Positions 1 through 63,962 of a stretch of 63,962 nucleotides of DNA are shown here, piece by piece. Both the position numbers and the translations under genes were made by a program. Position 1 is the stretch's first letter, and the number at the start of each line of letters is the position of its first letter. The DNA is from a bacterium (lineage in GTDB: Bacteria > Vulcanimicrobiota > Xenobia > Xenobiales > Xenobiaceae), in contig JAFTAM010000182.1 in the NCBI GenBank assembly GCA_017458675.1, positions 1 to 63,962 of the forward strand, in the 5' to 3' direction. The notes below the pieces were generated by a model. That model made no database searches. It saw only the letters and a list, made by a program, of their open reading frames with translations, and was not told where the DNA came from.

Positions 1-140
1 CTGCATGTTTTCGCTATGCCGGTTTTCTTTGTCGCTACCGCTTCGCGCTCGCTTACGCTCGAATCTCCGCGTACGCGTCAAAGAAAACCTTTATTAAGAA
101 TGTATGCTAAAAGCTCGTTTTTGCTTAACTTACCGGCAGT
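1..140 (-). mobile_element. Interspersed structured repeat (MITE/REPIN-like), copy 1, cut by the window edge
   Basis: The reverse complement (actgccggtaagttaagcaaaaac...ggttttctttgacgcgtacgcggagattcgagc...caaagaaaaccggcatagcgaaaacatg) closely matches 61457-61670 and 33220-33448. Confidence 0.8.
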
Positions 141-268
141 AACTCTCGGTCCGTCTTTTTTTACATAATAAAGCCGCATTTCTGAAGGCTTCAGCCCCTT
201 TACAAAAAATACAGTCTTTCGGTTTTATCGCCAATAATTATATTATCTTTCCAAAAGGATAATTTTTA

Positions 269-1681
269 ATGAATAACGCCCAGAACAAATATAATACCGT
301 ATTTTATATACTAGGCTTAATTGTTCTCTTAGCTCTGGTCTGCTGGCTTTTGAGCGCCGTACACATGATAGTCAATATTCTGGTAGCTTCGATTCTGATA
401 GCTTATCTGATAGCTCCGGCGGTCCACTATCTTCAGAAAAAGGGAATCTCGGCATCGGTGGCCATAGGTATCGTTTATCTGCTTTTAATAGCTCTGGCCC
501 TCGTCTTTGTTTCTTATTTATGGCCGGTACTGCAGACCGAATTCAGCCGCTTCGCTCAGAACTTCAGCAACATTTCCGCCAATCTGCACAACATGGTTCA
601 GGCCTGGCTGTTTAAGGTCCAATCCTGGCTTCCTAAATCAATGCAGCACGTCGTCGATCCGGAAAAGGTCAACATGCATAAGATGTTCATCTTTGTGCAG
701 AAAGAGACTCCGGTACTGGTCAACAATTCCATGGTCGGCGTTATCAGAGGCATGCGCAGCGTGGTCATCATCCTGACCGGCGCTATCATCGTTCCCCTGA
801 TGGTCTTCTACATTCTGATGGATACCCAGGTTTATAAAAAAAGCTTCATCAGCTGTTTGCCTAAGGCCTGGCGCAAAAACGGCGTAGACCTGCTCCGCCG
901 CGTCGATTACGTCCTGGGCAACTTCATCCGCGGCCAGCTGATCGTCTGCGTAGTGATAGGCGTCTGCGTTGCTGTAGCTCTTTCCCTTTTAGGCATAGAC
1001 TACGCGATCTTAATCGGTCTGTTCACGGGCGTCATAGACATCATACCCTATGTAGGCGTAGCTATCAGCTACGTGCCCGCCTTCATAATCGCCCTCCTCA
1101 ACAAAGGACTGCTCTTTGCTATCTTCACGGTTCTGGTTTTGTACGTCCTGCACTGGATTGAGAGCCACATTCTCGTACCGGCCATCGTCGGCAAGACCCT
1201 CAACCTGCCGCCTCTGACCGTAATGGCCGCCTTAATCGCCGGCGCCGAGCTGGGAGGCATCATGGGCATGCTTCTGGCTGTTCCCATTACCGCCATTATC
1301 AGAGTCTGCCTGGAATTTTACACCGAAAAGCACCCGGCTTACGGGCCCTTGACCGAAGAAGACATCCAGCCTCCGGATACCCCTTATCCTCCTGCGGAAA
1401 TCAGCAAGGTTTCCCCTAAAGAATCTGTAAAAACTATAGTAGATAAGGTCCAGCAGCTCAAGAATAATCATCTTCTGCGCCGCAAAGTTACAGAAAAGGA
1501 AGGCATAACTATAGTTCAGGAGATTTACGCCAAAGACTCGGCGGAAACGGCCGCTGTTTCCGATGGCGGCGACAAGGATAATGCGCCCGAGGCACCTTCA
1601 AAAGACGCCGAAAATAAATCGGAAAAAACTGCCGGCTCTGAAAAAGAATCCCAAAACGAAAAAGCGAACAAGGACAGCTGA
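269..1681 (+). CDS. AI-2E family transporter (PerM/YhhT-like)
   Basis: Multi-TM protein with family motifs IAYLIAP, GNFIRGQL, IIPYVG, ESHILVPAIVG and GGIMGMLLAVP; acidic low-complexity tail; aaagga RBS. Confidence 0.9.
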   Translation: MNNAQNKYNTVFYILGLIVLLALVCWLLSAVHMIVNILVASILIAYLIAPAVHYLQKKGISASVAIGIVYLLLIALALVFVSYLWPVLQTEFSRFAQNFSNISANLHNMVQAWLFKVQSWLPKSMQHVVDPEKVNMHKMFIFVQKETPVLVNNSMVGVIRGMRSVVIILTGAIIVPLMVFYILMDTQVYKKSFISCLPKAWRKNGVDLLRRVDYVLGNFIRGQLIVCVVIGVCVAVALSLLGIDYAILIGLFTGVIDIIPYVGVAISYVPAFIIALLNKGLLFAIFTVLVLYVLHWIESHILVPAIVGKTLNLPPLTVMAALIAGAELGGIMGMLLAVPITAIIRVCLEFYTEKHPAYGPLTEEDIQPPDTPYPPAEISKVSPKESVKTIVDKVQQLKNNHLLRRKVTEKEGITIVQEIYAKDSAETAAVSDGGDKDNAPEAPSKDAENKSEKTAGSEKESQNEKANKDS

Positions 1682-1711
1682 CAGACAGCTCTCTCAGATA
1701 TTGTCTGTTGA

Positions 1712-1744
1712 TTTTGAGAGCCGGCCTCAAACCGGCTCTCAAAA
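1712..1744 (+). terminator. Inverted-repeat hairpin (possible terminator)
   Basis: tttgagagccgg-cctcaaa-ccggctctcaaa. Confidence 0.5.
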
Positions 1745-1776
1745 TTTGTGCGCTGAAATATTAAGGAGAACAACTT

Positions 1777-2340
1777 ATGCAAAAAGATTTAGGAGAGGTA
1801 ATGGGCCTCTATCCCACCCCCGTAACGGTTGTCGGAACGGTCCTGGAAAACGGCCGGGTAAATTTTCTGACCATAGCCCACGTCGGCGTTACCGAGCACA
1901 AACGCCTTTTAATCAGCGTCGACAAAGGCCACGCCCTTTCTGACGCGGCTATTGCCAAAAACGGCGTAGTGTCCGTAAGCCTGGTTAACAGAGAAATGTT
2001 GGAAGCCGTCGATTACTGCGGCATAGCCAAAGGGGCCAAGGAGGATAAATCTACCGTCTTTGCCCATCGCTTTGACGAGTTGGAAAAAGCCCCGATTATA
2101 GAGAAAGCTCCTCTCTGCATGACCTGCCGCATTATCAAAACCGTCGAGGTCGGCAGCTTCCATAATTACATACTTCAGCCGGTCCATACTTATGTGCAGG
2201 AAGAATATATAAATGAAAAAGGCAAAATAGATTACGCGTCTATGAAGCCCATACTCTTCGAGTTCCAAAATCTCAATTACCTGGAGACCGGAGCCATAGC
2301 CGGCAAGTGCTGGAATATCGGAAAAAACTACAAAAAATAA
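1777..2340 (+). CDS. Flavin reductase family protein (flavoredoxin-like)
   Basis: LYPTPVTVVG, VDYCGI..G...DK and APIIE..PL..TC motifs; aaggag RBS. Confidence 0.88.
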   Translation: MQKDLGEVMGLYPTPVTVVGTVLENGRVNFLTIAHVGVTEHKRLLISVDKGHALSDAAIAKNGVVSVSLVNREMLEAVDYCGIAKGAKEDKSTVFAHRFDELEKAPIIEKAPLCMTCRIIKTVEVGSFHNYILQPVHTYVQEEYINEKGKIDYASMKPILFEFQNLNYLETGAIAGKCWNIGKNYKK

Positions 2341-2354
2341 ACCTATGAGACCGT

Positions 2355-2615
2355 ACTGTCGGTAATTAAGCAAAAACAGGCTTTCAGCATACATGTATTA
2401 CACAGGTTTTGTTTTGCGCTGAAGCGAGCGTCCGAGCTCCGGCTGCGGCGAGCGCGGAGCGAAGTGCAAAACAAAACCTACATAGCAAAAACATGCAGAA
2501 CATGCTTAAGAATCTTCGCTGCGTTCTCAATGGCAGAGAAACATTTACAAGCATTGGCAAAACAAGCTAATGTACCTTTTTTAGCAATATTTTGCATTAA
2601 CTTTATGACATTGGC
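2355..2615 (+). mobile_element. Interspersed structured repeat, copy 2 (followed by a partial copy at ~2630-2746)
   Basis: Left end actgtcggtaattaagcaaaaac, internal stem ggttttgttttgc...gcaaaacaaaacc, right end ttaactttatgacattggc. Confidence 0.8.
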
Positions 2616-2763
2616 TGAAAATTAGTTTTTTTTCCGCGAAGGCGAGCGTCCGAGCTACGGCTGCGGCGAGCGCGGAGCCGAGCGCAAAAGATAAACGGCA
2701 TAACAAAAACAGGCGGAAACAGATACTGTCGGTAAGTTAAGCAAAACAGCAGGAGTACAGTTT

Positions 2764-3576
2764 ATGAAAGCTGCCGTCATTCAAATCAACACTACTGACA
2801 ACATTGACAGAAATCTGCAGACCTGCCGCGGTCTGCTTGACAAAGCCGTTTCTGCAGGCGTAAGGCTGGCCGTACTCCCTGAAACCTTCGCCTTTTCACA
2901 CGTCAATATTCCTGCCGAAACAGCGGCGGCCAACGCCTCCGCCGCCTTTGAATGGTGCAGAAAGACGGCGCGCGCGCTTAATATTTGGCTCGCCGCCGGA
3001 AGTATTCTCTCCCCCGGACCTGACGGACGCTTTTACAACCGCGCCTTCTTTTTCAGTCCTCAGGGCGAAGTTCAGGCGAAGTATGACAAGATTCACCTCT
3101 TTGACTGCCGCCTTCCTGAAGCGCTTTACCTGGAATCGAAGGATATCATCCCGGGAGAAGAGATTGCTTCCGCCGCCTTAATTGAAAACCGGGAAGAATG
3201 GCGGCTGGGCTGGGGCGTCTGTTACGATTTGCGCTTTCCCGAGCAGTTCAGAACTCTGAGCGAACGCGGCCTCGATATTTTAATTCTCCCCGCCGCTTTT
3301 ACCGCCAAAACCGGCGCGCTGCACTGGGAAGTTCTGCTGCGGGCCCGCGCCATAGAGAATCAGTGCTATATTCTGGCCGCCAATCAAAGCGGAACTATAG
3401 GCAGCGGCTTAAAATGCTGGGGCCATTCCATGATTATTGACCCTATGGGAAATATTTGCTCCCAATTGAATTCGGGAGAAGAAAACCTGGCCGCCGCCGA
3501 TCTCGATTACAGCTCTATGCTTAAAATCAGAAGCGAGCTTCCTGCCCTTCAGCACCGGCGCTCTTTTAAAATCTGA
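2764..3576 (+). CDS. Carbon-nitrogen hydrolase (nitrilase superfamily, Nit1/Nit2-like amidase)
   Basis: Catalytic triad motifs LPE, YDKIHLFD and CYDLRFPE; HWEVLLRARAIENQ. Confidence 0.93.
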   Translation: MKAAVIQINTTDNIDRNLQTCRGLLDKAVSAGVRLAVLPETFAFSHVNIPAETAAANASAAFEWCRKTARALNIWLAAGSILSPGPDGRFYNRAFFFSPQGEVQAKYDKIHLFDCRLPEALYLESKDIIPGEEIASAALIENREEWRLGWGVCYDLRFPEQFRTLSERGLDILILPAAFTAKTGALHWEVLLRARAIENQCYILAANQSGTIGSGLKCWGHSMIIDPMGNICSQLNSGEENLAAADLDYSSMLKIRSELPALQHRRSFKI

Positions 3577-3608
3577 ACGAAAAGCTGTACTTTGCCCCCT
3601 TATTTTTG

Positions 3609-3614
3609 TATAAT
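3609..3614 (+). promoter_or_regulatory. Putative -10 box for the peptide-rSAM operon
   Basis: Perfect TATAAT ~70 nt upstream of the aaggag RBS and ATG at 3687. Confidence 0.45.
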
Positions 3615-3686
3615 ATAAGGAAGCGCCTCTTGGGTGATATTGCCGCCCCGGAGGACGGCACGTGTAAAATAAGGAGTATTTCTGTT

Positions 3687-3779
3687 ATGGCAGATACCAA
3701 AGAAATGAATCCCGTAATCGCCGCCGCTATCGGCGCCGAGCCCGAAGAAAAAGACTGCGTCTGCTGGGTTAAAGCGTGA
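3687..3779 (+). CDS. Small ORF absent from the ORF track, putative RiPP precursor MADTKEMNPVIAAAIGAEPEEKDCVCWVKA
   Basis: Strong RBS AAGGAG at 3671-3676 and ATG at 3687; the TGA stop overlaps the GTG start of the radical SAM gene (GTGA overlap); Cys/Trp-containing C-terminus. Confidence 0.8.
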   Translation: MADTKEMNPVIAAAIGAEPEEKDCVCWVKA

Positions 3780-4876
3780 TTTCCGGCAAATTAAGGCCAG
3801 TTTTTAAATTAACCGAGTCCTGCAACCTCGCCTGTAAATACTGTTATCAGGAGGGCAAGCTGGACTCCGGTTATTTTATGAGCGAGGCCACCTTAGAAAA
3901 GGCTCTTTCGGAAGTCGCTGAAAATACTCAGGGAACTATGCACCTGCTTTGGTTCGGAGGCGAGCCTACCTTATACGGTATTAAGCGCTTCGCCAGAGCC
4001 ATGGAGCTGGTTGATAAGCACTTCGCCGGCCGTACCGTCTATCACGGCATGCAGACCAACGGTTCCTTAATTACGGAAGAATGGGCCGCTCTTTTAGCGG
4101 AGCGCAAATTCGCCGTAACCGTCAGCGTTGACGGTCCTCAGGAGCTTCATGACAGACAGCGTCCGCAGCGCACCGCCGACGGCAGGCCCAAGGGCAGTTT
4201 TGAAAAGGTAATGCAGGGCATTAAAAACCTGCATAACGCCGGCATATTTCCCCGGGTTTCAGCGGTAATAACTCCGGAAGCTCTGCTTCAGCCCGTTGAG
4301 CTGGTAACTTGGTACGAGAAACAGGGCTTTCACGAAATGGATTTCGTGCCCTCCACCCGCTACCACAACGGCGGCTTCGAGGTCGAAGTAAACGGAACTC
4401 AGTTTAAGGAATTTATCTTAAAGGTCTGCGAACGCTGGCTGGAGCTTAACAATCCTAAATTTAAAGTTCGCCTGCTTTCGGAAACGGCCCGTAAATTGGC
4501 CGGGCACGCTCCCCACTACTGCAAGCTGGAGGGCCGCTGCTCTCATTTCGTAGGTTTCGGCTGGAACGGCGACGTCTATCCCTGCGACGAGTTTTCCGGA
4601 ATGAAAGAGTTCTGTTTGGGCAACATTCATAAGAACACCTTAAAAGAACTGATGACCTCTGAAAAGGCTATTGAATTTTTCCGCCGCTGGGCGGAAATAC
4701 CGCCGGAATGCGCTTCCTGCAAATGGCTCCATTTCTGCCGCGGCGGCTGTCCTTGGGAGCGTCAGCTCAGCGGAAATCCCGACCGTCCCACGGTAATGTG
4801 CGAAGCTATGAAAGCTGTTTTTGAACGCCTCAGCAGCGAGATCCCCGGCAGCAGGGAACGCTGGAAAGCTGAATAA
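3776..4876 (+). CDS. Radical SAM/SPASM domain protein (anSME-like, putative peptide maturase)
   Basis: CNLACKYC (CxxxCxxC), WFGGEP, QTNG, SVDGP; SPASM region C...C..GDVYPC and CASCKWLHFCRGGC...C. Confidence 0.93.
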   Translation: MISGKLRPVFKLTESCNLACKYCYQEGKLDSGYFMSEATLEKALSEVAENTQGTMHLLWFGGEPTLYGIKRFARAMELVDKHFAGRTVYHGMQTNGSLITEEWAALLAERKFAVTVSVDGPQELHDRQRPQRTADGRPKGSFEKVMQGIKNLHNAGIFPRVSAVITPEALLQPVELVTWYEKQGFHEMDFVPSTRYHNGGFEVEVNGTQFKEFILKVCERWLELNNPKFKVRLLSETARKLAGHAPHYCKLEGRCSHFVGFGWNGDVYPCDEFSGMKEFCLGNIHKNTLKELMTSEKAIEFFRRWAEIPPECASCKWLHFCRGGCPWERQLSGNPDRPTVMCEAMKAVFERLSSEIPGSRERWKAE

Positions 4877-4904
4877 AACGTTTTATCCGCTAATGCAGAA
4901 AATA

Positions 4905-4947
4905 AAAAATGTCCGGTCTTCATCTATGAAGACAGCGGACATTTTTT
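4905..4947. terminator. Bidirectional intrinsic terminator
   Basis: aaaaatgtccg-gtcttcat-ct-atgaagac-a-gcggacattttt between convergent genes. Confidence 0.75.
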
Positions 4948-4968
4948 ATGGATAACTATAACCGCGAT

Positions 4969-6291
4969 TTACTCTTCGGCAGCTTCAGTAACCGTAAACT
5001 CCATGCTGTCCGTAAAATTAGAGTTAGCGTCGAGAACAGCCTTCAAAACGGTGCTTCCAGCCCTTAAGCCGGTAATAAAGCCGTCTTCGGCAGAAATTAC
5101 GCCGTCTTCGCTCTCGGAAAGAGTATAAGCATACCTGTCAAGCTCATAATCGGCAGAAGAATAGCCTTTGCGGGTATAGGTACCCAAAACCCTGTAGGCA
5201 ACGCTTTCACCGACGGCGCAGGTATCAGAATCGGCGTCAATACCGATTCCGGTCAAAGTGCCGGTAACGACGGTTACCATACAGGTATCGGCGAAATTTT
5301 CTCCGCCGCAGTTTACAGAAGCGGTAATCGACACCTCGCTAGGCGCAATATCCTCTTCTGAATCGTCTGAAGAAGCCTTTTTGGGCACGATGAAACCGTA
5401 ATATCCGCTGACAATGTCGTTGTCGCCGGAGCTCCAGGTACTGTTGAGGTCGACGCAGCTGGTCTTTCCGTCGCTCCAGGAAGCCGTTACGCTGTTAATG
5501 CAATAATCGAGGCTGACAGGCAAAACCAAAGAGGTTTCATCAAAAGCCAGACCGGTAATCATGGCGTCGGTTACTTCTATATCAGCGGTATCGGAATAAT
5601 TGTAGAATCTAGCGGTAATGACGGCATTGCCTGCGGAATTTCCGTCAAACTCTTTTTTGCCTAACGTCGAGACTTCTTCGTCTCCATTTTCTTCAACATT
5701 GGAAATGACAGCGGAATTTGAGCTTGTCCACTCGCAGTTGTCCGAAAAAATCTGCAGATATTTTTTGCCGGTACCTAAAGCGGTATCAGTAAACTCGGCA
5801 ATAGTCGCCATGCTGATGCTGTCTAAGGTATGAATGCGATAATCCTTCTGCAGAATACGCAGTCTGTTCAAATTAGAAATGGCGTCAATATCTTCCCAGG
5901 CAGGATCGTTAATTTCGTAGACTTCTCCAATCTTAAGCGTCACAGGCTGAGAATAAAAGCCAATGACCTTATTGTCATTGTTGTAATAAGTCATGCTTAT
6001 TGAAACCGACTCGACCGGAACAGCCTGCAGCAGAATCTGCTGAGCCTTAACCAGATTAGCCGGGCCGAAGGTGCGATAGCCCTGCCGGTTGTAGCAGTAA
6101 TAAGACACCTTCTTAACATCGCTGCCCATGGTTCTGGCTTCAACATTATGCGTCACCAGAATAGAAGCGCGGGTTGCATCATTAAAGGCGTCGTCGTCAG
6201 AACAGGCGCTCAGAAAAGAACAGAAAGCCAATAGCAGACAGACGCACAGTACATAACTTATTTTATTAAATAACCGTCTCTTTTCAGACAC
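4969..6291 (-). CDS. Lipoprotein with Ig-like (Big_2-type) repeats
   Basis: Lipobox FLSAC; WTSSNSAV and WSSGDNDIV Big_2-like motifs; N-terminal module shared with neighbouring lipoproteins. Confidence 0.75.
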   Translation of the reverse strand: MSEKRRLFNKISYVLCVCLLLAFCSFLSACSDDDAFNDATRASILVTHNVEARTMGSDVKKVSYYCYNRQGYRTFGPANLVKAQQILLQAVPVESVSISMTYYNNDNKVIGFYSQPVTLKIGEVYEINDPAWEDIDAISNLNRLRILQKDYRIHTLDSISMATIAEFTDTALGTGKKYLQIFSDNCEWTSSNSAVISNVEENGDEEVSTLGKKEFDGNSAGNAVITARFYNYSDTADIEVTDAMITGLAFDETSLVLPVSLDYCINSVTASWSDGKTSCVDLNSTWSSGDNDIVSGYYGFIVPKKASSDDSEEDIAPSEVSITASVNCGGENFADTCMVTVVTGTLTGIGIDADSDTCAVGESVAYRVLGTYTRKGYSSADYELDRYAYTLSESEDGVISAEDGFITGLRAGSTVLKAVLDANSNFTDSMEFTVTEAAEE

Positions 6292-6396
6292 AAAAACAGA
6301 CCTCCTTATAATTATTGCGCTTTATTTAAAATAAAGGCTCCGAACTATGTATTCGCCGGAGCCCTCTAAATTATTCTTTAAATACTTAGCTTAACG

Positions 6397-8337
6397 TTAG
6401 ACATTGGCGTCGGCATCGGCGTCAGCGTCGGCATCGGCGTCAGCGTCGGCATCGGCGTCAGCGTCGGCATCGGCGTCAGCGTCGGCATCAGCGTCAGCGT
6501 CGGCGTCGGCGTCAGCGTCAGCGTCAGCGTCGGCATCAGCGTCAGCGTCGGCATCAGCGTCGGCATCAGCGTCAGCGTCGGCATCAGCGTCAGCGTCGGC
6601 ATCAGCGTCAGCGTCGGCATCAGCATCAGCGTCGGCATCAGCATCAGCGTCGGCATCCGTATCGGTGTCATCGTCGCCCTCTTTGTTGACAAACGCCTGC
6701 ACCTTAGAGCTGGTAAAGGTTCCTGAGTTTCCATTGTAGACATAATACAAGTTGTAGAGATCGTACATCTGACTGTTGGCAGTATCTAATACAAAGATGC
6801 CGTCCTCAAAAGTAAACGAGCAGGTTCCGTAATTAACGCTGCTTACCATCGAATGCTTGGCAGTTACATTGTTGTAAATACCGAATACATCGCTCTTAAC
6901 AGCTTCTGCGCCGTCAGCGAACTTAACCAGGAAATATCCGGAAGCTTCGCCGGTATAACCGGATCTGGGCGCAACATTATAAACGGTTTGATTGGCATTT
7001 TCAGTCGCGTCGTCAATATTCATAGTCACGCTGAGCTTCGCAGAACCGGGGGCGGATTCAACCTCAACGCTGTCGCTGTATTCATTGCCCTTACTGTCTA
7101 TGGCATGAACGGTAACAGTATCGGAAGCGACAGCGGAAGTATCAAAGGCATATAAATTGTAGGCAGAGAGCGTGTTGCTGCCTCTGAAGCTGGAGGTATT
7201 TGAATGCGACCAGGATACATTATCAAAAATTTCAGCTTCAAAGCCGGGATTACCGTTGTCAGAAACATACGTTCCGACAGCTGTTAAAGGAATTTTACCT
7301 ACTAAATAATTAACGCCGGCCACGCTGACATCGTCCTGGCCAAAACTTTCCTCTACAGCGATAACATCGGCGCCTTCAGCAAGATCCTTATCATCGATGC
7401 GGACGGCTCTAAGTTCAGCGTCGGTTACATAAGCGGTAGTTCCAACCGAAGTATTGAAGACATTTACAACATTTACAGAAACGTCCTGAGCCCCGTAATA
7501 AGCGCCGTAATAATAACCTGGGGTAATCTCGTCTTCCGTCTTGTCAAAAATGAATTTAGCTGATCTGAGATAAGCGCTTTCATCGACATTATAATCGGCG
7601 AACCAGCTTAAATCCAATTCGGTAACAGTCCCGTCCGGTTTAGTGTAATCGGCGGCTGTCTTTATCCAGATATATTCGCCCTTATCAATATGGTTGGGGT
7701 ACATGCAGAGCTCGACATCGCCCATACGCGACAGGAAATCAGAATCCATGCCGGGATTGCTTACTTCAGCAACCTTATTCTGACCTTCGCTCGTCCAGTT
7801 TAAATTATCAACACCAACGGCGATAACAGTATCGGCTGCATCAAAATAATAGGCGCATACCCTGGAAGCAGCAACAGGCACTCCGGAAATGGTAACATCA
7901 AACTCGTTATCATTCTTTAAAGAGATTTTAGCTGCGTCGGCATCGGCGTCAGCGTCGGCATCGGCGTCAGCATCGGCATCGGCGTCGGCATCGGCATCGG
8001 CGTCGGCATCGGCGTCAGCATCCGCATCGGCGTCGGTATCGGTATCGGCGTCGGTATCGGCGTCGGCGTCATCGTCGCCTTCCTGAAATTCATGCTGATA
8101 AGAGCCAAATGAGACTCCGTCGCCGCTGAAGGTATATATTGCGTAAACCGCTTCCTCAGGAACAGCGGTGCGGGCAGCTATAGTTTCATAATTAAAGGTC
8201 ACGCTGCCTAAGGATACAGCAGCGGGATCGGGCTTGGTCAAGGAAGTATCGGAGCCGCATCCGGCGGCGGTTATACAAACTGCCAAAGTCAAGGCAGCGG
8301 TAACGCTCGAAAAACCAAATCGAGTTAGATTAGCCAT
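6397..8337 (-). CDS. Acidic surface lipoprotein with two (Asp-Ala)n tracts
   Basis: Start moved to ATG 8337 (gagagga RBS); lipobox TAAGC; paralogous to 8598-11039 and 11815-13326. Confidence 0.8.
6406..6680 (-). repeat. Coding hexanucleotide repeat encoding EGDDD-(DA)n, C-terminal
   Basis: gcgtcg/gcatcg/gcgtca/gcatca units on the + strand. Confidence 0.95.
7933..8082 (-). repeat. Coding hexanucleotide repeat encoding EGDDD-(DA/DT)n, internal
   Basis: Same unit types as 6406-6680 with a few DT units. Confidence 0.95.
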
Positions 8338-8520
8338 TAGAACAATCCTCTCGGGCAAAAGATTAACGCGCCGACTCAAAAACGCGAAAAAGAAATATAA
8401 CTATGTGGTTTTCCCACTTTCTCTTTAGGTTCCTTCCTGCTTTTGCTATGACTTGCCCAGTTAAGTAAACTAACCATTTCGAACTCAAGCCGGAAGATAT
8501 CTGCATAACGAATATCGCAT

Positions 8521-8562
8521 AAAAAAATTCCGTTCCTCCCATCGGAAGAACGGAACTTTTTT
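8521..8562. terminator. Intrinsic terminator after the DT-repeat gene
   Basis: aaaaaaattccgttc-ctcccatcggaa-gaacggaactttttt. Confidence 0.7.
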
Positions 8563-8597
8563 GTCACAGATTAAACTGTTTGACTGACGTCCAAAGC

Positions 8598-11039
8598 TTA
8601 GATGTCGCTGTCGGTATCCGTATCGGTATCGGTGTCCGTATCGGTATCGGTGTCAGTGTCCGTATCGGAATCGGTGTCGGTGTCCGTATCGGTATCGGTG
8701 TCCGTATCGGTGTCCGTATCGGTATCGGTGTCCGTGTCGGTGTCCGTATCGGTATCGGTGTCCGTGTCGGTATCAGTATCGGTATCGGTGTCCGTATCGG
8801 TATCCGTGTCCGTGTCGGTATCTGTGTCCGTATCGGTATCGGTGTCAGTGTCCGTATCGGTATCCGTATCGGTATCGGTGTCCGTGTCGGTATCGGTATC
8901 CGTGTCGGTATCGGTGTCATCGTCACCCTCGGAAGCTACGAAGGTGGTCGCAGCGGGAGTTCCGAGGCCTTCGATCTCATCGACCACGGCGGTACCAGTA
9001 CCGGTAGCGGTTTCAGCAATTTCAGCGGTGAACAGGACTACGCTGTCAGGAGCGACTTCGACGGTAGCGAAATCAGCGGGATCAACGGCGACTTCAGGAG
9101 CGGCCTCGGGCTGCAGATCCTCGGGAATCTCGAAGTAGCAAACTTTAGTATCAGTAACGAATCTGCCGACTAAGGTCAGCTCGACTTCCTGACCGGGAGT
9201 GACAGCCATCTTATCGGTGTAGCCGGCAAGACTGTCGTCGGTGATGCCCAATACGATTTCGGAACTAGCGGGCATAGCGGCGATCACGGTAGCTTCTTCG
9301 CTGTCGACTTCTTCGTAAGTAGCGGTCAGGGAGATTTCGGTCTCAGCATCGAGTCCAGCGACGGTTACAGCGCCCTTGTCAGCGGTAGCGGCGTCGTTGT
9401 CAGCGGTGATTTCGGCCTTCTCGGTGACATCCTGATCCTCGGGAACGGGGCCCTTGCCCTCTTCCTCGGTGTAGATAGCCATTACCTTATAGTTAATGGT
9501 ATTGACGGCGTAAACCTTATCGCTGTCATCATCGGAATCGGAATCAGTGTCCGTATCGGTATCGGTATCCGTGTCGGTATCGGTATCCGTGTCGGTATCG
9601 GTGTCCGTATCGGTATCGGTATCCGTGTCGGTATCGGTGTCCGTATCGGTATCGGTGTCCGTATCGGAATCGGTGTCCGTATCGGTATCGGTGTCCGTAT
9701 CAGTATCGGTGTCCGTATCAGTATCGGTGTCCGTATCAGTATCGGTGTCCGTATCGGTGTCCGTATCAGTATCGGTGTCCGTGTCGGTGTCCGTATCGGT
9801 GTCGGTGTCCGTATCAGTATCGGTGTCCGTATCGGTATCGGTGTCGCCCTCAATATCGGAATCGGTGTCGGTGTCCGTGTCGGTGTCCGTATCGGAATCG
9901 GTGTCGGTGTCCGTATCGGTGTCCGTATCAGTGTCGGTGTCCGAATCGGTATCGGTGTCCGTATCGGTATCGGTGTCCGTGTCGGTGTCGGTGTCCGTAT
10001 CGGTGTCCGTATCGGTATCGGTATCGGTGTCCGTGTCGGTATCGGTGTCCGTATCGGTGTCCGTATCGGTATCGGTATCCGTGTCGGTGTCCGTATCGGT
10101 ATCGGTGTCCGTATCGGTATCGGTGTCCGTATCAGTATCGGTGTCCGTATCGGTATCCGTGTCCGTGTCGGTATCGTCGTCACCTTCAACGGGGACAAAC
10201 TGAGCGGTCTCCTGACCCATGGCCTCATCGACCACTACCATATTGGCGGTATTCGTTTCGGCATCGAAATACTCAGCTTCCGCATCGGCGGGAGCGATAG
10301 TTACCGCACTAACATCCTGGTCGGTAACATAAACGGTATTCATGTCAGCGCTGAAGTCTTCGAAAGTAGCTTTGATCGCATCTTCAGTACCGTACTCGCC
10401 GCCCATGTAGGAACCGTCTTCCTGAGGAATCAAAACGGTCTCATCCTTGATGCCGGAGAAAGTGGCGAAAGGAGTGACGTCAACCTTGTTGCCGTCTACA
10501 TCCACCAAGAAAGCCTGGAACCTGACATAATCTTCGGGAGCGATAACATAGTTATCAGCCTCAGCCACGAAGGGGGTTTCTTCGTTCAGATCTTTGATGG
10601 AAGGATCGGCTACAACGCCGCCGTATACGCCGTTCATGGCGTACCAGGTAATCTCATCAGCGCCAATGGCAACGACTTCGTTTGCAGCGTCATAATAGAC
10701 AGCGTTGGCAGTTACAGCGGTTTCAGAAACGCCGACGACTTCGAGGTCGTACTCAGTATCCTCAGCTCCGTGCTTGAGGGCGAGAGCGTCAGTCGTAGCA
10801 ACGGAGACGCCGTCTTTGTCGACGAAATTGAATTTTACGCTGGTAATATCGGGGGTCACGTCGGAGCGAGCAGCGAGCTCAGCCAACAGGTTGTACTGGA
10901 AGACAACTTTATTCTGTCCGCCAAACAACGGATTGGGAGTAGTAGAACCGCTGTCACCGCAGCCAGTGGCCATCAAACCTAGACCTAAGCTAGCTACAGC
11001 AGCAAAAGAAGCGAAACCAAAGACATTCTTCTTAGCCAT
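8598..11039 (-). CDS. Acidic surface lipoprotein with two long (Asp-Thr)n tracts
   Basis: Lipobox MATGC; start is ATG 11039 or GTG 11054; DT tracts of ~215 aa (internal) and ~105 aa (C-terminal); non-repeat parts align with 11815-13326. Confidence 0.82.
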   Translation of the reverse strand: MAKKNVFGFASFAAVASLGLGLMATGCGDSGSTTPNPLFGGQNKVVFQYNLLAELAARSDVTPDITSVKFNFVDKDGVSVATTDALALKHGAEDTEYDLEVVGVSETAVTANAVYYDAANEVVAIGADEITWYAMNGVYGGVVADPSIKDLNEETPFVAEADNYVIAPEDYVRFQAFLVDVDGNKVDVTPFATFSGIKDETVLIPQEDGSYMGGEYGTEDAIKATFEDFSADMNTVYVTDQDVSAVTIAPADAEAEYFDAETNTANMVVVDEAMGQETAQFVPVEGDDDTDTDTDTDTDTDTDTDTDTDTDTDTDTDTDTDTDTDTDTDTDTDTDTDTDTDTDTDTDTDTDTDTDTDTDTDTDTDSDTDTDTDTDTDTDTDSDTDTDTDTDTDSDIEGDTDTDTDTDTDTDTDTDTDTDTDTDTDTDTDTDTDTDTDTDTDTDTDTDTDTDTDTDTDSDTDTDTDTDTDTDTDTDTDTDTDTDTDTDTDTDTDTDTDTDSDSDDDSDKVYAVNTINYKVMAIYTEEEGKGPVPEDQDVTEKAEITADNDAATADKGAVTVAGLDAETEISLTATYEEVDSEEATVIAAMPASSEIVLGITDDSLAGYTDKMAVTPGQEVELTLVGRFVTDTKVCYFEIPEDLQPEAAPEVAVDPADFATVEVAPDSVVLFTAEIAETATGTGTAVVDEIEGLGTPAATTFVASEGDDDTDTDTDTDTDTDTDTDTDTDTDTDTDTDTDTDTDTDTDTDTDTDTDTDTDTDTDTDTDTDTDTDTDTDTDTDTDTDTDTDTDSDTDTDTDTDTDTDTDTDTDSDI
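8601..8925 (-). repeat. Coding repeat (DT)n, C-terminal
   Basis: gtatcg/gtgtcc/gtgtcg/gtatcc hexamer units on the + strand. Confidence 0.95.
9533..10185 (-). repeat. Coding repeat (DT)n, internal, interrupted by DS units and DIEG
   Basis: ~650 nt of hexamer units. Confidence 0.95.
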
Positions 11040-11814
11040 AATGTTTATAGACACATCCTTTTATTATTCTCAAGCAGGCTAATCCTCATAATAGGAGCTT
11101 CCTGCCGCATTACATCTTGCGGAAAATTCCCTAAACGCGGGAACATCCCTGCTGAATTTTTTAAAATTTAATTCTCAAAGCCTGCATACCGCGCTAAATA
11201 CAATACACAGACAGCCGACCGTCATTCTCTTTGCCGTAAAAAAAGATCCACAAGTTTCTTTACGGTTTATTTTCCGAGGGTATCCCCGCAGCGTATGCCA
11301 GCGGAAAACCTCTGAGATAGGTTATAAGGTTATAATGACAAGATCGAGGGCCATAATTCTATGGCGCCTCTTCAACACCTTTAATATATATTCTGCCGAT
11401 TTGTTTCCTTCAAAGGCAGGAAACCGTTTATTCGGCCGCCGCCTCTAAATTACGCAAATACTTGTGGAAGCCTATAATATATGCGGCAAATTATACATTT
11501 ATTAAAGCAAATATGCAAGCCTAAAAGCCGAAAATACAGCCAATTTTTAGAAATTTTACGTATATTTGCAATAAAAAAACGCATATAGCCGACGAGTGAG
11601 CCTCTATTTACTATCCGTCTTCCCCGTCTGCCGTTCAGGCGGTCTTATATCATCCTGAGCCGGCTGAAGAGCCCTGCATACATACTATTATATATATTTG
11701 GATTCTCCGCTTCAATCAAGATGGCGAACGATAAGAGCGAGGACGGTCTCCGGCGCTTGCGGCAGCAGCGCCGCGAAGCCAGAATCAGCTTCGCGGCGAA
11801 AGACAAACAGACTT

Positions 11815-13326
11815 CTATTCAGCCGTTTTTACGCTGATATTAGTGGACAAAGCTCCCGGGAGACCGTCAATGGGAGCCAGGTCCGCAGTGCCTTCGGCAT
11901 CGCTGCTTAAACCGGTGGGAACGCTAAGTATATATTCAACCACGCTGTCCTCAGCGGCCTCAAGGCTTACGTCGGCAGAAGACAGGTCGCTGCTGAGCGT
12001 AACCGCAGCGGCAGCGGCGGGCAGCTTATCCTCGGCGATATCGACAAAATCCATAAACGTCTTCTCAGAAGAAACAGGCCAGCTGAAAATGCCCTTCAAA
12101 TAGAGCTCTGCCGTGTCGCCTGCGGCAGCGGTCACATCGAGAGTGGCGCCTTCTTCGCCTTCATAAGCCAAACCGATATTGACGGAAGGGGCGGCTACCT
12201 CAATCGTAATTTCATCCTCAAGAAGCTCAGCCTCGGCGGAGGGAATATAGGAGGCTTTTACCGCGACGTTATGGGCGTCGGCTTCGGCGTCGAAATCGGA
12301 AACCGTAACGACCGCCTTATTTTCCGAAGCGGCGACGCCGCTGGCAGTAAGGGTCAGTATCGAATCGGAGGTTACGTTCTGAGGGGCAGGAACAGGTCCT
12401 TTGCCCTTCGTATCGCTGTAAACCGCTTCGACGACAAACTCCTCTTCGTTCAGCGCATAAACTTTTTTGTCTATGGGAGAAGTTATCTCGGTCAGGCCCA
12501 AATCATTTTCTACATAAGCCAAATAAGTAAATTTGCCGGTACTCTTCTCGTTGAGTTCACCGGATACGGGAGTAATGGCAATGGACTCAATCTGCTGATC
12601 GGTGACATAAATGCCGCCTTCCAGCTCTGCGCTTAGAGCCTTGATCCCGGCAGCCATATTTGCCTTAATGCCGCTGGCGAAACCGTAATCTGCGCCTTCA
12701 TAGGCACCGCCCGCAGCTTCCTTTAAAATTGAAGGATCAATTCCGCTGATCGTGGCGAAAGGCGTCACATTTACGCTCTCCTGAGAATTTTCGGGAACCA
12801 GAAACGCAGCGATATTGACTTTTTCTTTAGGAGCAATAACCGTTCTGTCGGCTTCCACCGTAAAGACACAGTCGCCCAGTTCATTTACTTCGGGGGAAGA
12901 AACGATGCCGACGGAGCTGCCGCTGCTTTCGCTCCAGGTTATCTTATCCACGCCGGCTGCGATAATATTGCCGCTCACATCATAATATACGGCATTGGCT
13001 ACCGCAGCGTCTACGCCTACCCCGGGAACCGTAACGGTAATGTCTTCGGCAGCTTCGCCGTGAGAGATCGAATATTTATCGGAAACCGTCACCTGAGCGC
13101 CGCTGGGATCGGTAAAATTATATCTGACGGCGGCGATTTCAGCCTTCAGATCGGTACGGGCAGCGGAAGAAGCTAAAGAAGTATATTTAAACTGAACATA
13201 GGAGCTGCCGGCGATAGAGCTTGCGCTCGTAGAACCGCTGCTGTTGCCGCATCCGGTTACTAGCAGACTGCAGCCTGCGGCAGCCGCAAAAGCGACAAAA
13301 CCAAAAAGATTCTTTTTGATCATCAT
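11815..13326 (-). CDS. Lipoprotein, repeat-free paralogue of the DT/DA proteins
   Basis: Lipobox LVTGC; motifs AVYYD, VTPFAT.SGI, YVTDQ and KGKGPVP..Q.VT shared with 8598-11039. Confidence 0.8.
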   Translation of the reverse strand: MMIKKNLFGFVAFAAAAGCSLLVTGCGNSSGSTSASSIAGSSYVQFKYTSLASSAARTDLKAEIAAVRYNFTDPSGAQVTVSDKYSISHGEAAEDITVTVPGVGVDAAVANAVYYDVSGNIIAAGVDKITWSESSGSSVGIVSSPEVNELGDCVFTVEADRTVIAPKEKVNIAAFLVPENSQESVNVTPFATISGIDPSILKEAAGGAYEGADYGFASGIKANMAAGIKALSAELEGGIYVTDQQIESIAITPVSGELNEKSTGKFTYLAYVENDLGLTEITSPIDKKVYALNEEEFVVEAVYSDTKGKGPVPAPQNVTSDSILTLTASGVAASENKAVVTVSDFDAEADAHNVAVKASYIPSAEAELLEDEITIEVAAPSVNIGLAYEGEEGATLDVTAAAGDTAELYLKGIFSWPVSSEKTFMDFVDIAEDKLPAAAAAVTLSSDLSSADVSLEAAEDSVVEYILSVPTGLSSDAEGTADLAPIDGLPGALSTNISVKTAE

Positions 13327-13496
13327 ACAAAAATACGTCCTTACATATTTATTGAGCGGTCAATCGGCATTCCGAATAATAAAAGCCTTCCGCTGCTAAA
13401 TTCAAGCTGTTTTCACGTTTTAAAAGGTTCTTCCTTCCGCAGAGCTCATACTTGTATTCAATCCGCTGCAAAGAGAAGAATCAAAACAGAGTATAA

Positions 13497-14600
13497 TTAC
13501 TGAATTTCCCAATATACCGGCTTAACGGTTCCGCCGTCGCGCTTGACCACGGTGTGCAGCTTTACCCGCCCGGGCGCAGCGAGAACCTCGGCGTCAACGC
13601 TGAAATACGTGCTTTTAACGCACAGATAATCCTGAATGCGGAAAAGCAAATCGGCGTCCATTCCGGTAACGTTATTTAATTCGTCAGTTCTGGAAAAAGG
13701 AGAAGAGCGTCTATGAGAGTCGATCTCCTGAACCAGCGTCTGAGTCATATCTGCATCTAAGCAGCGCAGCACTTCCAAAGGAGCGGTATTTATATTGATT
13801 TTGCCGCTCGAGCAGACCGTCACCCAATCCTCCCAGGGGCTTTCCGCACTAAGTCCCTGCGTCTGCGCCTCAGGCACAGAAAGGCTGTAATTAGGCAGCT
13901 CGCTTTCTTCTGATGAAAATTCGCCGCCGCTTTCCGACGAAGCGCCGGCAGAGGCGACCGCCGCGCCTCCGACCGTACTCTGCAGAACCTGCTGCGCTCG
14001 GTGATTTACATAATGAGGACGCTCCTGCCAGCCGGGCAAAGCCAGGAGCTCCTTAATGCAGTCCAGAGGTCCGTCCTTTATAAGCATATTAGCCGCATAG
14101 TCAGGCCCCTCGCCGCCTTGGGCGCGCCTCACGGAATCAGGGTCAGTCCAATCCAGAAAACGGTCGCAGGCTTCCTCTCCGCTCTGCAGGCCTCCGTATT
14201 CAAACAGACGCACCAGAGCCTTCTGCAGATATTCGCAGCTGTCGGGATTCTTCTGCATGGCGCTCAGGGGAAACTTGCTTTCCTCATCGACGACGCTGAC
14301 CGTGACGTGCTTGCCCTCCCATACCAGAGAGACCGATCCGGCCGCCCAGGCTTCATTCAGATTGTCTGAACCGTTAGTATCGGATTTTAAAAGGGCATAC
14401 CCCATCTCCACGGCGGATCGGGCCATCTGATAATTGTTTTCCCGCTCGGAGGTATATTTATAAAGCTCGGTGGCGTCGACGCCGACTTCGGTCATGTGGG
14501 CCGATATAGCAATAGCTATGAGTATCGCTCCCAATACCGCCATTAAAATCATAATCAGCCCTCCCTCACCAGCGCGCCGATTTTGCAGCCGGAGCGGCAA
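13497..14600 (-). CDS. gspK: Type II secretion minor pseudopilin GspK-like
   Basis: N-terminal TM; DEESKF, DWTDPD and GKININTAP..VL motifs; HhH-like C-terminal part. Confidence 0.85.
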   Translation of the reverse strand: MPLRLQNRRAGEGGLIMILMAVLGAILIAIAISAHMTEVGVDATELYKYTSERENNYQMARSAVEMGYALLKSDTNGSDNLNEAWAAGSVSLVWEGKHVTVSVVDEESKFPLSAMQKNPDSCEYLQKALVRLFEYGGLQSGEEACDRFLDWTDPDSVRRAQGGEGPDYAANMLIKDGPLDCIKELLALPGWQERPHYVNHRAQQVLQSTVGGAAVASAGASSESGGEFSSEESELPNYSLSVPEAQTQGLSAESPWEDWVTVCSSGKININTAPLEVLRCLDADMTQTLVQEIDSHRRSSPFSRTDELNNVTGMDADLLFRIQDYLCVKSTYFSVDAEVLAAPGRVKLHTVVKRDGGTVKPVYWEIQ

Positions 14601-15366
14601 TAAATACCAAAGGTTCTCCCGTCCTCAGTATAAAAGTTATCTTTATCCACTTGGGAACCGTACGCGGAGAGGTCCATTCCTGCTGCCAGATCTCCGCATC
14701 ATCGGAATATTCCGCATTGATGCCTATAACCTCATAACTCAGAACCTGCCAGGGAGCTTCGGATAAATCGGCTTCCTCATGCAGTCCCAGGGGATCGGCC
14801 CAGGGAAACTGGCGGTAGGCCAGATATACGCCTGAATTTTCGCTGTTCTGAACGCCGGCTAAAGTTTTCTCCGGCCTGGACTTGGCTTTGGCGCTGCCGT
14901 CGCCGTTTACCGCTCCCTTTTCAAAGGAACTGTCAATAAATGAGTTCAGTCTGTCTTCGTCGACCCGGCCGGACGAATCTTCCAAAATAGTAAAGCTCAC
15001 CTCCGCCGCACCGGGGTTGGCAAAACCTTTGGGAAAATACGTCGTCTTAAAGGTCAAAAACGCGCGGTCGGTCTGCGTACCCCTTTTACCGTAAAAAAAG
15101 GCGTTCTTCAAAGCGGCGGGATGGATGCGGCTGGCGGGAACGGTTTTGACGTTCGCCCCCTCCGGGACCTCGGCATAAAGACAGCGAAGCTGCCAGCGGA
15201 GCAGCTCTGCGGCCTCTATGGTCTCTTTTTTGCGCTTGTATCCGGCTTCGGTATGGCGCACGGAAACATTCATCTGTACGGTTATATAAGCTATCAAAGA
15301 ATATACCAGGATAGCCAAACCCATAACTATAGTGATTTCCAGAAGTGTAAAGCCGGATCGTCTCAT
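14566..15366 (-). CDS. Prepilin-type protein, GspJ-like
   Basis: RRSG|FTLLE class III signal; C-terminal W...W....VPKWIKIT pattern typical of GspJ. Confidence 0.75.
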   Translation of the reverse strand: MRRSGFTLLEITIVMGLAILVYSLIAYITVQMNVSVRHTEAGYKRKKETIEAAELLRWQLRCLYAEVPEGANVKTVPASRIHPAALKNAFFYGKRGTQTDRAFLTFKTTYFPKGFANPGAAEVSFTILEDSSGRVDEDRLNSFIDSSFEKGAVNGDGSAKAKSRPEKTLAGVQNSENSGVYLAYRQFPWADPLGLHEEADLSEAPWQVLSYEVIGINAEYSDDAEIWQQEWTSPRTVPKWIKITFILRTGEPLVFIAAPAAKSARW

Positions 15367-15563
15367 TTAAAACTTCAGAAAAACAAAACTCTGCTACTAT
15401 ATATTATATGTTAAAAAGGCTTATTTGCCGAATGTTCGGGATGACGCTGCAGGCCGGGCAGCCCGCGGCGGCAGCGAATAATTCTGCACAGAACGCATAA
15501 CGCAAAATGCCGGGAATGACGCAGCCGCACTTTATTCTCAGCGGCGGAGAGCCGCGGAATTCC

Positions 15564-15965
15564 TTAAAGCGAAGAGCTCTTTCCCGAATCCGAGGGGCTT
15601 GCAGACATACCTCTCAGCCGGTAAGCCGAAACTGCCGCGCCCTGTCCGGTTCTGTCGCCCTTCACCGTACTGCAGGCACAGTCAATACGCGGGTCTGAGG
15701 GCATGCTGCGGACTGTTACCGTATAAATTATATTATCCAGCGTATCTGTCGTATCTCCGGAAGCGCTGAAGTCCATAGTCTTTTCCAGAGCCGCCGAGGC
15801 CACGACCAGATTGCGGTAGCGGCGCTCCAAATTGGCCACGCTCTGTACATGACGGCCGAAGCCGCTCAGCAGCGCGCCGAACACCATTGAAGCCAGCGCC
15901 AGCGCCACCAGCACCTCTATAAGAGAAAAGGCTTCAGTTTTTTTTAAGGCGCGGCGCTTCATCAT
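15564..15965 (-). CDS. Prepilin-type protein, GspI-like
   Basis: EA|FSLIEVLVALAL N-methylation motif; size and position upstream of the gspJ-like gene. Confidence 0.72.
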   Translation of the reverse strand: MMKRRALKKTEAFSLIEVLVALALASMVFGALLSGFGRHVQSVANLERRYRNLVVASAALEKTMDFSASGDTTDTLDNIIYTVTVRSMPSDPRIDCACSTVKGDRTGQGAAVSAYRLRGMSASPSDSGKSSSL

Positions 15966-15996
15966 ACAATGCCCTTCATTCACCTTACAAATTCAG

Positions 15997-17292
15997 TCAG
16001 CTTTTACCGGCGCGCCGAGCAGCCTTTTCACGCTGCCGCATCTGTTCAATAAAAGCCTCGCGTTCTGCCCTGCGTCCCTGATCTCTGCCTAAAGCCGCCT
16101 GCCAAACTACGTCCTGACCGGTCAGATCTATGTTGTAATGAGCAAAAATCTGCGACCACTCCAGATTGCGCGCAGCCATTTTGACAACATCTTCAACATC
16201 GACAAAGGCCATACGCGCCGCTGCCAGAGACAGAGCCTGATCTATAAAGGTCAGCCCCGTTTCATTGAGAAGTTCGCGCTCCATATCGGTTTCTTTATAG
16301 TAAAGGCTCATCAGCCATCCTAAAGCCTGCAGCTCAGCGCCGTCAAGACTGTCAAATTCCCAGCGTCTGTCGAGAGAATCCGGATAGCTCGAGCGCATCA
16401 GGGTAGGAATAGTGGCATAATTTTCGCCCCTTATCATACTGGCATAAATCGGCGCCAAAGGACCGTCCACGAAGATTTGCGGATCAACGCTGAACATGGA
16501 CGCTACATCACTCCACTCCACTACTTCGCCCACGCGCACCTCTAAAAAGGTCGTCACCGAAAAAGGCTTGTACTTCGCTAAGGTTCCGGCAATAATCCAA
16601 TCGGCGACCTTCAGCGTGCGCCCCGCCGGCTTATTCAGCATTTCCACGGTGAGATTATTGGTATTTTCCAAGGCTTCGCGCACATTCCTCACCTCTTCGC
16701 CGGACATGCGGTGACGCACTATGCAGACGGAATCGGGAAGAACCGGTGAAAAAGACGGCAATTTGGCGGCGCTACGCAGTCCCGGACGTACATCGGGCAT
16801 AAAATGGACGTACTCTTTATCGCGGTTTACCCGCTGTCCGCTGAGCAGCTCGCGCACCGGCTTTGGCAGCGTTTCCGGATCGATATTCAGCGCCTTGGCG
16901 ACCTCATCCCAGCGGTGGACGCGCCTGAGTTCCAATGCCTCGTTCAGAGAAGCGCCCTGGTTCATTAAAGAGAGAGCAACCACTGCGTCGGCATAGGTAT
17001 AGCCGGCAATAAACATCTCTTCGGTTACCCGGGGGGGAATGTCATAGGCCTCCGCAAACCAGAGAGAAGCCAGACGGGCGTCGGCAAGAGCCTGAACAGA
17101 TTTGCCCTTTAGATTTTTATCCTTGTCCGAATCTTCATTTTTATTTTCAAAATTGTACGATTTCACCTGACCCTTCGGAGCAGGTCCGTAGGCTTCGGAA
17201 TCATTATGGTTCGGAGCGCTCCAGGCCGAGGCGGAAATAACTATGCCGGCAGCAAGATAAGCTCCCAGGGCCGCTTTGTAAAACTTACTCAT
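15997..17292 (-). CDS. Secreted hypothetical protein with three internal helical repeats
   Basis: Signal peptide (..SASA-W); repeated D..A..L...W.(E/D/Q)(V/I)...(I/V)D motif. Confidence 0.7.
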   Translation of the reverse strand: MSKFYKAALGAYLAAGIVISASAWSAPNHNDSEAYGPAPKGQVKSYNFENKNEDSDKDKNLKGKSVQALADARLASLWFAEAYDIPPRVTEEMFIAGYTYADAVVALSLMNQGASLNEALELRRVHRWDEVAKALNIDPETLPKPVRELLSGQRVNRDKEYVHFMPDVRPGLRSAAKLPSFSPVLPDSVCIVRHRMSGEEVRNVREALENTNNLTVEMLNKPAGRTLKVADWIIAGTLAKYKPFSVTTFLEVRVGEVVEWSDVASMFSVDPQIFVDGPLAPIYASMIRGENYATIPTLMRSSYPDSLDRRWEFDSLDGAELQALGWLMSLYYKETDMERELLNETGLTFIDQALSLAAARMAFVDVEDVVKMAARNLEWSQIFAHYNIDLTGQDVVWQAALGRDQGRRAEREAFIEQMRQREKAARRAGKS

Positions 17293-17417
17293 AACCAGGC
17301 TATTTTTACCTTTCCGATACGTGCTTCCTTCTTGAATTTACGATTTTCTTCCGCCGACCCGGCAGAGAGGCGTCCCGCCGTTCCTGGAGCGGCAGAAAGT
17401 TCCGCTCCCGGCAAACT

Positions 17418-18686
17418 CTACTGCAAATCATACACTAAAGAACCGTCCTGTCCCTTGCGTTTATATTCGATATTCACAAAAGGCATCTCGCTGACCGTAA
17501 GCACGGAATTGAACAGTTCCTCGCTGCTCAGCACGGTCTTGTTGTTGATGCGGGTGACGGTGTCGCCGTCCTGCAGTCCCAGCCGGCTGAAAATATTGTC
17601 GCTTTTTAAAAATTTCAGTTTTACGCCCATATCCTCTTCGTCGGGCGTAGCTCTCACCTCGGAAATAATCGCCGCTCCCCGCTTAAGATATCCGGAAAGT
17701 TCCTCGCGGGAGGGATGCATCGGGGTTGGCGAAACCTCGGGACCGCCGCTCTTAATATCGGCGGAGGTAAGGCCGCTGTCTTCCTGATAATAGCTTTCAA
17801 AGCGCTTGCCGGAATCGGCGAAATTTTTAACCTCAACCCGAGCAGGCTCAGGCATGCCGCCTCCGCTTTCACGGCCGTCGTTATAGTCTTCCGTTTCGGA
17901 AAAAGGAACGGGAGAGGCCAGCGGCTCGACTGAAGCCGCGCCTTTGTCGGCGTGAACAGTCCCCCTGCGCGCAGAAGCGGCTGAAGAGTTCGCTCCGGGC
18001 TTGGCCGGCGGCGGCACATCTTTAGGATTGGGCAAAACCGGATGGCCCTGCGCGTTTTCACCTGCCAATGTCTCCGTTCCCGAAGCGGCGCTGCTGAGGC
18101 TGAGAGTAACCGAGCGGCCGCCCTTGCGCAGAACAACTCTGTCGGACAAAACTTTGTCAACTTTATAGCCTTGAAGGGTCTGTCCCTCGGAGAGAGTATG
18201 AGACGCTCCTCCCAGACTCAGGACGGCAATTCCGGAATCTCCGCCCACCATTACTCCCTGCAGAGTGATGCCTTCGGCCGACTGAGAATAGGTTCCGAAG
18301 TCCTCTGTCCCGCCGCCGGCTTCCGAAACCGGTTTTTCCGCCTTAACCGTTTCTTCCCCGGGTTCCGCCTTTACAGACTCTTCTTCAGCCTCCGCCTCCT
18401 CCTCGATATCAGCTTCAAGTTCCGCGTCAGACTCGGGCTGTCCCTCGCGCCGTCCCAGAAAATAACCGGCCCGGCGCTTAGCCCTGTCCGGACTGTAGGC
18501 AGGCTCGCGGAGGCGCGCGCTGACGCGCACCGGTTCCTCCGGCTCCCGCGTGGTATAATCCACCGTCTTATTGAGCAGATCGGCTCCTATAAATACGCCC
18601 GCCGTTATAAATACTGATATAACAGCGGTAACTAAAGGAGAAAATCTGCTTTCCTCTTCAAAGGCCTTTGCCGCATTCTTTTTCAT
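17418..18686 (-). CDS. Type II secretion GspC-like protein (HR plus PDZ domains)
   Basis: N-terminal TM; HR domain (LQGVMVG..GIAVL...GQTLQGYKVDKV..DRVVL); C-terminal PDZ (RLGLQDGDTVTRIN). Start moved to ATG 18686. Confidence 0.8.
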   Translation of the reverse strand: MKKNAAKAFEEESRFSPLVTAVISVFITAGVFIGADLLNKTVDYTTREPEEPVRVSARLREPAYSPDRAKRRAGYFLGRREGQPESDAELEADIEEEAEAEEESVKAEPGEETVKAEKPVSEAGGGTEDFGTYSQSAEGITLQGVMVGGDSGIAVLSLGGASHTLSEGQTLQGYKVDKVLSDRVVLRKGGRSVTLSLSSAASGTETLAGENAQGHPVLPNPKDVPPPAKPGANSSAASARRGTVHADKGAASVEPLASPVPFSETEDYNDGRESGGGMPEPARVEVKNFADSGKRFESYYQEDSGLTSADIKSGGPEVSPTPMHPSREELSGYLKRGAAIISEVRATPDEEDMGVKLKFLKSDNIFSRLGLQDGDTVTRINNKTVLSSEELFNSVLTVSEMPFVNIEYKRKGQDGSLVYDLQ

Positions 18687-18757
18687 AAACCGATTTTTCC
18701 AAAAATAAATCAAATAGAACCGTATATCGGCTTCCGTCAATTTATCTGCCTAAGCGC

Positions 18758-21082
18758 CTATTCCAGTTTTTTTATCAGACACAGGATATTGCAGCCGTCC
18801 TTGTAGCGATAGGTCATCCTGTCGGTGAGGTTCTTGACCAGATGAACTCCCAGGCCTCCGTATCTGCGCTCCTCAAAGCTCAAATTAACATTGGGCGTTT
18901 CGATAGCCGTAGGATCGTAAGGACGGCCTCCGTCTATAAAGTGTACGGTAAGCTGTTTGGGACAGTCCTGAATTTCCGCTCTGATAAGAACTTTGCAATC
19001 TTTCTCAGCGCCGGAATACGAGGTGATGTTGGTGAAAATGTCGTCAATGACCGTACTGACCGTCGTTTTGATTCTGGCCAGAGCCTCCTCCTGCAGATCG
19101 GCCTTGCGATCCAGCAGATCCTCTACAAAATCCAATATTCTGTCCAGTTCGTCCCCGCTGGAATTGACCTCCAGAAACTTGTCGCTGCCCCGGCTTCCGA
19201 AATATTCAAAAGCGAGCATTGTTACATCGTCGCCTATGCCCCTTCTGTCGTCAGCAAATTCATCCAAAGCGGCTTTGACATAATTTATCAGGGAAGCGCA
19301 GTCATAAGAGCGTCCCTTTTCACCGTTCAGGACCTTAAGCAATCCCTCCGCGCCGAAGAATTCTCCGTCCTCGTTCAGAGCTTCGGTGACGCCGTCGGTA
19401 TAAAGAAATACTTTGTCTCCGGGTTCAAGCTGCCAGCTCTGGGAAGCGTAGCTCAAATTGTCAAGTCCTCCCAGCACAAAGCATGAGTTCACTTTAATTT
19501 CCTGCCAGCGGCCGTTTTTATAAAGAATCGGACGGCAGTGACCGGCATTGACAAATTTGAATTCGCCGCTGGCGACGTTCATAATTCCCACAAAAGCCGT
19601 TACAAACATGCCGGTAGCATTATTCTCGCAGAGCGAGATGTTGACGCTCTCAACGCAGCGCTCCAGAGAATCGCCGGAAAGGACCGCGTCATGAATGGCC
19701 GTCTTGGCCGTCATCATCAGCAGAGCCGCGGGGATTCCGTGTTCGGAAACGTCGGCTATCATCACTCCGTACAGGCTGTCGCTTATGCGGAAATAGTCGT
19801 AAAAATCGCCTCCCACCTCCTGAGCGGGTTCCGTAAGAGCACATAAATCCATGCTGCGCAGCTCCGGATAAGTGGGGAAATATTTAGGAAGACAGGAGAG
19901 CTGAATGGTTCGGGCCAGTTCCATCTGCTCGGCGTCGTGCGCCACCTGACGCTCCATTAAGTTTTTAAGAGCGTCGACCGTGGAATTTATGCCCTGACTG
20001 AGCACGCTGAATTCGGGATAGCTGTCCTCTTCGACTCTAACGTTCAGATCGCCGCCTTCTATTTCCGCCAGCGAATCGTTAATGCGATCCAGACCGTCGA
20101 TCATAATCATGCGCACCAGATAGGAAGCGGCAAAAAAGATCGATACGAAGATGATGGCAAAAATGACCAGCATTGCCGAAAAGACGGTGCGACGCGTCGC
20201 ATAGATTTCACGCACCGACATATAGCAGACCAGCTTATAGCGCTCGGTCTGGTATACGCTGTAATAGCAGCTGAGTCCGTCGCGCTTTACCGGCAGCAGA
20301 CTGTGTTCCTTTTCGTTGGCCGCATTAAAGTTGTAGGTATCTTCGGGAAGGATTAAATTATCGTAAACCTCCTCGACTCGGCGTCCGACCAGATGTTCGT
20401 TGGGACTGTTCTTAATAACGCCGTTTTCCACAATATCGACGCCGCCGGTTTCGCCTATGGGCAGACTCCCGTAAATGAACTGGTTTTCCGCAATATTGTA
20501 GGTAGTTTTAAAGCTTTCGGCGCTGATGCCCAAACGCACCAGAAAGCCCGGATGCCTCGAAAGCGGCGCGCTGAAAAGAAGAAGCTCCCGTCCTTTGCTG
20601 TCCAGGACGTACTCAACCTGCCTGTAGGTGCCGATACTGTTGACAAAGGCGCAGAAATCCGAACTGGGATCGTAGGGAGCCGACCTGTCGCTCCGAGCGC
20701 CGCCGCCCACAATTAATATATCAGAACTGACGGCTATGACATTGTGCACCGAATCAATAATATCGATTCGGGAAAGTCCCAGCCCGTTGCAGAGGCGCAC
20801 CAGAACCTTGGAGTCCTTGCCCAGTACGCTGGGAAAGCTGTCAACCACCTCGGCCACCGTTTCCAGCGAAGACAGCACGCTGTGCATCATGTTGGAGCGC
20901 AGTTCATAAGACTGCTTGTCCCCCAGATTAAGCGCCCTTACGGTATCCTTGTAAGTTTCCAGGAACAGCTTGCCCGCGTGGGTGCGGCAGTTGCGGTCCA
21001 CGATATCGAGGGAGAAAAAGGAAGCGACCAGTATCGCTATGGCCACCACAATCAACAGCTTTTTGCGAAACGCCTTGCGCAT
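18758..21082 (-). CDS. Membrane sensor: HAMP, SpoIIE/PP2C phosphatase and C-terminal RsbW-like HATPase domain
   Basis: Two TMs; HAMP; VGGDFYD, IADVS.HGIPAAL, LYTDGVTEA, DDVT; C-terminal DIFTNI..Y, D.G..YDP and GGLGVHLVK. Confidence 0.9.
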   Translation of the reverse strand: MRKAFRKKLLIVVAIAILVASFFSLDIVDRNCRTHAGKLFLETYKDTVRALNLGDKQSYELRSNMMHSVLSSLETVAEVVDSFPSVLGKDSKVLVRLCNGLGLSRIDIIDSVHNVIAVSSDILIVGGGARSDRSAPYDPSSDFCAFVNSIGTYRQVEYVLDSKGRELLLFSAPLSRHPGFLVRLGISAESFKTTYNIAENQFIYGSLPIGETGGVDIVENGVIKNSPNEHLVGRRVEEVYDNLILPEDTYNFNAANEKEHSLLPVKRDGLSCYYSVYQTERYKLVCYMSVREIYATRRTVFSAMLVIFAIIFVSIFFAASYLVRMIMIDGLDRINDSLAEIEGGDLNVRVEEDSYPEFSVLSQGINSTVDALKNLMERQVAHDAEQMELARTIQLSCLPKYFPTYPELRSMDLCALTEPAQEVGGDFYDYFRISDSLYGVMIADVSEHGIPAALLMMTAKTAIHDAVLSGDSLERCVESVNISLCENNATGMFVTAFVGIMNVASGEFKFVNAGHCRPILYKNGRWQEIKVNSCFVLGGLDNLSYASQSWQLEPGDKVFLYTDGVTEALNEDGEFFGAEGLLKVLNGEKGRSYDCASLINYVKAALDEFADDRRGIGDDVTMLAFEYFGSRGSDKFLEVNSSGDELDRILDFVEDLLDRKADLQEEALARIKTTVSTVIDDIFTNITSYSGAEKDCKVLIRAEIQDCPKQLTVHFIDGGRPYDPTAIETPNVNLSFEERRYGGLGVHLVKNLTDRMTYRYKDGCNILCLIKKLE

Positions 21083-21116
21083 TGACAATGTCTTTTACAC
21101 TCTCCCGAATATCTGC

Positions 21117-21431
21117 TTACTGCACCTGCAGAATCTGCGAAAATCCCGAAATGTCGAAAATTTCCTTGACCACGCTGTTGGCGTTGCATACCGTAACCGG
21201 CGCCGAAGCCCCCAGCTTCTTCTTTGCCATCAGCAGAACTCTCAGACCGGCGCTGGAGATATAATCAACCTTAGAGAAATCAAATACCAGCTTACGGCAA
21301 TGAGGCAGGACCTCATTGACCGCATTTTCCACATCCGAGGCGGTACTGCTGCCGAAGCGGCCGTCCAATAGCAAGGTCACTTCGGAATTTCCTCCGGCGT
21401 CGCTGTTTTCAATCCGTTTTTCAATTTTCAT
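21117..21431 (-). CDS. STAS domain anti-sigma factor antagonist
   Basis: DFSKVDYISSAGLRVLL and VKEIFDISGF motifs. Confidence 0.92.
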   Translation of the reverse strand: MKIEKRIENSDAGGNSEVTLLLDGRFGSSTASDVENAVNEVLPHCRKLVFDFSKVDYISSAGLRVLLMAKKKLGASAPVTVCNANSVVKEIFDISGFSQILQVQ

Positions 21432-21587
21432 AAAAGCTCTCTGTCCTCATACATATATTATAGTAGGAAATAAATTTTATTTTGGCGCCGCCTCCGCAAT
21501 CCTCCCTGCTTTGCTCTGCCATAATCATAAGCGGCTTCCGATCTCAGCGAAAATAAAATAATAGAGAGAGCCTGCGTCCGAAATTTA

Positions 21588-21624
21588 TTTTTCCTTATAA
21601 AAAAGTGTTTTTTATAAGGAAAAA
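21588..21624. repeat. Perfect 17-bp AT-rich inverted repeat in a divergent intergenic region
   Basis: tttttccttataaaaaa-gtg-ttttttataaggaaaaa. Confidence 0.85.
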
Positions 21625-21825
21625 AATACTTAATTTATAAATAGATACACATTTATTTAACATAATTGTATTGCTTACCGGATAGAATTCATCTATGATA
21701 CGCACATAAAAATTGGCCCCGTCCAATAGGTCTGCAGGCAGACGGTCAAAAATTATATTACTAAATAATCAAATACTAATATTCAGAGTGAATATTAACC
21801 CGGCTTTAAGCAAGGAGCACCTACC

Positions 21826-22323
21826 ATGAATGACATAAATTCGGCTAGTTTTTTAAACAGCAGCTTCAACGGCCTCAGGTCCGTAAATACTGTTGCCGAG
21901 TGCCCCCAGGCCGCTTCCGTGTCAAATCATGATACTAATTCGGAACATAATCACAGCGTAGAAGATTCTGTCAATATAGGCGTACGCTATGATAATGAAG
22001 AGAATCTGGAATCGGTTGCTTTCAGCGCCCGCAGCGACAGCGCCAAGGCTGTCAGATCCGAAGTCGCATCAGATAAATTTCAGCGGACCGACAGCAAAAA
22101 CATCAATAACGAATTTGACGGTTTCCTGATTTCCGGGAATTCGTCTTCCATTATGGCAGACAATAAAACTTCAAATTCATTTTCGCTCTCAAGTTTAGGA
22201 ACTATAGCTATTATTGACGATCCGCAGACGCCGGAAGAGCTTTTAAGCAGCGACATGGTCATGAACGGTCCTTCATTTGCCAAATATGGTATATACAACA
22301 TGGATGGCGACCGCATCGCTTAA
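21826..22323 (+). CDS. Hypothetical Ser/Asn-rich protein
   Basis: aaggag RBS, own terminator, no recognisable domain. Confidence 0.65.
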   Translation: MNDINSASFLNSSFNGLRSVNTVAECPQAASVSNHDTNSEHNHSVEDSVNIGVRYDNEENLESVAFSARSDSAKAVRSEVASDKFQRTDSKNINNEFDGFLISGNSSSIMADNKTSNSFSLSSLGTIAIIDDPQTPEELLSSDMVMNGPSFAKYGIYNMDGDRIA

Positions 22324-22344
22324 GCTGCATCCGCACAAACAGAT

Positions 22345-22379
22345 ACTGCTTTTATCTTCGGATAAAGGCAGTTTTTTTT
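22345..22379 (+). terminator. Intrinsic terminator
   Basis: actgcttttatc-ttcg-gataaaggcagt followed by a T run. Confidence 0.85.
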
Positions 22380-22647
22380 ATGCCCTCTGTCATTGCCGCT
22401 GAAGCCCCTAAGCAGCTAACGTTCCGCCCTAAATAACGCCCTCGCTTTTTAATCTATTTTTGTTATTATTGCATATTTATTGTTAGCATTAGGTTTAAGA
22501 TATTAAATAATACTTATTTAAGGATTTATTTAAATATTTATCCTGCCAATAAAAGCTATACTTATGAAGTCATATGCAAAGTTAAGTAGTTTTCCCTCTT
22601 CGGCGCAGCCCCGTTCTGTACGCAGTAAAAAATGGATACAAGGGCCG

Positions 22648-22909
22648 GCGCAGTCGGCAAGTTAAGCGAAAACGCGCTTTCAGCATACATGCTCCGCACA
22701 GGCTAAATTTTGCACAGGAGCGAGCGCCGTGAGCGAAGCGCAGCCGCGGAGCGAAGCGCTAAACATAACCGACATAGCGAAAACATACATAACATATTTG
22801 AAAGATTCTTCGCTGCGCTCTCAATGACAGGGCAAACGTTTACAAGCATAATGCAGAAATGCTGTTGTGCCATTTTTAGCGAAATCCAGTATTAACTTAA
22901 TGACATTGC
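22648..22909 (+). mobile_element. Interspersed structured repeat, copy 3
   Basis: cagtcggcaagttaagc...ccgacatagcgaaaacat...agattcttcgctgcgctctcaatgac...ttaacttaatgacattgc. Confidence 0.8.
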
Positions 22910-22971
22910 AAGAGCCAAAAAAAAGTTTTTCCACAGCAAAAACAGAATACTAAATAAAAAAGGACGCTCTT

Positions 22972-23493
22972 ATGCAGGAACAGGATATAATTTCTCTGAT
23001 TAAAGCTCATACAGCCTTCCGCGTCGGCTCCGGCTTCGACGTACACCGACTGGTAAAAGACAGACCTCTGATCATCGGCGGAGTGAACATTCCCTATGAA
23101 TTTGGATTATTAGGTCATTCCGACGCCGACGTTCTGGTGCATGCCGTAATGGACGCGCTCTTAGGCGCAGCTAAACTGGCCGATATAGGCGTTCATTTTC
23201 CTGACAGCGATCCTCGCTGGAAGGGTGCGGATTCCTTGAAGCTGGCTCGGGCCGTAGCGGATTTAGTCAGAGAAAAGGGCTTTGAAATTGTAAATGCCGA
23301 CAGCATCGTTATTGCCCAAAAACCGAAGATGTCTCCTTACTTCAGCCAAATGGCCGCCAATATAGCCAAAGCTCTGGGGATAGAGGCGGAAGCTGTCAGC
23401 GTCAAGGCCACGACCACAGAAAAGCTGGGCTTCTGCGGCGCAGGAGAGGGCATCGCCGCTTCAGCTTCGGTTCTATTGAGAAAAAAGCCCTGA
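22972..23493 (+). CDS. ispF: 2-C-methyl-D-erythritol 2,4-cyclodiphosphate synthase
   Basis: [33 protein letters not shown] and [13 protein letters not shown] motifs. Confidence 0.97.
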
Positions 23494-23545
23494 GGTACTT
23501 TATTAAGGCAGACTAAGCTGCCAAACTCTTTTCAGGAGGGAAAAC

Positions 23546-23950
23546 ATGGCCGTTGATAAGCAGAAGCTGCTCGAAGCTTTAAATGAAACCGATCCCGGTA
23601 CTCAGTGGTTTGTAGACAAAAAACTGCAGACCGTCCGCAAAGTTTCACTTCAAGACCCCCAAAGCATAGAATCCTTCAAGCGTGATTTAGCTAAAGATCC
23701 GTCCCGATTTATTAAAGTTGACAAGAGAAGCGGCCTCGAAAGGCGCAGCGAGCTGGAGGGATTTATAAAAATCATAGCCGATCCCAAACTCCAGCAAGTA
23801 CTTAGAGAGGCTCTGCACAGTCCCGCCCCCCACCGAGCCTTCCGTATGGCTCTGGAGCGCAAAAACAAAGAGCAGCGCCAATTTGCCGATTATCAGGATA
23901 AATGCGCTCAGAAGCGCCTGCAGGATTTTCTCAAATTGAATAACATTTAA
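23546..23950 (+). CDS. UPF0158-like protein
   Basis: Size, and the pattern FI..I.D..L...L..AL......RAFR..L typical of UPF0158; ggaggg RBS. Confidence 0.65.
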   Translation: MAVDKQKLLEALNETDPGTQWFVDKKLQTVRKVSLQDPQSIESFKRDLAKDPSRFIKVDKRSGLERRSELEGFIKIIADPKLQQVLREALHSPAPHRAFRMALERKNKEQRQFADYQDKCAQKRLQDFLKLNNI

Positions 23951-23992
23951 GCTCCCCCGCGAGCCGCAGATAAATAACACCGGAGGTCCGCC

Positions 23993-25180
23993 ATGTCAGC
24001 AGCTTTCACATTCAAAACCGCTTTAACAGCTTTTTCAGGCTGCCTTATAGCCGGAGCCTGCATTCTTCCCGTATCTGCTCAGCCGCTCGGCTCCGTTCCT
24101 CCGCCCGGTTCAGAGCCGGCCTGCCGCTCCGAAGCTTCTGCGGACCCAGCTCTCCCTGCGCTGACAAACAGCGCTTTGCTGCTGGCGGCTCAAAACAGCC
24201 GTTTTGTCATGCATGATCCTCAGTCCGGCTACAATGTCGAAAGCTACGCGCTTCCTCCCGGCTGGCAGGGTTTCGGCAAAGTCACCCTCAATATGGACCC
24301 CACCGGCGACAATATGCTGCAGTGGTTCAGCGGCTTTTACAATCCCCAGGATTCCAAGGTCTATGTGGAAAGCTCGGCGGTGCTGAAATATACAGTTCCT
24401 ATAAATAAGGTTCCCTTTATGGCCAATCCCCGGCTGCTGGCCGACGTCATGAAAAAATCAATCGCCGAAAGAGCCCACTATCAGGACATAAAATTTGAGT
24501 CCATCAACATAATTAACAGCAAAGACGCCGAGCTGGTCAAAATAGCCGCCGGCTTTGCCAAAATGGGAAAAAGCCTCAACCCTAACAGCAGAGCTCTGCC
24601 TCTGGAGGCCCAGGGACGTTTTTCCTTTTTTAAGAACGGCGAGAAATGGCTGGGCGAATCCGATATCGGCATCGCCGCCTGGGAAACTCCTATGCTGGGC
24701 GGCGTCTACTCCACCATGATGTTCTTCAATTCCGCCGTTTACAGGATCTATCCGGAGAAATCGGCGGCGGCTGTCCTTAAAGACGCCAAAACCATCGTAG
24801 CTTCCCGCAAAATCGATCCCGAATGGGAAAGACTGATAAACCAGATCAGAACCGACGTCGGCAGCGGCAACATAGAGGCCGCCCGCAAACGCGCTCAGAT
24901 TTGGCAGAAGACCGGAGAAGACATAGGCAAAATGAGACAGGACAGCTGGAACAAGCAGCAGCAGTCCCAGGACCGCATCTCCAAAAAACGCAGCGACCAG
25001 ATCAGAGGAGTTACCAGCGCTCCCGATCCCTTTGGCTCCGGCAGAACCGTTCAAACCAACGCCAACGCCAAGCACGTCTGGATCGACAGCAGCGGCAGGC
25101 AGCTCAACACCGAGGACGGATCTTACAATCCCAATTCCGACAAGACCAAAAATAACCGCGAGTGGCGGCAAATCAGATAA
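23993..25180 (+). CDS. Secreted hypothetical protein
   Basis: Signal peptide (VSA-Q); Gln-rich coiled segment; C-terminal VW.DSSG...T.D.SYNPN; ggaggt RBS. Confidence 0.7.
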   Translation: MSAAFTFKTALTAFSGCLIAGACILPVSAQPLGSVPPPGSEPACRSEASADPALPALTNSALLLAAQNSRFVMHDPQSGYNVESYALPPGWQGFGKVTLNMDPTGDNMLQWFSGFYNPQDSKVYVESSAVLKYTVPINKVPFMANPRLLADVMKKSIAERAHYQDIKFESINIINSKDAELVKIAAGFAKMGKSLNPNSRALPLEAQGRFSFFKNGEKWLGESDIGIAAWETPMLGGVYSTMMFFNSAVYRIYPEKSAAAVLKDAKTIVASRKIDPEWERLINQIRTDVGSGNIEAARKRAQIWQKTGEDIGKMRQDSWNKQQQSQDRISKKRSDQIRGVTSAPDPFGSGRTVQTNANAKHVWIDSSGRQLNTEDGSYNPNSDKTKNNREWRQIR

Positions 25181-25201
25181 CAAGAACGGAGTATCAACGC
25201 T

Positions 25202-25882
25202 ATGCAGATTCAGTATTTCGGCCATTCGGCCTTCGCTTTTATCTCTCCCAAGGGCAGCGTGCTCGTCGATCCCTATATTTCCGGCAGCCCGCACATGAAG
25301 GGCAAAGCCTTCCCCAAGGCTCTTAACGTCACCCATATTATTCTGACTCACGGTCACGGCGACCATGTGGGCGACGCCGTCCAGATCGCCCAGAAGCACA
25401 ATGCCGTAATTGTGGCTATACCCGAGCTGGCCGCCCTCATGAAGCAGAAGGGCGCCAATACTCTGGCCTGCGCCTTGGGCGGCGCCGTTAAATTTCCCTG
25501 GGGCGAAATGCGCTTCGTCCAGGCGATCCATTCCTCAGCTTACGAAAATAAATATGCGGGCGTAGCCGCCGGCGTAATTCTGCAGATGGAAGGACATACC
25601 GTTTACCACGCGGGCGACACCGCGCTCTTCGGCGATATGGCCTTAATAGGACGCCTTTACAAGCCGGAGATCGCCCTCCTGCCCATCGGCGGACACTTCA
25701 CTATGGATATAACGGAAGCGCTGGAAGCGGCCAAAATGCTGCAGCCCCGCACCGTTATTCCCATGCACTACAATACCTTCCCGGTCATACAGACCGACCC
25801 GGCAGAATACAAGGAAACCGCAGAAAGAGAGACCGCTTCCAAGGTCAAAATTATGCAGCCTCTGGAAATTTTTGAAATTTAA
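25202..25882 (+). CDS. Metal-dependent hydrolase, MBL fold (UPF0173)
   Basis: GHSAF, THGHGDHVGD, YHAGDT, LPIGGHFTM and IPMHYNTF motifs. Confidence 0.93.
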   Translation: MQIQYFGHSAFAFISPKGSVLVDPYISGSPHMKGKAFPKALNVTHIILTHGHGDHVGDAVQIAQKHNAVIVAIPELAALMKQKGANTLACALGGAVKFPWGEMRFVQAIHSSAYENKYAGVAAGVILQMEGHTVYHAGDTALFGDMALIGRLYKPEIALLPIGGHFTMDITEALEAAKMLQPRTVIPMHYNTFPVIQTDPAEYKETAERETASKVKIMQPLEIFEI

Positions 25883-25897
25883 CCGATATACAGAAAC

Positions 25898-28126
25898 ATG
25901 TTTAAGTACTCTCCGTTTTTTTTCGCCTTAGCCGCTTTAGGCCTGAGCGCATGGAGCGCAGTTGAAGCTGAAGAGGCAGAAAAGCTGCCCGACGGTCTTT
26001 ACGACGCGCCGGCAGCCTATTATGCGGCGGCCGACGGAATGGGTCTTGTCAACAGGAATCTGCCCTTTTATTGCGCCTATCCTTTAAACGTCGCAGACAA
26101 TTTGCGCGCCTCAATGCAGGATGACAGGTTCCGTCTGGTCATAGAGACTAAGTACGCGCCCAACTACCAAATCAGCCTGGGTAATTCAGGACAAAGCGTT
26201 ATTATCGAGCTTCTGGACGTACACAACCGAAGCCTGAAGCTGCCGGCTTTTCCCAAAGCGGCGGATCTGAAGGGCTGGTCTCTGAAGCAGAAGGGCTTAG
26301 ACACCTATGCCTTTACCGTGGACCTGAATCACCCCGTTGATCGGGACAGCGTAAAAGCCTTCACTCTCAATAATCCTCACCGTCTGGTTATTGATATCAA
26401 TACGGCCTATAACGCCGACGAGAAATATCAGATTAGTCCCGGCGTCACCTGGGTGCGCCAATCGATAAAGGACGGCGCCTTCGGAACCCTAATCTGGAAT
26501 CAGCTCTGTTTTGACCGCAGCGATCCCAATGTCACTATCGACGTAGCCCTGGCCCGCAGCGATCCCAACAAACTGGCCAAGCTCAGCAGCATAGTCGCTG
26601 AAAGCAAAGCCTTGGCCGGCGTAAACGGCGGATTTTTCAACATGCCGTCCGGCGGCATCCTGGGAGTAACCGTAAAAGACGGAAAGGTCATAGCCCCTCA
26701 TGTTGGCAGGCGGCCGGCCAGAAGCGTCTTCGCCGTCACTCAAAGCAACGATCTCTTCATTGAAAGAATCAAGGTCTTAAACGGCAAGCCGGTCAAACTC
26801 AACGGAAACGCCTGCCCTCCTCTGCGTCTGGCTCTGGGGGCGGGCCCGACGCTGCTGAAAAACGGACAGATAAATATAACCGTCAAGGAAGAGCAGCTGG
26901 GGCCGGGCGGCAACGACATCACCCGCGCCTGCGGGCGAACTGCGGTGGCATACAATAAGAATACCGTCATGCTGGCCACTCTCTCCGGTCCCCGCGACAG
27001 TCACAGCCAAGGCTGGAAACTGCCTACTATGGCCGGATATCTGCTCAAAAAGGGCATGACCGAGGCCTTAAACCTGGACGGCGGCGGCTCTGTGGATATG
27101 TCCATAGCCGACCGCATCGTAGCCAACGGCCCCCAAGCCGGCAGCTATGAGCGGCCTATCGCCACCGCTCTGGTGCTCAGAGACAGCCGCGGTCCCTCCT
27201 ACCCGGGAAGCATAAAACTCACGCTGCCTAAAAGCCTCAGCGGCGATTCCTCTCTCACTCAAAAAGCAGTTTTGCAGGCCTTCACTCCAGACGGCAAGCC
27301 GGCCGCCGACGGCTCGCGCATTAAGCTGCAGGGACAGGGAGTAAACTGCCCGGGCTCGGTCGTCATAAAAAACGGCAGAGCCGAGTTTCCGATATCCGCT
27401 ATGCGCGGCGTCGGCGCAGGCAGCCTGACCGCCTACAATCCCTTTGCCAAGACCAGCGCCGGCGTCAAGCTGGAAAACGGCAGGGCGGTCGGCTGGCAGG
27501 CGCGTCTGAACAGCCTGAGAACCGAATATGAGGCGGCTAAGCCCGGTGATCTGGCCGAGGAGCAAAGCTCCGATAAAACCGAGCTTTTGGACCGGCTTAT
27601 TAAATCGAAGGCTAAAAAGAATAAGAGCGCCTCTCTGATAAGCGCCTTCTACAAAAGCGCCCCTGCCGCGGCCAACAGCTTTTTGACAGAAAGCGGCTTC
27701 GACGGCGGCGTTCTGCCCTCTCCGGTCAGCCTGCCCGGGATCACAGCTCCCGAAAGCGAAGAGATGCGGCCCGAGCTTACAGAAGAGAACGGGCCGAGCC
27801 TGCAGGCAGGAGGCCTTAAAACCACGCTCAGGCCGCCCTCTCTCAAGCCCGTCCGTAAAATAAATCTGGACGTGGTCTTGAAGGATGAATGGAAAAACAA
27901 TATACCCTCCCGAACCGTACAGGTCTATGACAGTCTAGGCAGCCTTATCGGCGAAGGGAAGACTGACGCCGACGGCGTGCTGAACTTAAATCTGACAGTT
28001 CCCGGCAGCTGCACGGAGCTCCATTTTAAAAGCGAAGAAGCGCCGGAGCTGCTCCTGGACCTGACAGAAGCGCCGCAGTTTAAAAGCGGCTCCGGCGCAT
28101 ATGCGCAGGCAGATTTTATAAATTAA
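25898..28126 (+). CDS. Phosphodiester glycosidase (NAGPA family) with AMIN-like domain
   Basis: Signal peptide; FTLNNPHRLVID (AMIN); VNGGFF, GAGPTLL, RTAVA and ALNLDGGGS (NAGPA). Confidence 0.88.
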   Translation: MFKYSPFFFALAALGLSAWSAVEAEEAEKLPDGLYDAPAAYYAAADGMGLVNRNLPFYCAYPLNVADNLRASMQDDRFRLVIETKYAPNYQISLGNSGQSVIIELLDVHNRSLKLPAFPKAADLKGWSLKQKGLDTYAFTVDLNHPVDRDSVKAFTLNNPHRLVIDINTAYNADEKYQISPGVTWVRQSIKDGAFGTLIWNQLCFDRSDPNVTIDVALARSDPNKLAKLSSIVAESKALAGVNGGFFNMPSGGILGVTVKDGKVIAPHVGRRPARSVFAVTQSNDLFIERIKVLNGKPVKLNGNACPPLRLALGAGPTLLKNGQINITVKEEQLGPGGNDITRACGRTAVAYNKNTVMLATLSGPRDSHSQGWKLPTMAGYLLKKGMTEALNLDGGGSVDMSIADRIVANGPQAGSYERPIATALVLRDSRGPSYPGSIKLTLPKSLSGDSSLTQKAVLQAFTPDGKPAADGSRIKLQGQGVNCPGSVVIKNGRAEFPISAMRGVGAGSLTAYNPFAKTSAGVKLENGRAVGWQARLNSLRTEYEAAKPGDLAEEQSSDKTELLDRLIKSKAKKNKSASLISAFYKSAPAAANSFLTESGFDGGVLPSPVSLPGITAPESEEMRPELTEENGPSLQAGGLKTTLRPPSLKPVRKINLDVVLKDEWKNNIPSRTVQVYDSLGSLIGEGKTDADGVLNLNLTVPGSCTELHFKSEEAPELLLDLTEAPQFKSGSGAYAQADFIN

Positions 28127-28146
28127 CTTAAAGGCGAGGAAAGAAC

Positions 28147-29439
28147 ATGAATATAGGCATTATCGGCTGCGGCTATGTAGGCATGGTAACGGGGGTATGT
28201 CTGGCCGAATTGGGCCATACCGTAACAGCCGTCGATAATGACCCTGAGAAGCTGGCAATGCTGCAGAACCTGCAGTGTCCTATTTACGAACCGGGTCTGG
28301 AACAGCTATTTAATACATACGTTCGGGAAAAGAGGCTGACTTTCAGCGGCAGCATCGCCCAGGCCGTTCGAGACAGCCAGATAATTTTCATCTGCGTCAA
28401 TACTCCCTCCAATCCCGACGGCAGCGCCGATCTCTCCTTCGTGGAATCGGTCGCTAAGGAAATCGCCGTCAATTTAAGAGAGTACCGTCTGATAGTGGAA
28501 AAGAGCACAGTACCGGTGCAGACAGGCGAATGGGTGCGCCGAACGATAAGCCGAAACGCTCCGCCGAACGTCGAATTCGACGTGGCCTCTAACCCCGAAT
28601 TTTTGCGCGAAGGCACCGCGATAGATGATTTTCTCCACCCGGATCGGGTGGTTATCGGAGCTGATTCCCGCCGCGCTTCCTCGCTTCTCACCGAGCTTTA
28701 CGCCCCTTTAAACGCTCCCATACTGCTGACCGACATCAATTCTGCCGAGCTCATCAAACACTCGGCCAACGCCTTTCTGGCTTTGAAAATTTCTTTTATC
28801 AATTCGGTAGCTCAAATTTGCTCTCGGTCCGGCGCCGATATTAAAAAGGTGGCCAAAGGGATAGGCCTGGACCGACGCATTGGCTCCAATGCCATGGAAG
28901 CGGGAATCGGCTACGGAGGCATGTGCCTGCCCAAAGACGTGGCCGCTTACATTCGTATAGCCAAAGAGCTTGGCTACGATTTTGAAATACTGAAGGCTGT
29001 ACAGAATGTCAACAATAAGCAGAGGCTCTGGCCTCTGGAAATTTTAAAGCATAGGTTCAGCAGTCTGCAGGGCCTGACCATAGCAATTTGGGGTCTCTCC
29101 TTCAAGCCGAATACCGACGATCTGCGCTATGCGCCCTCACTGGAAATTACCGCCGCCCTGCTGAAGGAAAAGGTCAAAGTGCGCTGCTTCGATCCTGTAG
29201 CCATGAAAAAAGCAGCTCTGCAGATACCCGAAGCAAAAATGTGTCCCAACGCCTATGAGGCCTGTTATAAGGCCGACGCCTTGATTATCTGCACGGAATG
29301 GCCCGAGTTCAAAACTCTGGATTTGCATAAAGTTGCCGAAAATATGAAGCTCCCCGTTATAATTGACGGACGCAACATCCTTGAGCCCTCCCGGATGGCC
29401 GCCCACGGCTTTGAATACTTCAGCGTGGGCAGGCAATAA
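28147..29439 (+). CDS. ugd: UDP-glucose 6-dehydrogenase
   Basis: GCGYVG, KSTVP, SNPEFLREG, GYGGMCLPKD and FKPNTDDLR motifs. Confidence 0.95.
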   Translation: MNIGIIGCGYVGMVTGVCLAELGHTVTAVDNDPEKLAMLQNLQCPIYEPGLEQLFNTYVREKRLTFSGSIAQAVRDSQIIFICVNTPSNPDGSADLSFVESVAKEIAVNLREYRLIVEKSTVPVQTGEWVRRTISRNAPPNVEFDVASNPEFLREGTAIDDFLHPDRVVIGADSRRASSLLTELYAPLNAPILLTDINSAELIKHSANAFLALKISFINSVAQICSRSGADIKKVAKGIGLDRRIGSNAMEAGIGYGGMCLPKDVAAYIRIAKELGYDFEILKAVQNVNNKQRLWPLEILKHRFSSLQGLTIAIWGLSFKPNTDDLRYAPSLEITAALLKEKVKVRCFDPVAMKKAALQIPEAKMCPNAYEACYKADALIICTEWPEFKTLDLHKVAENMKLPVIIDGRNILEPSRMAAHGFEYFSVGRQ

Positions 29440-29560
29440 GCCTGAACTTCCTTAAAAATATCCTTTTCTGCAGTATTAAAAGCTCTAAGCAGGCAATTTT
29501 TATGTTATAATTCAACTGATAAGAGATACTGCAGATCATTGAAAAGGAGCTCTTTTCTCA

Positions 29561-29716
29561 ATGTGTATAGGTGAAAGCAGCGATCGGTATTTCAGATATA
29601 TATACTACCAAGGCACTAACCTGGAACATGTTTTTAAGGATTTATGGATAAAGGGAATTAAAGCCGCCGGTATTTTTTGCCAAAACAATAATTTTAAAGT
29701 GTGCGTCGCTCTTTAA
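29561..29716 (+). CDS. Possible 51-aa small protein, absent from the ORF track (MCIGESSDRYFRYIYYQG...KVCVAL)
   Basis: Extended -10 TGtTATAAT at 29503-29511, aaaggag RBS, ATG at 29561, downstream bidirectional terminator. Confidence 0.45.
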   Translation: MCIGESSDRYFRYIYYQGTNLEHVFKDLWIKGIKAAGIFCQNNNFKVCVAL

Positions 29717-29754
29717 ACTGAATACATTTTTTAAGACCGACAAAACAAGCTGAT

Positions 29755-29796
29755 AAAAAAAACTGCCGCAGGGTCCTGACTGCGGCAGTTTTTTTT
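29755..29796. terminator. Bidirectional terminator
   Basis: aaaaaaaactgccgcag-ggtcctga-ctgcggcagttttttt. Confidence 0.85.
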
Positions 29797-30805
29797 ATTG
29801 AATATCTTCGCTCTCAATACCGAGATCGCTGAGACAGTTGACTAAATGGGCCGGCAGAATTTCTGTAAGATCAAACCTGAGATTTTCGCGGGCCTGCAGA
29901 CCGGAACGCGGATCTAAAAAATCGGAATCCAGATAACGGTTCCGGCGCAGTTCATAACGACACTGAGCGATATAAGAAGTCAGCTCTCTTTCAAAATTGA
30001 GCATAATCTGCATGGCTTCCGAGTTGTCCTCAGCCTCGCGCTCTCTCTCATTCATCTCTCTTATGGCGGCCAGCCCTTCATTGGCGGCCCGCTGCAGTTC
30101 CTCGTCCTCGGGAATCTCAAGCAGCCAGAGTTCTTCCTCCTGCTGCTCAACCAGCAGGGCCGCTTCCTTAAAAGCCTTGGCTACAAGCTCAGTAAGCCGT
30201 TCGCTGACCTTCTTCACTCCCAAATTAACCTTATTGAGAGACATAAATTTAATCAATTTTGCGCGCAGCTTGGCGGTAAAGGCGTCTCTTACCTCATCGT
30301 GCTTTTTCACCAGTTCTTTATGCTGCACCGTTTCTAATTTCATGCGCAGCACCTTCTGCTCCGGGGTTTCATCGCCGTCAATCAAATGAGGCTTGCCGTT
30401 TTCATCCAAAACCAGTTCAGAGGCGCCGTTGGGCAGAATACGGCTCTCCAGGCAATGGCGGCTGTAAAAATCATCCTTGAGATCGGCTAAATGGCGGCGC
30501 AGATTATCGCGCACCATACTGCGGCGGCTGTAAAAATCGCTCTGCATCTGCATCACCGCTTCATAGCTGTCCTCCGGGAAATAAAAGTTATCCAAGGCGT
30601 TCGCCAATTCGCCGCTTTCGCTGTCGTTTTCAAAATCAGAGTCTCCTCTGTTTTTATAGACATAGCCGCGCTTTGAAAGCATCCTCTGCAGAGCCTCTCG
30701 CAGCGAAACTAAGCTTTCCTGCTGTATAAGACAGACGTCGCGCCGTCTGTTGACATCCGAAGCCAGATTGATTAAAGAGCCTACGCCCAAAGATCTCCAA
30801 AACAT
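29795..30805 (-). CDS. Hypothetical charged alpha-helical protein
   Basis: 336-aa ORF, E/L/R-rich coiled-coil composition. Confidence 0.7.
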   Translation of the reverse strand: MFWRSLGVGSLINLASDVNRRRDVCLIQQESLVSLREALQRMLSKRGYVYKNRGDSDFENDSESGELANALDNFYFPEDSYEAVMQMQSDFYSRRSMVRDNLRRHLADLKDDFYSRHCLESRILPNGASELVLDENGKPHLIDGDETPEQKVLRMKLETVQHKELVKKHDEVRDAFTAKLRAKLIKFMSLNKVNLGVKKVSERLTELVAKAFKEAALLVEQQEEELWLLEIPEDEELQRAANEGLAAIREMNEREREAEDNSEAMQIMLNFERELTSYIAQCRYELRRNRYLDSDFLDPRSGLQARENLRFDLTEILPAHLVNCLSDLGIESEDIQ

Positions 30806-31196
30806 AACTTACATCCCGCCGGTCCTGCAAAACCGCTGTTTCAAACAAAGATTTACAATATATACATTATACAGAAATCAAGCCTCAAAACCCATATATA
30901 CCGATAAAAAGTCTCATGAATTTTTTTTGAAAAAAAATCCAATAAAAAAGGAAATAAATGCAAATTACCGTATTACTCCCGCCTATAAGGAACGCCTGCC
31001 CTTAACGGTAAGGTTTTCGCCTGCTTCTATATGATAATCAAAGCAAAAATTCCTGATTTTCGGGCAGGTTTCAATAGGATATTAGGCGAAAAATGCTTAA
31101 AAATCTATGGTCTGTATTAGAGCAAGGACCAAAACCCCGCCGCAGTTGGCTGCAGCCGTTGCGGTTGAGTACCTAAATAAGAGGTGAATAACAAAA

Positions 31197-31619
31197 ATGA
31201 AGGCTCTCCGTAATTTAGCTTGTGCCGCAGTCATGGCGGCCGCCGTTTGTGCTTCTACCAGCATTGCCAATGCTGACGAAATTCACATAAATCACTCCAT
31301 GGCCCCTGGAATCTGGTATTCCAATTGGATGGGTCCCGATAACGAGTTTGGCAGGCCTGACACCGGCTTCAACTATCAGAAGGATTTCACCGGCGAAGTC
31401 GTTTATGTCGATGGCAGCTATATGAGCGTCGATATCGATGGCGCCGAGGATGATGTCGCCAACTTCTATATGTACGAGAATTTGACTCAGTACACTCCTT
31501 CCGCCGAAGCTGTCCGCGTCGGTTCCAAGGTAGAAATCCGCGCTGACAACCGCAATCGCGCCCGTTCAGTCCGCACCATTCCTTTCTACCAGTGGCTGAA
31601 GAACCAGTCTGAGGACTAA
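31197..31619 (+). CDS. Small secreted hypothetical protein (possible C-terminal OB-fold)
   Basis: gaggtg RBS; signal peptide ANA-D; FTGEVV...VRVGSKVEI pattern; followed by a terminator. Confidence 0.75.
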   Translation: MKALRNLACAAVMAAAVCASTSIANADEIHINHSMAPGIWYSNWMGPDNEFGRPDTGFNYQKDFTGEVVYVDGSYMSVDIDGAEDDVANFYMYENLTQYTPSAEAVRVGSKVEIRADNRNRARSVRTIPFYQWLKNQSED

Positions 31620-31774
31620 TTCTTATAATCTCTGCTGCGAAGCAGAGATGTTTTGACCACAAGGCGGCCTCAAGGAACATTCCTCTGAGGCTGTTTTTTT
31701 GTATTTTTCTTCAGGCGGCAGAGCGCAGCTATGCAAAGCAACGAAGCCCCGAATATTATTAAAGGTGAACAAAA

Positions 31775-33094
31775 ATGATAAAACCTACGCCTTTAAGCGG
31801 TTTTCCCGAATGGCTGCCGGCCCAGCAGCTGGCCGAGCAGAAGTTTATAGATACCATCCGCGGCGTTTATGAGTTATACGGCTTCTCGCGCTTAGAAACC
31901 AGCGCAGTCGAGCGGGTCAGCATTTTGGAAGCCAAGGGAGAGATCAACAAAGAAATATACGGCATAGGCCGTCTGCAGGGGCCTCCCGGTCAATGGGAAA
32001 TGGCTCTGCACTTTGATCTTACCGTACCTCTGGCCCGTTATGTAGCCTTAAACAGCGGCGCTTTGAACTTTCCCTTCAAAAGATGGCAGATTCAAAAAGT
32101 CTGGCGAGGCGAAAGGCCCCAGGAAGGCAGGTTCCGCGAGTTCTACCAGGCTGATATCGACGTAATCGGCGACGGCGAACTTCCTCTGAGCTTTGACGCC
32201 GAAATGCCGGCGGTGATCCATGAGGCGTTTAAAAAACTGGGCATTAAAGCTCAGATTAACATCAATAACCGCAAAGTGCTGCTTGGCTATTACCAAAGCT
32301 TGGGCTTATCAGAAGAGCAGAGCGTCAATATTCTGCGCGAGGTTGATAAGCTGGATAAAATCGGCGCCGACAAGGTTAAGGAGACCCTGCTCAAATTGAA
32401 TCTCAGCGAAGAGACCGCCGAGTGCTGTCTGGCTCTGTGCCGCCTGAAAGGAGCGCCTCAAGCGGTCTTAGCGCAGGCCGAAGAGCTGAATGTCGATAAC
32501 GAACTTTTCCGACAGGGTCTCGAGGAGCTCAGATTTGTAGCCGAGGAACTCTCGTACATCGGCGCAGAATCCTTAATCTTCAACCTGGGTATAGTGCGCG
32601 GTCTCGATTATTATACAGGCACTATCTATGAAACGACTCTTCCGGACTATCCCAGTCTGGGCAGCATCTGCTCCGGCGGCCGCTACGAAAATTTAGCCTC
32701 GCAGTTCATAAACCGCAAACTGCCCGGAGTAGGCATAAGCATAGGCCTGAGCCGCCTGATCTCTCATTTGTTCAGCGTCAACGCCATCGAGTGTCGCACT
32801 CAGACTCCCACTAAGGTCCTGATTTCCTGGCCTGAGGAAAATCTGCGTCCGGCCTGCCGCGCTATCGCGGCAAAGCTGCGCGGCGCCGGCATTCCTGCCG
32901 AAATCTATCATGAAACTGCGCCGCTTAAAAAGCAGCTGCGCTACGCCAGCCGCAAAGGCATAGACTACATGCTCTTTCCCCACCTCTACGAAGAAAAGGA
33001 AGAACAAATAGAAATTAAGGATCTGCAGACCTCTCAGCAGGAGCAGATATCCTTAAACGAGTGGATTGAAAATTATAAAAAGAGCCGGGAATAA
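31775..33094 (+). CDS. hisS: Histidine--tRNA ligase
   Basis: SGFPEWLP, FDLTVPLAR, WRGERPQEGRFREFYQADID, RGLDYYTG and GGRYE motifs. Confidence 0.97.
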   Translation: MIKPTPLSGFPEWLPAQQLAEQKFIDTIRGVYELYGFSRLETSAVERVSILEAKGEINKEIYGIGRLQGPPGQWEMALHFDLTVPLARYVALNSGALNFPFKRWQIQKVWRGERPQEGRFREFYQADIDVIGDGELPLSFDAEMPAVIHEAFKKLGIKAQININNRKVLLGYYQSLGLSEEQSVNILREVDKLDKIGADKVKETLLKLNLSEETAECCLALCRLKGAPQAVLAQAEELNVDNELFRQGLEELRFVAEELSYIGAESLIFNLGIVRGLDYYTGTIYETTLPDYPSLGSICSGGRYENLASQFINRKLPGVGISIGLSRLISHLFSVNAIECRTQTPTKVLISWPEENLRPACRAIAAKLRGAGIPAEIYHETAPLKKQLRYASRKGIDYMLFPHLYEEKEEQIEIKDLQTSQQEQISLNEWIENYKKSRE

Positions 33095-33219
33095 AGCGTT
33101 ATTCATCAACGCTCCTGACTTAAGCCCTTGCCTCAAGCCCCACGGCCTGCGGCAGGGCTTTTTTTATACATCCGTCCCCGATTATGCCTGCTCCCGTCTT
33201 GCCGTCAGCGCCGCATTTT

Positions 33220-33448
33220 CAATACCATTAACTTAAATCTAAGTTTTGCCGACAGCGGCGCATAGCTTGTCTGCGCAGCGCTGGAGGTTGTTTGGCCTGT
33301 CATTGAGAGCGCCGCGAAGAATCTGTCAAGCATGTTTAACTTGTTTTCGTTATGCCGGTTTTCTTTGTCGCTGCCGCTCCGCGCGAAGCTGTGCTCGAAT
33401 CTCCGCGTACGCGTCAAAGAAAACCTTTATAAGCGTGTCTGCAAAAAG
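33220..33448 (-). mobile_element. Interspersed structured repeat, copy 4
   Basis: gtcattgagagcgccgcgaagaatct and ggttttctttg...caaagaaaacc; near-identical to 1-140. Confidence 0.8.
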
Positions 33449-33538
33449 AATCTCTGAGCAGAAGCTGAAACGGCAAAAAAAACTGCCGCATCCTTATAGA
33501 TGCAGCAGTCTCGCCTTAAATTTGAAACTTAATTCAAA

Positions 33539-35050
33539 CTATTTAGCCATAGCGGAGAGGTCCACCTTACGGGTGTCGCGGTAAGTAGGCCACCAGTCAA
33601 AGCTGCTGTAGGTCTTGCCGTTGCGGACGAAGGTGCTCTTGTAATTGTTGTGGTTTACGCTCAAAGAGGTAATGCCCAACTCGTCCAAGGTCTTCAGCTC
33701 GCCGGCCTGAGCGATGGCGTCGCCGTTGACGTCGGTCCATACTCTGAGATCCTTCAGCTCTTCGCCGCTCAGAACGCCGTCTTCGTTGGCGTCATAAGCA
33801 GACATCTGCTCGAAGCCGTCTTCGAAGCCGCAGAGGTTGCCGAAGAGGTTGGATCCGTTTACGGTTCCGTCAGCGGCGGGCTTGCAGAGGAGACCGTCGT
33901 TGGCGCCGACCCACTCGGTCAGAACGGGATAGTTGTTGCCGAAGAGGTCGAACATAACCAGCTTGCCGTTCATATCGTCGGTGTGAGCCAGATACTGACC
34001 GTTGGAAGCCTCAATCTTGCCGTCGCCGTCCAGGTCCAGAACGATAGGACTGTAGGTAATGGTGACGTTGACTTCATGAACCGTGGTCTTATATTTAGTG
34101 GTGGTGTTGACCACATTTGTAGTAGTGGTAGTGGTCTTATCGGTTTTATTGTAAGTGGTTGTGGTGGCGTAAGTGGTCTCTACGAAATAGTGATCACGCT
34201 CGTAGTAGTCGTCCTGACGGTAATTATAGGTTGCGTGACCGGAAGCGATATGGCCGGTGCCTACCAAATCGTCGGGATCGCCTACCGCTACATAGCCGCT
34301 GCCGCCATCGGTGGTGGTGACGCCGGTGAAAGTGGTGTGGCTGCTGGCTAAAGTATAAGGAGTGTAGTGCTCGGTGGTAACGGTTTCATAAGTAGTCTCA
34401 GACAAAGTGTCGGTAGAGGAAGTAGTGCTCTTGGATTTGCTCTTATCAGTAGTGGTTACCTTATCGGTAGTAGTTTTCTTATCGGCGTTCTTGTAAAGAT
34501 TCTTAGCGGCGTTGCTGGTATTGGGAGTGCCGTTGCCGCCCCAGGCGACGACGTCGCTGTTGCCGATGCCGTAATTGCTGAGACCCTGCTTGCTGCCCAA
34601 ATTGTAGGAGCCGTCAATGACGCACACGCTGCGGTTGTCGCCGGCGCCGTCCTTGGTGTAGTCCTTGCTCAGCTTTTTCGACAAGTCGCTGGCGTTGTTT
34701 ACCGTACCGTCAAAAGTATCGACCTTCTTCCAGCCGACTGAGCCGCCTACCCACTCGTAAGCGGTAATATGAGCGGTAGTACCGCCGTCAACTTTTACGG
34801 TTCCGCCATCTACGTTGGTAACATTGGTGCCGCCGTCGACCTTGGTGTTGGTTCCCTTAACGGTCTGGGTGCCGCCGTCAACCTGTACGGTGGTGTAGCT
34901 GGTTCCGCCCTCGTTGGTCTTATAGTGATTGACCACTGTGGTATGTGAGCTGGTAGAGCCGCCCTCGTCGATGTCGGTTACGCCGGCAAAAGCGGGCAGA
35001 GATAGCAGACCGCATAGAGCGGCAGTTAGAAGACTGTAATTGTATTTCAT
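33539..35050 (-). CDS. Secreted Thr-rich protein with a C-terminal FrpC self-processing-module-like Ca-binding domain (copy 1)
   Basis: Signal peptide (AFA-G); SPIVLDLDGDG...WVGANDGLL...LFG...YDANEDG...LRVWTDVNGDAIAQAGELKTLDELGITS. Confidence 0.8.
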   Translation of the reverse strand: MKYNYSLLTAALCGLLSLPAFAGVTDIDEGGSTSSHTTVVNHYKTNEGGTSYTTVQVDGGTQTVKGTNTKVDGGTNVTNVDGGTVKVDGGTTAHITAYEWVGGSVGWKKVDTFDGTVNNASDLSKKLSKDYTKDGAGDNRSVCVIDGSYNLGSKQGLSNYGIGNSDVVAWGGNGTPNTSNAAKNLYKNADKKTTTDKVTTTDKSKSKSTTSSTDTLSETTYETVTTEHYTPYTLASSHTTFTGVTTTDGGSGYVAVGDPDDLVGTGHIASGHATYNYRQDDYYERDHYFVETTYATTTTYNKTDKTTTTTTNVVNTTTKYKTTVHEVNVTITYSPIVLDLDGDGKIEASNGQYLAHTDDMNGKLVMFDLFGNNYPVLTEWVGANDGLLCKPAADGTVNGSNLFGNLCGFEDGFEQMSAYDANEDGVLSGEELKDLRVWTDVNGDAIAQAGELKTLDELGITSLSVNHNNYKSTFVRNGKTYSSFDWWPTYRDTRKVDLSAMAK

Positions 35051-35212
35051 ATGTAAACCGCCTCCACTTGAAGTGAAAAATAACTAAACTTCCAGTAAGC
35101 GCGCCGAACTTAATTCAGCATGCTACTTTTACTCTTAATAATATTACCACAAAAGCGGCAAAAGAAAACACGCAAATATTGCGGAACGGCAAAAAAAAAT
35201 GTTAAATTTTAA

Positions 35213-35464
35213 GGCTGCCGGCAAATTAAGCAAAAACAAGCTTTCAGCAGACATGCTTCGCACAGGTTTTCTTTTGCTCTGAAGCGAGCGTCCGAGCGGA
35301 GCGCAGCCGCGGAGCGGCAGCGACAAAGAAAACCGACATAGCGAAAACAGGCGGAACATGATTAAAAAATTCTTCGCTGCGCTCTCAATAGATTTGCAAG
35401 CGTTGTGCAGTCAAGCTATCGTGTCATTTTCAGGAAAATATTTCCTTAATTTAATTACATTGGC
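35213..35464 (+). mobile_element. Interspersed structured repeat, copy 5
   Basis: gctgccggcaaattaagcaaaaac...caaagaaaaccgacatagcg...ttaatttaattacattggc. Confidence 0.8.
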
Positions 35465-35586
35465 CGTACTTGACTCTATTTTTCTGAAACGGAAAAGGCT
35501 CTAAAACCGCTTATGCAGAATTTTTATATATTATGCAGCCATAAGAGCGTTCACCGTAATACTTGAAAACCGGGAGAATATTTAAT

Positions 35587-36702
35587 ATGAAAAAACAGTT
35601 CGTAACCGCGGCCCTTCTGCTGTCCTGCACGCTGCTTACCGCCCAGGCGGTTCAGGCCGAAGAAAATTTTGTCAACCCCACTAAGCTGAAAAGCTATGGC
35701 ATCGACGCCGAAAAGTATTTCCTGACCGGCTTCAGCCATGACGGCAGTTTTATTATGCTTTACCAGCCCAACACCCCCAAGAAAAAGTTAGAGGGTTTAG
35801 GCTTCAAGCTGTTTATCGTCAACTTAAGTCCCGGCAATAATATAGAATCCGTTAAAGAATATGAAGTCCCCGTTACCAAATGGGAGTATTCCATGCTCAC
35901 TCCCGATCAGAAGGACATTATTATTGTCACCAAAGCCGGAGCCACCTTTGTAAAATTCAACCTTGAGACCGGCAAATCGACCATTCTCCATGAAAATATT
36001 CTCGGTCAGCCCGGCTTCAGAGCCTATCCTCAGGTACTCCATTATGACAACGGAGAGATCTTCTGCACCGGCTATTTCCACAATGAAGAGGGACTCTGCG
36101 ACGTAGACTGCAACGCCACCTTGGATCCTACGAAAGAAGGCGTCGCCGCCTTCCATCGGGTCTATGACGTGCAGGGCATGATGGTCAAGATGTCTCCCAA
36201 GGCCTGGACCTTCACTAAAAAGGATATGGGCTTCTTCTGCAGCGAGCCGGAGAATTATAAAGACACTTCCCTCATGTTAGAGTGGAATCCCCCGGAAATG
36301 AGCAAGCCCAAGATCTTCGACGTGGGCAAAACCTTATATGCCATGTGGGGCGCCCAGGACCGCCTCCTCTACACTATGCAGCGCGAGGACAACACCTTCG
36401 ATCTGGTCCTTTACGACGGCAAGACTCTCAAAAAGACCTTCCTCGACAAGGGCAATAAGGACATGTACTTTAACCTGTTTATGTCCGCCGACGGCAAAAC
36501 CGCCCTCTTTACCGACACCAAGAACCGCGTCAAGCGCGCCGGCTATTTCTACGCCGACGAAGCTAACGGCTGGAAAATCACTCCCGTTGCCGATTTCCAC
36601 GGTCAGGCCAAACCTTTCGGCGAGATCCGCATTTCCGACGACGGCCGCAAAATGGTTATTAAGAGCAAGCAGGGCTTAACCGTAGCCAACGTTAAGGAAT
36701 AA
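35587..36702 (+). CDS. Secreted probable beta-propeller protein (copy 1)
   Basis: Signal peptide (VQA-E); TolB/WD40-like turns SHDGS, TPDQK, SADGK, SDDGR. Start moved to ATG 35587. Confidence 0.75.
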   Translation: MKKQFVTAALLLSCTLLTAQAVQAEENFVNPTKLKSYGIDAEKYFLTGFSHDGSFIMLYQPNTPKKKLEGLGFKLFIVNLSPGNNIESVKEYEVPVTKWEYSMLTPDQKDIIIVTKAGATFVKFNLETGKSTILHENILGQPGFRAYPQVLHYDNGEIFCTGYFHNEEGLCDVDCNATLDPTKEGVAAFHRVYDVQGMMVKMSPKAWTFTKKDMGFFCSEPENYKDTSLMLEWNPPEMSKPKIFDVGKTLYAMWGAQDRLLYTMQREDNTFDLVLYDGKTLKKTFLDKGNKDMYFNLFMSADGKTALFTDTKNRVKRAGYFYADEANGWKITPVADFHGQAKPFGEIRISDDGRKMVIKSKQGLTVANVKE

Positions 36703-36730
36703 GTCCCCTTTCTCCCCCCCCAAAATAATT

Positions 36731-36766
36731 AAGACCGCTGCACACGGCTGCGCAGCGGTCTTTTTT
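36731..36766 (+). terminator. Intrinsic terminator
   Basis: aagaccgctgc-acacggctgc-gcagcggtctttttt. Confidence 0.8.
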
Positions 36767-37005
36767 GATTAACAGCAGAAACCGAAATCCGCTGAATCAG
36801 ACTCAGAGACAGATTCTTCGCTTACCTCAGAATGTCATGCAAACTGCCTCTGAGCAATATAATAAGTATATCACAAGGACAGCGCCGGCTCTCATTTAAG
36901 GCGGGCAAGCCGCTCTTAGCCGGACGAAGGCACAAAAAAACTGCCGCATACGTTAATATACGGCAGTCTCGCTTTCATTCTGATACTTACAGGTTAAGCA
37001 AAAAA

Positions 37006-38349
37006 CTATTTGGTAACAATAGCGGTTAAGTCAACCTTGCGGGTATCGCTGAAGTTAGGCCACCAGTCAAAGCTACTGAAGGTCTGACCGTTGCGGACGA
37101 AAGAGCTCTTGTAGTTGTCGTGGCTGACCTTGATGGAGGTGATGCCCAACTCGGCAAGAGTCTTCAGTTCGGAAGGCTGAGCTATGGCGTCGCTGTTGAC
37201 ATCGGTCCAGACTCTCAGATCGTTGAGTTCTTCACCGCTGAGCTCGCCGTCTTTATTGGCGTCATAAGCAGCCATTTCCTCATAGCCGTTGTCAAAGCCG
37301 TTGGCGGTTCCGAAGAGGTTGGTACCGTTTACGGTTCCGTCGGCGGAAGGACGGCAGAGCAGACCGTCATGAGCTCCGACCCACTCGGTAACGACCGGAT
37401 AGCCGTTGCCGTAGTAGTCAAACATAGCCACATGGTTGCTGATGTCGTTGTGCATGAGATACTGACCGTTGGAGGCCTCGATCTTGCCGTCGCCGTCTAA
37501 GTCCAGAACGATGGGGCTGTAGGTGCGGGAGCCGGTAATCTCATAAGTTACGACTCTCTGACCGGTTTTTACCTCATAATCACGCTGGTGCTCGATAGTA
37601 ACCTTAGTGTGGGTTCTCTCGAAATAGTGGTGACGAGTATAATAATCATCCTGACGGTAATTATAAGTAGCATGACCGGAGGCGATATAACCGGTGCCGA
37701 CTAAATCATCGGGATCGCCGACGGCTACAAAGCCCTGGCCGCCGCCGGTAGTGGTTACGCCGGTGAAGTAAGTGTGACTTCCGGTTTTCACATCCTTGTG
37801 ACTTACTTCGCTGTACTCGGTATAATCGTCACGGTTGGTCTTCTTATAGGTCTCTACGCCTTTGCTGGTGCTTCTGTTATCAGAGACATTGGTCTGATTC
37901 CAGCCGCCCTGGCTGTAAGAGGTGTCGCGGCCGGAAGGCTGAGCCTGATAGACATAGCCTCTCATGCTGTTTTCAATCTGGCTCTGCAGACTGGAAAGGT
38001 TGCTGCCGGTTAAAGTATAGGTCTGAGTGTTGTCCTCAGCGGTATAATAGTGAGTTCCATTTGCTCTCGTATGCTGGTGAGCGCCGATTTCGTGATAATT
38101 CAAGGTTCCCTTAACAGTATAGCTGTCGGGAGAAGAACTGTCAGAATATCTCTTGTCGCCGTCTTTTACATACTCGGTCTTGGTGGCCTCGTTGGTCTTA
38201 TAGTGATTCTCGTGCTCGGTGATAATATTGTTGATGACAGTTTTGCTTTCGGTGGAGCCGCCCTCGTCAATGTCCGTAACAGCAGCCAAAGCAGGAAGAG
38301 TCAGAATTCCGCATAGCGCGGCAGTAATAATACCGTAACGATAATTCAT
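37006..38349 (-). CDS. Secreted protein with a C-terminal FrpC SPM-like domain (copy 2)
   Basis: Paralogue of 33539-35050: shares VTDIDEGGST, VAVGDPDDLVGTG and the YSPIVLDLDGDG domain; the middle is divergent. Confidence 0.8.
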   Translation of the reverse strand: MNYRYGIITAALCGILTLPALAAVTDIDEGGSTESKTVINNIITEHENHYKTNEATKTEYVKDGDKRYSDSSSPDSYTVKGTLNYHEIGAHQHTRANGTHYYTAEDNTQTYTLTGSNLSSLQSQIENSMRGYVYQAQPSGRDTSYSQGGWNQTNVSDNRSTSKGVETYKKTNRDDYTEYSEVSHKDVKTGSHTYFTGVTTTGGGQGFVAVGDPDDLVGTGYIASGHATYNYRQDDYYTRHHYFERTHTKVTIEHQRDYEVKTGQRVVTYEITGSRTYSPIVLDLDGDGKIEASNGQYLMHNDISNHVAMFDYYGNGYPVVTEWVGAHDGLLCRPSADGTVNGTNLFGTANGFDNGYEEMAAYDANKDGELSGEELNDLRVWTDVNSDAIAQPSELKTLAELGITSIKVSHDNYKSSFVRNGQTFSSFDWWPNFSDTRKVDLTAIVTK

Positions 38350-38553
38350 ACCTATATACCCTCACTTTTGTTTAATTTCATAGTACCGAGAGATAGATAC
38401 CGTATAATACTATTATTTATATTGTATCACTTTTTTTTGAATTATCCAGATATTTTTTGAATTATCTACATATTTTACAAAATAAATATAGGATAATTTT
38501 ATTTTTCCAGAAATTAACGATACGTAAGCAATTTATTTGGAGAAGCAATATTG

Positions 38554-39666
38554 ATGAATAAAAAATTTTTCGCCTCGGCCTTAATCTTGGCAGGCCTGCT
38601 CTGCGCCGCCGACCAGGCCCAGGCCAACGAAGTTAATCTCGGTCCGCAGAAGCTGAAAGCTTACGGCATCGACGTAAAAAAGGCCCATATTGACAGAATC
38701 AGTCATGACGGCAGCTTTATCATCATGCACCAGAAAAATACTCCCGAAAAGCTTAAAGATGGTCTGGGGCATGTATGCTTTGCCATTCATATCAACCCCT
38801 ACAACAATGAGGTGCAGTCGGTCCGCTCCTATGAGGTTCCCGCTTCCAGCTGGGAATACGTCATCGACACTAAGGACGAGAAGGATTTAATCATCGTCAC
38901 TAAGGGCGGCGCCACCTTTTTAAAGCTCAATTTTGAGAGCGGCGAAGTCAGCACTCTGCACGAGCATGTCGCCGGCGAATCCGGCTTCAGGGGCTTCCCC
39001 CCCATCATGCGCATGGTCGACGGAGAAATTTTTATCGGCGGCTACTTCCACAATGAAGAGGACCTCTCCGACGTTGACTGCACAGCCACTTTAGATCCCA
39101 CCAAGACGGGCGTCGACGCTTTCGACAGAGTCTGGGACTATCAGGGCATGGTCGTCAAATTAGACCCTCAGGCTTTAGCCTTCACAAAAACCGATATGGC
39201 TTTCTTTGCCAAAGATAATCTGGCCGGCGACGCCAAAATGTATTTATGGAATCCGCCGGAGATAGAGAAACCCATGGAGTTTGACAGCGGCAAGTCCGTA
39301 ATCTGCATGTGGGGCGCCAAAGATCGCGTTATTTACTCGATTCAGCGCAAAGACGGAACCTATGATCTTATGGTCTATGACGGAAAGGCCAAAGAGAAAT
39401 TCTTTGTAGACAAGGGCAGCAAAGATATGTACGCCAACGTCTTTATGTCTGCCGACGGCAATACCGTTCTCTTTACCGATACCGGCAACCGCATCAAGAG
39501 AGCCAGTTACTTCTACGCCGACGCCGACCACGGCTGGAAGCTCACTCCCGTCTACGATTTCCACGGCAAGACCCGCTTATTCGGCGAGATCCGTATTTCC
39601 GACGACGGAAGCAAGTTCATCATTAAAAATCCTCAGGGCTTAACCATAGCCGACGTAAAGGAATAG
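38554..39666 (+). CDS. Secreted probable beta-propeller protein (copy 2)
   Basis: Full-length paralogue of 35587-36702 (IIVTK.GATF, DVDC.ATLDPTK, FGEIRISDDG). Confidence 0.78.
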   Translation: MNKKFFASALILAGLLCAADQAQANEVNLGPQKLKAYGIDVKKAHIDRISHDGSFIIMHQKNTPEKLKDGLGHVCFAIHINPYNNEVQSVRSYEVPASSWEYVIDTKDEKDLIIVTKGGATFLKLNFESGEVSTLHEHVAGESGFRGFPPIMRMVDGEIFIGGYFHNEEDLSDVDCTATLDPTKTGVDAFDRVWDYQGMVVKLDPQALAFTKTDMAFFAKDNLAGDAKMYLWNPPEIEKPMEFDSGKSVICMWGAKDRVIYSIQRKDGTYDLMVYDGKAKEKFFVDKGSKDMYANVFMSADGNTVLFTDTGNRIKRASYFYADADHGWKLTPVYDFHGKTRLFGEIRISDDGSKFIIKNPQGLTIADVKE

Positions 39667-39686
39667 CCCCGCTTATTCCCTGAAAG

Positions 39687-39724
39687 CAAAACTGCCGCCT
39701 GCGAAAACAGACGGCAGTTTTTTT
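39687..39724. terminator. Bidirectional terminator
   Basis: aaaactgccgcctg-cgaaaa-cagacggcagtttttt. Confidence 0.8.
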
Positions 39725-39783
39725 ATATTCCCCAACAGCGGCGGATTTAAGATTTTCAGATCAGTTCAGGATTAGAGAAAATG

Positions 39784-40950
39784 CTATTTCTTTTCCTTCA
39801 GCGCCGGACAGAAGAAACTCACCAGACGGTCCCAAACGCTGACCAAAAGCGCAGTCAGAGCCAGGATATCCAAAACCGCCGCAGCATAGACCCTGTAGGT
39901 GCAGATCATAATTTCCGAATATATAAAGACTATACCGAAACAGATTAAGGCCACGCCGTACCAGCGCATGAACGTGACGTCCTCCTTGAAGCCGAACTTG
40001 CCTATCAGCAGCACCAGCACATAGCCGAAACTCAGAAGGGGATACAAAAACGAGAGCGGCATCTTGGTCAGCAGCACCAGCCACAAAACCGTCGAGAGCA
40101 GATAGACGGCAAACCCCGCCAGAATTAAGGGACTGAAGCAGAGAGCCGCCGATTTGCAGAAGATAGCCTTGAAGGCCTTGGCAAATTCCTGTTTCAAATT
40201 CTTAACGCCCTCGGCAATAACCGACACCCGCTCCTTGTTGAAGTCTTTGTTCATGCCCGCCTTAAAGAGGATTTGCCCCACAATGCCCATGGGGATCGTC
40301 ACCACCAGCAGCAGCACGGGGATCGGCGTATCCGACTGCCAGGCCAGATCGGCCTTGGCCCAGGTGATGACGCACAGAGCGGCGGCGAAGAGCAAAAGAG
40401 CCATCAGCGAGCCCCAACGCACAAAAAACTTTTCCGCATAGACCGCCACAATGCCCATACTTATTAAAATAACGCCGAACCAGCGCAGCCAGGTGACCTC
40501 CTCCCCGAAGCAAAGCCAGCCCATGAGCAGTATGACCACATAGCCCAAACTTATCAGAGGATAGGCGAAACTCAAATCGACCTTGCTCAAAACCGAAAGC
40601 CAGCATATCGCCGAAAGCGCGTAAGCGACCAGTCCCGCAAAGACAATGGGGCGGAACATCAGGGCCAGACCGTAACCGCACATATAGAGAGCCGACATAA
40701 AAGAGCCGTGCAGCAGATCGCTGAAATTCTGCGCCATACTGCCGACATACCCGCTTGAAACCGGATCGTCCATGCCCAGTTTAAAAAGGTACTGACCGGC
40801 CAGACTCAATATCAGAAACAGCACAATCTGACCGGTGGGCTTTTTAGCCTCAGCCGATTTATTTTCTGCGCCGTTCTGTGCAGGATTTTCAATTTCATCC
40901 GGCTTTGATTTTAGTTTTTGTAAACTGTTTTCAGGTTCTGAAGTCTCCAT
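39784..40950 (-). CDS. DMT/EamA-superfamily transporter with two fused ArnE/ArnF-like units
   Basis: Twice-repeated GQ.LFK.GM ... W..L...LSF.YPL.S.GYV...EE/DVT..RW.GV.LI. Confidence 0.8.
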   Translation of the reverse strand: METSEPENSLQKLKSKPDEIENPAQNGAENKSAEAKKPTGQIVLFLILSLAGQYLFKLGMDDPVSSGYVGSMAQNFSDLLHGSFMSALYMCGYGLALMFRPIVFAGLVAYALSAICWLSVLSKVDLSFAYPLISLGYVVILLMGWLCFGEEVTWLRWFGVILISMGIVAVYAEKFFVRWGSLMALLLFAAALCVITWAKADLAWQSDTPIPVLLLVVTIPMGIVGQILFKAGMNKDFNKERVSVIAEGVKNLKQEFAKAFKAIFCKSAALCFSPLILAGFAVYLLSTVLWLVLLTKMPLSFLYPLLSFGYVLVLLIGKFGFKEDVTFMRWYGVALICFGIVFIYSEIMICTYRVYAAAVLDILALTALLVSVWDRLVSFFCPALKEKK

Positions 40951-40978
40951 AAAGACGCTCTCTTTCTGCAGAACAAGA

Positions 40979-43900
40979 TTACCGATTGTCTGCAGCTTTT
41001 TTCAAAATAGTTCCCCGACAGCAGCGTCCGTTCAAGCGCATGTGCAGAGGCGAAGACAGGCGCAGATGCAGCACCCCCTCTTCACGGCTGAGGCACTCCT
41101 GCTCCTGCAGCCAGAGCAAATCTATAAAATCTCTGTTGATATGCTCTATGCAGCGCAGGCTCTGCTCCTCCCGGCAAACCGTATTGAGACGGCTTTGAGT
41201 GATATTGTCGCAAAGCTCGTCGTTCAGGAAGGAGACGGTCATATAGCCTATGCGCATAGAGGCCAGCTCATGGAAAAAGTGCGAACCCATCGAAGGCTCG
41301 ACAAAACGGCTGCCGTAAGGGAGTTCAATAATGACCTTGGCCCCCAAAATCTGCCCAGTCTGCACGGGAATGCCCAGAGAGGGATCGGAAGAGCCCCAGC
41401 GTCCAGGGCCGATCAGCACATATGGGCGATTCTCCTTCAGCAGCGCCTCGTTGAGACGGCCTATGCGGGCGGCGGTCAGACGTCCCTTTTTAGGATCAGG
41501 GTCCCGATCCGCCACATAAATTATATCATACAGGTCATCGGCGCAGCCGTGTCCCAAAGAGTTGCAGGTACAAAAAATATCTTCCTCGGCATAACCGCAG
41601 GTCTGGACGCTTTCCCCTAAGGAGATATCCAGAAGAGGACGGATTTGCAGAAGATACAGAACCGCTTCGCCCCCGGGCGGATTTTCCACGGCAAACTCCA
41701 GCTCCACCGGACAGCCTATAGCCAGCTTAAAGCGTTCCAGAAGCTTGTCCAGAACCTTAGCCAGCGGCAGAGCCTCCCAGGCCAGAATATTGCTGAAGGT
41801 GACGGCCCGAGGTCCTTCATACATCAGAGAATCGCGCCAGGCGCCGCTTTTGGTGCAGAACACGGAAGCCGCCTGGGCCAGAGTTCCGTCTTCCTCGGCC
41901 TGAGACAGAGGCAGCGAGACAATGGCGTCGGGGCTGTCCGCGCCTTTGCTTTCCAAATCCAGCGCATAAAACTTTTTCTGAGAATACTTTAAATATTTTC
42001 CCTGATAGTATTCATGAGGCAGAAGCTTAGGCCATTTCGGGCTGAAGCGGACGCAGTTTTCGCCGCCGGCGACCGTCTTTCCGAACCCCAGCGCCATTGC
42101 GGCCACTCCGTCTTCGGGCTTCTGCGGCGCCATCGGATAGTAGTTGGACGACATGGCCACTCCCGCAAAATCGGGATAGAAATACCGGCCATGCTGACGG
42201 CCGACCAATTCCTGAACGATCACGGCCATTTTTTCTTCCTCGCCGGGATAGCGGGCATTTTCCAGATAAGCCCTGGCCTTGGAAGCGACCGCCGACATAT
42301 ATACGCGCTTGACGGCGCTGCAGATTAGCTTAAAGCGCTCTTCGCTTTCGCTGCTGCTGTCGGGAACCATACAGGTTGCGTAAATGCCGGCGCAGGACTG
42401 ATTCTGAGAATCTTCCAGAAGGCTGGAGGAGCGCACCGCCAAAGGCCCGTGCAGCAGCTTCAGAGCCGCCTTAAGCTCGGCGCTCACCGCATCGGGAAGC
42501 CGGGCCGACGCATAGAGTTTCTGCAGCTCCTCGTCGGAAAGATTTTTCTGCAGGCCTTTGACAAAGCCGTTAAACTCCATGAAGCTGTCATAAATATCCG
42601 TGCCCAAAACCACGGTTTTGGGGATATCGACCTTCAGGCCAGCAAACTGTCCGATAAATTTATCGTTGGCCAGCCGGGAATTGATAAAAGCTATGCCGCG
42701 TCCCTTGCCGCCTACCGAACCTCCGCCGATCTTGAAGAAATTATGCAGAGAATGACTGTCCGCCTTAGGAGTAAAATCGGCGATCCTGCCGTTCTGCTCC
42801 AGCAAGGCGTGTTTGTTTAAAACCTCAATTATATAATCGCGGAGCTTCTCGGGAGAGGGAAAGTCCTCAGCCCTGATCTGTTCAACCTCATCGGCCAGAT
42901 CAAAATAATTGCGGGCCCTGAGCCAGACGTTAAAATGGTTGTTGGAGGCATGATAATAAACCGATTGGAGGTCGACGGTGCGCAGTAAATTTTCCAAATC
43001 GTAGGTATCGTGGGCGCGAGCCACTTCCCGACGATCCGGCATACGGAAGACGAAATCGCCGAAGCCCAGGCTCTCCTCCAGAAAAAGATGCAGCGCCTGT
43101 CTGAGCTTGTCGGGATGCTTAAATGCAAAGTGCCAGCCCTTAGCCTCGCTGCGCTGACGGTTGGCCGCATCCGAAGACTGCAGCAGAACCGGCAGACGCT
43201 GCTTGCGGGCCGAGCAGTATTCGGCCAGCTTAAAGCCGGCCTCTTCATCCTTTTGTCCCTCTCTGACAAAGCTTACGTCGCTTATTAAAGCTAAAACGTA
43301 GCGGGAATGCCGGTCGAACAGTCTTTGAGCTTCTTCATAGTTCTCGGCCAGAAGAATTTTGGGACGGGCCAGCATTCTCAGCATGCGCTGAGCAAAGTTA
43401 ACGCCCTCGCCGGAAAGCAGGCGGCTCTGCTCCATAAGCTCATCGTAAAGGTGGGTCAGCAGTATGGAATAGTCGCCTATTCTATCCTCTACTGCGATGA
43501 TAACCTGAACGCCGGTATGGGCGGTATCGCTGTCTACGTTTAAGATATCTTCAACATAATTGAAAATTGCCGTAGTCAGCCGAAAATCACCGGTCCACAG
43601 AAAGACGCCCGCAACCTTGTTTAAGCCTTCGGAGATATTGCTGCGGCGCAGCAGCATTTCATCCAAAATCAGCAGAACGATAGGCAGAGAAGGAAAGGCC
43701 CTGCGCACTTTGTCGACAGAGCCGATAATATTGTTTTCACCCTCGCGCAGCACCTCGACCACAAGATCGACGCGCCTGCTCTGCATAAATTCTATGGCCT
43801 GCTCCGCCGAGGTCACATGAGAGATGCGCGGCGCTCCCACCATATAAAATTCCGTATATTTAAAAAAGAGCAGTTCAGCCAGCTGCCCCTCGGCCTCCAG

Positions 43901-43987
43901 CACAAAAAAATCGTATTCGGAGGCCAGAAGCAGAACCTCGCGCACCCGATAGGGCGCCAGCTCATGAAACTTGCGGATCGAACGCAT
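40979..43987 (-). CDS. Receiver-like plus PEP/pyruvate-binding (PPDK_N-like) domain protein
   Basis: VREVLLLAS.YD.F.LE.EG N-terminus; IGGGSVGGKGRG, AVRSSSLLED, EEKMAVIVQE and LIGPGRWGSSDP motifs; family I recall next to gdhA. Confidence 0.88.
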   Translation of the reverse strand: MRSIRKFHELAPYRVREVLLLASEYDFFVLEAEGQLAELLFFKYTEFYMVGAPRISHVTSAEQAIEFMQSRRVDLVVEVLREGENNIIGSVDKVRRAFPSLPIVLLILDEMLLRRSNISEGLNKVAGVFLWTGDFRLTTAIFNYVEDILNVDSDTAHTGVQVIIAVEDRIGDYSILLTHLYDELMEQSRLLSGEGVNFAQRMLRMLARPKILLAENYEEAQRLFDRHSRYVLALISDVSFVREGQKDEEAGFKLAEYCSARKQRLPVLLQSSDAANRQRSEAKGWHFAFKHPDKLRQALHLFLEESLGFGDFVFRMPDRREVARAHDTYDLENLLRTVDLQSVYYHASNNHFNVWLRARNYFDLADEVEQIRAEDFPSPEKLRDYIIEVLNKHALLEQNGRIADFTPKADSHSLHNFFKIGGGSVGGKGRGIAFINSRLANDKFIGQFAGLKVDIPKTVVLGTDIYDSFMEFNGFVKGLQKNLSDEELQKLYASARLPDAVSAELKAALKLLHGPLAVRSSSLLEDSQNQSCAGIYATCMVPDSSSESEERFKLICSAVKRVYMSAVASKARAYLENARYPGEEEKMAVIVQELVGRQHGRYFYPDFAGVAMSSNYYPMAPQKPEDGVAAMALGFGKTVAGGENCVRFSPKWPKLLPHEYYQGKYLKYSQKKFYALDLESKGADSPDAIVSLPLSQAEEDGTLAQAASVFCTKSGAWRDSLMYEGPRAVTFSNILAWEALPLAKVLDKLLERFKLAIGCPVELEFAVENPPGGEAVLYLLQIRPLLDISLGESVQTCGYAEEDIFCTCNSLGHGCADDLYDIIYVADRDPDPKKGRLTAARIGRLNEALLKENRPYVLIGPGRWGSSDPSLGIPVQTGQILGAKVIIELPYGSRFVEPSMGSHFFHELASMRIGYMTVSFLNDELCDNITQSRLNTVCREEQSLRCIEHINRDFIDLLWLQEQECLSREEGVLHLRLSSPLHMRLNGRCCRGTILKKAADNR

Positions 43988-44029
43988 ATTTATTTTCTTT
44001 CTGAATTCGTTTAAAGACGCGGCGGCCGC

Positions 44030-45382
44030 TTAAACAATGCCCTGGTCGACCATGGCGTCGGCTACTCTGACAAAGCCGGCTACGTTGGCCCCGCGCACAT
44101 AGTTGACAAACCCCTCGTCGCTGCGTCCGTAGCGCACGCAGGCCCCGTGAATCGAACGCATAACCTGACTGAGGCGCTCGTCTATTTCATCCAGCGACCA
44201 ATTCTCGTGGGAAGCGTTCTGAGCCATTTCCAAACCGGAAGCAACCACGCCGCCGGCGTTGACGGCCTTGCTGGGGCCGAAGAGAACTTTGCTGCGCAGA
44301 AACTCGCTTACGGCGTCGGGCATGCAAGACATATCGGAAGCCTCGGCCACAGCGGTTACGCCGTTTTTGATCAGCTCTTTGGCGTCCTCCAGGAAGATCT
44401 CATTCTGAGTGGCCGCCGGAACGGCTACGTCGCAGGGTATACTCCAGGGATTGGCCCCGTCTAAATACTCCGCCCCGTCAAATTCGTCTATATATTCGTA
44501 AATGCGGCCCCGGCGCAGATTCTTAAGCTCCATAATCCAGTCCAGCTTATCCTCGTCTATGCCGTCGGGATCGTAAATCGTGCCGTCGGAATCCGACATG
44601 GTCAGCACCTTAGCCCCCATGGCGATAGCCTTTTTGGCCGTAAACTGCGCCATATTGCCGGAGCCGGAAATAACGACCCTTTTGCCTTCCAGGCTCTCAT
44701 GGCGGCGGCTCAGCATATTCTCAATAAAGTAAACTACTCCGAATCCGGCCGCTTCGGGACGGAGCATCGAACCGCCCCACTCCATGCCTTTATTGGTGAC
44801 CGCTCCGGAGAACTGCCCGGTCAGCTTTTTGTACATGCCGAACAGATAGCCGACCTCTCTGCCCCCTACTCCCAGACCGCTGGAAATTACGTCGTGAGTC
44901 GGTCCGATATGTCGGTAAAGCTCCGTCATAAAGGACTGGCAGAAACGCATGACCTCCATATCGGATTTGCCCTTGGGATCGAAATCGGAGCCGCCCTTGG
45001 CCCCGCCCAGAGGCAGGCTGGTCAGCGAATTGCGGAAGACCTGCTCAAAAGCCAGAAACTTAATTATGCTCAGATTGACGCTGGGATGAAACCTGATGCC
45101 TCCCTGCAGAGGCCCTATGGCGCTGCTCATCTGCACGCGATAGCCCCTGTTGACCTGCACGTTGCCCAAATCGTCAACCCAGGGGACCCTGAAAATGATC
45201 GAACGCTCCGGCTCCACCAGACGCTCCAGAACTTTCATGCGCCTATAAACAGGATTAGCCTCTACCACCGGGATGACCGAAGAAAAAACCTCGCGCACAG
45301 CCTGTAAGAATTCGGGCTCGCCGGGGTTCCTCACCGTTACCTGACTCATAATAAAATCCAGAGCATTGGCTTTGATACTCAT
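44030..45382 (-). CDS. gdhA: NADP-type glutamate dehydrogenase homologue with a degenerate active site
   Basis: Full-length GDH fold (EPEFLQAV, FRVPWVDD, GGAKGGSDFDPKG, SGSGN, GANVAGF), but GPYK>GPLQ, FKN>FRN and PAGD>ISSG. Confidence 0.85.
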   Translation of the reverse strand: MSIKANALDFIMSQVTVRNPGEPEFLQAVREVFSSVIPVVEANPVYRRMKVLERLVEPERSIIFRVPWVDDLGNVQVNRGYRVQMSSAIGPLQGGIRFHPSVNLSIIKFLAFEQVFRNSLTSLPLGGAKGGSDFDPKGKSDMEVMRFCQSFMTELYRHIGPTHDVISSGLGVGGREVGYLFGMYKKLTGQFSGAVTNKGMEWGGSMLRPEAAGFGVVYFIENMLSRRHESLEGKRVVISGSGNMAQFTAKKAIAMGAKVLTMSDSDGTIYDPDGIDEDKLDWIMELKNLRRGRIYEYIDEFDGAEYLDGANPWSIPCDVAVPAATQNEIFLEDAKELIKNGVTAVAEASDMSCMPDAVSEFLRSKVLFGPSKAVNAGGVVASGLEMAQNASHENWSLDEIDERLSQVMRSIHGACVRYGRSDEGFVNYVRGANVAGFVRVADAMVDQGIV

Positions 45383-45485
45383 AAATACTGCAGGGCCCTC
45401 GCAAGTCAAAAAGATTCGTAATTTTCAAACTTCTTCGCAATATATGAGCGTTCCTATACAATTACTGCCGCTGCGCCGCAAGCAT

Positions 45486-45520
45486 AAAAAAAGTCCGCCT
45501 TTGAGCAAAGCGGACTTTTT
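45486..45520. terminator. Terminator after the Zn-finger lipoprotein gene
   Basis: aaaaaaagtccgc-ctttgagcaaa-gcggacttttt. Confidence 0.8.
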
Positions 45521-45564
45521 GGCATTTTGCCGGTCTTATCGGCGGGAAGCCGACCGTATCAGAA

Positions 45565-48500
45565 TTAGTCGACGGCCTTTAAAACATTGCGCGTACCTTT
45601 GCCGGAGCAGGTCTGGCATTTTTTAGTCGCCGCGCAGGTCGGACAGTTCATCTTGCCGGTGTCGCTGCAGGAGAAGCACTTGGAGGCTCCGGCCATTTTA
45701 AACGCCGAGCAGGCGACTTTGCCGCTGCCCTTGCAGGTTTTGCATTTGCCGCCGCCCTTTACATAGCAGGCCGAACAGGTCTGAGAGACCCACTTATTGC
45801 CCTTCTTGCCCATCTGGCTGCTGCAGCTGAGGCTGTAGGAGCGCTTCTTGGGAGTGAGAGCGAAAGACTTAATGCTCTTTTTGCTTCCGGCGGTTATCGT
45901 ACCGACTGTCAGCGTATCGGCGGAGGTCTTCGGAGTGAAGACGATCTTGCCGTCGGCATATTTGCTCTTGGACGTATAGGAACCGGAGGCTGTGCTCCAT
46001 TTCATGGAGGCGGCGGATACGGAAGAGGGAACGTTGGTCAGAGTTACGGTGTAGGCGACGCTGCAGGCCTTGAAGCCGGAGCCCATGCCCAGAGTTCGGG
46101 TATTGCGGCCCTCGTTGGGATTGGAGGCGTTCTTGTTCTGCCCGTACTTCATCGTGAAAGAGCTTGCATAGTACCTGTTGCCGACGGTAATCTTATTCAC
46201 CTTTATCGAAGCGGCCGTAGTTTTGACGGTATCAAAGTGCATGACGTAGCGCTTGGCGACGGGGTCGTATCTGACCGAGCCGTTGGCCGTATAGCTCTTG
46301 CCGCTGGGCAGAGTGTAGGTCATCGTGCCCTTGCGTCCGACGATGTTGGCGGTCCCGTTGGTTACATTGACCGCATAGCGCGTGTTCTGAGCCGACAAGC
46401 CGCTGTAAAGCAGGCCGTAAGTCTTGCCCATGGCGATAGAGCGATCCTTGACGCTGACAGAGTTATCCAGAGTTACGGACTTTATGACGGCGGTATCGTA
46501 ATCTATGCCGTTGAGCGCAGAGGGCGTAAAGGAGAAAGTATAGGTCTTATCGGCGGAGCTGTAGGTTCCGGCGGTCTTTTTGTAAGTTGATGAAGAATAA
46601 GCGCCGGTTTTGCTGTTGTAAAGCTTGTAAGTGACAACAATATAATTGGCCGCCGACTTGACGTTCTTTACCACCAGCTTGGCGTAAGGCATATTGGCGT
46701 ATTTAATTGTATTGGAGGATTTTACGCAGTTAAGGGCTATGCTGTTCGAATAAACTCTGCTGTTTACAATAATTTTTGTTACGGTTACATCGTCATTGGC
46801 ATTAAATTTAAAATTAACAGTCTGTGAAGAACTGTTATATGTGCCGCTTGCAGTATACTCAGTGGTATTGCCATACTTTTTATAATAAAGTCTGCACGAA
46901 GCGGGCTTAGAAGAAACGCCGCTGACGCTTTGACAGTAACTTATAGACTCGCGATCCATATTGCTGTAGCCGCTGAACAAATCCATACGGGAATTCATCT
47001 CCGGATTAAAATTGGTCAGCTTCTCGGAGCAGCTCATATAGCGGTTGTTGACCTGAACCTCTCTCAACACAATAATATCGGCGGCAGAGCTAATTCTTGC
47101 CTCCGCGTTTTCCGAAGACAAAATATTGTAATCTGAAGCGCTGCCGGCGAATAAAGCCTCGCGAATCTCCGAGGAATTGCCGGCGGTGTATCTGAGCTTC
47201 AGAGACGAACCGGCAGGCTTGGTAAATTTAAAAATATAGTCAATGGGTTCGCCGAGTACAAAATCATAGTAAGACAGCACCTCGATATGAGCGCTGCCGT
47301 TAAGCTCGATTCTCTTGGCGGTCTCATAGGAAGCGGCGCCGACCTCAATTTTGTTGAGAGTTATATAAGAAGCGTTCGTTAAAATTTTTCCGAAGGTCAG
47401 CATATTGTCATCATAAGAAGCAATACTGACGGTTTTAACCTCAGAGGCGCCGTCCTCGGTGTAGGAGAGGCTGAACTCAGTCGGCTCGCAGGCCAGATCG
47501 GTTATGCGGAAATAGACGTATTTGCCGTATAAGGTTTCAGCCCCGGCCTCGCCGTCGTAGATTAGCCTGAAGCTTTTCAAGCTTTCAGCCTCGCCGCCTA
47601 CCGGCTCGGCCCCGCTCTCCTGCCTCTGGGCGATTTCAACGGTACAGCCGCCTTTTTCCGCGTCAATCTGCAGCGGGAAGAAAAGGAAGGCCCCGTCCTC
47701 GCTTCCGGAGTTCTCGCTAAGGCTGAGACTTTCAAGCTTTATAGGGAAAAGCTCGCTGTCGATATCGAAATATATGCGCAGAGCGTTGTTTTCATCCAGG
47801 ACAGCCTCGCTGCTGCGGACGCTGCCGTGCGCTCTTCCGTCATAGCTGAGCGGAACAGCCACGCCTGCCTCGGAAGAAGGAGCGGAAGCGGCGCTTTCGC
47901 CCTGAGCGGCCAAAGTCTGCGCCTCGGCTTCCTCTTCGGGAACGGCCTCGGCCTCCAAAGCGGCGGCTTCTGCAGCCTCGCCGTCCTCGGCTCCGCCTTC
48001 TTCAGTCTCTAAAGCGGCTTCCGGTTCGGCCTCAGCCGTCTCATCCTCCAACTCGGCAGCTTCCGAATCAAGCTCCGCATCATCCGTGCAGGGCTCGGAG
48101 ACATGCTCATGATCGCAGTCCCCGCAGTCTTCGCCGATTTCCTCAGCTCCGCCGGCAGCTGCGCTGTCTTCGCCGCCTTCAGAGTCGTCTTCACCGTCAA
48201 GAGGCTCCTCCTCATAATCAAAAGCAGCTTTGTCCGCGGCTTCCTGCTGCAGAAGCTCCGCTTTTTCCTCATCGGTATACAGAGGGATGGGAACCTCGGC
48301 CGAAACTTTGCCGTTTGCCGAAGCATCGACGCTCAGTTCGCAGATATTTAAAACCGCCTGCAGATTCTCGGGAGCGATTTCCCCTCCGTAATCGGGCAAT
48401 AATAAACATAGGCGCTGAGCGCTTGCCAAATCGGCCTTTACCGCGGCGGCCTCGCCCTTGCCTAAATCATATCTGCTGTCGGAGCAGGCCGAAAGCAAAG

Positions 48501-48579
48501 AAGCCAGCAGCAGCAAAAGGCCCAAAAATAAGCTGAGCTTTAAAGCCGACGTCCGTCTGAGTCCGAAGGACCTATCCAT
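45565..48579 (-). CDS. Large lipoprotein: acidic linker, repeated beta-rich Tyr/Thr/Lys domains, C-terminal DnaJ-type CxxCxGxG Zn-finger
   Basis: Lipobox LLSAC; E/D/A-rich segment; CKTCKGSG, CFSCSDTG and CQTCSGKG. Confidence 0.82.
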   Translation of the reverse strand: MDRSFGLRRTSALKLSLFLGLLLLLASLLSACSDSRYDLGKGEAAAVKADLASAQRLCLLLPDYGGEIAPENLQAVLNICELSVDASANGKVSAEVPIPLYTDEEKAELLQQEAADKAAFDYEEEPLDGEDDSEGGEDSAAAGGAEEIGEDCGDCDHEHVSEPCTDDAELDSEAAELEDETAEAEPEAALETEEGGAEDGEAAEAAALEAEAVPEEEAEAQTLAAQGESAASAPSSEAGVAVPLSYDGRAHGSVRSSEAVLDENNALRIYFDIDSELFPIKLESLSLSENSGSEDGAFLFFPLQIDAEKGGCTVEIAQRQESGAEPVGGEAESLKSFRLIYDGEAGAETLYGKYVYFRITDLACEPTEFSLSYTEDGASEVKTVSIASYDDNMLTFGKILTNASYITLNKIEVGAASYETAKRIELNGSAHIEVLSYYDFVLGEPIDYIFKFTKPAGSSLKLRYTAGNSSEIREALFAGSASDYNILSSENAEARISSAADIIVLREVQVNNRYMSCSEKLTNFNPEMNSRMDLFSGYSNMDRESISYCQSVSGVSSKPASCRLYYKKYGNTTEYTASGTYNSSSQTVNFKFNANDDVTVTKIIVNSRVYSNSIALNCVKSSNTIKYANMPYAKLVVKNVKSAANYIVVTYKLYNSKTGAYSSSTYKKTAGTYSSADKTYTFSFTPSALNGIDYDTAVIKSVTLDNSVSVKDRSIAMGKTYGLLYSGLSAQNTRYAVNVTNGTANIVGRKGTMTYTLPSGKSYTANGSVRYDPVAKRYVMHFDTVKTTAASIKVNKITVGNRYYASSFTMKYGQNKNASNPNEGRNTRTLGMGSGFKACSVAYTVTLTNVPSSVSAASMKWSTASGSYTSKSKYADGKIVFTPKTSADTLTVGTITAGSKKSIKSFALTPKKRSYSLSCSSQMGKKGNKWVSQTCSACYVKGGGKCKTCKGSGKVACSAFKMAGASKCFSCSDTGKMNCPTCAATKKCQTCSGKGTRNVLKAVD

Positions 48580-48624
48580 TCAATACCTCCCTTAAAGAGC
48601 TTGCAAAATCAGGGATAATAAGGC

Positions 48625-51600
48625 TTAATCTATGTCCTGACCGTAAATTAAACTGTTATTGAAGAGCATCATCTTAAAGAAGCTGTTCATACCGCCCCAC
48701 ATGCCGAATACGCTGGAAGAAGCTCCGACGGAATAGGTCATATTGGGAGTGATATAATAGTTCAATGACCAGGGCACGATATCGGAAACCGATAAATTTG
48801 TCCCCATGCCGACTGGCGTAATCGGCGGGAGAGCTCCGTAATACTGATAAGCGGCTGCGGTCAGACTGGAATCGTAGGTCTTGCCGGGAATTAAAGTGGA
48901 CAGCCGATAGGCGGAAGGGATACTGTCGGCGGCGCCGGAGCTGTTTAACAGCAGAGCCTTGCCGTAATCGGCATAAATATCCGCAAAGCTGACTTCCTTC
49001 CCGGTATCCTCGCCGACAACGGCGGCCAGCAGATCAAAATCCTTATGAGCAGCTCCGTACGGTAAATTAGCATAGTCGCTGTCATTGGGAGAACTGTTGT
49101 AAAATTTGTTAACCGTATTTAAACCGTAGTGATCGTAAAGATAGGTCAGGAAGAAGCAGCCCTGGCCGTAATTGGCAATCGTAGAGCTTCCCGAAGCGGC
49201 ATAATAGCCGGCGTCTTTAATGCTGTAGCTGCCGAGGCCGTTCAGATAAGAATACGACTTAACTCGGCGGTCCAAAGCCTTGGATGCATAACTGACTGCC
49301 CAGGAGGGCAGAGACGTCAGACCGACAAGGTTTTGGAATTCCGAAAAATCCCCGGTTCTGTCGTCGCAGCCGAAACCGCACAGGAAGCTGCACAGATCGG
49401 CATGGCCCTCTTCCAGAATGCTCATTCTGTCTACATAGCGATTGGCAGCCGCAATGTAACCGTCGGGCATATCGCGGAAGGCTCGGGTATTGAACGACAC
49501 CATATGGGCAAATTCATGGGCGAAATTTGAACACATGCTGGCCGGATCGAACTGCTGATATTTCGAGTAATTAAATGTGATCATCTCACATTCGTTGCTG
49601 GTATTTATCAGTTTCCTGGGGAAGCAGTTGGTGGCTATAGTATAAGCGATAGTGCCGCTTTCTCCGATATCGGCAATTGATATTACAACCTTTTCGAGTT
49701 CGCTTACGCCGCCTCCGCAGCCGTATCCGCATTCATGGCCGACGTCGGAGCGGATGCGCTCAAGCACAGGCTTGCCCTCTGAATCGAAGGGATTCTTGAC
49801 GCCCAGCATATAATCTATCATCAGAACTTGGAGAAGATCTACAGAGTTTGTCAGATCCAGAAGCGGCGTACCGTCCTTAATCTCCGCTAAAATAATGACC
49901 TTCCCCGAAGTCCTGTAGCCATTGCTTAAAGTCAAGCCGTCGCCGCCCAAAATTACCTTGGCGTCATAAGAGGCTTTGCGTACGGAGTCGTATACGCCGC
50001 TGACGGTGTCTCCGCTTTTGGCGTTGACATAATCGAGAGTCTTCGGATAAGCGTCGTCCATACTGAAATTGAGCCGGGAACCGCCCGAATTCTTTTTGAA
50101 CTTCTCAAAAGCTTCGGCTTCCTGTCTGCGGATCTCCGACTCGCCCTGCCCGCCGCCGTCAAGAGTTTTTGTCAATCTTCCGTCCGCCTCCGCCGCCGAC
50201 TGATTGACGGCCGAGGGCGTTCCTCCGGCGATACCGCCGCTGAAGCCGCCCTTGGTAGAGGTTCCGTCCGGCGCATAAATCGCCAGCGTCACCGCCCGAT
50301 TATTTGACAAATCGGCCTGTCCGTACTGATACAAACTGTCGCTGCAGACGCCTGAAGCATAAGCTTTCAGGTCGGCGTACCGGCTGCCCAGAGCCGCTCT
50401 GAACGTAGATTCGCCGGCCCGGCCTATTCTCCAGGAGTTATTGGCCGCGCCCTTGGTCATATCCGAACTGGACCACACCGCCTCGGTCGAGACGTCGCGG
50501 GTCTGGATAATTTTGCCGGAATTGAAGGTCAGCTCAGCCTGGGCGCTCCCGACGACGTATTCGCCAGGTCTCTTCAAGCTATGACCGGGAGAAGCCGCAA
50601 AGGACTTAATGTAAGCGTCCATGGCGCTGCCGGAAGCGACGCTGACGCCGTTTAAAACCGCCTTATTGTCCTCGCCGAAATTCAGGGCCTGATAATGCAG
50701 ACCGGCCAGCTGGCCGGAAGTATTTTTCACCTTTATGACAATGCCGTCGGCTTCGGACGAAACCTCGTCAAAACTCAGGGATGAGGAACTGTTTCTGCTG
50801 AACTCTTCGCTGACCGCAGTCCCTTCCTTAAAAAGCTGACAGTAAATCAGCGAAGAATTCGCCGGCAGGCCGTCGGCGGCGAAATTGATTTCGACGCTGT
50901 ATGCCGGCGGAATATCGGCGACAAAAATCTGCGCCGATGAAGAGGTTAAACCTCTGTAGGAGGCGCTGATGATATATTGGCCCGCTTCATAGACCTTGAG
51001 CCGGTACTTTGCTTCAGAAGAATAATACTCCAAATAAGGGGCGCTGTTTAAAGCGAAATCCTCCCAGCCGCAGATATCGCTTCGGCTGAAGGTCTCCGAC
51101 CAGCCGTCTGCGTAGCCGTAAGTCAGGGCGGGCTCAGTACTGACGGTTAAATAGCCGTCGGCGTTCTTATTTATGAGCTGATATTCTGCAGGCGAAATGC
51201 TTAAGCTCAGCTCGGCTTTTTCCTGAGCAAACTGCTCCCCGGTCAGCAAATCGGGCTGGTTAATCCTGCAGATCTGCCCTTCCTTCAGGCTGATATTCTG
51301 TTCAAACATGCCCCAGGGCTCGCCGTCGGAGGTCTTTATGACGCCGATAACCTTGACGGTATTTTTGTTTATATCCGCAAAGGTCGAATTCAAATCGGAA
51401 ACGCCCTGCTCGCTGAAAAGCAGCGTGCCCCGGCTGCTGTAGCCGCGCGCCTCATAAACGGCGCCCGAAGGCAGTCCGGAAGAGCTGAGATCGATATTGA
51501 GCTGATAATCTCCGCTTACAGGACTGGAAGAGTCGATAACTTCTACAGAGAATACGCCCGTAATGCCCCGATAGCTCACCGAAACCGTATACTCGCCGGC

Positions 51601-52992
51601 CTCAAAGAAGCGAAATACTCCGTACTCCTCCGAATCCGAATCTTCCGCCTTGAAACTGCAGAGCCGCTCCAGGAAATCGCCGGCCGAGCTGTAAGCCCAG
51701 ACCCCGGGAATAATGCTGTAGCGAACCTCGGCGCTGCAGTGCACATAGACGCTGCGGCTGTCCGATTCGGTCTTTTCGTAAACCAGTTCCTCATCGGCGA
51801 GATCGTAAACCGCTTTATCGCCGCTTATGACCATCTCGCCGCAGGCAGCCAGTTCTTCGCCGCAGATAATCCGGGGATTGCTCAGCGTGCAGCTCTTTTG
51901 TCCCTTCAAATTTACATCTGCACAGAAGATACCGTAAACCTGACCGTCGCTCTCCAGCAGAATGCCGGCCACCTTGGCGACGCTCTGATCGGCCTCAAGG
52001 CAATCCTTTAAACCGGCGCAGTTTTTGCGGAAGCGAAGCTGATTGTCAGCGTCATAGCCGCGCGCCTCCAAACTGAGATCGGAAGGCAGGCAGCAGCGGC
52101 TTAAATCCAGCTTCAGAGCGCAGGGCTTTTCTGCGGGAACAGGCTCGGGATCGGCGACGGTAATCGGATCAATACTGTTTCCGGCGTTATCCGCCGCGGC
52201 GTCTCCGCCGGCAGGCTCGGAGGGGCTAGCCTTTTCAGGGGCTGAGGCCGCTCTGACAATAATATCGGCGGCGATCTGTTTTTGGCCGAGAGAAGCGTAA
52301 ACCTTTACGCCGCCGCCGGAAAGAGCTTTAAAGCTTCCTCCGCCTAAGTGCCTGAGCACGGAATTATTGGAGCTTTCCCAAACCAGGCGGCTGCAGGAGG
52401 TAAGATCGCAGAGCAGTTCCGCTCCGTTTCGGCAGCTGAACGCGCCCTCGGCCTTGAGCTGAACCTTCTCCCCCGTCCTGAGCTTAACGGGAGCGGCCGA
52501 TGAAAAGCGCAGAAGGCTCAGACGCTCGCCCAGTTCGGCGGCGGTGGAAGCAAAATCGGGATTATTCAGCGTAACTTCAGCGCCGGAAGTTAAATCCAAA
52601 GCTATGCTTTCGGTCAAGCCTATGGGGTTTTGATATTTATCTCTTAACAGGCAGACCAGAGACTGAGCCGAGACGGGCACGCCGTGCAGAGTGACGCAGC
52701 CCAGCTTAAAATCGCCGCGCTGAACCGTTTTTGTATAACAGACGTTCAAATTCTCATCATAAAGAGTGAATTCAAAGCTCCTGACGGTAAGCTCGACGGT
52801 CTTGTATTCCGGGAAATCGAACTTTATTTTAATATCGGCGGTCCTTTGTCCGGCGCTTATCGCCGAAATTCCGCTGGCGTCGGCGCTTACCCGCGAATCG
52901 CCGCAGCCTGCCGCCGAAAAGGCCGAAGCCGCCAGCATAAAAGCGATAGAGGCAAAGGCAATTTTCGCATTGTTCCTGTTGAAAAGATCCAT
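48625..52992 (-). CDS. Giant lipoprotein with Ig-like repeats and a C-terminal HExxH metallopeptidase-like domain (copy 1)
   Basis: Lipobox AAGC; WESSN and WSSSD; FAHEFAH followed by ILEEGHAD (gluzincin-like). Start moved to ATG 52992 by paralogy. Confidence 0.8.
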   Translation of the reverse strand: MDLFNRNNAKIAFASIAFMLAASAFSAAGCGDSRVSADASGISAISAGQRTADIKIKFDFPEYKTVELTVRSFEFTLYDENLNVCYTKTVQRGDFKLGCVTLHGVPVSAQSLVCLLRDKYQNPIGLTESIALDLTSGAEVTLNNPDFASTAAELGERLSLLRFSSAAPVKLRTGEKVQLKAEGAFSCRNGAELLCDLTSCSRLVWESSNNSVLRHLGGGSFKALSGGGVKVYASLGQKQIAADIIVRAASAPEKASPSEPAGGDAAADNAGNSIDPITVADPEPVPAEKPCALKLDLSRCCLPSDLSLEARGYDADNQLRFRKNCAGLKDCLEADQSVAKVAGILLESDGQVYGIFCADVNLKGQKSCTLSNPRIICGEELAACGEMVISGDKAVYDLADEELVYEKTESDSRSVYVHCSAEVRYSIIPGVWAYSSAGDFLERLCSFKAEDSDSEEYGVFRFFEAGEYTVSVSYRGITGVFSVEVIDSSSPVSGDYQLNIDLSSSGLPSGAVYEARGYSSRGTLLFSEQGVSDLNSTFADINKNTVKVIGVIKTSDGEPWGMFEQNISLKEGQICRINQPDLLTGEQFAQEKAELSLSISPAEYQLINKNADGYLTVSTEPALTYGYADGWSETFSRSDICGWEDFALNSAPYLEYYSSEAKYRLKVYEAGQYIISASYRGLTSSSAQIFVADIPPAYSVEINFAADGLPANSSLIYCQLFKEGTAVSEEFSRNSSSSLSFDEVSSEADGIVIKVKNTSGQLAGLHYQALNFGEDNKAVLNGVSVASGSAMDAYIKSFAASPGHSLKRPGEYVVGSAQAELTFNSGKIIQTRDVSTEAVWSSSDMTKGAANNSWRIGRAGESTFRAALGSRYADLKAYASGVCSDSLYQYGQADLSNNRAVTLAIYAPDGTSTKGGFSGGIAGGTPSAVNQSAAEADGRLTKTLDGGGQGESEIRRQEAEAFEKFKKNSGGSRLNFSMDDAYPKTLDYVNAKSGDTVSGVYDSVRKASYDAKVILGGDGLTLSNGYRTSGKVIILAEIKDGTPLLDLTNSVDLLQVLMIDYMLGVKNPFDSEGKPVLERIRSDVGHECGYGCGGGVSELEKVVISIADIGESGTIAYTIATNCFPRKLINTSNECEMITFNYSKYQQFDPASMCSNFAHEFAHMVSFNTRAFRDMPDGYIAAANRYVDRMSILEEGHADLCSFLCGFGCDDRTGDFSEFQNLVGLTSLPSWAVSYASKALDRRVKSYSYLNGLGSYSIKDAGYYAASGSSTIANYGQGCFFLTYLYDHYGLNTVNKFYNSSPNDSDYANLPYGAAHKDFDLLAAVVGEDTGKEVSFADIYADYGKALLLNSSGAADSIPSAYRLSTLIPGKTYDSSLTAAAYQYYGALPPITPVGMGTNLSVSDIVPWSLNYYITPNMTYSVGASSSVFGMWGGMNSFFKMMLFNNSLIYGQDID

Positions 52993-53151
52993 ACCGCCGC
53001 CTTTCGTCAATAAAATAATTTCTGTTGACGCAGAGTATTTCCGCAGTTAAATGCCGCTTAAACGCAGACTGCACGCTTTAATTATAACAAAACCACGCTG
53101 TTTTCAATTTATTATCGGTTAATTTTTTGTAAATATAGATCGAACCGAGCT

Positions 53152-56100
53152 TTAGTTCAGATCGCGCTCGTATGTGCAGCCGCCGAACATCAGCATTTTA
53201 AAGCGGCTCGTCAGGCTGCCCCACATGCCGAAAATGCCGGTGGAGGGACCGAGCGAATAAGACATATCAGGGGTGATATAGTAATTTAAAGACCAGGGGA
53301 CAACGCCGCTTTCCGTGAAAGCGGTTCCCTTATTTACAGGCGTAATTTTCGGCAGATCACCGTACCAGCGGTATTCTTCGGGAGTAAAGCCGGAATCGTA
53401 GGACCTGCCGGGAACTAAAGTAAAAAGCCGGTAATCGGAGGGGATACCGTCCGCCTCACAGATGCTGTTGAAAAGCAGAGTCTTGCCGTATTCTTCGTAA
53501 AGCTCCTCAAAGCTGACCGTTCTTCCCTCAGCTTCGCCGACGATGCGGGCCAGCATATCGTAGTCCTTATGAGAAGCCCCTGCGGGTATATCCTGATACT
53601 CGCTGTCATAGGGAGAGCTTTCGGTAAATTTCTTTACGGCGCTCAGACCGTAACGGTCGTAAAGATAGGCTAAAAAGAAACAGCCCTGTCCGTAGTTGGC
53701 TATGGTTGAATTGCCCGCGCTTCCGCAGTAGCCGGAATCTTTAATGCTGTAGCTGCTTATCTGCTTCAGATAGAGATGAGCTTTAGCCCGGCGATCCAAA
53801 GCCTTGGAACAATACACGCCGGCCCGGTCAGGCAGCGAATCCGCGCCCGTAAGCTCCTTAAACTCCGCAAAGCTCTCAGTCCTGTCGTCAATGCCGAAGC
53901 CGCACAGGAAACAGCAAAGATCGGCGCGTCCCTTCTCCAGATCGGAGGCCCGGCGGAAATACGCCTTTATGGCCTGGTTATAGCCGTCGGGCATATCCCG
54001 GAAGCTTCTGGCGTTATAAGAAACCAGATGTGAAAATTCATGGGCAAAGTTAGAGCAGATGCTGGGCGTATCAAACTGCAGATATTTAAAGTAATTGAAC
54101 GTGATCATTTCACATTCGTTGCTGTTGCTGTATATGCTTTTGGGGAAGCAATTGGTGGCGGTCGTATAGGCGATAGCTGCGCCTTCGCCCATATCGGCTA
54201 CGGATATGACGACCTTTTCAAGTCCGCTGACGCCGCCTCCGCTTCCGTAGCCGCATTCATGGCCCAAATCCTGACGGATGCGATCGAGAACGGGCAGGCC
54301 GTCCTTGTCGAAGGGGTTCTTTACGCCCATCATATAATCGATCAGAAGAACCTTCCGCAGTTCCTCGGGATCACTCAAATCCAACAGCGGCGCGCCGTCC
54401 TTTATTTCCGCCAGAATAATAATCTTGCCCGAAGTGCGGTAGCCGTTGGGCAGAGTTATGCCTTCATTGCCCAAAATCACCTGAGCGTCGTAATAGGCGC
54501 CGCGGCTGTAATCGTATATGCCGCTGATTGTATCGCCATCTTTGGCGTTGATATAATCGAGCTTTCTTACGGCTTCATCCTTATTGAGGACGAACATGCC
54601 CGAATCGGACAAGCTGTTATTTTTCGCGGAAAAAAGCTTCTCCTCCAAATCTTCAATTTCCGATTCCGCTCTGCCCTCAATTTCAATTTGTCTCAAAAGC
54701 TCTCTGTCGGCCACAGGCTCTTCTTTGTCATAATCTGCGCCATGCTCGCCGGCGGCGGAACCGGCGGCGACTTTGCCGCCGAAGCCGCCTCTGTCGGACG
54801 TGCCGTCGGGAGTATATACAGCTATGCCGACCGCGCGGCCGCCGCTTAAATCGGCTTCGGCATACTGATAATTCTTATCGTCGCCGGCTCCGGAAGCGTA
54901 AACCTTTACGTCGGCGTACTTGCTTCCCAGGGAAGCTCTGAGCGAAAGCTCGCCGGCGCGGCTCACCCTCCAGGAATTGCCAACCGCGCCCTCGGCCATA
55001 TCGGAGCTCGACCAGATCGCTTCTGCCGAAACATCGCAATTCTGCAGGATTGTGCCGGAATTGAAGCTCAATTCGGCCTGCGCTCTCCCAATCAGAACTT
55101 CGCCCACGTTTCTCAGGGTATAGGCGGGAGAGACTGAAAAAGACTTGATATAAGCGTCCAGGCCCGCGCCCGAAGCGACGCTGACATTGTTCAGAACAGC
55201 CTCATTGCCGCTGAAGCTGAAGGCTTTGTATAAAAGACCGATCAGCTGCCCGGAAGCATTTTTAACCTTGATAACGACGCCGTCGGCTCCGCCGGAGACG
55301 CCCTCCATATTAAGAGAGGAAGCGCTGCTGCGGATGAATTCCTCGCTGACCGCGGTTCCGCCCTTAAAAAGCTGACAGCAAATCAGAGCGGAATCCTCCG
55401 GCAGGCCGGCAGCGGCAAAATTGACGGCGACGCTGTAATTTGGCGCCGGAGTATCGAAAACACTAATCTGCACCGAAGCGGAAGTCAGGCCGCGGTATGA
55501 GGCGCCGATCGCATACTGCCCGGGCTCATCAGCCTTGAGCCGGCATTTGTCGGCGGAATCATAATACTCCAAATGAGGAGAGCTGCCGAGGGCAAAGGCG
55601 TCCCAGCCCTTCAGATCCTCCCGGCCGAAAGACTCAGACCAGTTGCCGGCATAATTGTAGGTAATAACCGGCGAAGCAGAGATCGCCGCATAACCGTCGG
55701 CGTCTTTATCTTCGAGATAATAGCAGAGCTTAGGAATACTGAAGCTCAGAGAGCCCTTCTGAGCGGCAAGCTGTTCGCCGATCAGCATTGCGGGCTGACT
55801 TATCCGACAGATCTCCCCGTCTTCGAGGCTGACGTTCTGCTCAAATACGCCCCAGGGCTCTCCGCCGGACGTCTTAACTACGCCGACCACTCTGACGACA
55901 TTTTTATTTACATCTTCAAAAGTCGGATTCAGATCGGAAACATTCCCCTCGCTGAAAAGAAGCGTGTTGCGCCGGCTGTAGCCGCGCAGCTCACAGACCG
56001 CTCCAGAGGGCAGATTGGAGGCGCTGAGATCGACATTGAGCCGATAATCGCCGCTCGAGGGAGAGGCTGAATCAATAACCTCTACGGAAAAGACTCCGGT

Positions 56101-57561
56101 TACGCCGCGATAGCTGACCGAGACCGTATATTCGCCGGCTTCAAAGAAGCGGAAAACTCCGTATTCATCCGATTCCGAGTCTTCCGTCTTAAAGCGGCAG
56201 AGCTTCTCCAGGAATCTGCCGGCCGAGCTGTAGGCCCAGACCCCGGGGATTATGCTGTAGCGGACCTCGGCGCTGCAATGCACATAAACGCAGCGGCTGT
56301 CTGACTCGTTTTTTTCGTAAACTAACTCCTCGCCGCCCAGATCGTAAACCGCTTTATCGCTTGCCAGAACCATCTCGCCGCAGGCGGCCAGTTCCGAGCC
56401 GCTGAGAACCCGAGGATTGCTGAGCGTACAGCTGTCCTTCCCCTGCAAATCAACATCGGCGGCAAATACGCCGTAAACCTGGCCGTCGCCCTCCAGCAGG
56501 ACGCCGGCCACTTTGGCGACGCTCCGGTCGGCGGCAAGGCTTTCCTTTAAACCGACATTCGTACTGCGAAAGCGAAGCCGATTGTTAATATCGTAGCCGC
56601 GCACTTCAATACTGAGCCCGGCGGGCAGGCAGCAGCGGCTCAGATCCAGATTCAGCGCGCAGGGACTTTCCACCGGAACAGGTTCGGGATCGGCTGCAGT
56701 AATCGGATCGGTATCGCTTCCGGCGCTTTCGCCGCTGACCGTTCCGGCGTCGGAGCGCTCTGCATCGCTGTCCGCCGGCTTATCTTCCTGCTGAAGCTGC
56801 CCGGGAGAGGCGGCCGCCCTGACAATTATATCGACTGCGGCCTGCTTTTGGCCGATAGAGGCATAAGCCCTGACGCTGCCGCCGGAAAGAGCCTTAAAAG
56901 CGCCCCCGCCCAGGTGTCTGAGCAGAGAATTGTTCGAGCTCTCCCAGACCAGACGGCTGCAGGAAGTCAGGTCGCAGGAAAGTTCCGCGCCGCTGCGGCA
57001 GCTGAATACGCCCTCTGCCTTGAGCTGAACTTTCTCCCCCGTTCTGAGCTTAACCGGCGCGGAAGGCGACAGACGCAGCGCGCACAGGCGCTCCCCCAGT
57101 TCGGCGGCGGTAGAAGCGTAATCGGGATTGTTTACCGTAACCTCGGCGCCGGGAGCTAACTCCAAAGCGGCGCTTTCGCTCAGGCCGATGGGATTGCCGC
57201 AGGCGTCCCGGAAAAGGCAGACCAGGGACTTGGCGGAGACGGGCGCGCCCTGCAGAGTTATGCAGCCTTGCTTAAAGTCGCTGCGCGAAGCCGTTTTAGT
57301 ATAACATACGGCCAAAGCGTCATTGTAAAGCGTAAATTCAAAGCTCTTAACTTCGGAAGCGACGGCCTGATAGACAGGAAAATCAAATTTAACTTTAATA
57401 TCGGCGTTTCTTTGCGCGGCGGTTACCGCGGCCGCGCTCCCCCCGCCCTGAGCGCAGACCCGGGGTTCTCCGCAGCCGGTCAGGGAAAAGGCCGAAGCCG
57501 CCAGCAGAAAAGCGATAGAGGCAAAAGCTATTTTTGCGTTATTTTTGTTGAAAATGTCCAT
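53152..57561 (-). CDS. Giant lipoprotein HExxH metallopeptidase-like (copy 2)
   Basis: Collinear paralogue of 48625-52992; lipobox LTGC; FAHEFSH, then LEKGRAD. Confidence 0.8.
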   Translation of the reverse strand: MDIFNKNNAKIAFASIAFLLAASAFSLTGCGEPRVCAQGGGSAAAVTAAQRNADIKVKFDFPVYQAVASEVKSFEFTLYNDALAVCYTKTASRSDFKQGCITLQGAPVSAKSLVCLFRDACGNPIGLSESAALELAPGAEVTVNNPDYASTAAELGERLCALRLSPSAPVKLRTGEKVQLKAEGVFSCRSGAELSCDLTSCSRLVWESSNNSLLRHLGGGAFKALSGGSVRAYASIGQKQAAVDIIVRAAASPGQLQQEDKPADSDAERSDAGTVSGESAGSDTDPITAADPEPVPVESPCALNLDLSRCCLPAGLSIEVRGYDINNRLRFRSTNVGLKESLAADRSVAKVAGVLLEGDGQVYGVFAADVDLQGKDSCTLSNPRVLSGSELAACGEMVLASDKAVYDLGGEELVYEKNESDSRCVYVHCSAEVRYSIIPGVWAYSSAGRFLEKLCRFKTEDSESDEYGVFRFFEAGEYTVSVSYRGVTGVFSVEVIDSASPSSGDYRLNVDLSASNLPSGAVCELRGYSRRNTLLFSEGNVSDLNPTFEDVNKNVVRVVGVVKTSGGEPWGVFEQNVSLEDGEICRISQPAMLIGEQLAAQKGSLSFSIPKLCYYLEDKDADGYAAISASPVITYNYAGNWSESFGREDLKGWDAFALGSSPHLEYYDSADKCRLKADEPGQYAIGASYRGLTSASVQISVFDTPAPNYSVAVNFAAAGLPEDSALICCQLFKGGTAVSEEFIRSSASSLNMEGVSGGADGVVIKVKNASGQLIGLLYKAFSFSGNEAVLNNVSVASGAGLDAYIKSFSVSPAYTLRNVGEVLIGRAQAELSFNSGTILQNCDVSAEAIWSSSDMAEGAVGNSWRVSRAGELSLRASLGSKYADVKVYASGAGDDKNYQYAEADLSGGRAVGIAVYTPDGTSDRGGFGGKVAAGSAAGEHGADYDKEEPVADRELLRQIEIEGRAESEIEDLEEKLFSAKNNSLSDSGMFVLNKDEAVRKLDYINAKDGDTISGIYDYSRGAYYDAQVILGNEGITLPNGYRTSGKIIILAEIKDGAPLLDLSDPEELRKVLLIDYMMGVKNPFDKDGLPVLDRIRQDLGHECGYGSGGGVSGLEKVVISVADMGEGAAIAYTTATNCFPKSIYSNSNECEMITFNYFKYLQFDTPSICSNFAHEFSHLVSYNARSFRDMPDGYNQAIKAYFRRASDLEKGRADLCCFLCGFGIDDRTESFAEFKELTGADSLPDRAGVYCSKALDRRAKAHLYLKQISSYSIKDSGYCGSAGNSTIANYGQGCFFLAYLYDRYGLSAVKKFTESSPYDSEYQDIPAGASHKDYDMLARIVGEAEGRTVSFEELYEEYGKTLLFNSICEADGIPSDYRLFTLVPGRSYDSGFTPEEYRWYGDLPKITPVNKGTAFTESGVVPWSLNYYITPDMSYSLGPSTGIFGMWGSLTSRFKMLMFGGCTYERDLN

Positions 57562-57863
57562 TCTGACGCCTTTGTCTCCAATACCGCGAAATTTAAAGCC
57601 CGCCGAAAGGCAGCGCCTTCATTATAGCAGAAAAACGGCGTTTGCGAGTTTTCGCCGGTGAAAATTTTGTAAATTGAGACGGACACAACGCGCAGGGACA
57701 GACTTTTTTCCGCACTCTGCAGCCGACGGCAATGCAGAGGACCGGGATTCCGGCGGATAAAAAGCGGTCGCGCCATTAATAGAGCTCGTCCTTTGGAAAG
57801 AGCGAGCTCTGCGGAGAATATTCAGTCCTTTTACAGCTGAAAATCTATAGCTTTATACAAGAC

Positions 57864-58114
57864 AGACCCTTCGACAAGCTCAGGATGACATTACAGGCAT
57901 TGTTTAAGAGTAAATCCCTTTTGAGCGCAGCGCTCACACTTGTCATTCTGAGCGGCAGCGAAGAATCTATAACTTTCAGACAGATCCTTCGCCGGAGGCT
58001 CAGGATGACAAATTTTGGATTCAGAATGACAAACTTTGGCCTCAGGTTGACAAATACTCTGTCATTCTGAGTGCAGCGAACACACTTGTCATTCTGAGCG
58101 ACAGCGAAGAATCT
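57864..58114. repeat. Cluster of REP-like palindromic units
   Basis: Alternating gtcattctgagcg.cagcgaagaatct and aga.ccttcg....gctcaggatgaca units plus partial copies. Confidence 0.8.
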
Positions 58115-58122
58115 ATACTGCT

Positions 58123-61100
58123 TCAGCTCTTGAAGCCGGAAGCCATGTTCAGGGTTCTGGTGTTGATAGTCTCGAGACCTTCGATAGCGGCGGAATTGGC
58201 TTTGTTCTGGCCGTATTTCAGAGTGAAGGAACTGCCGTAATACTTATTGCCGACGGTAACCTTGTTTATCTTAACGGACGCGGCCGTAGTTTTGAGGGTC
58301 TCAAAGTGCATCACATAGCGGCCCTTATCCGAATCGTATTTTACCGTTCCCTTAGCGGAGTAAGCGGCGCCGTTGAGAGTATATTTCATCGTTCCCGTCT
58401 TCCCGCACACTCCGGAGGTTCCGCTGTACACGTTCACCGAATAGCGCGTGTTCTGAGCCTTCAGGCCGCTGTAAAGCAAATTGTAGGTTTTGCCCAGACT
58501 GATAATACGCTCGGCTGTGCTGACCGAATTGTTCAGAGCGACCGATTTGACGGCGACCGTGTCGTAAGCCGAGCCGTTCAGCGCCGAGAGCGTGAAGGGG
58601 AAGGTATAGGTCTGATTGACGGAACTGTAGGTTCCGGCGGTCTTGCTGTAGGTAGAGGAAGAAGCGACGGTCTTGCTGTTGTAGAGCTTATATTTTACCA
58701 TTATGTAATTGGCCGCCTGCGGCACGTTTTTGACGATCAACCGGGTCGAGAACATATTGGCGTATTTAATCGTACTGTTCGGGTTGGGATAGGTCAGGCT
58801 GACGCCTTTGCTGTAAAGCTTGCCGTTGACGACGATGGAAGCGACTTTGACGTCCTCCTTGGCCTTGAAACGGAAGTTTACCGTCTGGGCGGAGGCGTCG
58901 TAGGTTCCGCTTACGGTATACGTCCTGGAACTGTCGTTATACAAAACGTACGACAGTCTGGCGGAATTGGGCTTGGCGCTGACTCCGCTCACGCTCTGGC
59001 AGCAGCTTACGGATTCGGCGGACATATCGCCGTAAGCTATGGAAAAGTTATCTTTGATTTTGGAATCGACGTATTTATAATGGTTATTAACCACTATTTT
59101 GTCTAAAGAAATAAAGCTTCTGAATTCCGGAATAATGAAGGTTACTTTCTTATCGGCGGGGCTGTAGGATCCTTCGGCGCAGACCGCTCCGACATAAGAA
59201 TCGCCTCGGCAGTATTTTGCCTTTCCGCTTCCGTAAGAAGGCACGCCGCTGACAGTAACCTCATAGTTCTTCAGCATCGCCCCGTCCTGACGAAACCGCC
59301 GAAGAGCAGCGCTTCCCTGCAGACGCCGCCGCTGAGATCTATCCGCCTGTCGGCGTTAAAAACATATGCGGCGACTTCAATCCGCTTAAGAGTTATATAA
59401 GAAGCGTCGGTAATAATGCCTCCGAAGGTGAGCGCGCCGTCCTTATAGGAGGCGATATTGACGGTTTTTTCTTCCGAACCGCCGCCGACCGTATAGACGG
59501 CCCTGAAGGTGTCGGGATTGAAAGGCAGATCGACGATTCGCACATACGCCCGCTTCAGGCCGTCGGCCCCGCCGGAAGCGCCGTTTTTGGCGAACTGCGA
59601 GAAACTGACGCTTTGAATTCTGGCGGCAGGACAAAGGGTGATATATCCGCTGCAAACATAATCATCCAGCGTTATTTCCTTTACGACTATATCGTCCGCC
59701 TCGCCCGAGGCAGAGGCTAAATCGACAAAGGCGGCAAGCGTTTTGGCCTCTTTATCAAAGACCGCGCCTTTTAAAACCTCGGCCGTCGTCTCCGGACCGT
59801 CGGCGCCGCGGCAGTACTTTATTCTGCCCAGCGACGGCTGAGCGTCAATATTATTTATAATTATTTTGCCTATAATTCCGATATCGCTTTCGGCGGCGGC
59901 CCTGTCGGCGGCAAAACCGTTATAATCCAGAGAGAGCAGATTGCCGCAGCCGTACCAGCATCTTGAGAAACCCTGCCAACGGCTCTCCGAACCTTCAAGC
60001 CCGGTCAGAACTATATCGTCATACTTGTCGGCGCAGACAAAATTCAAACGCCAATACACCGTGTATCCGGTCCCGTCATTTATGACGCCGTCCGCTTCAA
60101 ATACGCCGGAGCGCCTATTGTAGGCCGCGCCCGAATTCAAGCTTTCCGCATGCGAGCTTATATACGAATTTCTGAATTTATCGGCTTCATTCGCAGTCGG
60201 GATATTGACGACGCATACCGTGGGGCTTTGAGTGAAACCTAAATCAAAGGACGAATAGCTGATTTCTATGGCGTCGCCCATTACATCCCCATCGTCGCCG
60301 CCGTCAAATCCGCTGAAATCCATCGCTTCGTTATAAGTTAAGTTATTGGTCAGGTCGTTGACGGATAAGACATGTATTTCCGGAGAAGGGGCCGTTTCCG
60401 TCAGACAGATCTGCACGGCGTTGTTTTCCGGATCGTAGAAATAATCGTTATCGGCTAATTTAAGCGTCTTAACCCGAACGAACGGATCGCTCCCCGTATA
60501 GTAGCTTACGACGAATTGCTGAGGGATGTCAGAGGGGACCTCCTGCAGGTCGAGCACCGCCTCCAAGGTTACCGCCGCGCTCTTCAAACCGGCGGCTTTG
60601 GCGCAGAACCCGACATTTTTATTCTCCGCTTCGCGTCCGGTCTGAGCGGCCCGCATTTCCCGCTTCCAGCTGAGCCAGAAGGGAGCGCCGCTGTTCCGGG
60701 CGGCTGTATCCAGAGGAATTTCAAAGAGAAAAGCCCCGTCTCCGCTCTCAGAAGTATTGTACAGGCAAAGCGAATCGACGCTGATCGGATAAAGGCTCGG
60801 ATCGATCTCAAAGTAAAAGCGCAGGGTACCTTCCCCGTCCAAGGCAGCTTCGGAGCTGGACACGCTGCCGTGCATCAGAGCCTCTTCGCCGCCGGCCCTC
60901 CAACTCTCCCGAGCTTCATCTTCAGCAGCCTTGGCCTCAGGCTCGGCGTCGGTATTATCGCCTGAAGTCTGCATTTCGGCCTGCTCTTCGAGGATGGCGC
61001 CGCCGTCTTCGTCGTCCGCGGCTCCGTCAGCCACAGCGGGGTTCGCCTCGACTTCGGCGGCCTCTTCAGCCTGCAAGCTCTCAGGCTCCCGAAAGCCTCC

Positions 61101-61363
61101 TTTCCGTTCAGCGCAGCCGCCGCATCCTGCTGACGGAGGCTCAGAACCGCCTTCAGATTTTCAACGGGTACAGAACCGTCGTAATCGGCAAAGGATATGC
61201 ACAGACGCTCAAACTGAACGCCTGCCCCAGCCTCCCGCCCGCAGCCTCCGTCCGTTCTGCCGTCGGCGCAGGCCGAAAGCGCGGCGGCAAGCATGAACAA
61301 AAGCGCAAAGCATAGGCTGAGCTTCAGGTTTTTAGGCTCGGTTTTCACGACGGCAGCTTCCAT
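58123..61363 (-). pseudogene. Frameshifted, C-terminally truncated paralogue of 45565-48579 (ORF pieces 60875-61363, 59271-61076, 58123-59277)
   Basis: The three ORFs align in order with the 1004-aa lipoprotein (LSAC; HGSV.SSEA.LD; KTV.IASY.D..LTFG; CQSVSGVS.KP; TRTL.M.SGFK). Shifts fall near 61100 and 59280; the stop is followed by the REP cluster. Confidence 0.75.
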
Positions 61364-61456
61364 GCGGACCTCCCTTTCGATTTGTTATAAATACATTCGC
61401 AAAGACCGTTCCGCTTAACGCGAGCGGAACGCTTCTATTATAACAGAATACCGGCA

Positions 61457-61670
61457 GCACTGTCGGTATTTAAGCAAAAACAAGTTTTTCGGCAGACATG
61501 TTTAATAAAGGTTTTCTTTGACGCATACGCGGAGATTCGAGCATTGCTCGCGCAGAGCGGCGCCGCAAAGAAAACCGACATAGCGAAAACATACAGAACA
61601 TTCTTTAAAGATTCTTCGCTACGCTCAGAATGACAAGGGAAACATTTTGCCTTAACTTTATGACATTGCC
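61457..61670 (+). mobile_element. Interspersed structured repeat, copy 6
   Basis: gcactgtcggtatttaagc...ggttttctttg...caaagaaaacc...ttaactttatgacattgcc. Confidence 0.8.
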
Positions 61671-61819
61671 GGCAAGTCCGTTTTTTTTATCGGTATTTTT
61701 TTTGTAAATCAGGCTGAGGCGCTTAAAAAAGAAAGGACCGCCGCTTTATCTGCCAAGCGGCGATCCTCATATAAGACAAAGGGGTTCAGCCTTTGTTAAA
61801 AGGCATCCAGTCCGTAAAC

Positions 61820-62745
61820 TCAGTTGATGCCAACGAAACCGATACATATGCCTATGTGATCTTTATCCTTGCAGCAGGATCGGCATTTACCGTCATGGTG
61901 GCAGTTGGTACAATTATTTATGTTGGGATATAAACCGCGACAGACTCTGCAGACGCCGTTGCCGGCTTTAAGATCACCGGTTAGATCTGAACCGGAACCC
62001 GGCACATAACAATTCGGACAACCAAAATTTACTTTTTTATTGCCCTTTGTGCCCATATTCCCTTCGTAACTGAAATATGCTTCCCCAACCATATAATCAG
62101 TCAATGTGGGAGATAAGGCATTGAGTCTTTCCGTGCTTTTCTGATCGCCTATCCTTATATAAGTGACATAAATGTTATCAGCGGGACTCTTAAAGCGATA
62201 GTTCATCGTTCTGCTGTCGCTGTCATATACGCCTTTCACAGAATACTTTTCATTATCGTCGGTTTCAAAAATTAACGTATTGCTTAAATTTGAAGGGACG
62301 TCAATAACTCTGAATCTGTAAGGTACTGCGCATTGTTCAAAATCCGAAGATACATCTAAATAAACATAATTGGTAGTGCCATTAGTTTGGCCGTTGGTGA
62401 CATTGAAACCATAATTGAACAGCATATTGCCTACTCTTATTTTTTCAATCTGAACACTATCAGCCGCTGTGGTTATTTTAAATTCAAATCTGTCATTGCC
62501 CCAAGAGCTTATCTCAGCAGTACGACGTTCGCCGTCAGCAACATATATCAACTCTTTATCCGCAGATTTAAAATCAAACGGTAATTTTGATTTACTGTCG
62601 CCGATTATGATGTCATATGTATTGATATTGGCAATCTCAGGGTAATCTATTTCTAAAGGAACGCCAGCAGACAGTTCTCTGCCTCCTATCGCAGTTATAA
62701 GATTTACTTTGTTTAAAAATAATTTAACCTCGTGAATATATATGC
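61820..62745 (-). pseudogene. 3' remnant of another Zn-finger-tailed lipoprotein paralogue, cut by the Mu-like element
   Basis: The frame stays open without a start codon from 62551 up to 62764; C-terminus MGTKGNKKV..CPNCYV.G matches MGKKGNKWV..CSACYV.G of 45565-48579. Confidence 0.7.
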
Positions 62746-63019
62746 TGCAGAGGGTAGTTTGAGACTAAGGGGGTGTGGAGATGGCGGCGGAAATGCCGAT
62801 AGAATCGGCGATCCGTAGATCGGCCATCGTAAAGTAGTTTGCGACAATATGCCCGCTGAAGCCCTTTAAAAGTCCGTTTAAATCTAATAAAAAAGCATTT
62901 AAAAAGCCGTTGAACGCCTGCAAAATGGCGGTTTTACGGCTTTTTTTTATTGTGAATTAAAGCGGTAAAAAATGGAATTTGAGAAATCGCGGTTTCATCG
63001 AGTTTTTATTAAGTTATCA

Positions 63020-63376
63020 CTATGAAACAGTATGATCGATGTGAACACTTAACTCCGGCACTTGTACATAATATGATGATATTTGTATTAGTTCACTTTT
63101 ACCGCGATTATTTAATTTATTGAAATTTAATAATAGTTTTGATTCATCGCTGTTAACCTCTTCTTGACACCTAAAGCAAGAATCTATACGAAGCCCTACA
63201 AATTCGGCGATTTGATCAAATTGCAATAGAGTTAAATTCTTTCCGCCTCCGTTTTCCCATCTATTTACAGTCACTCTGGTTACGCCCATAAGGTTAGCTA
63301 ATTCTTCTTGAGAGATTCCTTTAGCTTTTCTGGCTATTTTAATTTGATTCATTAAATATTTAGAAAATGTATCCAT
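63020..63376 (-). CDS. XRE-family HTH repressor
   Basis: IKIARKAKGISQEELANLMGVTRVTVNRWENG; likely start ATG 63376. Confidence 0.88.
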   Translation of the reverse strand: MDTFSKYLMNQIKIARKAKGISQEELANLMGVTRVTVNRWENGGGKNLTLLQFDQIAEFVGLRIDSCFRCQEEVNSDESKLLLNFNKLNNRGKSELIQISSYYVQVPELSVHIDHTVS

Positions 63377-63414
63377 ATATGATACATTTCCTAAGTAATA
63401 ACTATGTTCCCTAG

Positions 63415-63464
63415 TTGACAATGTAAAATATAATGATACAATACACTTGATTTAAGTATCATTA
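63415..63464 (+). promoter_or_regulatory. Early promoter with overlapping operator-like inverted repeat
   Basis: TTGACA (63415-63420), 16 bp spacer, TACAAT with TG extension; inverted repeat taatgatac (63431-63439) / gtatcatta (63456-63464). Confidence 0.7.
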
Positions 63465-63477
63465 GGGGATACATAAA

Positions 63478-63666
63478 GTGAATTGGCTAAAAAAAGCGAG
63501 GAAAAGATTAGGGTTAACTCAGCAACAGCTTGCAGATAAACTGGGTGTAACACGTATTACAGTTGCACGGTGGGAAACAAAGAGACAGCCGAGTTTAAAT
63601 AGACTTTTTGAAATTTCAGCGCTTTTAAATTTAGAGCCTTATGTCGTTCTCAGTTGTGATTATTAA
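63478..63666 (+). CDS. Small XRE-family HTH protein (Cro/Ner-position regulator)
   Basis: LKKARKRLGLTQQQLADKLGVTRITVARWET; agggg RBS. Confidence 0.85.
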   Translation: MNWLKKARKRLGLTQQQLADKLGVTRITVARWETKRQPSLNRLFEISALLNLEPYVVLSCDY

Positions 63667-63962
63667 TGATGTATGTATCTATTGAAGAAGCGTCAACTTT
63701 ATTAAGTGTTTCGCGAAGAACAATTCATACTTATATATCTAATCAAAAAGTAACCTCTCATGTTATACCTTGTTTAACAGGTGGTTTTAAACGGGAGATC
63801 GCCCTCGAGTCCCTGCCCCAGGATGCACAGCAGCGCTATTGGCAGCAGGTGCGCATCGAACAGGAAGCGGCCGCCTCTAAGCAGTCCAAGCGCGGCAGGC
63901 CGTCAAAAGCCGAAAAGCAAGCTCAAGAGGCCGCTAAAGCCGCCAAACAAGCAGAAATTCAA
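63666..63962 (+). CDS. Mu-like transposase N-terminus (partial, absent from the ORF track)
   Basis: TAATG coupling; MMYVSIEEASTLLSVSRRTI...GGFKREIALESLPQDAQQRY resembles the Mu-type DNA-binding domain; frame open to the window end. Confidence 0.7.
   Translation, partial: MMYVSIEEASTLLSVSRRTIHTYISNQKVTSHVIPCLTGGFKREIALESLPQDAQQRYWQQVRIEQEAAASKQSKRGRPSKAEKQAQEAAKAAKQAEIQ

What the first reader, a model, noticed from the sequence alone, without database searches (positions are those of the whole stretch)
3687..4876. Candidate RiPP system: hidden 30-aa 'CVCWVKA' peptide coupled to a radical SAM/SPASM enzyme
Seen: an ORF missed by the track (MADTKEMNPVIAAAIGAEPEEKDCVCWVKA) with an AAGGAG RBS, an upstream TATAAT and a GTGA stop/start overlap with a 366-aa rSAM/SPASM gene. 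A terminator closes this two-gene unit. Known: SPASM rSAMs next to short peptides make thioether crosslinks (sactipeptides, ranthipeptides) or aromatic-to-aliphatic crosslinks on three-residue motifs (triceptides; the W-x-K ring of darobactin). Inference: the C-terminal core offers both a C-x-C and a W-V-K motif, so Cys thioethers, a Trp-Lys cyclophane or a Cys-Trp link are all plausible. The enzyme has no room for an N-terminal RRE, no protease or exporter is adjacent, and there is no sulfatase in the window for an anSME role. I do not recognise this precursor family.
Basis: partly seen in the sequence, partly recalled or inferred. Interest (0 to 1): 0.85.

Follow-up and report, generated by a model that had tools for sequence, protein, structure and literature searches.

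The report
New Trp-x-Lys peptide with radical-SAM maturase
A real, unannotated 30-residue peptide gene is translationally coupled to a radical SAM enzyme, and this pair is conserved through an uncultured gut and environmental bacterial class, most likely making a small ring-closed (Trp-to-Lys cross-linked) peptide of a known general kind but from a family not yet described.

Summary
Window 3687-3779 encodes MADTKEMNPVIAAAIGAEPEEKDCVCWVKA, with AAGGAG 10 nt upstream. Its stop overlaps (GTGA) the start of a 366-aa rSAM/SPASM gene (3776-4876), and a strong hairpin terminator follows.

The peptide is real. It lies upstream of 21 of 26 orthologous enzyme genes in class Xenobia (Vulcanimicrobiota). 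Variable sites fall 6/2/19 by codon position. A profile search found 15 more short proteins ending the same way.

Across 25 distinct precursors only Trp27 and Lys29 are invariant, apart from the start Met, and the last residue is always A or G. The two Cys are replaced by S, T, A, P or E elsewhere. Thioether and Cys-Trp chemistry are therefore not family-defining; a Trp-Lys cross-link on W-x-K is favoured.

The enzyme clade is separate from true anSMEs, which sit beside sulfatases, and passes no NCBIfam cut-off. Its model matches anSMEcpe (TM 0.86) and the triceptide synthase ChlB (0.84) about equally. A complex model scores 0.82 against 0.02 for the best control.

No conserved protease or exporter was found, and the genome holds no FGly-type sulfatase.

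Verdict: an undescribed family of a known kind of cyclophane RiPP; the chemistry is inferred, not shown.

The parts
3586..3636 (+). Conserved upstream block holding a -10-like TATAAT (3609-3614); putative promoter
   Evidence: Sequence read. The block is nearly identical to a 93%-identical relative (L119), while the following 5' UTR diverges. The consensus promoter scan found none, so this is inferred.
3671..3676 (+). Shine-Dalgarno AAGGAG, 10 nt before the peptide ATG
   Evidence: A GGAG-type site 5-10 nt upstream of the start recurs in most genera; the starts in L101, L102 and L103 have none or a weak one.
3687..3779 (+). Precursor peptide gene, 30 aa + stop: a leader with a conserved [N/H]-P-x-[L/I]-A helix motif (residues 8-12) and a C-terminal core ending C-W-V-K-A
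   Evidence: Trp27 = 3765-3767 and Lys29 = 3771-3773. These are the only invariant residues in 25 precursors apart from Met1.
3776..3779 (+). GTGA stop/start overlap (translational coupling)
   Evidence: The overlap is kept as GTGA in g4, g3 and g13 and as ATGA in g5.
3776..4876 (+). rSAM/SPASM maturase, 366 aa, no RRE. CxxxCxxC at residues 16-23; eight further invariant Cys (249, 255, 270, 312, 315, 321, 325, 342)
4902..4949 (.). Bidirectional intrinsic terminator hairpin (A run, stem, U run) between the convergent rSAM gene and the gene at 4969-6291 (-)
   Evidence: dG -29.8, z -6.35. Rfam gives only sub-threshold generic stem-loop hits.
269..1681 (+). AI-2E family transporter; weak candidate exporter, syntenic only in genera g1 and g4
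   Evidence: It was not found beside the cassette in g3, g5, g6, g8 or g13.

Best explanation
This is a minimal two-gene RiPP-type cassette. One transcript, probably starting downstream of the TATAAT at 3609-3614 and ending at the hairpin near 4902-4949, carries a 30-aa precursor and, translationally coupled by a GTGA overlap, an RRE-less rSAM/SPASM enzyme with three [4Fe-4S] sites.

The enzyme is predicted to hold the leader's short helix (N8-I15) in a groove formed by residues 221-244 and the C-terminal helix (352-356). It is predicted to thread the C-terminal core (residues 21-30) into the barrel, next to SAM and the first auxiliary cluster.

The inferred reaction runs as follows. The 5'-deoxyadenosyl radical abstracts a side-chain hydrogen of Lys29, most likely at C-beta as in triceptides and in darobactin's Trp-Lys ring. 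The carbon radical adds to the indole of Trp27. An auxiliary cluster takes the electron on rearomatisation. The net result is a -2 Da three-residue W-V-K cyclophane, one residue from the free C-terminus.

Shown: the gene pair, its conservation, its coding signature, and the invariance of W and K.
Inferred: binding (model only), the cross-link itself, its exact atoms, leader removal, export, and biological role.
For: 1. The ORF and its signals are as described.

2. The peptide is conserved with the enzyme.
- It lies upstream of 21 of the 26 places with E<=1e-60 in 23 of 301 genomes of the phylum.
- It lies upstream of 5 of 5 further loci that have upstream sequence: L021, L115-L117, L119.
- Enzyme identity across these loci runs from 93% down to 39%.

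3. Coding signature. Variable sites fall 6/2/19 by codon position, and 0/0/3 in the last 8 codons.

4. A profile of 12 precursors found 20 proteins at E<=0.001 among 1.84 billion. Fifteen are 30-73 aa and end in W-[VF]-K-[AG].

5. In 25 distinct precursors only M1, W27 and K29 are invariant, and the last residue is A or G in all 25.

6. Complex model.
- Score 0.82, best of 3 controls 0.02.
- The mark was reached by 58 of 80 solved complexes and 2 of 110 mismatched pairs.
- Runs agree in at least 89% of contacts; partner pLDDT at least 68.
- The counts hold only roughly, because my own alignments and riding ligands were used.
- Leader residues 8-15 touch enzyme residues 221-244 and 352-356. The core touches barrel residues and C270, D271 and C325.

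7. Enzyme fold and family.
- All 19 Xenobia enzymes form one clade apart from 23 anSME-like sequences (SH-aLRT 100, quick tree).
- The AF2 model (pLDDT 91.8) matches anSMEcpe at TM 0.86 and the triceptide synthase ChlB, solved with its leader, at TM 0.84.
- The best RiPP-maturase HMM is DynA at 209 bits.

8. Precedent from papers.
- Triceptides are defined by aromatic-to-C-beta links on aromatic-X-X motifs, and HtkB links His-x-Lys (PMC11499958, sections 4-5 read).
- Xenorceptide A2 has a WSK cyclophane (bioRxiv 10.1101/2024.12.16.628070, passages).
- DarE resembles anSME more than any other known enzyme yet makes a Trp-Lys ring (PMC10288494, passages).

9. Weak transcription hint. RNA-library contigs from two sheep-gut runs (X8, X9) run from 47-48 nt upstream of the ATG, across the peptide, into the rSAM gene (to 4000 and 4052) at 90-95% identity. 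Contigs in an RNA library do not prove transcription.
Against: - No chemistry was measured. The complex tool gives no coordinates, so I could not see which core atom lies next to SAM.
- By sequence the enzyme scores higher against anSME (243 bits) than against any cyclophane synthase model. It passes no cut-off of DynA, DarE, XyeB, GrrM, FxsB, YhhB or AmcB.
[quoted passage not shown] C-beta is therefore a guess.
- Invariance of W and K could reflect target binding or enzyme recognition rather than the bond-forming atoms.
- The complex pass may lean on solved relatives (anSMEcpe-peptide 4K38/4K39; ChlB-leader 9GM3).
- No protease or exporter is conserved with the cassette, so maturation beyond the cross-link is unexplained.
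- One orthologue (L015) shows no peptide in the 212 nt before its contig end. Three paralogues (L104-L106) have none.
Confidence: 0.6

Rival explanations
1. anSME-type chemistry on the peptide. The enzyme abstracts the C-beta hydrogen of the residue before Trp (Cys26, and perhaps Cys24) and oxidises it to a formylglycine or oxo group. That group may then condense with Lys or Trp.
For: - anSME is the best HMM and the best PDB match: 243 bits, E 3e-41 over the full length, TM 0.86.
- The Asp that follows an auxiliary-cluster Cys is kept. Query D271 (invariant) aligns with the Asp of anSMEcpe's Y-P-C-D motif in the pairwise alignment.
- In the first 12 precursors the two positions changed together, C/C to S/S to T/T. 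That matches the Cys/Ser tolerance of anSMEs, which I recall rather than tested.
Against: - In the wider set the residue before Trp is also Pro (P0138) or Ala (P0140, P0141). The one three before is Glu (L103) or Pro (P0140).
- Neither position is therefore required, and there is no C/S-x-P/A-x-R motif.
- The family falls below the anSME cut-off (243 vs 349.45) in all 20 members scanned (best E-value 1.2e-74, about 250 bits).
- It forms its own clade.
Confidence: 0.1
2. A Trp-Lys (or other) cross-link of a topology not yet described, or a modification of Trp or Lys alone, made by this separate enzyme clade.
For: - The enzyme clade is distinct from all curated families.
- Different rSAM families give at least three Trp-to-basic-residue connectivities (PMC11851443, passages).
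- The core always ends exactly one small residue after Lys. I did not see that arrangement in the triceptide papers read.
Against: Nothing positive points to a new topology. The closest RiPP maturases by HMM (DynA, AmcB, DarW, YhhB) and by fold (ChlB) make aromatic-to-C-beta links.
Confidence: 0.17
3. A sactipeptide- or ranthipeptide-type Cys thioether, or a Cys-Trp link, as the first reader also allowed.
For: - Two Cys lie in the window's core.
- PapB (141 bits) and SCIFF-type models give weak hits.
Against: - Both positions are Cys in 5 of 25 distinct precursors; two more (P0133, P0139) carry Cys at one position only. S, T, A, P or E occupy them in the rest, yet the enzyme is retained.
- The thioether maturase models score far below their cut-offs.
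Confidence: 0.03
4. The enzyme is the genome's sulfatase maturase and the small ORF is a chance frame.
For: Some sources name distant homologues 'anaerobic sulfatase maturase'.
Against: - The ORF is conserved with a coding signature.
- The genome's only PF00884 hit is a membrane EptA/LtaS-like protein without a C/S-x-P/A-x-R motif.
- Nothing in the genome passes TIGR03942.
- None of 20 flanking proteins tested around the cassette is a sulfatase.
- By contrast, 5 of 6 tested neighbours of the outgroup anSME-like genes are sulfatases.
Confidence: 0.02

Closest known systems
Triceptides / three-residue cyclophane-forming enzymes (XyeB/XncB, GrrM/OscB, FxsB, YhhB, HtkB, ChlB)
   Same: - An RRE-less rSAM/SPASM enzyme of about 360-385 aa beside a short precursor.
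- A conserved aromatic-X-X motif, here W-x-K. HtkB links His-x-Lys, and xenorceptide A2 has a WSK ring.
- The fold matches ChlB at TM 0.84 over the full length.
   Different: - It passes none of the NCBIfam cyclophane models (87-145 bits against cut-offs of 310-450).
- It has a single motif at the extreme C-terminus with exactly one A or G after it.
- No protease or transporter genes are conserved with it.
- The family was found only in class Xenobia.
- The chemistry is untested.
Dynobactin and darobactin maturases (DynA/DynB, DarE)
   Same: - anSME-like SPASM enzymes that make aromatic-to-C-beta rings.
- DynA is the best RiPP-maturase HMM (209 bits).
- Darobactin's second ring is a Trp-Lys C-C link on W-x-K (PMC9055067, abstract from the search listing).
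   Different: - DynA 209 bits vs cut-off 450; DarE 113 bits vs cut-off 650.
- No second ring motif (W-x-W, or H-x-Y) in the core.
- No ABC transporter genes.
- The producers are not Gammaproteobacteria.
Anaerobic sulfatase-maturating enzyme (anSMEcpe, PDB 4K36-4K39)
   Same: - Co-linear over 338 residues, E 3e-41.
- TM 0.86.
- Same three-cluster Cys pattern, and the Asp after the auxiliary-cluster Cys (query D271) is kept in the pairwise alignment.
   Different: - Below the family cut-off (243 vs 349.45).
- A separate clade.
- A peptide partner instead of a sulfatase, with no FGly-type sulfatase in the genome.
WgkB and WprB (W-G-K and W-P-R cross-linkers) and StrB/SuiB (Lys-Trp streptide)
   Same: rSAM enzymes that join Trp to a basic residue two positions away (WgkB, WprB) or four positions away (StrB).
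   Different: - Those enzymes need an RRE or a chaperone, and WprB has a twitch domain lacking the first auxiliary cluster (PMC11851443, passages).
- SuiB matches the model only at TM 0.65 and was not among the phmmer hits at E<=1e-5.

Membership tests
Triceptide (3-CyFE) system | rSAM enzyme with SPASM domain and two auxiliary clusters, without an RRE | tested here: met
   - Pfam Radical_SAM + SPASM.
- Invariant Cys16/20/23 plus eight further Cys.
- The alignment to anSMEcpe starts at residue 13.
Triceptide (3-CyFE) system | Adjacent precursor with a conserved aromatic-X-X motif | tested here: met
   W-x-K is invariant in 25 of 25 distinct precursors. The precursor is adjacent in 21 of 26 orthologous places.
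Triceptide (3-CyFE) system | Aromatic carbon to C-beta cross-link (-2 Da) on the motif | not testable with these tools
   Needs co-expression, MS/MS and NMR.
Triceptide (3-CyFE) system | Enzyme scores above the cut-off of a curated cyclophane-maturase model (XyeB, GrrM/OscB, FxsB, YhhB, AmcB) | tested here: not met
   87, 119, 106, 136 and 145 bits against cut-offs of 450, 310, 370, 445 and 425. The same ranking holds for all 20 members scanned.
Dynobactin/darobactin (daropeptide) system | Enzyme passes the DynA or DarE model; core with two ring motifs | tested here: not met
   DynA 209 vs 450 and DarE 113 vs 650. The core holds only one aromatic residue.
Anaerobic sulfatase-maturating enzyme | Passes TIGR03942 | tested here: not met
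   243 bits against a cut-off of 349.45.
Anaerobic sulfatase-maturating enzyme | A sulfatase substrate with a C/S-x-P/A-x-R motif in the genome or next door | tested here: not met
   - There is one PF00884 hit in the 90%-complete genome. It is membrane-bound and lacks the motif.
- None of 20 neighbours tested is a sulfatase.
Sactipeptide / ranthipeptide | Conserved donor Cys in the core; RRE on or beside the enzyme | tested here: not met
   Cys is replaced by S, T, A, P or E in most precursors. There is no N-terminal extension.
Peptide-derived cofactor systems (PQQ, mycofactocin) | Accessory genes (PqqB/C/D, or MftB/D/E/F) beside the precursor and the rSAM | tested here: not met
   No conserved neighbour across genera. 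The feature list itself is recalled, not taken from a call.

The most novel reading that the evidence does not exclude
The cassette is not a strain-variable antibiotic. It is an old, vertically inherited trait of class Xenobia that turns the C-terminal W-x-K-[A/G] into a peptide-derived small molecule, either a cofactor or a signal. This would be analogous in logic to PQQ or mycofactocin, possibly with a Trp-Lys connectivity not yet described.

Points in favour:
- The enzyme tree follows taxonomy.
- The cassette is present in 10 of 10 and 4 of 4 genomes of two genera.
- There is one precursor copy per genome.
- Only two residues of the peptide are invariant.
- No export, immunity or protease genes travel with it.
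Probability: 0.15. Interest if true: 0.8.

Novelty: new member of a known kind. Interest (0 to 1): 0.45.

Why it matters
- It adds a precursor family and an enzyme clade to the rSAM cyclophane RiPPs, from a phylum with almost no cultured members. Gene callers mostly miss the 30-aa gene.
- The family is a clean test case. It has two genes, a single motif and natural Cys/Ser/Thr/Ala/Pro variants beside an invariant W-x-K, so one co-expression experiment would fix the chemistry.
- It shows where the boundary between sulfatase maturases and peptide cross-linkers lies in sequence space, which matters for automatic annotation. Some sources label distant homologues 'anaerobic sulfatase maturase'.
- Darobactin-type W-x-K rings are of interest as BamA binders. 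Whether this product has any such activity is unknown.

Tried and rejected
- **Promoter scan.** No sigma-70 site was found, so the TATAAT remains a hexamer only.
- **Terminator scan.** It missed the real hairpin and reported one inside the gene (3858-3872), which I disregard.
- **5' UTR fold, 3620-3700.** z -0.77, no significant structure.
- **Rfam.** No riboswitch or leader; only sub-threshold stem-loop hits on the terminator.
- **Genome-collection scan with the enzyme alignment.** The result was swamped by anSME-like genes. Only 1 of the 80 loci kept (L021) was an orthologue.
- **Metagenome scan.** It gave 20 loci, of which 5 were close relatives.
- **Second precursor copy in the genome.** There were 15 six-frame hits to [CST]-W-x-K-[AGS]-stop. 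None but the window's has the leader motif.
- **Conserved neighbours.** None is shared beyond the two sister genera. In the high-GC genomes my greedy ORF filter also picked antisense frames, so that synteny table is rough.
- **RNA runs.** X20 covers only 3400-3455. X8 and X9 cover nothing beyond 4000 and 4052. Uncovered parts say nothing.
- **Tree.** The careful tree search did not finish in 300 s, so the quick tree is what I cite. L119 and L099 (partial sequences) were left out. The 23 outgroup rows were hand-picked by me for taxonomic spread: 21 of the 80 loci plus L120 and L122.
- **Long proteins among the 20 profile hits (P0123, P0130, P0131, P0132, P0142).** In three of them the motif-like stretches lie inside repeats or mid-protein. 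For P0130 and P0131 my check printed nothing. All five were dropped as not family members.
- **ChlB structure paper.** It was not found in the library, so the leader-binding mode of ChlB could not be compared.
- **Supplements.** They are closed. The triceptide and rSAM-RiPP networks, and the core BGC lists of marine Eremiobacterota (PMC9259500), may already contain this family; I could not check.
- **Print status.** 'Not in print' rests on searches of main texts only.
Full report
**What is in the sequence**

- ATG at 3687, preceded by AAGGAG at 3671-3676.
- A 30-codon frame giving MADTKEMNPVIAAAIGAEPEEKDCVCWVKA.
- Stop TGA at 3777-3779, overlapped by GTG at 3776. This GTG opens a 366-aa frame ending at 4876.

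That protein carries Radical_SAM, SPASM and Fer4_12 domains. Its CxxxCxxC lies at residues 16-23, which leaves no room for an N-terminal RRE.

Downstream, 4877-4955 folds into a long hairpin (about 4902-4949) flanked by an A run and a U run. The fold has dG -29.8 kcal/mol and z -6.35, and 0 of 200 shuffles did as well. It lies between convergent genes and looks like a bidirectional terminator.

The consensus promoter scan found nothing. The TATAAT at 3609-3614 does sit in a block that is almost identical in a 93%-identical relative, whereas the 5' UTR behind it has diverged. Rfam finds no known RNA element, and the UTR does not fold better than shuffles.

**Is the small ORF a gene?**

The enzyme has clear orthologues in relatives. 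A scan of 301 genomes of the phylum gave 26 places at E<=1e-60 in 23 genomes. All lie in one class: families f1 15/18, f2 4/5, f3 1/16 and f4 2/3, against 0 of 258 in the other families. One named record places the group in Candidatus Bruticola, class Xenobia, phylum Vulcanimicrobiota.

I translated the upstream DNA of every place.
- A short ORF ending W-x-K-[A/G]-stop, with a [N/H]-P-x-[L/I]-A leader motif, is present in 21 of 26.
- The five without it are:
  - L018, where the contig starts inside the gene;
  - L015, where only about 212 nt are present before the contig end and show no peptide;
  - L104-L106, second copies of the enzyme in genus g6.
- Five further loci from other collections that have upstream sequence all carry it (L021, L115-L117, L119).
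- The stop/start overlap is kept as GTGA or ATGA in most genera, and a GGAG-type ribosome-binding site precedes most starts.

Over 12 loci of the two closest genera, variable sites fall 6/2/19 on codon positions 1/2/3. In the last eight codons they fall 0/0/3. This is the pattern of a translated gene under purifying selection.

The genome holds only this one copy.

A profile of 12 precursors, searched against 1.84 billion representative proteins, gave 20 hits at E<=0.001.
- Fifteen are proteins of 30-73 aa that end in W-[VF]-K-[AG].
- The other five are long proteins. Three match through internal repeats or a mid-protein stretch; for two my check printed nothing. I dropped all five.

**What is conserved in the peptide**

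I aligned 25 distinct precursors.
- Only the start Met, Trp27 and Lys29 are invariant.
- The final residue is always Ala or Gly, and always exactly one residue after Lys.
- The residue between W and K is V, F or A.
- The two Cys of the window's core are not conserved. The position before Trp is C, S, T, P or A, and the position three before it is C, S, T, E or P.
- Asp23 is common but not universal.
- The leader keeps a short hydrophobic stretch, [N/H]-[P/A]-x-[L/I]-[A/L]-A.

Thioether or Cys-Trp chemistry cannot define the family, whereas W-x-K can.

**What the enzyme is**

No NCBIfam model passes its cut-off.
- anSME TIGR03942: 243 bits against 349.45.
- DynA: 209 against 450.
- AmcB 145, PapB 141, DarW 140, YhhB 136, DarE 113 and XyeB 87, all far below their cut-offs.
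- The same ranking holds for 20 family members.

By sequence, the nearest solved structure is anSMEcpe (E 3e-41, co-linear over 338 residues). ChlB and CteB follow at about 1e-14.

An AlphaFold2 model (mean pLDDT 91.8) matches anSMEcpe at TM 0.86. It matches ChlB, solved with the leader of its precursor, at TM 0.84. CteB scores 0.74 and SuiB 0.65. ChlB is described as a triceptide synthase in PMC11499958.

All eleven cluster-ligand Cys positions are invariant in the family.

In a quick maximum-likelihood tree, the 19 Xenobia enzymes form one clade separated from 23 anSME-like sequences by a fully supported long branch (SH-aLRT 100). Inside the clade the branching follows taxonomy, and the peptide-less g6 paralogues nest within g6. 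The careful search did not finish.

**Not a sulfatase maturase**
- The genome (90% complete) has one PF00884 hit. It is a membrane protein of the EptA/LtaS type with no C/S-x-P/A-x-R motif.
- Nothing in the genome passes TIGR03942.
- None of the 20 flanking proteins tested around the cassette in six genera is a sulfatase.
- By contrast, 5 of 6 tested neighbours of outgroup anSME-like genes are sulfatases.

**Binding model**

I folded the enzyme alignment with the peptide alignment, SAM and three 4Fe-4S clusters.
- Score 0.82, best of 3 controls 0.02.
- The mark was reached by 58 of 80 solved complexes and 2 of 110 mismatched pairs.
- Runs agree in at least 89% of contacts, and the partner's pLDDT is at least 68.
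- The calibration held no ligands and did not use my own alignments, so the counts apply only roughly.
- Solved relatives with bound peptides exist (4K38/4K39, 9GM3), so part of the pass may be memory.

The model puts leader residues 8-15 against enzyme residues 221-244 and 352-356. It puts the core, residues 21-30, against the barrel strands and C270, D271 and C325. No coordinates are given, so the atom nearest to SAM is unknown.

**Expression**

Contigs from two sheep-gut RNA libraries (X8, X9) match 3687-4000 and 3687-4052 at 90-95% identity. Each carries 47-48 further bases upstream that agree with the 5' UTR of the L119-type relative. They therefore bridge the peptide/enzyme junction. DNA can be present in such libraries, so this is a weak hint of one transcript.

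A goat-gut DNA run covers the whole stretch.

**Mechanism proposed**

By analogy with triceptides, darobactin's Trp-Lys ring and the xenorceptide WSK ring, I propose the following steps.
1. Hydrogen abstraction from the Lys29 side chain, with C-beta most likely.
2. Addition of the carbon radical to the Trp27 indole.
3. Oxidation through an auxiliary cluster, giving a -2 Da W-V-K cyclophane.

The supporting papers are PMC11499958 (sections 4-5), PMC9055067 (abstract in the search listing), bioRxiv 10.1101/2024.12.16.628070 (passages) and PMC10288494 (passages). [quoted passage not shown]

Other connectivities are known for W-x-K/R in other enzyme families (PMC11851443, passages), so the exact atoms are open.

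**Surroundings and role**

Only the two genes travel together. The neighbours differ between genera:
- an AI-2E transporter upstream in g1 and g4;
- exonuclease VII in g6;
- an MFS protein in g13;
- a methyltransferase and two more rSAM/SPASM genes in g8;
- Rex-like and NuoE-like genes in g5.

PMC12912966 (passages) states that characterised triceptides are cleaved before the first ring motif. No protease is encoded here.

The vertical pattern and the constant single copy leave room for a housekeeping or signalling role, which I give as the novel case.

**Novelty**

Pfam and NCBIfam have no model for the peptide. Seven main-text literature searches found no description. Supplements were closed, so large published networks may already list it.

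Noticed in passing
L104:547-1302 (+) and L106:657-1406 (+); enzyme paralogues start near 1495 in both loci: In genus g6, a second, peptide-less copy of the enzyme (about 44% identical to the window's) lies directly downstream of a secreted-looking FGE-sulfatase-domain protein (PF03781, E 9e-49 and 2e-46) in 2 of 3 loci. In L104 that protein follows the C-terminal end of an AcrB-type transporter. An anSME-like rSAM beside an aerobic-type formylglycine-enzyme domain is an odd pairing.
   Followed up: partly
L112:9574-10608 (-) and 10605-11582 (-), with L112:8827-9561 (-): In genus g8 the cassette is followed, on the opposite strand, by a methyltransferase and two tandem ORFs of one family. The one scanned (9574-10608) is rSAM/SPASM; the other (10605-11582) was only clustered with it by BLAST. 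This may be a larger peptide-modification locus.
   Followed up: no
window 4969-6291 (-), 6397-8379 (-), 8598-11054 (-), 11815-13326 (-): Four large convergent or downstream genes have no Pfam or NCBIfam family, apart from one weak sub-threshold TrAA12-like hit. They are syntenic with the cassette in the sister genus; two of them (8598-11054 and 11815-13326) are paralogues of each other.
   Followed up: partly
window 1777-2340 (+) and 2764-3576 (+): A flavin reductase and a CN-hydrolase (deaminated-glutathione-amidase-like, below cut-off) are inserted between the AI-2E transporter and the peptide in this genome. They are absent in the two Bruticola loci compared (L107, L114), although L011 (g4) shows a CN-hydrolase-like C-terminus just upstream of its peptide.
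   Followed up: partly
G000 contig C185:22043-24633 (-) and C22:2645-3688 (-): The genome holds three further SPASM-type rSAM genes. Two are tandem with open frames of 516-528 aa, long enough for N-terminal RRE-type extensions. These may be other peptide-maturase loci.
   Followed up: no
L012-L014 (genus g5), upstream of the aligned enzyme start: The g5 enzymes appear to start at an ATG overlapping the peptide stop (ATGA). They carry a proline-rich, low-complexity N-terminal extension of about 35-37 aa that is absent in the other genera.
   Followed up: partly
P0018: One family member at 48% identity is labelled Candidatus Nitrosotenuis (an archaeon) on a 3.4-kb contig. This is probably a binning error rather than a transfer.
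   Followed up: no

What the first reader, a model, noticed from the sequence alone, without database searches (positions are those of the whole stretch)
40979..45382. Apparent pseudo-enzyme glutamate dehydrogenase paired with a receiver/PEP-synthase-N protein
Seen: the GDH is intact and closely GdhA-like, yet substitutions cluster on active-site motifs. GPYKGG>GPLQGG removes the gamma-carboxylate Lys (K89 in C. symbiosum numbering), FKN>FRN changes K113, DVPAGD>DVISSG loses catalytic D165, and TGK>TNK, RPEATG>RPEAAG and EGANMP>EASDMS also differ. The Schiff-base Lys (GGAKGG) and the nucleotide-binding SGSGN/SDS motifs are kept. Known: K89 and D165 mutants lose most glutamate activity, and Thermus thermophilus uses a non-catalytic GDH paralogue as a regulatory subunit. 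Inference: this protein is a ligand or NADP(H) sensor, a regulatory subunit, or an enzyme with a new substrate. It may act with the downstream 1002-aa receiver/ATP-grasp protein, which shows no obvious phospho-His domain, as an undescribed nitrogen/carbon signalling module.
Basis: partly seen in the sequence, partly recalled or inferred. Interest (0 to 1): 0.78.

Follow-up and report, generated by a model that had tools for sequence, protein, structure and literature searches.

The report
Re-tooled glutamate dehydrogenase beside dikinase-like regulator
A gut bacterium keeps, under strong selection, a glutamate dehydrogenase copy that has lost the residues needed to bind and convert glutamate, still paired with the signalling enzyme that sits beside normal versions of this gene in many bacteria, which hints that the pair does something other than plain glutamate turnover.

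Summary
ORF 44030-45382(-) is a full-length GdhA-type protein. It has K89Q, K113R, A163S, G164S, D165G, TGK>TNK and EGANMP>EASDMS, while the catalytic Lys and the NADP motifs are kept.

The changes are not private. All GdhA-type genes seen in three genera of Xenobiaceae (phylum Vulcanimicrobiota) carry them, and contigs from another study's animal-gut run do too. Where dS is unsaturated, dN/dS is 0.004-0.03. Of 186 columns near-invariant in 108 canonical GdhA, 10 are changed in nearly all 14 variants. A canonical small-type GDH lies elsewhere in the genome.

The neighbour is a pseudo-receiver, receiver, DUF5752, PPDK_N ATP-grasp protein. Its C-terminal domain looks like a phosphohistidine swivel domain and has an invariant His.

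The gene pair is ancient. 54 of 80 loci from many phyla have a GDH gene within 6 kb, and every one outside this clade is canonical. This scan had already noted the GDH-linked family on other DNA. The new point here is the re-tooled GDH.

My best reading (0.45) is that the protein no longer acts as a glutamate dehydrogenase and is kept for a non-catalytic or changed role in this module. A new substrate is the main rival (0.3).

The parts
44030..45382 (-). GdhA-type glutamate dehydrogenase homologue with a re-tooled substrate pocket (450 aa from the ATG at 45382; the ORF is open up to the TTG at 45409)
   Evidence: ORF, translation. (ELFV_dehydrog_N and ELFV_dehydrog). (NF006929, 676.7 bits, cut-off 536). 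(E. coli GDH structures, E about 1e-164). (relatives are 450 aa).
45104..45106 (-). Codon for Gln102, equivalent to Lys89 of C. symbiosum GDH (Lys92 in E. coli), the gamma-carboxylate partner
   Evidence: K in 108/108 canonical; Q13/H1 in the variants. The codon is unchanged in a contig of run X2, from another study.
45032..45034 (-). Codon for Arg126, equivalent to Lys113 (Lys116 in E. coli), which faces the alpha-carboxylate
   Evidence: R10/K3/Q1 among 14 variants.
44996..44998 (-). Codon for Lys138, equivalent to catalytic Lys125 (Lys128 in E. coli), retained
   Evidence: K138 invariant in alignment A3.
44876..44887 (-). Codons for Ile175-Ser176-Ser177-Gly178, replacing the Pro-Ala163-Gly164-Asp165 loop; the catalytic Asp is lost
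   Evidence: PAGD 108/108 canonical; G 14/14 at the Asp position. Contigs of runs X3 and X4 cover it with no differences.
44792..44794 (-). Codon for Asn206, replacing the Gly of the TGK motif
   Evidence: G 108/108 canonical; N11/S2/G1 in the variants.
44333..44335 (-). Codon for Asp359, replacing the Asn of the EGANMP motif
   Evidence: N 108/108 canonical; D 14/14 in the variants. Unchanged in a contig of run X2.
40979..43987 (-). 1002-aa partner: pseudo-receiver, receiver, DUF5752, PPDK_N ATP-grasp and a swivel-like C-terminal domain
43514..43945 (-). Partner residues 15-158: atypical receiver-like domain (Asp74 invariant; the usual Thr/Ser and Lys positions are not apparent)
   Evidence: alignment A1; alternating strand/helix model; PleD tandem receivers, E 2e-6.
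43070..43504 (-). Partner residues 162-306: receiver domain with Glu167-Asp168, Asp237 (codon 43277-43279), Ser271 and Lys290 all invariant
   Evidence: invariant columns. (PF00072 in homologues). (no Pfam hit in this protein itself).
42788..43054 (-). Partner residues 312-400: DUF5752 region with the conserved GFGDFVFR motif and invariant His346, Trp355 and Arg359
   Evidence: (PF19027, E 7.7e-5, just below cut-off).
41618..42739 (-). Partner residues 417-790: PPDK_N-type ATP-grasp nucleotide-binding domain
   Evidence: E 1.7e-35. (rifampin phosphotransferase 5hv1 E 1.3e-12, HpeI 9goj 2.4e-11, PEP synthase 2ols 7.7e-9).
40982..41599 (-). Partner residues 797-1002: C-terminal domain with GPGRWG and GSHFF motifs, swivel-like fold, invariant His903 (codon 41279-41281)
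   Evidence: invariants. (model pLDDT 86.4). (2fm4 Z 8.2, 1vbg Z 7.3, 5hv1 757-867 Z 7.3). Against: searches show no sequence-level match.
39784..40950 (-). DMT/EamA-like membrane protein (ArnF-like and ArnE-like halves, below cut-offs), 28 bp downstream of the partner; probably the third gene of the operon in this genus and the sister genus
   Evidence: families. (homologue directly downstream of the partner in 3 of 4 g4 loci and nearby in the fourth; not found in the g2, g5 and f3 loci examined).

Best explanation
The gene is the orthologue of gdhA in a gut-associated lineage of Xenobiaceae (three genera, including Candidatus Bruticola). Its glutamate pocket has been rebuilt.

Lost residues:
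- the gamma-carboxylate Lys;
- the catalytic Asp, together with its Ala-Gly neighbours;
- the Asn of EGANMP, which is now Asp.

Kept residues:
- the catalytic Lys;
- the Gly-rich loops;
- the NADP(H) fingerprint.

I conclude (inference) that it no longer carries out the ordinary glutamate/2-oxoglutarate reaction. That task falls to the canonical small-type GDH elsewhere in the genome.

The protein is kept under strong purifying selection because of its role in an ancient two-gene module. The second member of the module is a response-regulator-controlled, dikinase-like phosphotransferase: an ATP-grasp domain that probably loads a phosphoryl group onto His903 of a swivel-like domain.

The mechanism I think most likely, all inferred, has three parts:
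1. In the ancestral module the GDH is both an enzyme and the sensing or regulated partner of the phosphotransferase. This would be a 'trigger enzyme' arrangement, comparable to VadK acting on methylcitrate-cycle enzymes.
2. In this lineage the enzyme role was given up.
3. The protein persists as an NADP(H)- or metabolite-binding subunit that works with, or is modified by, its neighbour.

Shown: the residue changes, their conservation, the selection, the second GDH, the conserved adjacency and the partner's domain make-up.
Inferred: loss of activity, cofactor binding, His phosphorylation and any contact between the two proteins.
For: 1. Residues changed. K89Q, K113R, A163S, G164S, D165G, G>N in TGK and N>D in EGANMP. 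Passages of bioRxiv 10.1101/2024.12.26.630402 give the roles in C. symbiosum GDH: Lys89 and Ser380 bind the gamma-carboxylate, Lys113 and Gln110 face the alpha-carboxylate, the Gly164 carbonyl and the 'catalytic Asp165' face the amino group, and Ala163 lines the pocket.

2. A clade trait.
- 12 of the 120 best cluster representatives (74-95% identity) share the pattern; the other 108 are canonical.
- All 14 genomes of genera g1, g2 and g4 searched carry it. One is seen only in its C-terminal part. Genera g3 and g5 and families f2, f3 and f13 are canonical.

3. Targeted change. 10 of 186 columns that are at least 97% conserved in canonical GdhA are changed in nearly all variants.

4. Loosened pocket. 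Pocket positions invariant in canonical enzymes vary inside the clade: Y91 is L/F/Y, K116 is R/K/Q, P165 is I/V/A/L, A166 is S/T/A/I, T211 is A/T/S/G. Genus g2 adds K116Q and S380A. Columns in the cofactor domain stay nearly fixed.

5. Selection. dN/dS is 0.004-0.03 for variant pairs with dS 0.3-1.2. Canonical GdhA of sister genera gives 0.03-0.10, and the partner in g4 gives 0.044-0.06.

6. A canonical GDH exists. It is 427 aa, with GPGKGG, GGAKGG, DVPAPD and EGANGP, on contig C178. A small-type GDH match is present in every g4 genome searched.

7. The module.
- The GDH and partner genes are adjacent in 23 of 27 related genomes that have a GdhA-type hit.
- 54 of the 80 loci examined, out of 594 relatives found, have a GDH ORF within 6 kb.
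- 41 GdhA-type and 10 small-type ORFs lie within 700 bp, in several orientations.

8. The partner is unchanged. Only 1 of 151 conserved columns differs in the 13 variant-associated partners.

9. Precedent. The abstract of PMC13400623 describes VadK, a PPDK-derived His-autophosphorylating kinase that interacts with metabolic enzymes and tunes their flux.
Against: - No activity, binding or phosphorylation data exist for any member.
- Several of the new residues are themselves invariant in the clade: Gly at 165, Asp at the EGANMP Asn, Gly at N188, and Ser at 164 in 13 of 14. The catalytic Lys and the NADP motifs are also kept. This looks like a newly constrained site, as expected for a new ligand or substrate, rather than a merely dead one.
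- Selection is as strong as, or stronger than, on canonical enzymes, which is unusual for a purely regulatory remnant.
- A transporter gene joined the operon in two of the three genera, which could point to a small-molecule product.
- The swivel-domain assignment rests on mid-range structural scores only. Z 8.2 is in the range the tool calls common, and hhalign found no profile similarity to PF00391-type domains.
- The genome is 90% complete, so a further GDH cannot be excluded.
Confidence: 0.45

Rival explanations
1. New-substrate oxidoreductase. The pocket was rebuilt for a different amino, imino or 2-oxo compound, for example a neutral or polar side chain, or a substrate without a free alpha-carboxylate. 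The protein would still be an NADP(H)-dependent enzyme, perhaps with the new Asp (ex-Asn of EGANMP) replacing the lost Asp165. The product might leave the cell through the DMT-type transporter encoded downstream.
For: - New residues are fixed across the clade: G at 165 and D at the Asn position in 14/14, S at 164 and Q at 89 in 13/14.
- The catalytic Lys, Gln110, Asn373, Val377 and the NADP fingerprint are retained.
- dN/dS is very low.
- A transporter gene was added to the operon in g1 and g4.
- Recalled, not from a call: engineered amine dehydrogenases were made from Leu/Phe dehydrogenases by changing the Lys and Asn equivalent to K113 and the EGANMP Asn, so these two positions govern carboxylate recognition.
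Against: - The Asp equivalent to D165 is called catalytic (passage; title of Paradisi et al. 2005 in the reference list of PMC4079599), and it is replaced here by Gly.
- Pocket-lining positions vary within the clade, and g2 also loses K116 and S380. That is not expected for one defined substrate.
- The partner shows no co-ordinated change.
Confidence: 0.3
2. Still a working glutamate dehydrogenase. The substitutions compensate for one another: Arg for Lys113, Gln for Lys89, and the new Asp supplying the lost carboxylate. The enzyme would keep useful, perhaps altered or more tightly regulated, glutamate activity.
For: - NCBIfam scores it above the cut-off of the NADP-GDH equivalog (676.7 against 536).
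- 176 of 186 conserved columns are not changed in nearly all variants.
- Purifying selection is strong.
- The gene occupies the ancestral gdhA position beside the same partner.
Against: - Two direct glutamate contacts and the catalytic Asp are lost together.
- All 108 canonical relatives listed, from many phyla, keep these residues without exception.
- Genus g2 has lost still more contacts.
- Recalled: point mutants at K89 and D165 of the clostridial enzyme lose activity by orders of magnitude.
Confidence: 0.12
3. An artefact or a decaying gene: sequencing or assembly errors, or a pseudogene on its way out.
For: None found. The genome is a fragmented, metagenome-style assembly of 196 contigs.
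Against: - The frame is open over its full length.
- The same changes occur in 14 genomes of three genera.
- They also occur in contigs of a run from a different study (X2: the codons for Gln102 and Asp359 are unchanged).
- dN/dS is 0.004-0.03.
Confidence: 0.01

Closest known systems
NADP-specific glutamate dehydrogenase GdhA (E. coli, PDB 3sbo/4fcc; C. symbiosum GDH, 1bgv)
   Same: Same length, two-domain ELFV fold and about 58-60% identity. The catalytic Lys, Gly-rich loops, Gln110, Asn373, Val377, Ser380 and the NADP fingerprint are kept. It also scores above the NF006929 cut-off.
   Different: It lacks the gamma-carboxylate Lys (Gln), the catalytic Asp (Gly), Ala163/Gly164 (Ser/Ser), the Gly of TGK (Asn) and the Asn of EGANMP (Asp), and has Arg for Lys113. 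These residues are invariant in 108/108 canonical relatives.
Thermus thermophilus GdhA/GdhB hetero-hexamer (PDB 3aoe), in which GdhA is a catalytically inactive regulatory subunit
   Same: A GDH-family protein that is probably not catalytic itself yet is retained. The precedent is described in passages of PMC9570180.
   Different: In Thermus the two subunits are close paralogues of the small type and assemble together. Here the canonical GDH is a different subfamily (31% identity) on another contig. The altered protein replaces the orthologous gdhA rather than being an extra copy. Its conserved neighbour is a dikinase-like regulator, not a second GDH.
VadK (Rv1127c), a PPDK-derived histidine-autophosphorylating kinase that interacts with methylcitrate-cycle enzymes
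   Same: It derives from the PEP-utilising dikinase scaffold and is used for regulating metabolic enzymes rather than for making PEP (abstract of PMC13400623). It is a model for what the 1002-aa neighbour may do to or with GDH.
   Different: I made no sequence comparison with VadK here. The neighbour has two N-terminal receiver-type domains and DUF5752, and its C-terminal domain has no PF00391 signature. The target and the phosphorylation are unproven.
Rifampin phosphotransferase (5hv1) and the two-component dikinase HpeHI (HpeI, 9goj)
   Same: They are the best structural matches of the ATP-grasp part (E 1.3e-12 and 2.4e-11). The ATP-grasp domain comes first and the swivel domain last, as in rifampin phosphotransferase, whose residues 757-867 match the C-terminal domain at Z 7.3. 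The swivel-His mechanism is described in the abstract of PMC12167813.
   Different: There is no rifampin-binding-type acceptor domain. The neighbour has receiver domains and is genomically tied to GDH rather than to antibiotic or aromatic metabolism.
Trigger enzymes such as Bacillus subtilis RocG, a GDH that controls the regulator GltC (recalled, not from a call)
   Same: A glutamate dehydrogenase that doubles as a signalling protein by binding a regulator.
   Different: RocG stays catalytically active and its partner is a DNA-binding regulator. Here catalysis appears to have been given up, and the partner is an ATP-grasp phosphotransferase-like response regulator.

Membership tests
NADP-specific glutamate dehydrogenase (GdhA, EC 1.4.1.4; NCBIfam NF006929) | Overall sequence above the family's curated cut-off, with both ELFV domains | tested here: met
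   NF006929 scores 676.7 bits against a cut-off of 536. PF02812 and PF00208 match over their full length.
NADP-specific glutamate dehydrogenase (GdhA, EC 1.4.1.4; NCBIfam NF006929) | Catalytic Lys (K125 in C. symbiosum, K128 in E. coli) in GG[GA]KGG | tested here: met
   GGAKGG is present and K138 is invariant in A3.
NADP-specific glutamate dehydrogenase (GdhA, EC 1.4.1.4; NCBIfam NF006929) | Catalytic Asp (D165/D168) in DVPAGD | tested here: not met
   The motif reads DVISSG, with Gly at the Asp position. It is Asp in 108/108 canonical sequences and Gly in 14/14 variants.
NADP-specific glutamate dehydrogenase (GdhA, EC 1.4.1.4; NCBIfam NF006929) | Gamma-carboxylate-binding Lys (K89/K92) in GPYKGG | tested here: not met
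   The motif reads GPLQGG. It is Lys in 108/108 canonical sequences and Q13/H1 in the variants.
NADP-specific glutamate dehydrogenase (GdhA, EC 1.4.1.4; NCBIfam NF006929) | Alpha-carboxylate contacts: Lys113 (FKN) and the Asn of EGANMP | tested here: not met
   FRN and EASDMS are found. The Asn is Asp in 14/14 variants, and Lys113 is R10/K3/Q1.
NADP-specific glutamate dehydrogenase (GdhA, EC 1.4.1.4; NCBIfam NF006929) | Dinucleotide fingerprint and the NADP-type SDS motif | tested here: met
   SGSGNMA and SDSDG are present and conserved in the clade.
NADP-specific glutamate dehydrogenase (GdhA, EC 1.4.1.4; NCBIfam NF006929) | Glutamate/2-oxoglutarate turnover | not testable with these tools
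   This needs an enzyme assay.
Non-catalytic GDH regulatory subunit (Thermus GdhA type) | Encoded next to, and assembling with, a closely related catalytic GDH paralogue | tested here: not met
   The only other GDH in the genome is 31% identical and on contig C178. Hetero-oligomer formation itself is not testable here.
PEP-utilising dikinase superfamily (PEP synthase, PPDK, rifampin phosphotransferase): the neighbour | PPDK_N ATP-grasp nucleotide-binding domain | tested here: met
   PF01326 E 1.7e-35. Foldseek gives 5hv1 at 1.3e-12 and 2ols at 7.7e-9.
PEP-utilising dikinase superfamily (PEP synthase, PPDK, rifampin phosphotransferase): the neighbour | Phosphohistidine swivel domain (PF00391) with a TSH-type His | tested here: inconclusive
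   There is no Pfam hit, and hhalign against 12 PF00391 domains of related genomes gives probability 1%. However, the top structural matches are swivel domains: 2fm4 Z 8.2 with 117 residues aligned, 1vbg Z 7.3, 5hv1 Z 7.3, 2e28 Z 7.0 and Enzyme I Z 6.4/6.0. His903 is invariant and sits at a helix start.
PEP-utilising dikinase superfamily (PEP synthase, PPDK, rifampin phosphotransferase): the neighbour | PEP/pyruvate-binding TIM-barrel domain (PF02896) | tested here: not met
   There is no such Pfam match. The model has no further domain after the C-terminal swivel-like domain.
Response regulators (receiver domain, PF00072): the neighbour | Receiver fold with an acidic pair, a phospho-acceptor Asp, a Thr/Ser and a Lys | tested here: met
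   Glu167-Asp168, Asp237, Ser271 and Lys290 are invariant in 32 sequences including this one. PF00072 is recorded for many homologues. The fold matches the PleD receivers. Pfam itself does not hit this protein.

The most novel reading that the evidence does not exclude
The widespread GDH plus receiver-dikinase pair may be a metabolic signalling device in which the GDH protein, not its reaction, is the working part. The GDH would sense the redox or nitrogen state through bound NADP(H) or a metabolite, and would gate, or be phosphorylated by, an ATP-grasp/swivel-His enzyme that stands in for a histidine kinase. On this reading the gut Xenobiaceae variant is a natural separation-of-function allele: catalysis was discarded while the signalling role was kept under strong selection. 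It would be the first case of a class-I GdhA turned into a dedicated pseudoenzyme sensor.
Probability: 0.3. Interest if true: 0.85.

Novelty: new variant of a known kind. Interest (0 to 1): 0.62.

Why it matters
Glutamate dehydrogenase is a textbook enzyme with near-immutable active-site residues. Here a whole gut-associated lineage has replaced its gdhA with a version lacking the catalytic Asp and the glutamate-specific Lys, and selection on that version is at least as strong as on normal enzymes. That means either a new chemistry on an old scaffold or a pseudoenzyme with a selected non-catalytic job.

The gene also keeps its ancient neighbour, a receiver-controlled dikinase-like protein that sits beside canonical GDH genes in many phyla. 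I found no paper on that protein family. The variant therefore gives a direct handle on what links the two proteins. If the module still works without glutamate turnover, the link is regulatory or structural rather than a shared metabolite.

This makes an unstudied, widespread candidate control system for nitrogen and carbon metabolism experimentally approachable.

Tried and rejected
- Complex prediction. GDH residues 14-459 with partner residues 450-1002, both given as alignments, returned no verdict (score 0.00, mark 0.32). This says nothing either way. The N-terminal half of the partner was not tried because only one job was allowed.
- Foldseek of the C-terminal domain against the PDB gave nothing at E<=0.001. 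The PPDK and pyruvate-kinase rows had the highest probabilities, but they were weak.
- hhalign of the C-terminal domain alignment (A2) against 12 PF00391 swivel domains from related genomes (A4) gave probability 1%.
- Pfam on the partner's N-terminal 320 and C-terminal 223 residues gave nothing even at E<=10.
- ESM Atlas look-up of the DUF5752 region returned only unnamed or DUF5752 clusters scoring 0.82 or less.
- Search for GDH-partner fusions among longer homologues. 1 of 92 (P0333, a singleton) carries ELFV and PPDK_N domains. Its GDH part is cut at both ends, so it may be a read-through artefact, and I did not count it as evidence.
- Clustering all stop-to-stop ORFs of the 80 loci found no other recurrent neighbour. 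The large clusters were shadow frames of the two genes.
- RNA evidence: no RNA holder was listed for the locus.
- Literature. There were no hits for 'DUF5752', none for 'glutamate dehydrogenase' with 'pyruvate-binding domain' and 'response regulator', none for 'PF01326' with 'glutamate dehydrogenase', and no listed paper holding 'PPDK_N' together with 'response regulator' or 'output domain'. The library covers open-access papers and bioRxiv only. Supplements were not available.
- A branch-site test for positive selection on the stem branch was not done. Only pairwise Nei-Gojobori estimates were made, and many pairs are saturated at synonymous sites.
The statement that the changed residues line the pocket rests on alignment to solved GDH sequences and on the roles described in the passages.

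Full report
**Observation**

The minus strand of the window carries three tightly spaced ORFs:
- 44030-45409, with a likely start at the ATG at 45382;
- 40979-43987, 42 bp downstream of the first;
- 39784-40950, 28 bp further downstream.

The first ORF translates to a full-length ELFV dehydrogenase. It scores above the curated cut-off of the NADP-GDH equivalog NF006929 (676.7 against 536 bits). It aligns end to end with the solved E. coli GDH chains 4fcc and 3sbo (E about 1e-164).

The offsets to C. symbiosum numbering agree with the 1bgv match range. The substitutions are therefore K89Q, K113R, A163S, G164S and D165G, plus Gly>Asn in TGK and Asn>Asp in EGANMP.

Passages of bioRxiv 10.1101/2024.12.26.630402 describe the canonical roles:
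- Lys89 and Ser380 bind the gamma-carboxylate.
- Lys113 and Gln110 face the alpha-carboxylate.
- The Gly164 carbonyl and the catalytic Asp165 face the amino group.
- Ala163 lines the pocket.

**The changes are neither chance nor private**

I looked at the 120 best cluster representatives in the 5.8-billion-protein collection. 8000 candidates were scored and only the best 120 were listed.
- 12 of them (74-95% identical) share the pattern.
- The remaining 108 (68% identical or less, from many phyla) are canonical at every one of these positions.
- Two of the 12 are named by NCBI as coming from Candidatus Bruticola MAGs, in Vulcanimicrobiota, Xenobiaceae.

I then searched 60 related genomes.
- The variant is present in both genomes of the window's own genus. 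G001 is seen without its last 23 residues.
- It is present in 10 of 10 genomes of genus g4.
- It is present in both genomes of genus g2. G006 shows only its C-terminal part.
- Genera g3 and g5 of the same family, and families f2, f3 and f13, have canonical GdhA.
- Genus g2 is the most diverged. It additionally has K113Q and S380A and a long branch in the tree (0.85).

In the tree, the variants plus g2 form one group with 100/100 support. This group is separated from the canonical sequences by the longest internal branches (0.2 + 0.18, midpoint-rooted).

Contigs from public animal-gut runs hold near-identical DNA. Run X2, which comes from a different study than the probable source, covers the codons for Gln102 and Asp359 without change. 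Runs X3 and X4 cover the Ser-Ser-Gly loop without any difference.

**Selection**

All values are pairwise Nei-Gojobori estimates.

| Comparison | dN/dS | Note |
|---|---|---|
| Variant GDH, pairs with unsaturated dS | 0.004-0.03 | e.g. dN 0.002, dS 0.418 |
| Canonical GdhA of sister genera g5/g3 | 0.03-0.10 | |
| Partner gene in g4 | 0.044-0.06 | |

Many of the deeper pairs are saturated at synonymous sites. The gene is plainly not decaying.

**Where the changes fall**

186 columns are at least 97% conserved among the 108 canonical sequences.
- 10 of them are changed in nearly all 14 variants. In approximate E. coli numbering these are K92, L106, P165, A166, G167, D168, N188, G196, Y213 and N348.
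- 50 of them are changed or polymorphic somewhere in the clade.
- The polymorphic ones are concentrated in the substrate domain: Y91, K116, S131, P165, A166, G172, L194, G196 and T211.
- Columns in the cofactor domain are nearly untouched.

So the glutamate site has lost its old constraints. Part of it has acquired new, fixed residues: Gly at 168, Asp at 348, Gly at 188 and Ser at 167. The rest of the protein, including the catalytic Lys and the NADP fingerprint, is held fast.

**A second GDH**

The genome is 3.28 Mb in 196 contigs and 90% complete. It has one other GDH, on contig C178. This is a 427-aa small-type enzyme with all the canonical residues: GPGKGG, GGAKGG, DVPAPD and EGANGP. Its best NCBIfam match is the archaeal/Bacillus-type GdhA model, below that model's cut-off. 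No second GdhA-type gene was found.

**The neighbour**

The 1002-aa protein matches PPDK_N at residues 424-787 and, weakly, DUF5752. It belongs to a large family: more than 4000 clusters reach E<=1e-20 among the 7996 candidates scored, and they come from many phyla. Many members are recorded with Response_reg plus PPDK_N.

A 32-sequence alignment shows these invariant residues:
- Glu167-Asp168, Asp237, Ser271 and Lys290, which is a complete receiver signature in the second domain;
- Asp74, in an atypical first receiver-like domain;
- His346;
- a set of ATP-grasp residues;
- GPGRW at 860-864;
- His903.

The AlphaFold model (pLDDT 84.2) has five domains. Foldseek matches the ATP-grasp to rifampin phosphotransferase, HpeI, PEP synthase and PPDK. 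It matches the N-terminus to the tandem receivers of PleD.

I modelled the C-terminal 206 residues separately (pLDDT 86.4).
- They have no Foldseek hit at E<=0.001.
- They have no profile similarity to PF00391 domains.
- The exhaustive structural search, however, ranks phosphoryl-carrier swivel domains first:
  - the PPDK carrier domain 2fm4 at Z 8.2, with 117 of 128 residues aligned;
  - maize PPDK residues 387-517 at Z 7.3;
  - rifampin phosphotransferase residues 757-867 at Z 7.3;
  - the C-terminal domain of B. stearothermophilus pyruvate kinase at Z 7.0;
  - Enzyme I at Z 6.4 and 6.0.

These Z values are in a range the tool warns is common, so I call the assignment likely, not shown. His903 lies at the start of helix 903-910. 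As I recall, that is where the phospho-His sits in PPDK.

**The pair is ancient and widespread**

- In 23 of the 27 related genomes with a GdhA-type hit, the two genes are adjacent. Two of the four exceptions are at contig ends.
- A pattern scan of 185,579 species genomes found 594 relatives of the partner. I examined the 80 best.
- 54 of those 80 have a GDH ORF within the 6-kb flanks. Of the 26 without one, 9 have a flank shorter than 3 kb.
- 41 GdhA-type and 10 small-type GDH ORFs lie within 700 bp of the partner. The arrangements vary: upstream co-directional (26), downstream convergent (9), downstream co-directional (5) and others. This argues for functional coupling rather than inherited operon order.
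- The carriers are named as Ignavibacteria, Acidobacteriota, Bacteroidota, Eisenbacteria, Gemmatimonadota, Zixiibacteriota, Planctomycetota, Myxococcales, Calditrichia and others.
- Every GdhA-type neighbour outside Bruticola is canonical.
- In genus g5 the small-type GDH is itself followed by a paralogous 1061-aa PPDK_N protein. That paralogue shares the ATP-grasp, GPGRWGS and GTHFF motifs.

Earlier notes of this scan had already recorded the GDH link of this family on other DNA. I reached it independently. Those notes also gave the lead to VadK.

**Partner unchanged, transporter added**

Of 151 columns that are at least 95% conserved in 106 other partner homologues, only one (Asp126, now mostly Ala) differs in the 13 partners associated with variant GDHs. 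I defined that association by sequence identity and shared contig length, and I did not verify the pairing for the 106 others.

A DMT/EamA-like membrane protein follows the partner in the window and in 3 of the 4 g4 loci examined. It is nearby in the fourth. It was not found in the g2, g5 and f3 loci examined.

**Interpretation**

The protein fails three defining residue tests for a glutamate dehydrogenase while passing every global one. I therefore do not file it as a working GdhA.

Two readings fit.
1. Given the loosened pocket, the further losses in g2, the presence of a canonical GDH and the unchanged partner, I favour (0.45) a non-catalytic or no-longer-glutamate role within the module. 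This would be a GDH-derived NADP(H)- or metabolite-binding subunit that works with a receiver-gated dikinase-like enzyme. The abstract describing VadK shows that PPDK-derived His kinases can regulate metabolic enzymes by interaction.
2. The fixed new residues, the retained catalytic Lys, the very low dN/dS and the added transporter keep a new-substrate oxidoreductase well alive (0.3).

Residual GDH activity (0.12) and artefact (0.01) are less likely.

Nothing here shows binding, phosphorylation or activity. The single complex prediction gave no verdict.

**Novelty**

Inactive GDH subunits are known in Thermus (passages of PMC9570180). This case differs from Thermus in three ways:
- It belongs to a different GDH class.
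- It is an orthologous replacement, not an extra paralogue.
- It sits in a conserved module with an uncharacterised signalling enzyme, for which my four literature searches found nothing.

I rate it a new variant of a known kind. Its particular value is as a natural separation-of-function allele for the GDH-dikinase module.

Noticed in passing
L119 3691-7889 (G005 contig C11); also G008:C184, G010:C200, G003:C72 and G012:C67: In genera g5 and g3, the small-type GDH gene is immediately followed by a second, paralogous PPDK_N protein. In L119 it is 1061 aa and the stop and start overlap. It has a weak C-terminal nucleotidyltransferase (NTP_transf_2) match, reminiscent of the GlnE/GlnD type of enzyme-modifying proteins.
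   Followed up: partly
L046, L042, L053, L081, L090, L098, L101: In several phyla the partner gene is flanked on one side by a GdhA-type GDH and on the other by a small-type GDH. Some loci also hold a second partner paralogue (L053, L074, L101, L102, L111).
   Followed up: partly
G007:C9:29660-29881, G005:C2:16611-16829, G008:C9:10623-10841, G001:C141:2745-2963, G003:C103:7024-7242 (compared): In related Xenobiaceae, a classical PEP-utilizers (PF00391) protein of about 860-925 aa, which is PPDK-sized, lies within a few kb of the GDH-partner pair and is divergently transcribed in g4. In the window's genome the corresponding genes are on other contigs (C73, C104).
   Followed up: no
window 45565-48579 (-): A 1004-aa protein with a lipoprotein-like N-terminus, a long Glu/Ala/Asp-rich low-complexity stretch, Ser/Thr/Tyr-rich repeats and a C-terminal run of CxxCxGxG motifs like the DnaJ zinc finger. 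It has no Pfam match.
   Followed up: no
window 48625-53010 (-) and 53152-57561 (-): Two adjacent giant ORFs (1461 and 1469 aa), followed by ORFs of 384 and 601 aa. None has a Pfam match at E<=0.001.
   Followed up: no
window 33539-35050 (-) and 37006-38349 (-): Two proteins of about 450-500 aa whose only Pfam signal is a C-terminal EF-hand.
   Followed up: no
window 13497-21088 (-): A type II secretion or pilus-like gene set (GspK-like at 13497-14600, GspC-like at 17418-18740) lies next to a 776-aa SpoIIE phosphatase fused to an HATPase_c_2 anti-sigma-kinase-like domain at 18758-21088.
   Followed up: no
P0333: A singleton 1016-aa metagenomic protein joins a GDH that is truncated at both ends to a PPDK_N domain. 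It is either a real fusion of the two module genes or a frameshift read-through.
   Followed up: partly
P0251-P0325: A large group of about 875-aa proteins, some named from Izimaplasma MAGs, fuses PF06245 (DUF1015) to a GdhA-type GDH.
   Followed up: no
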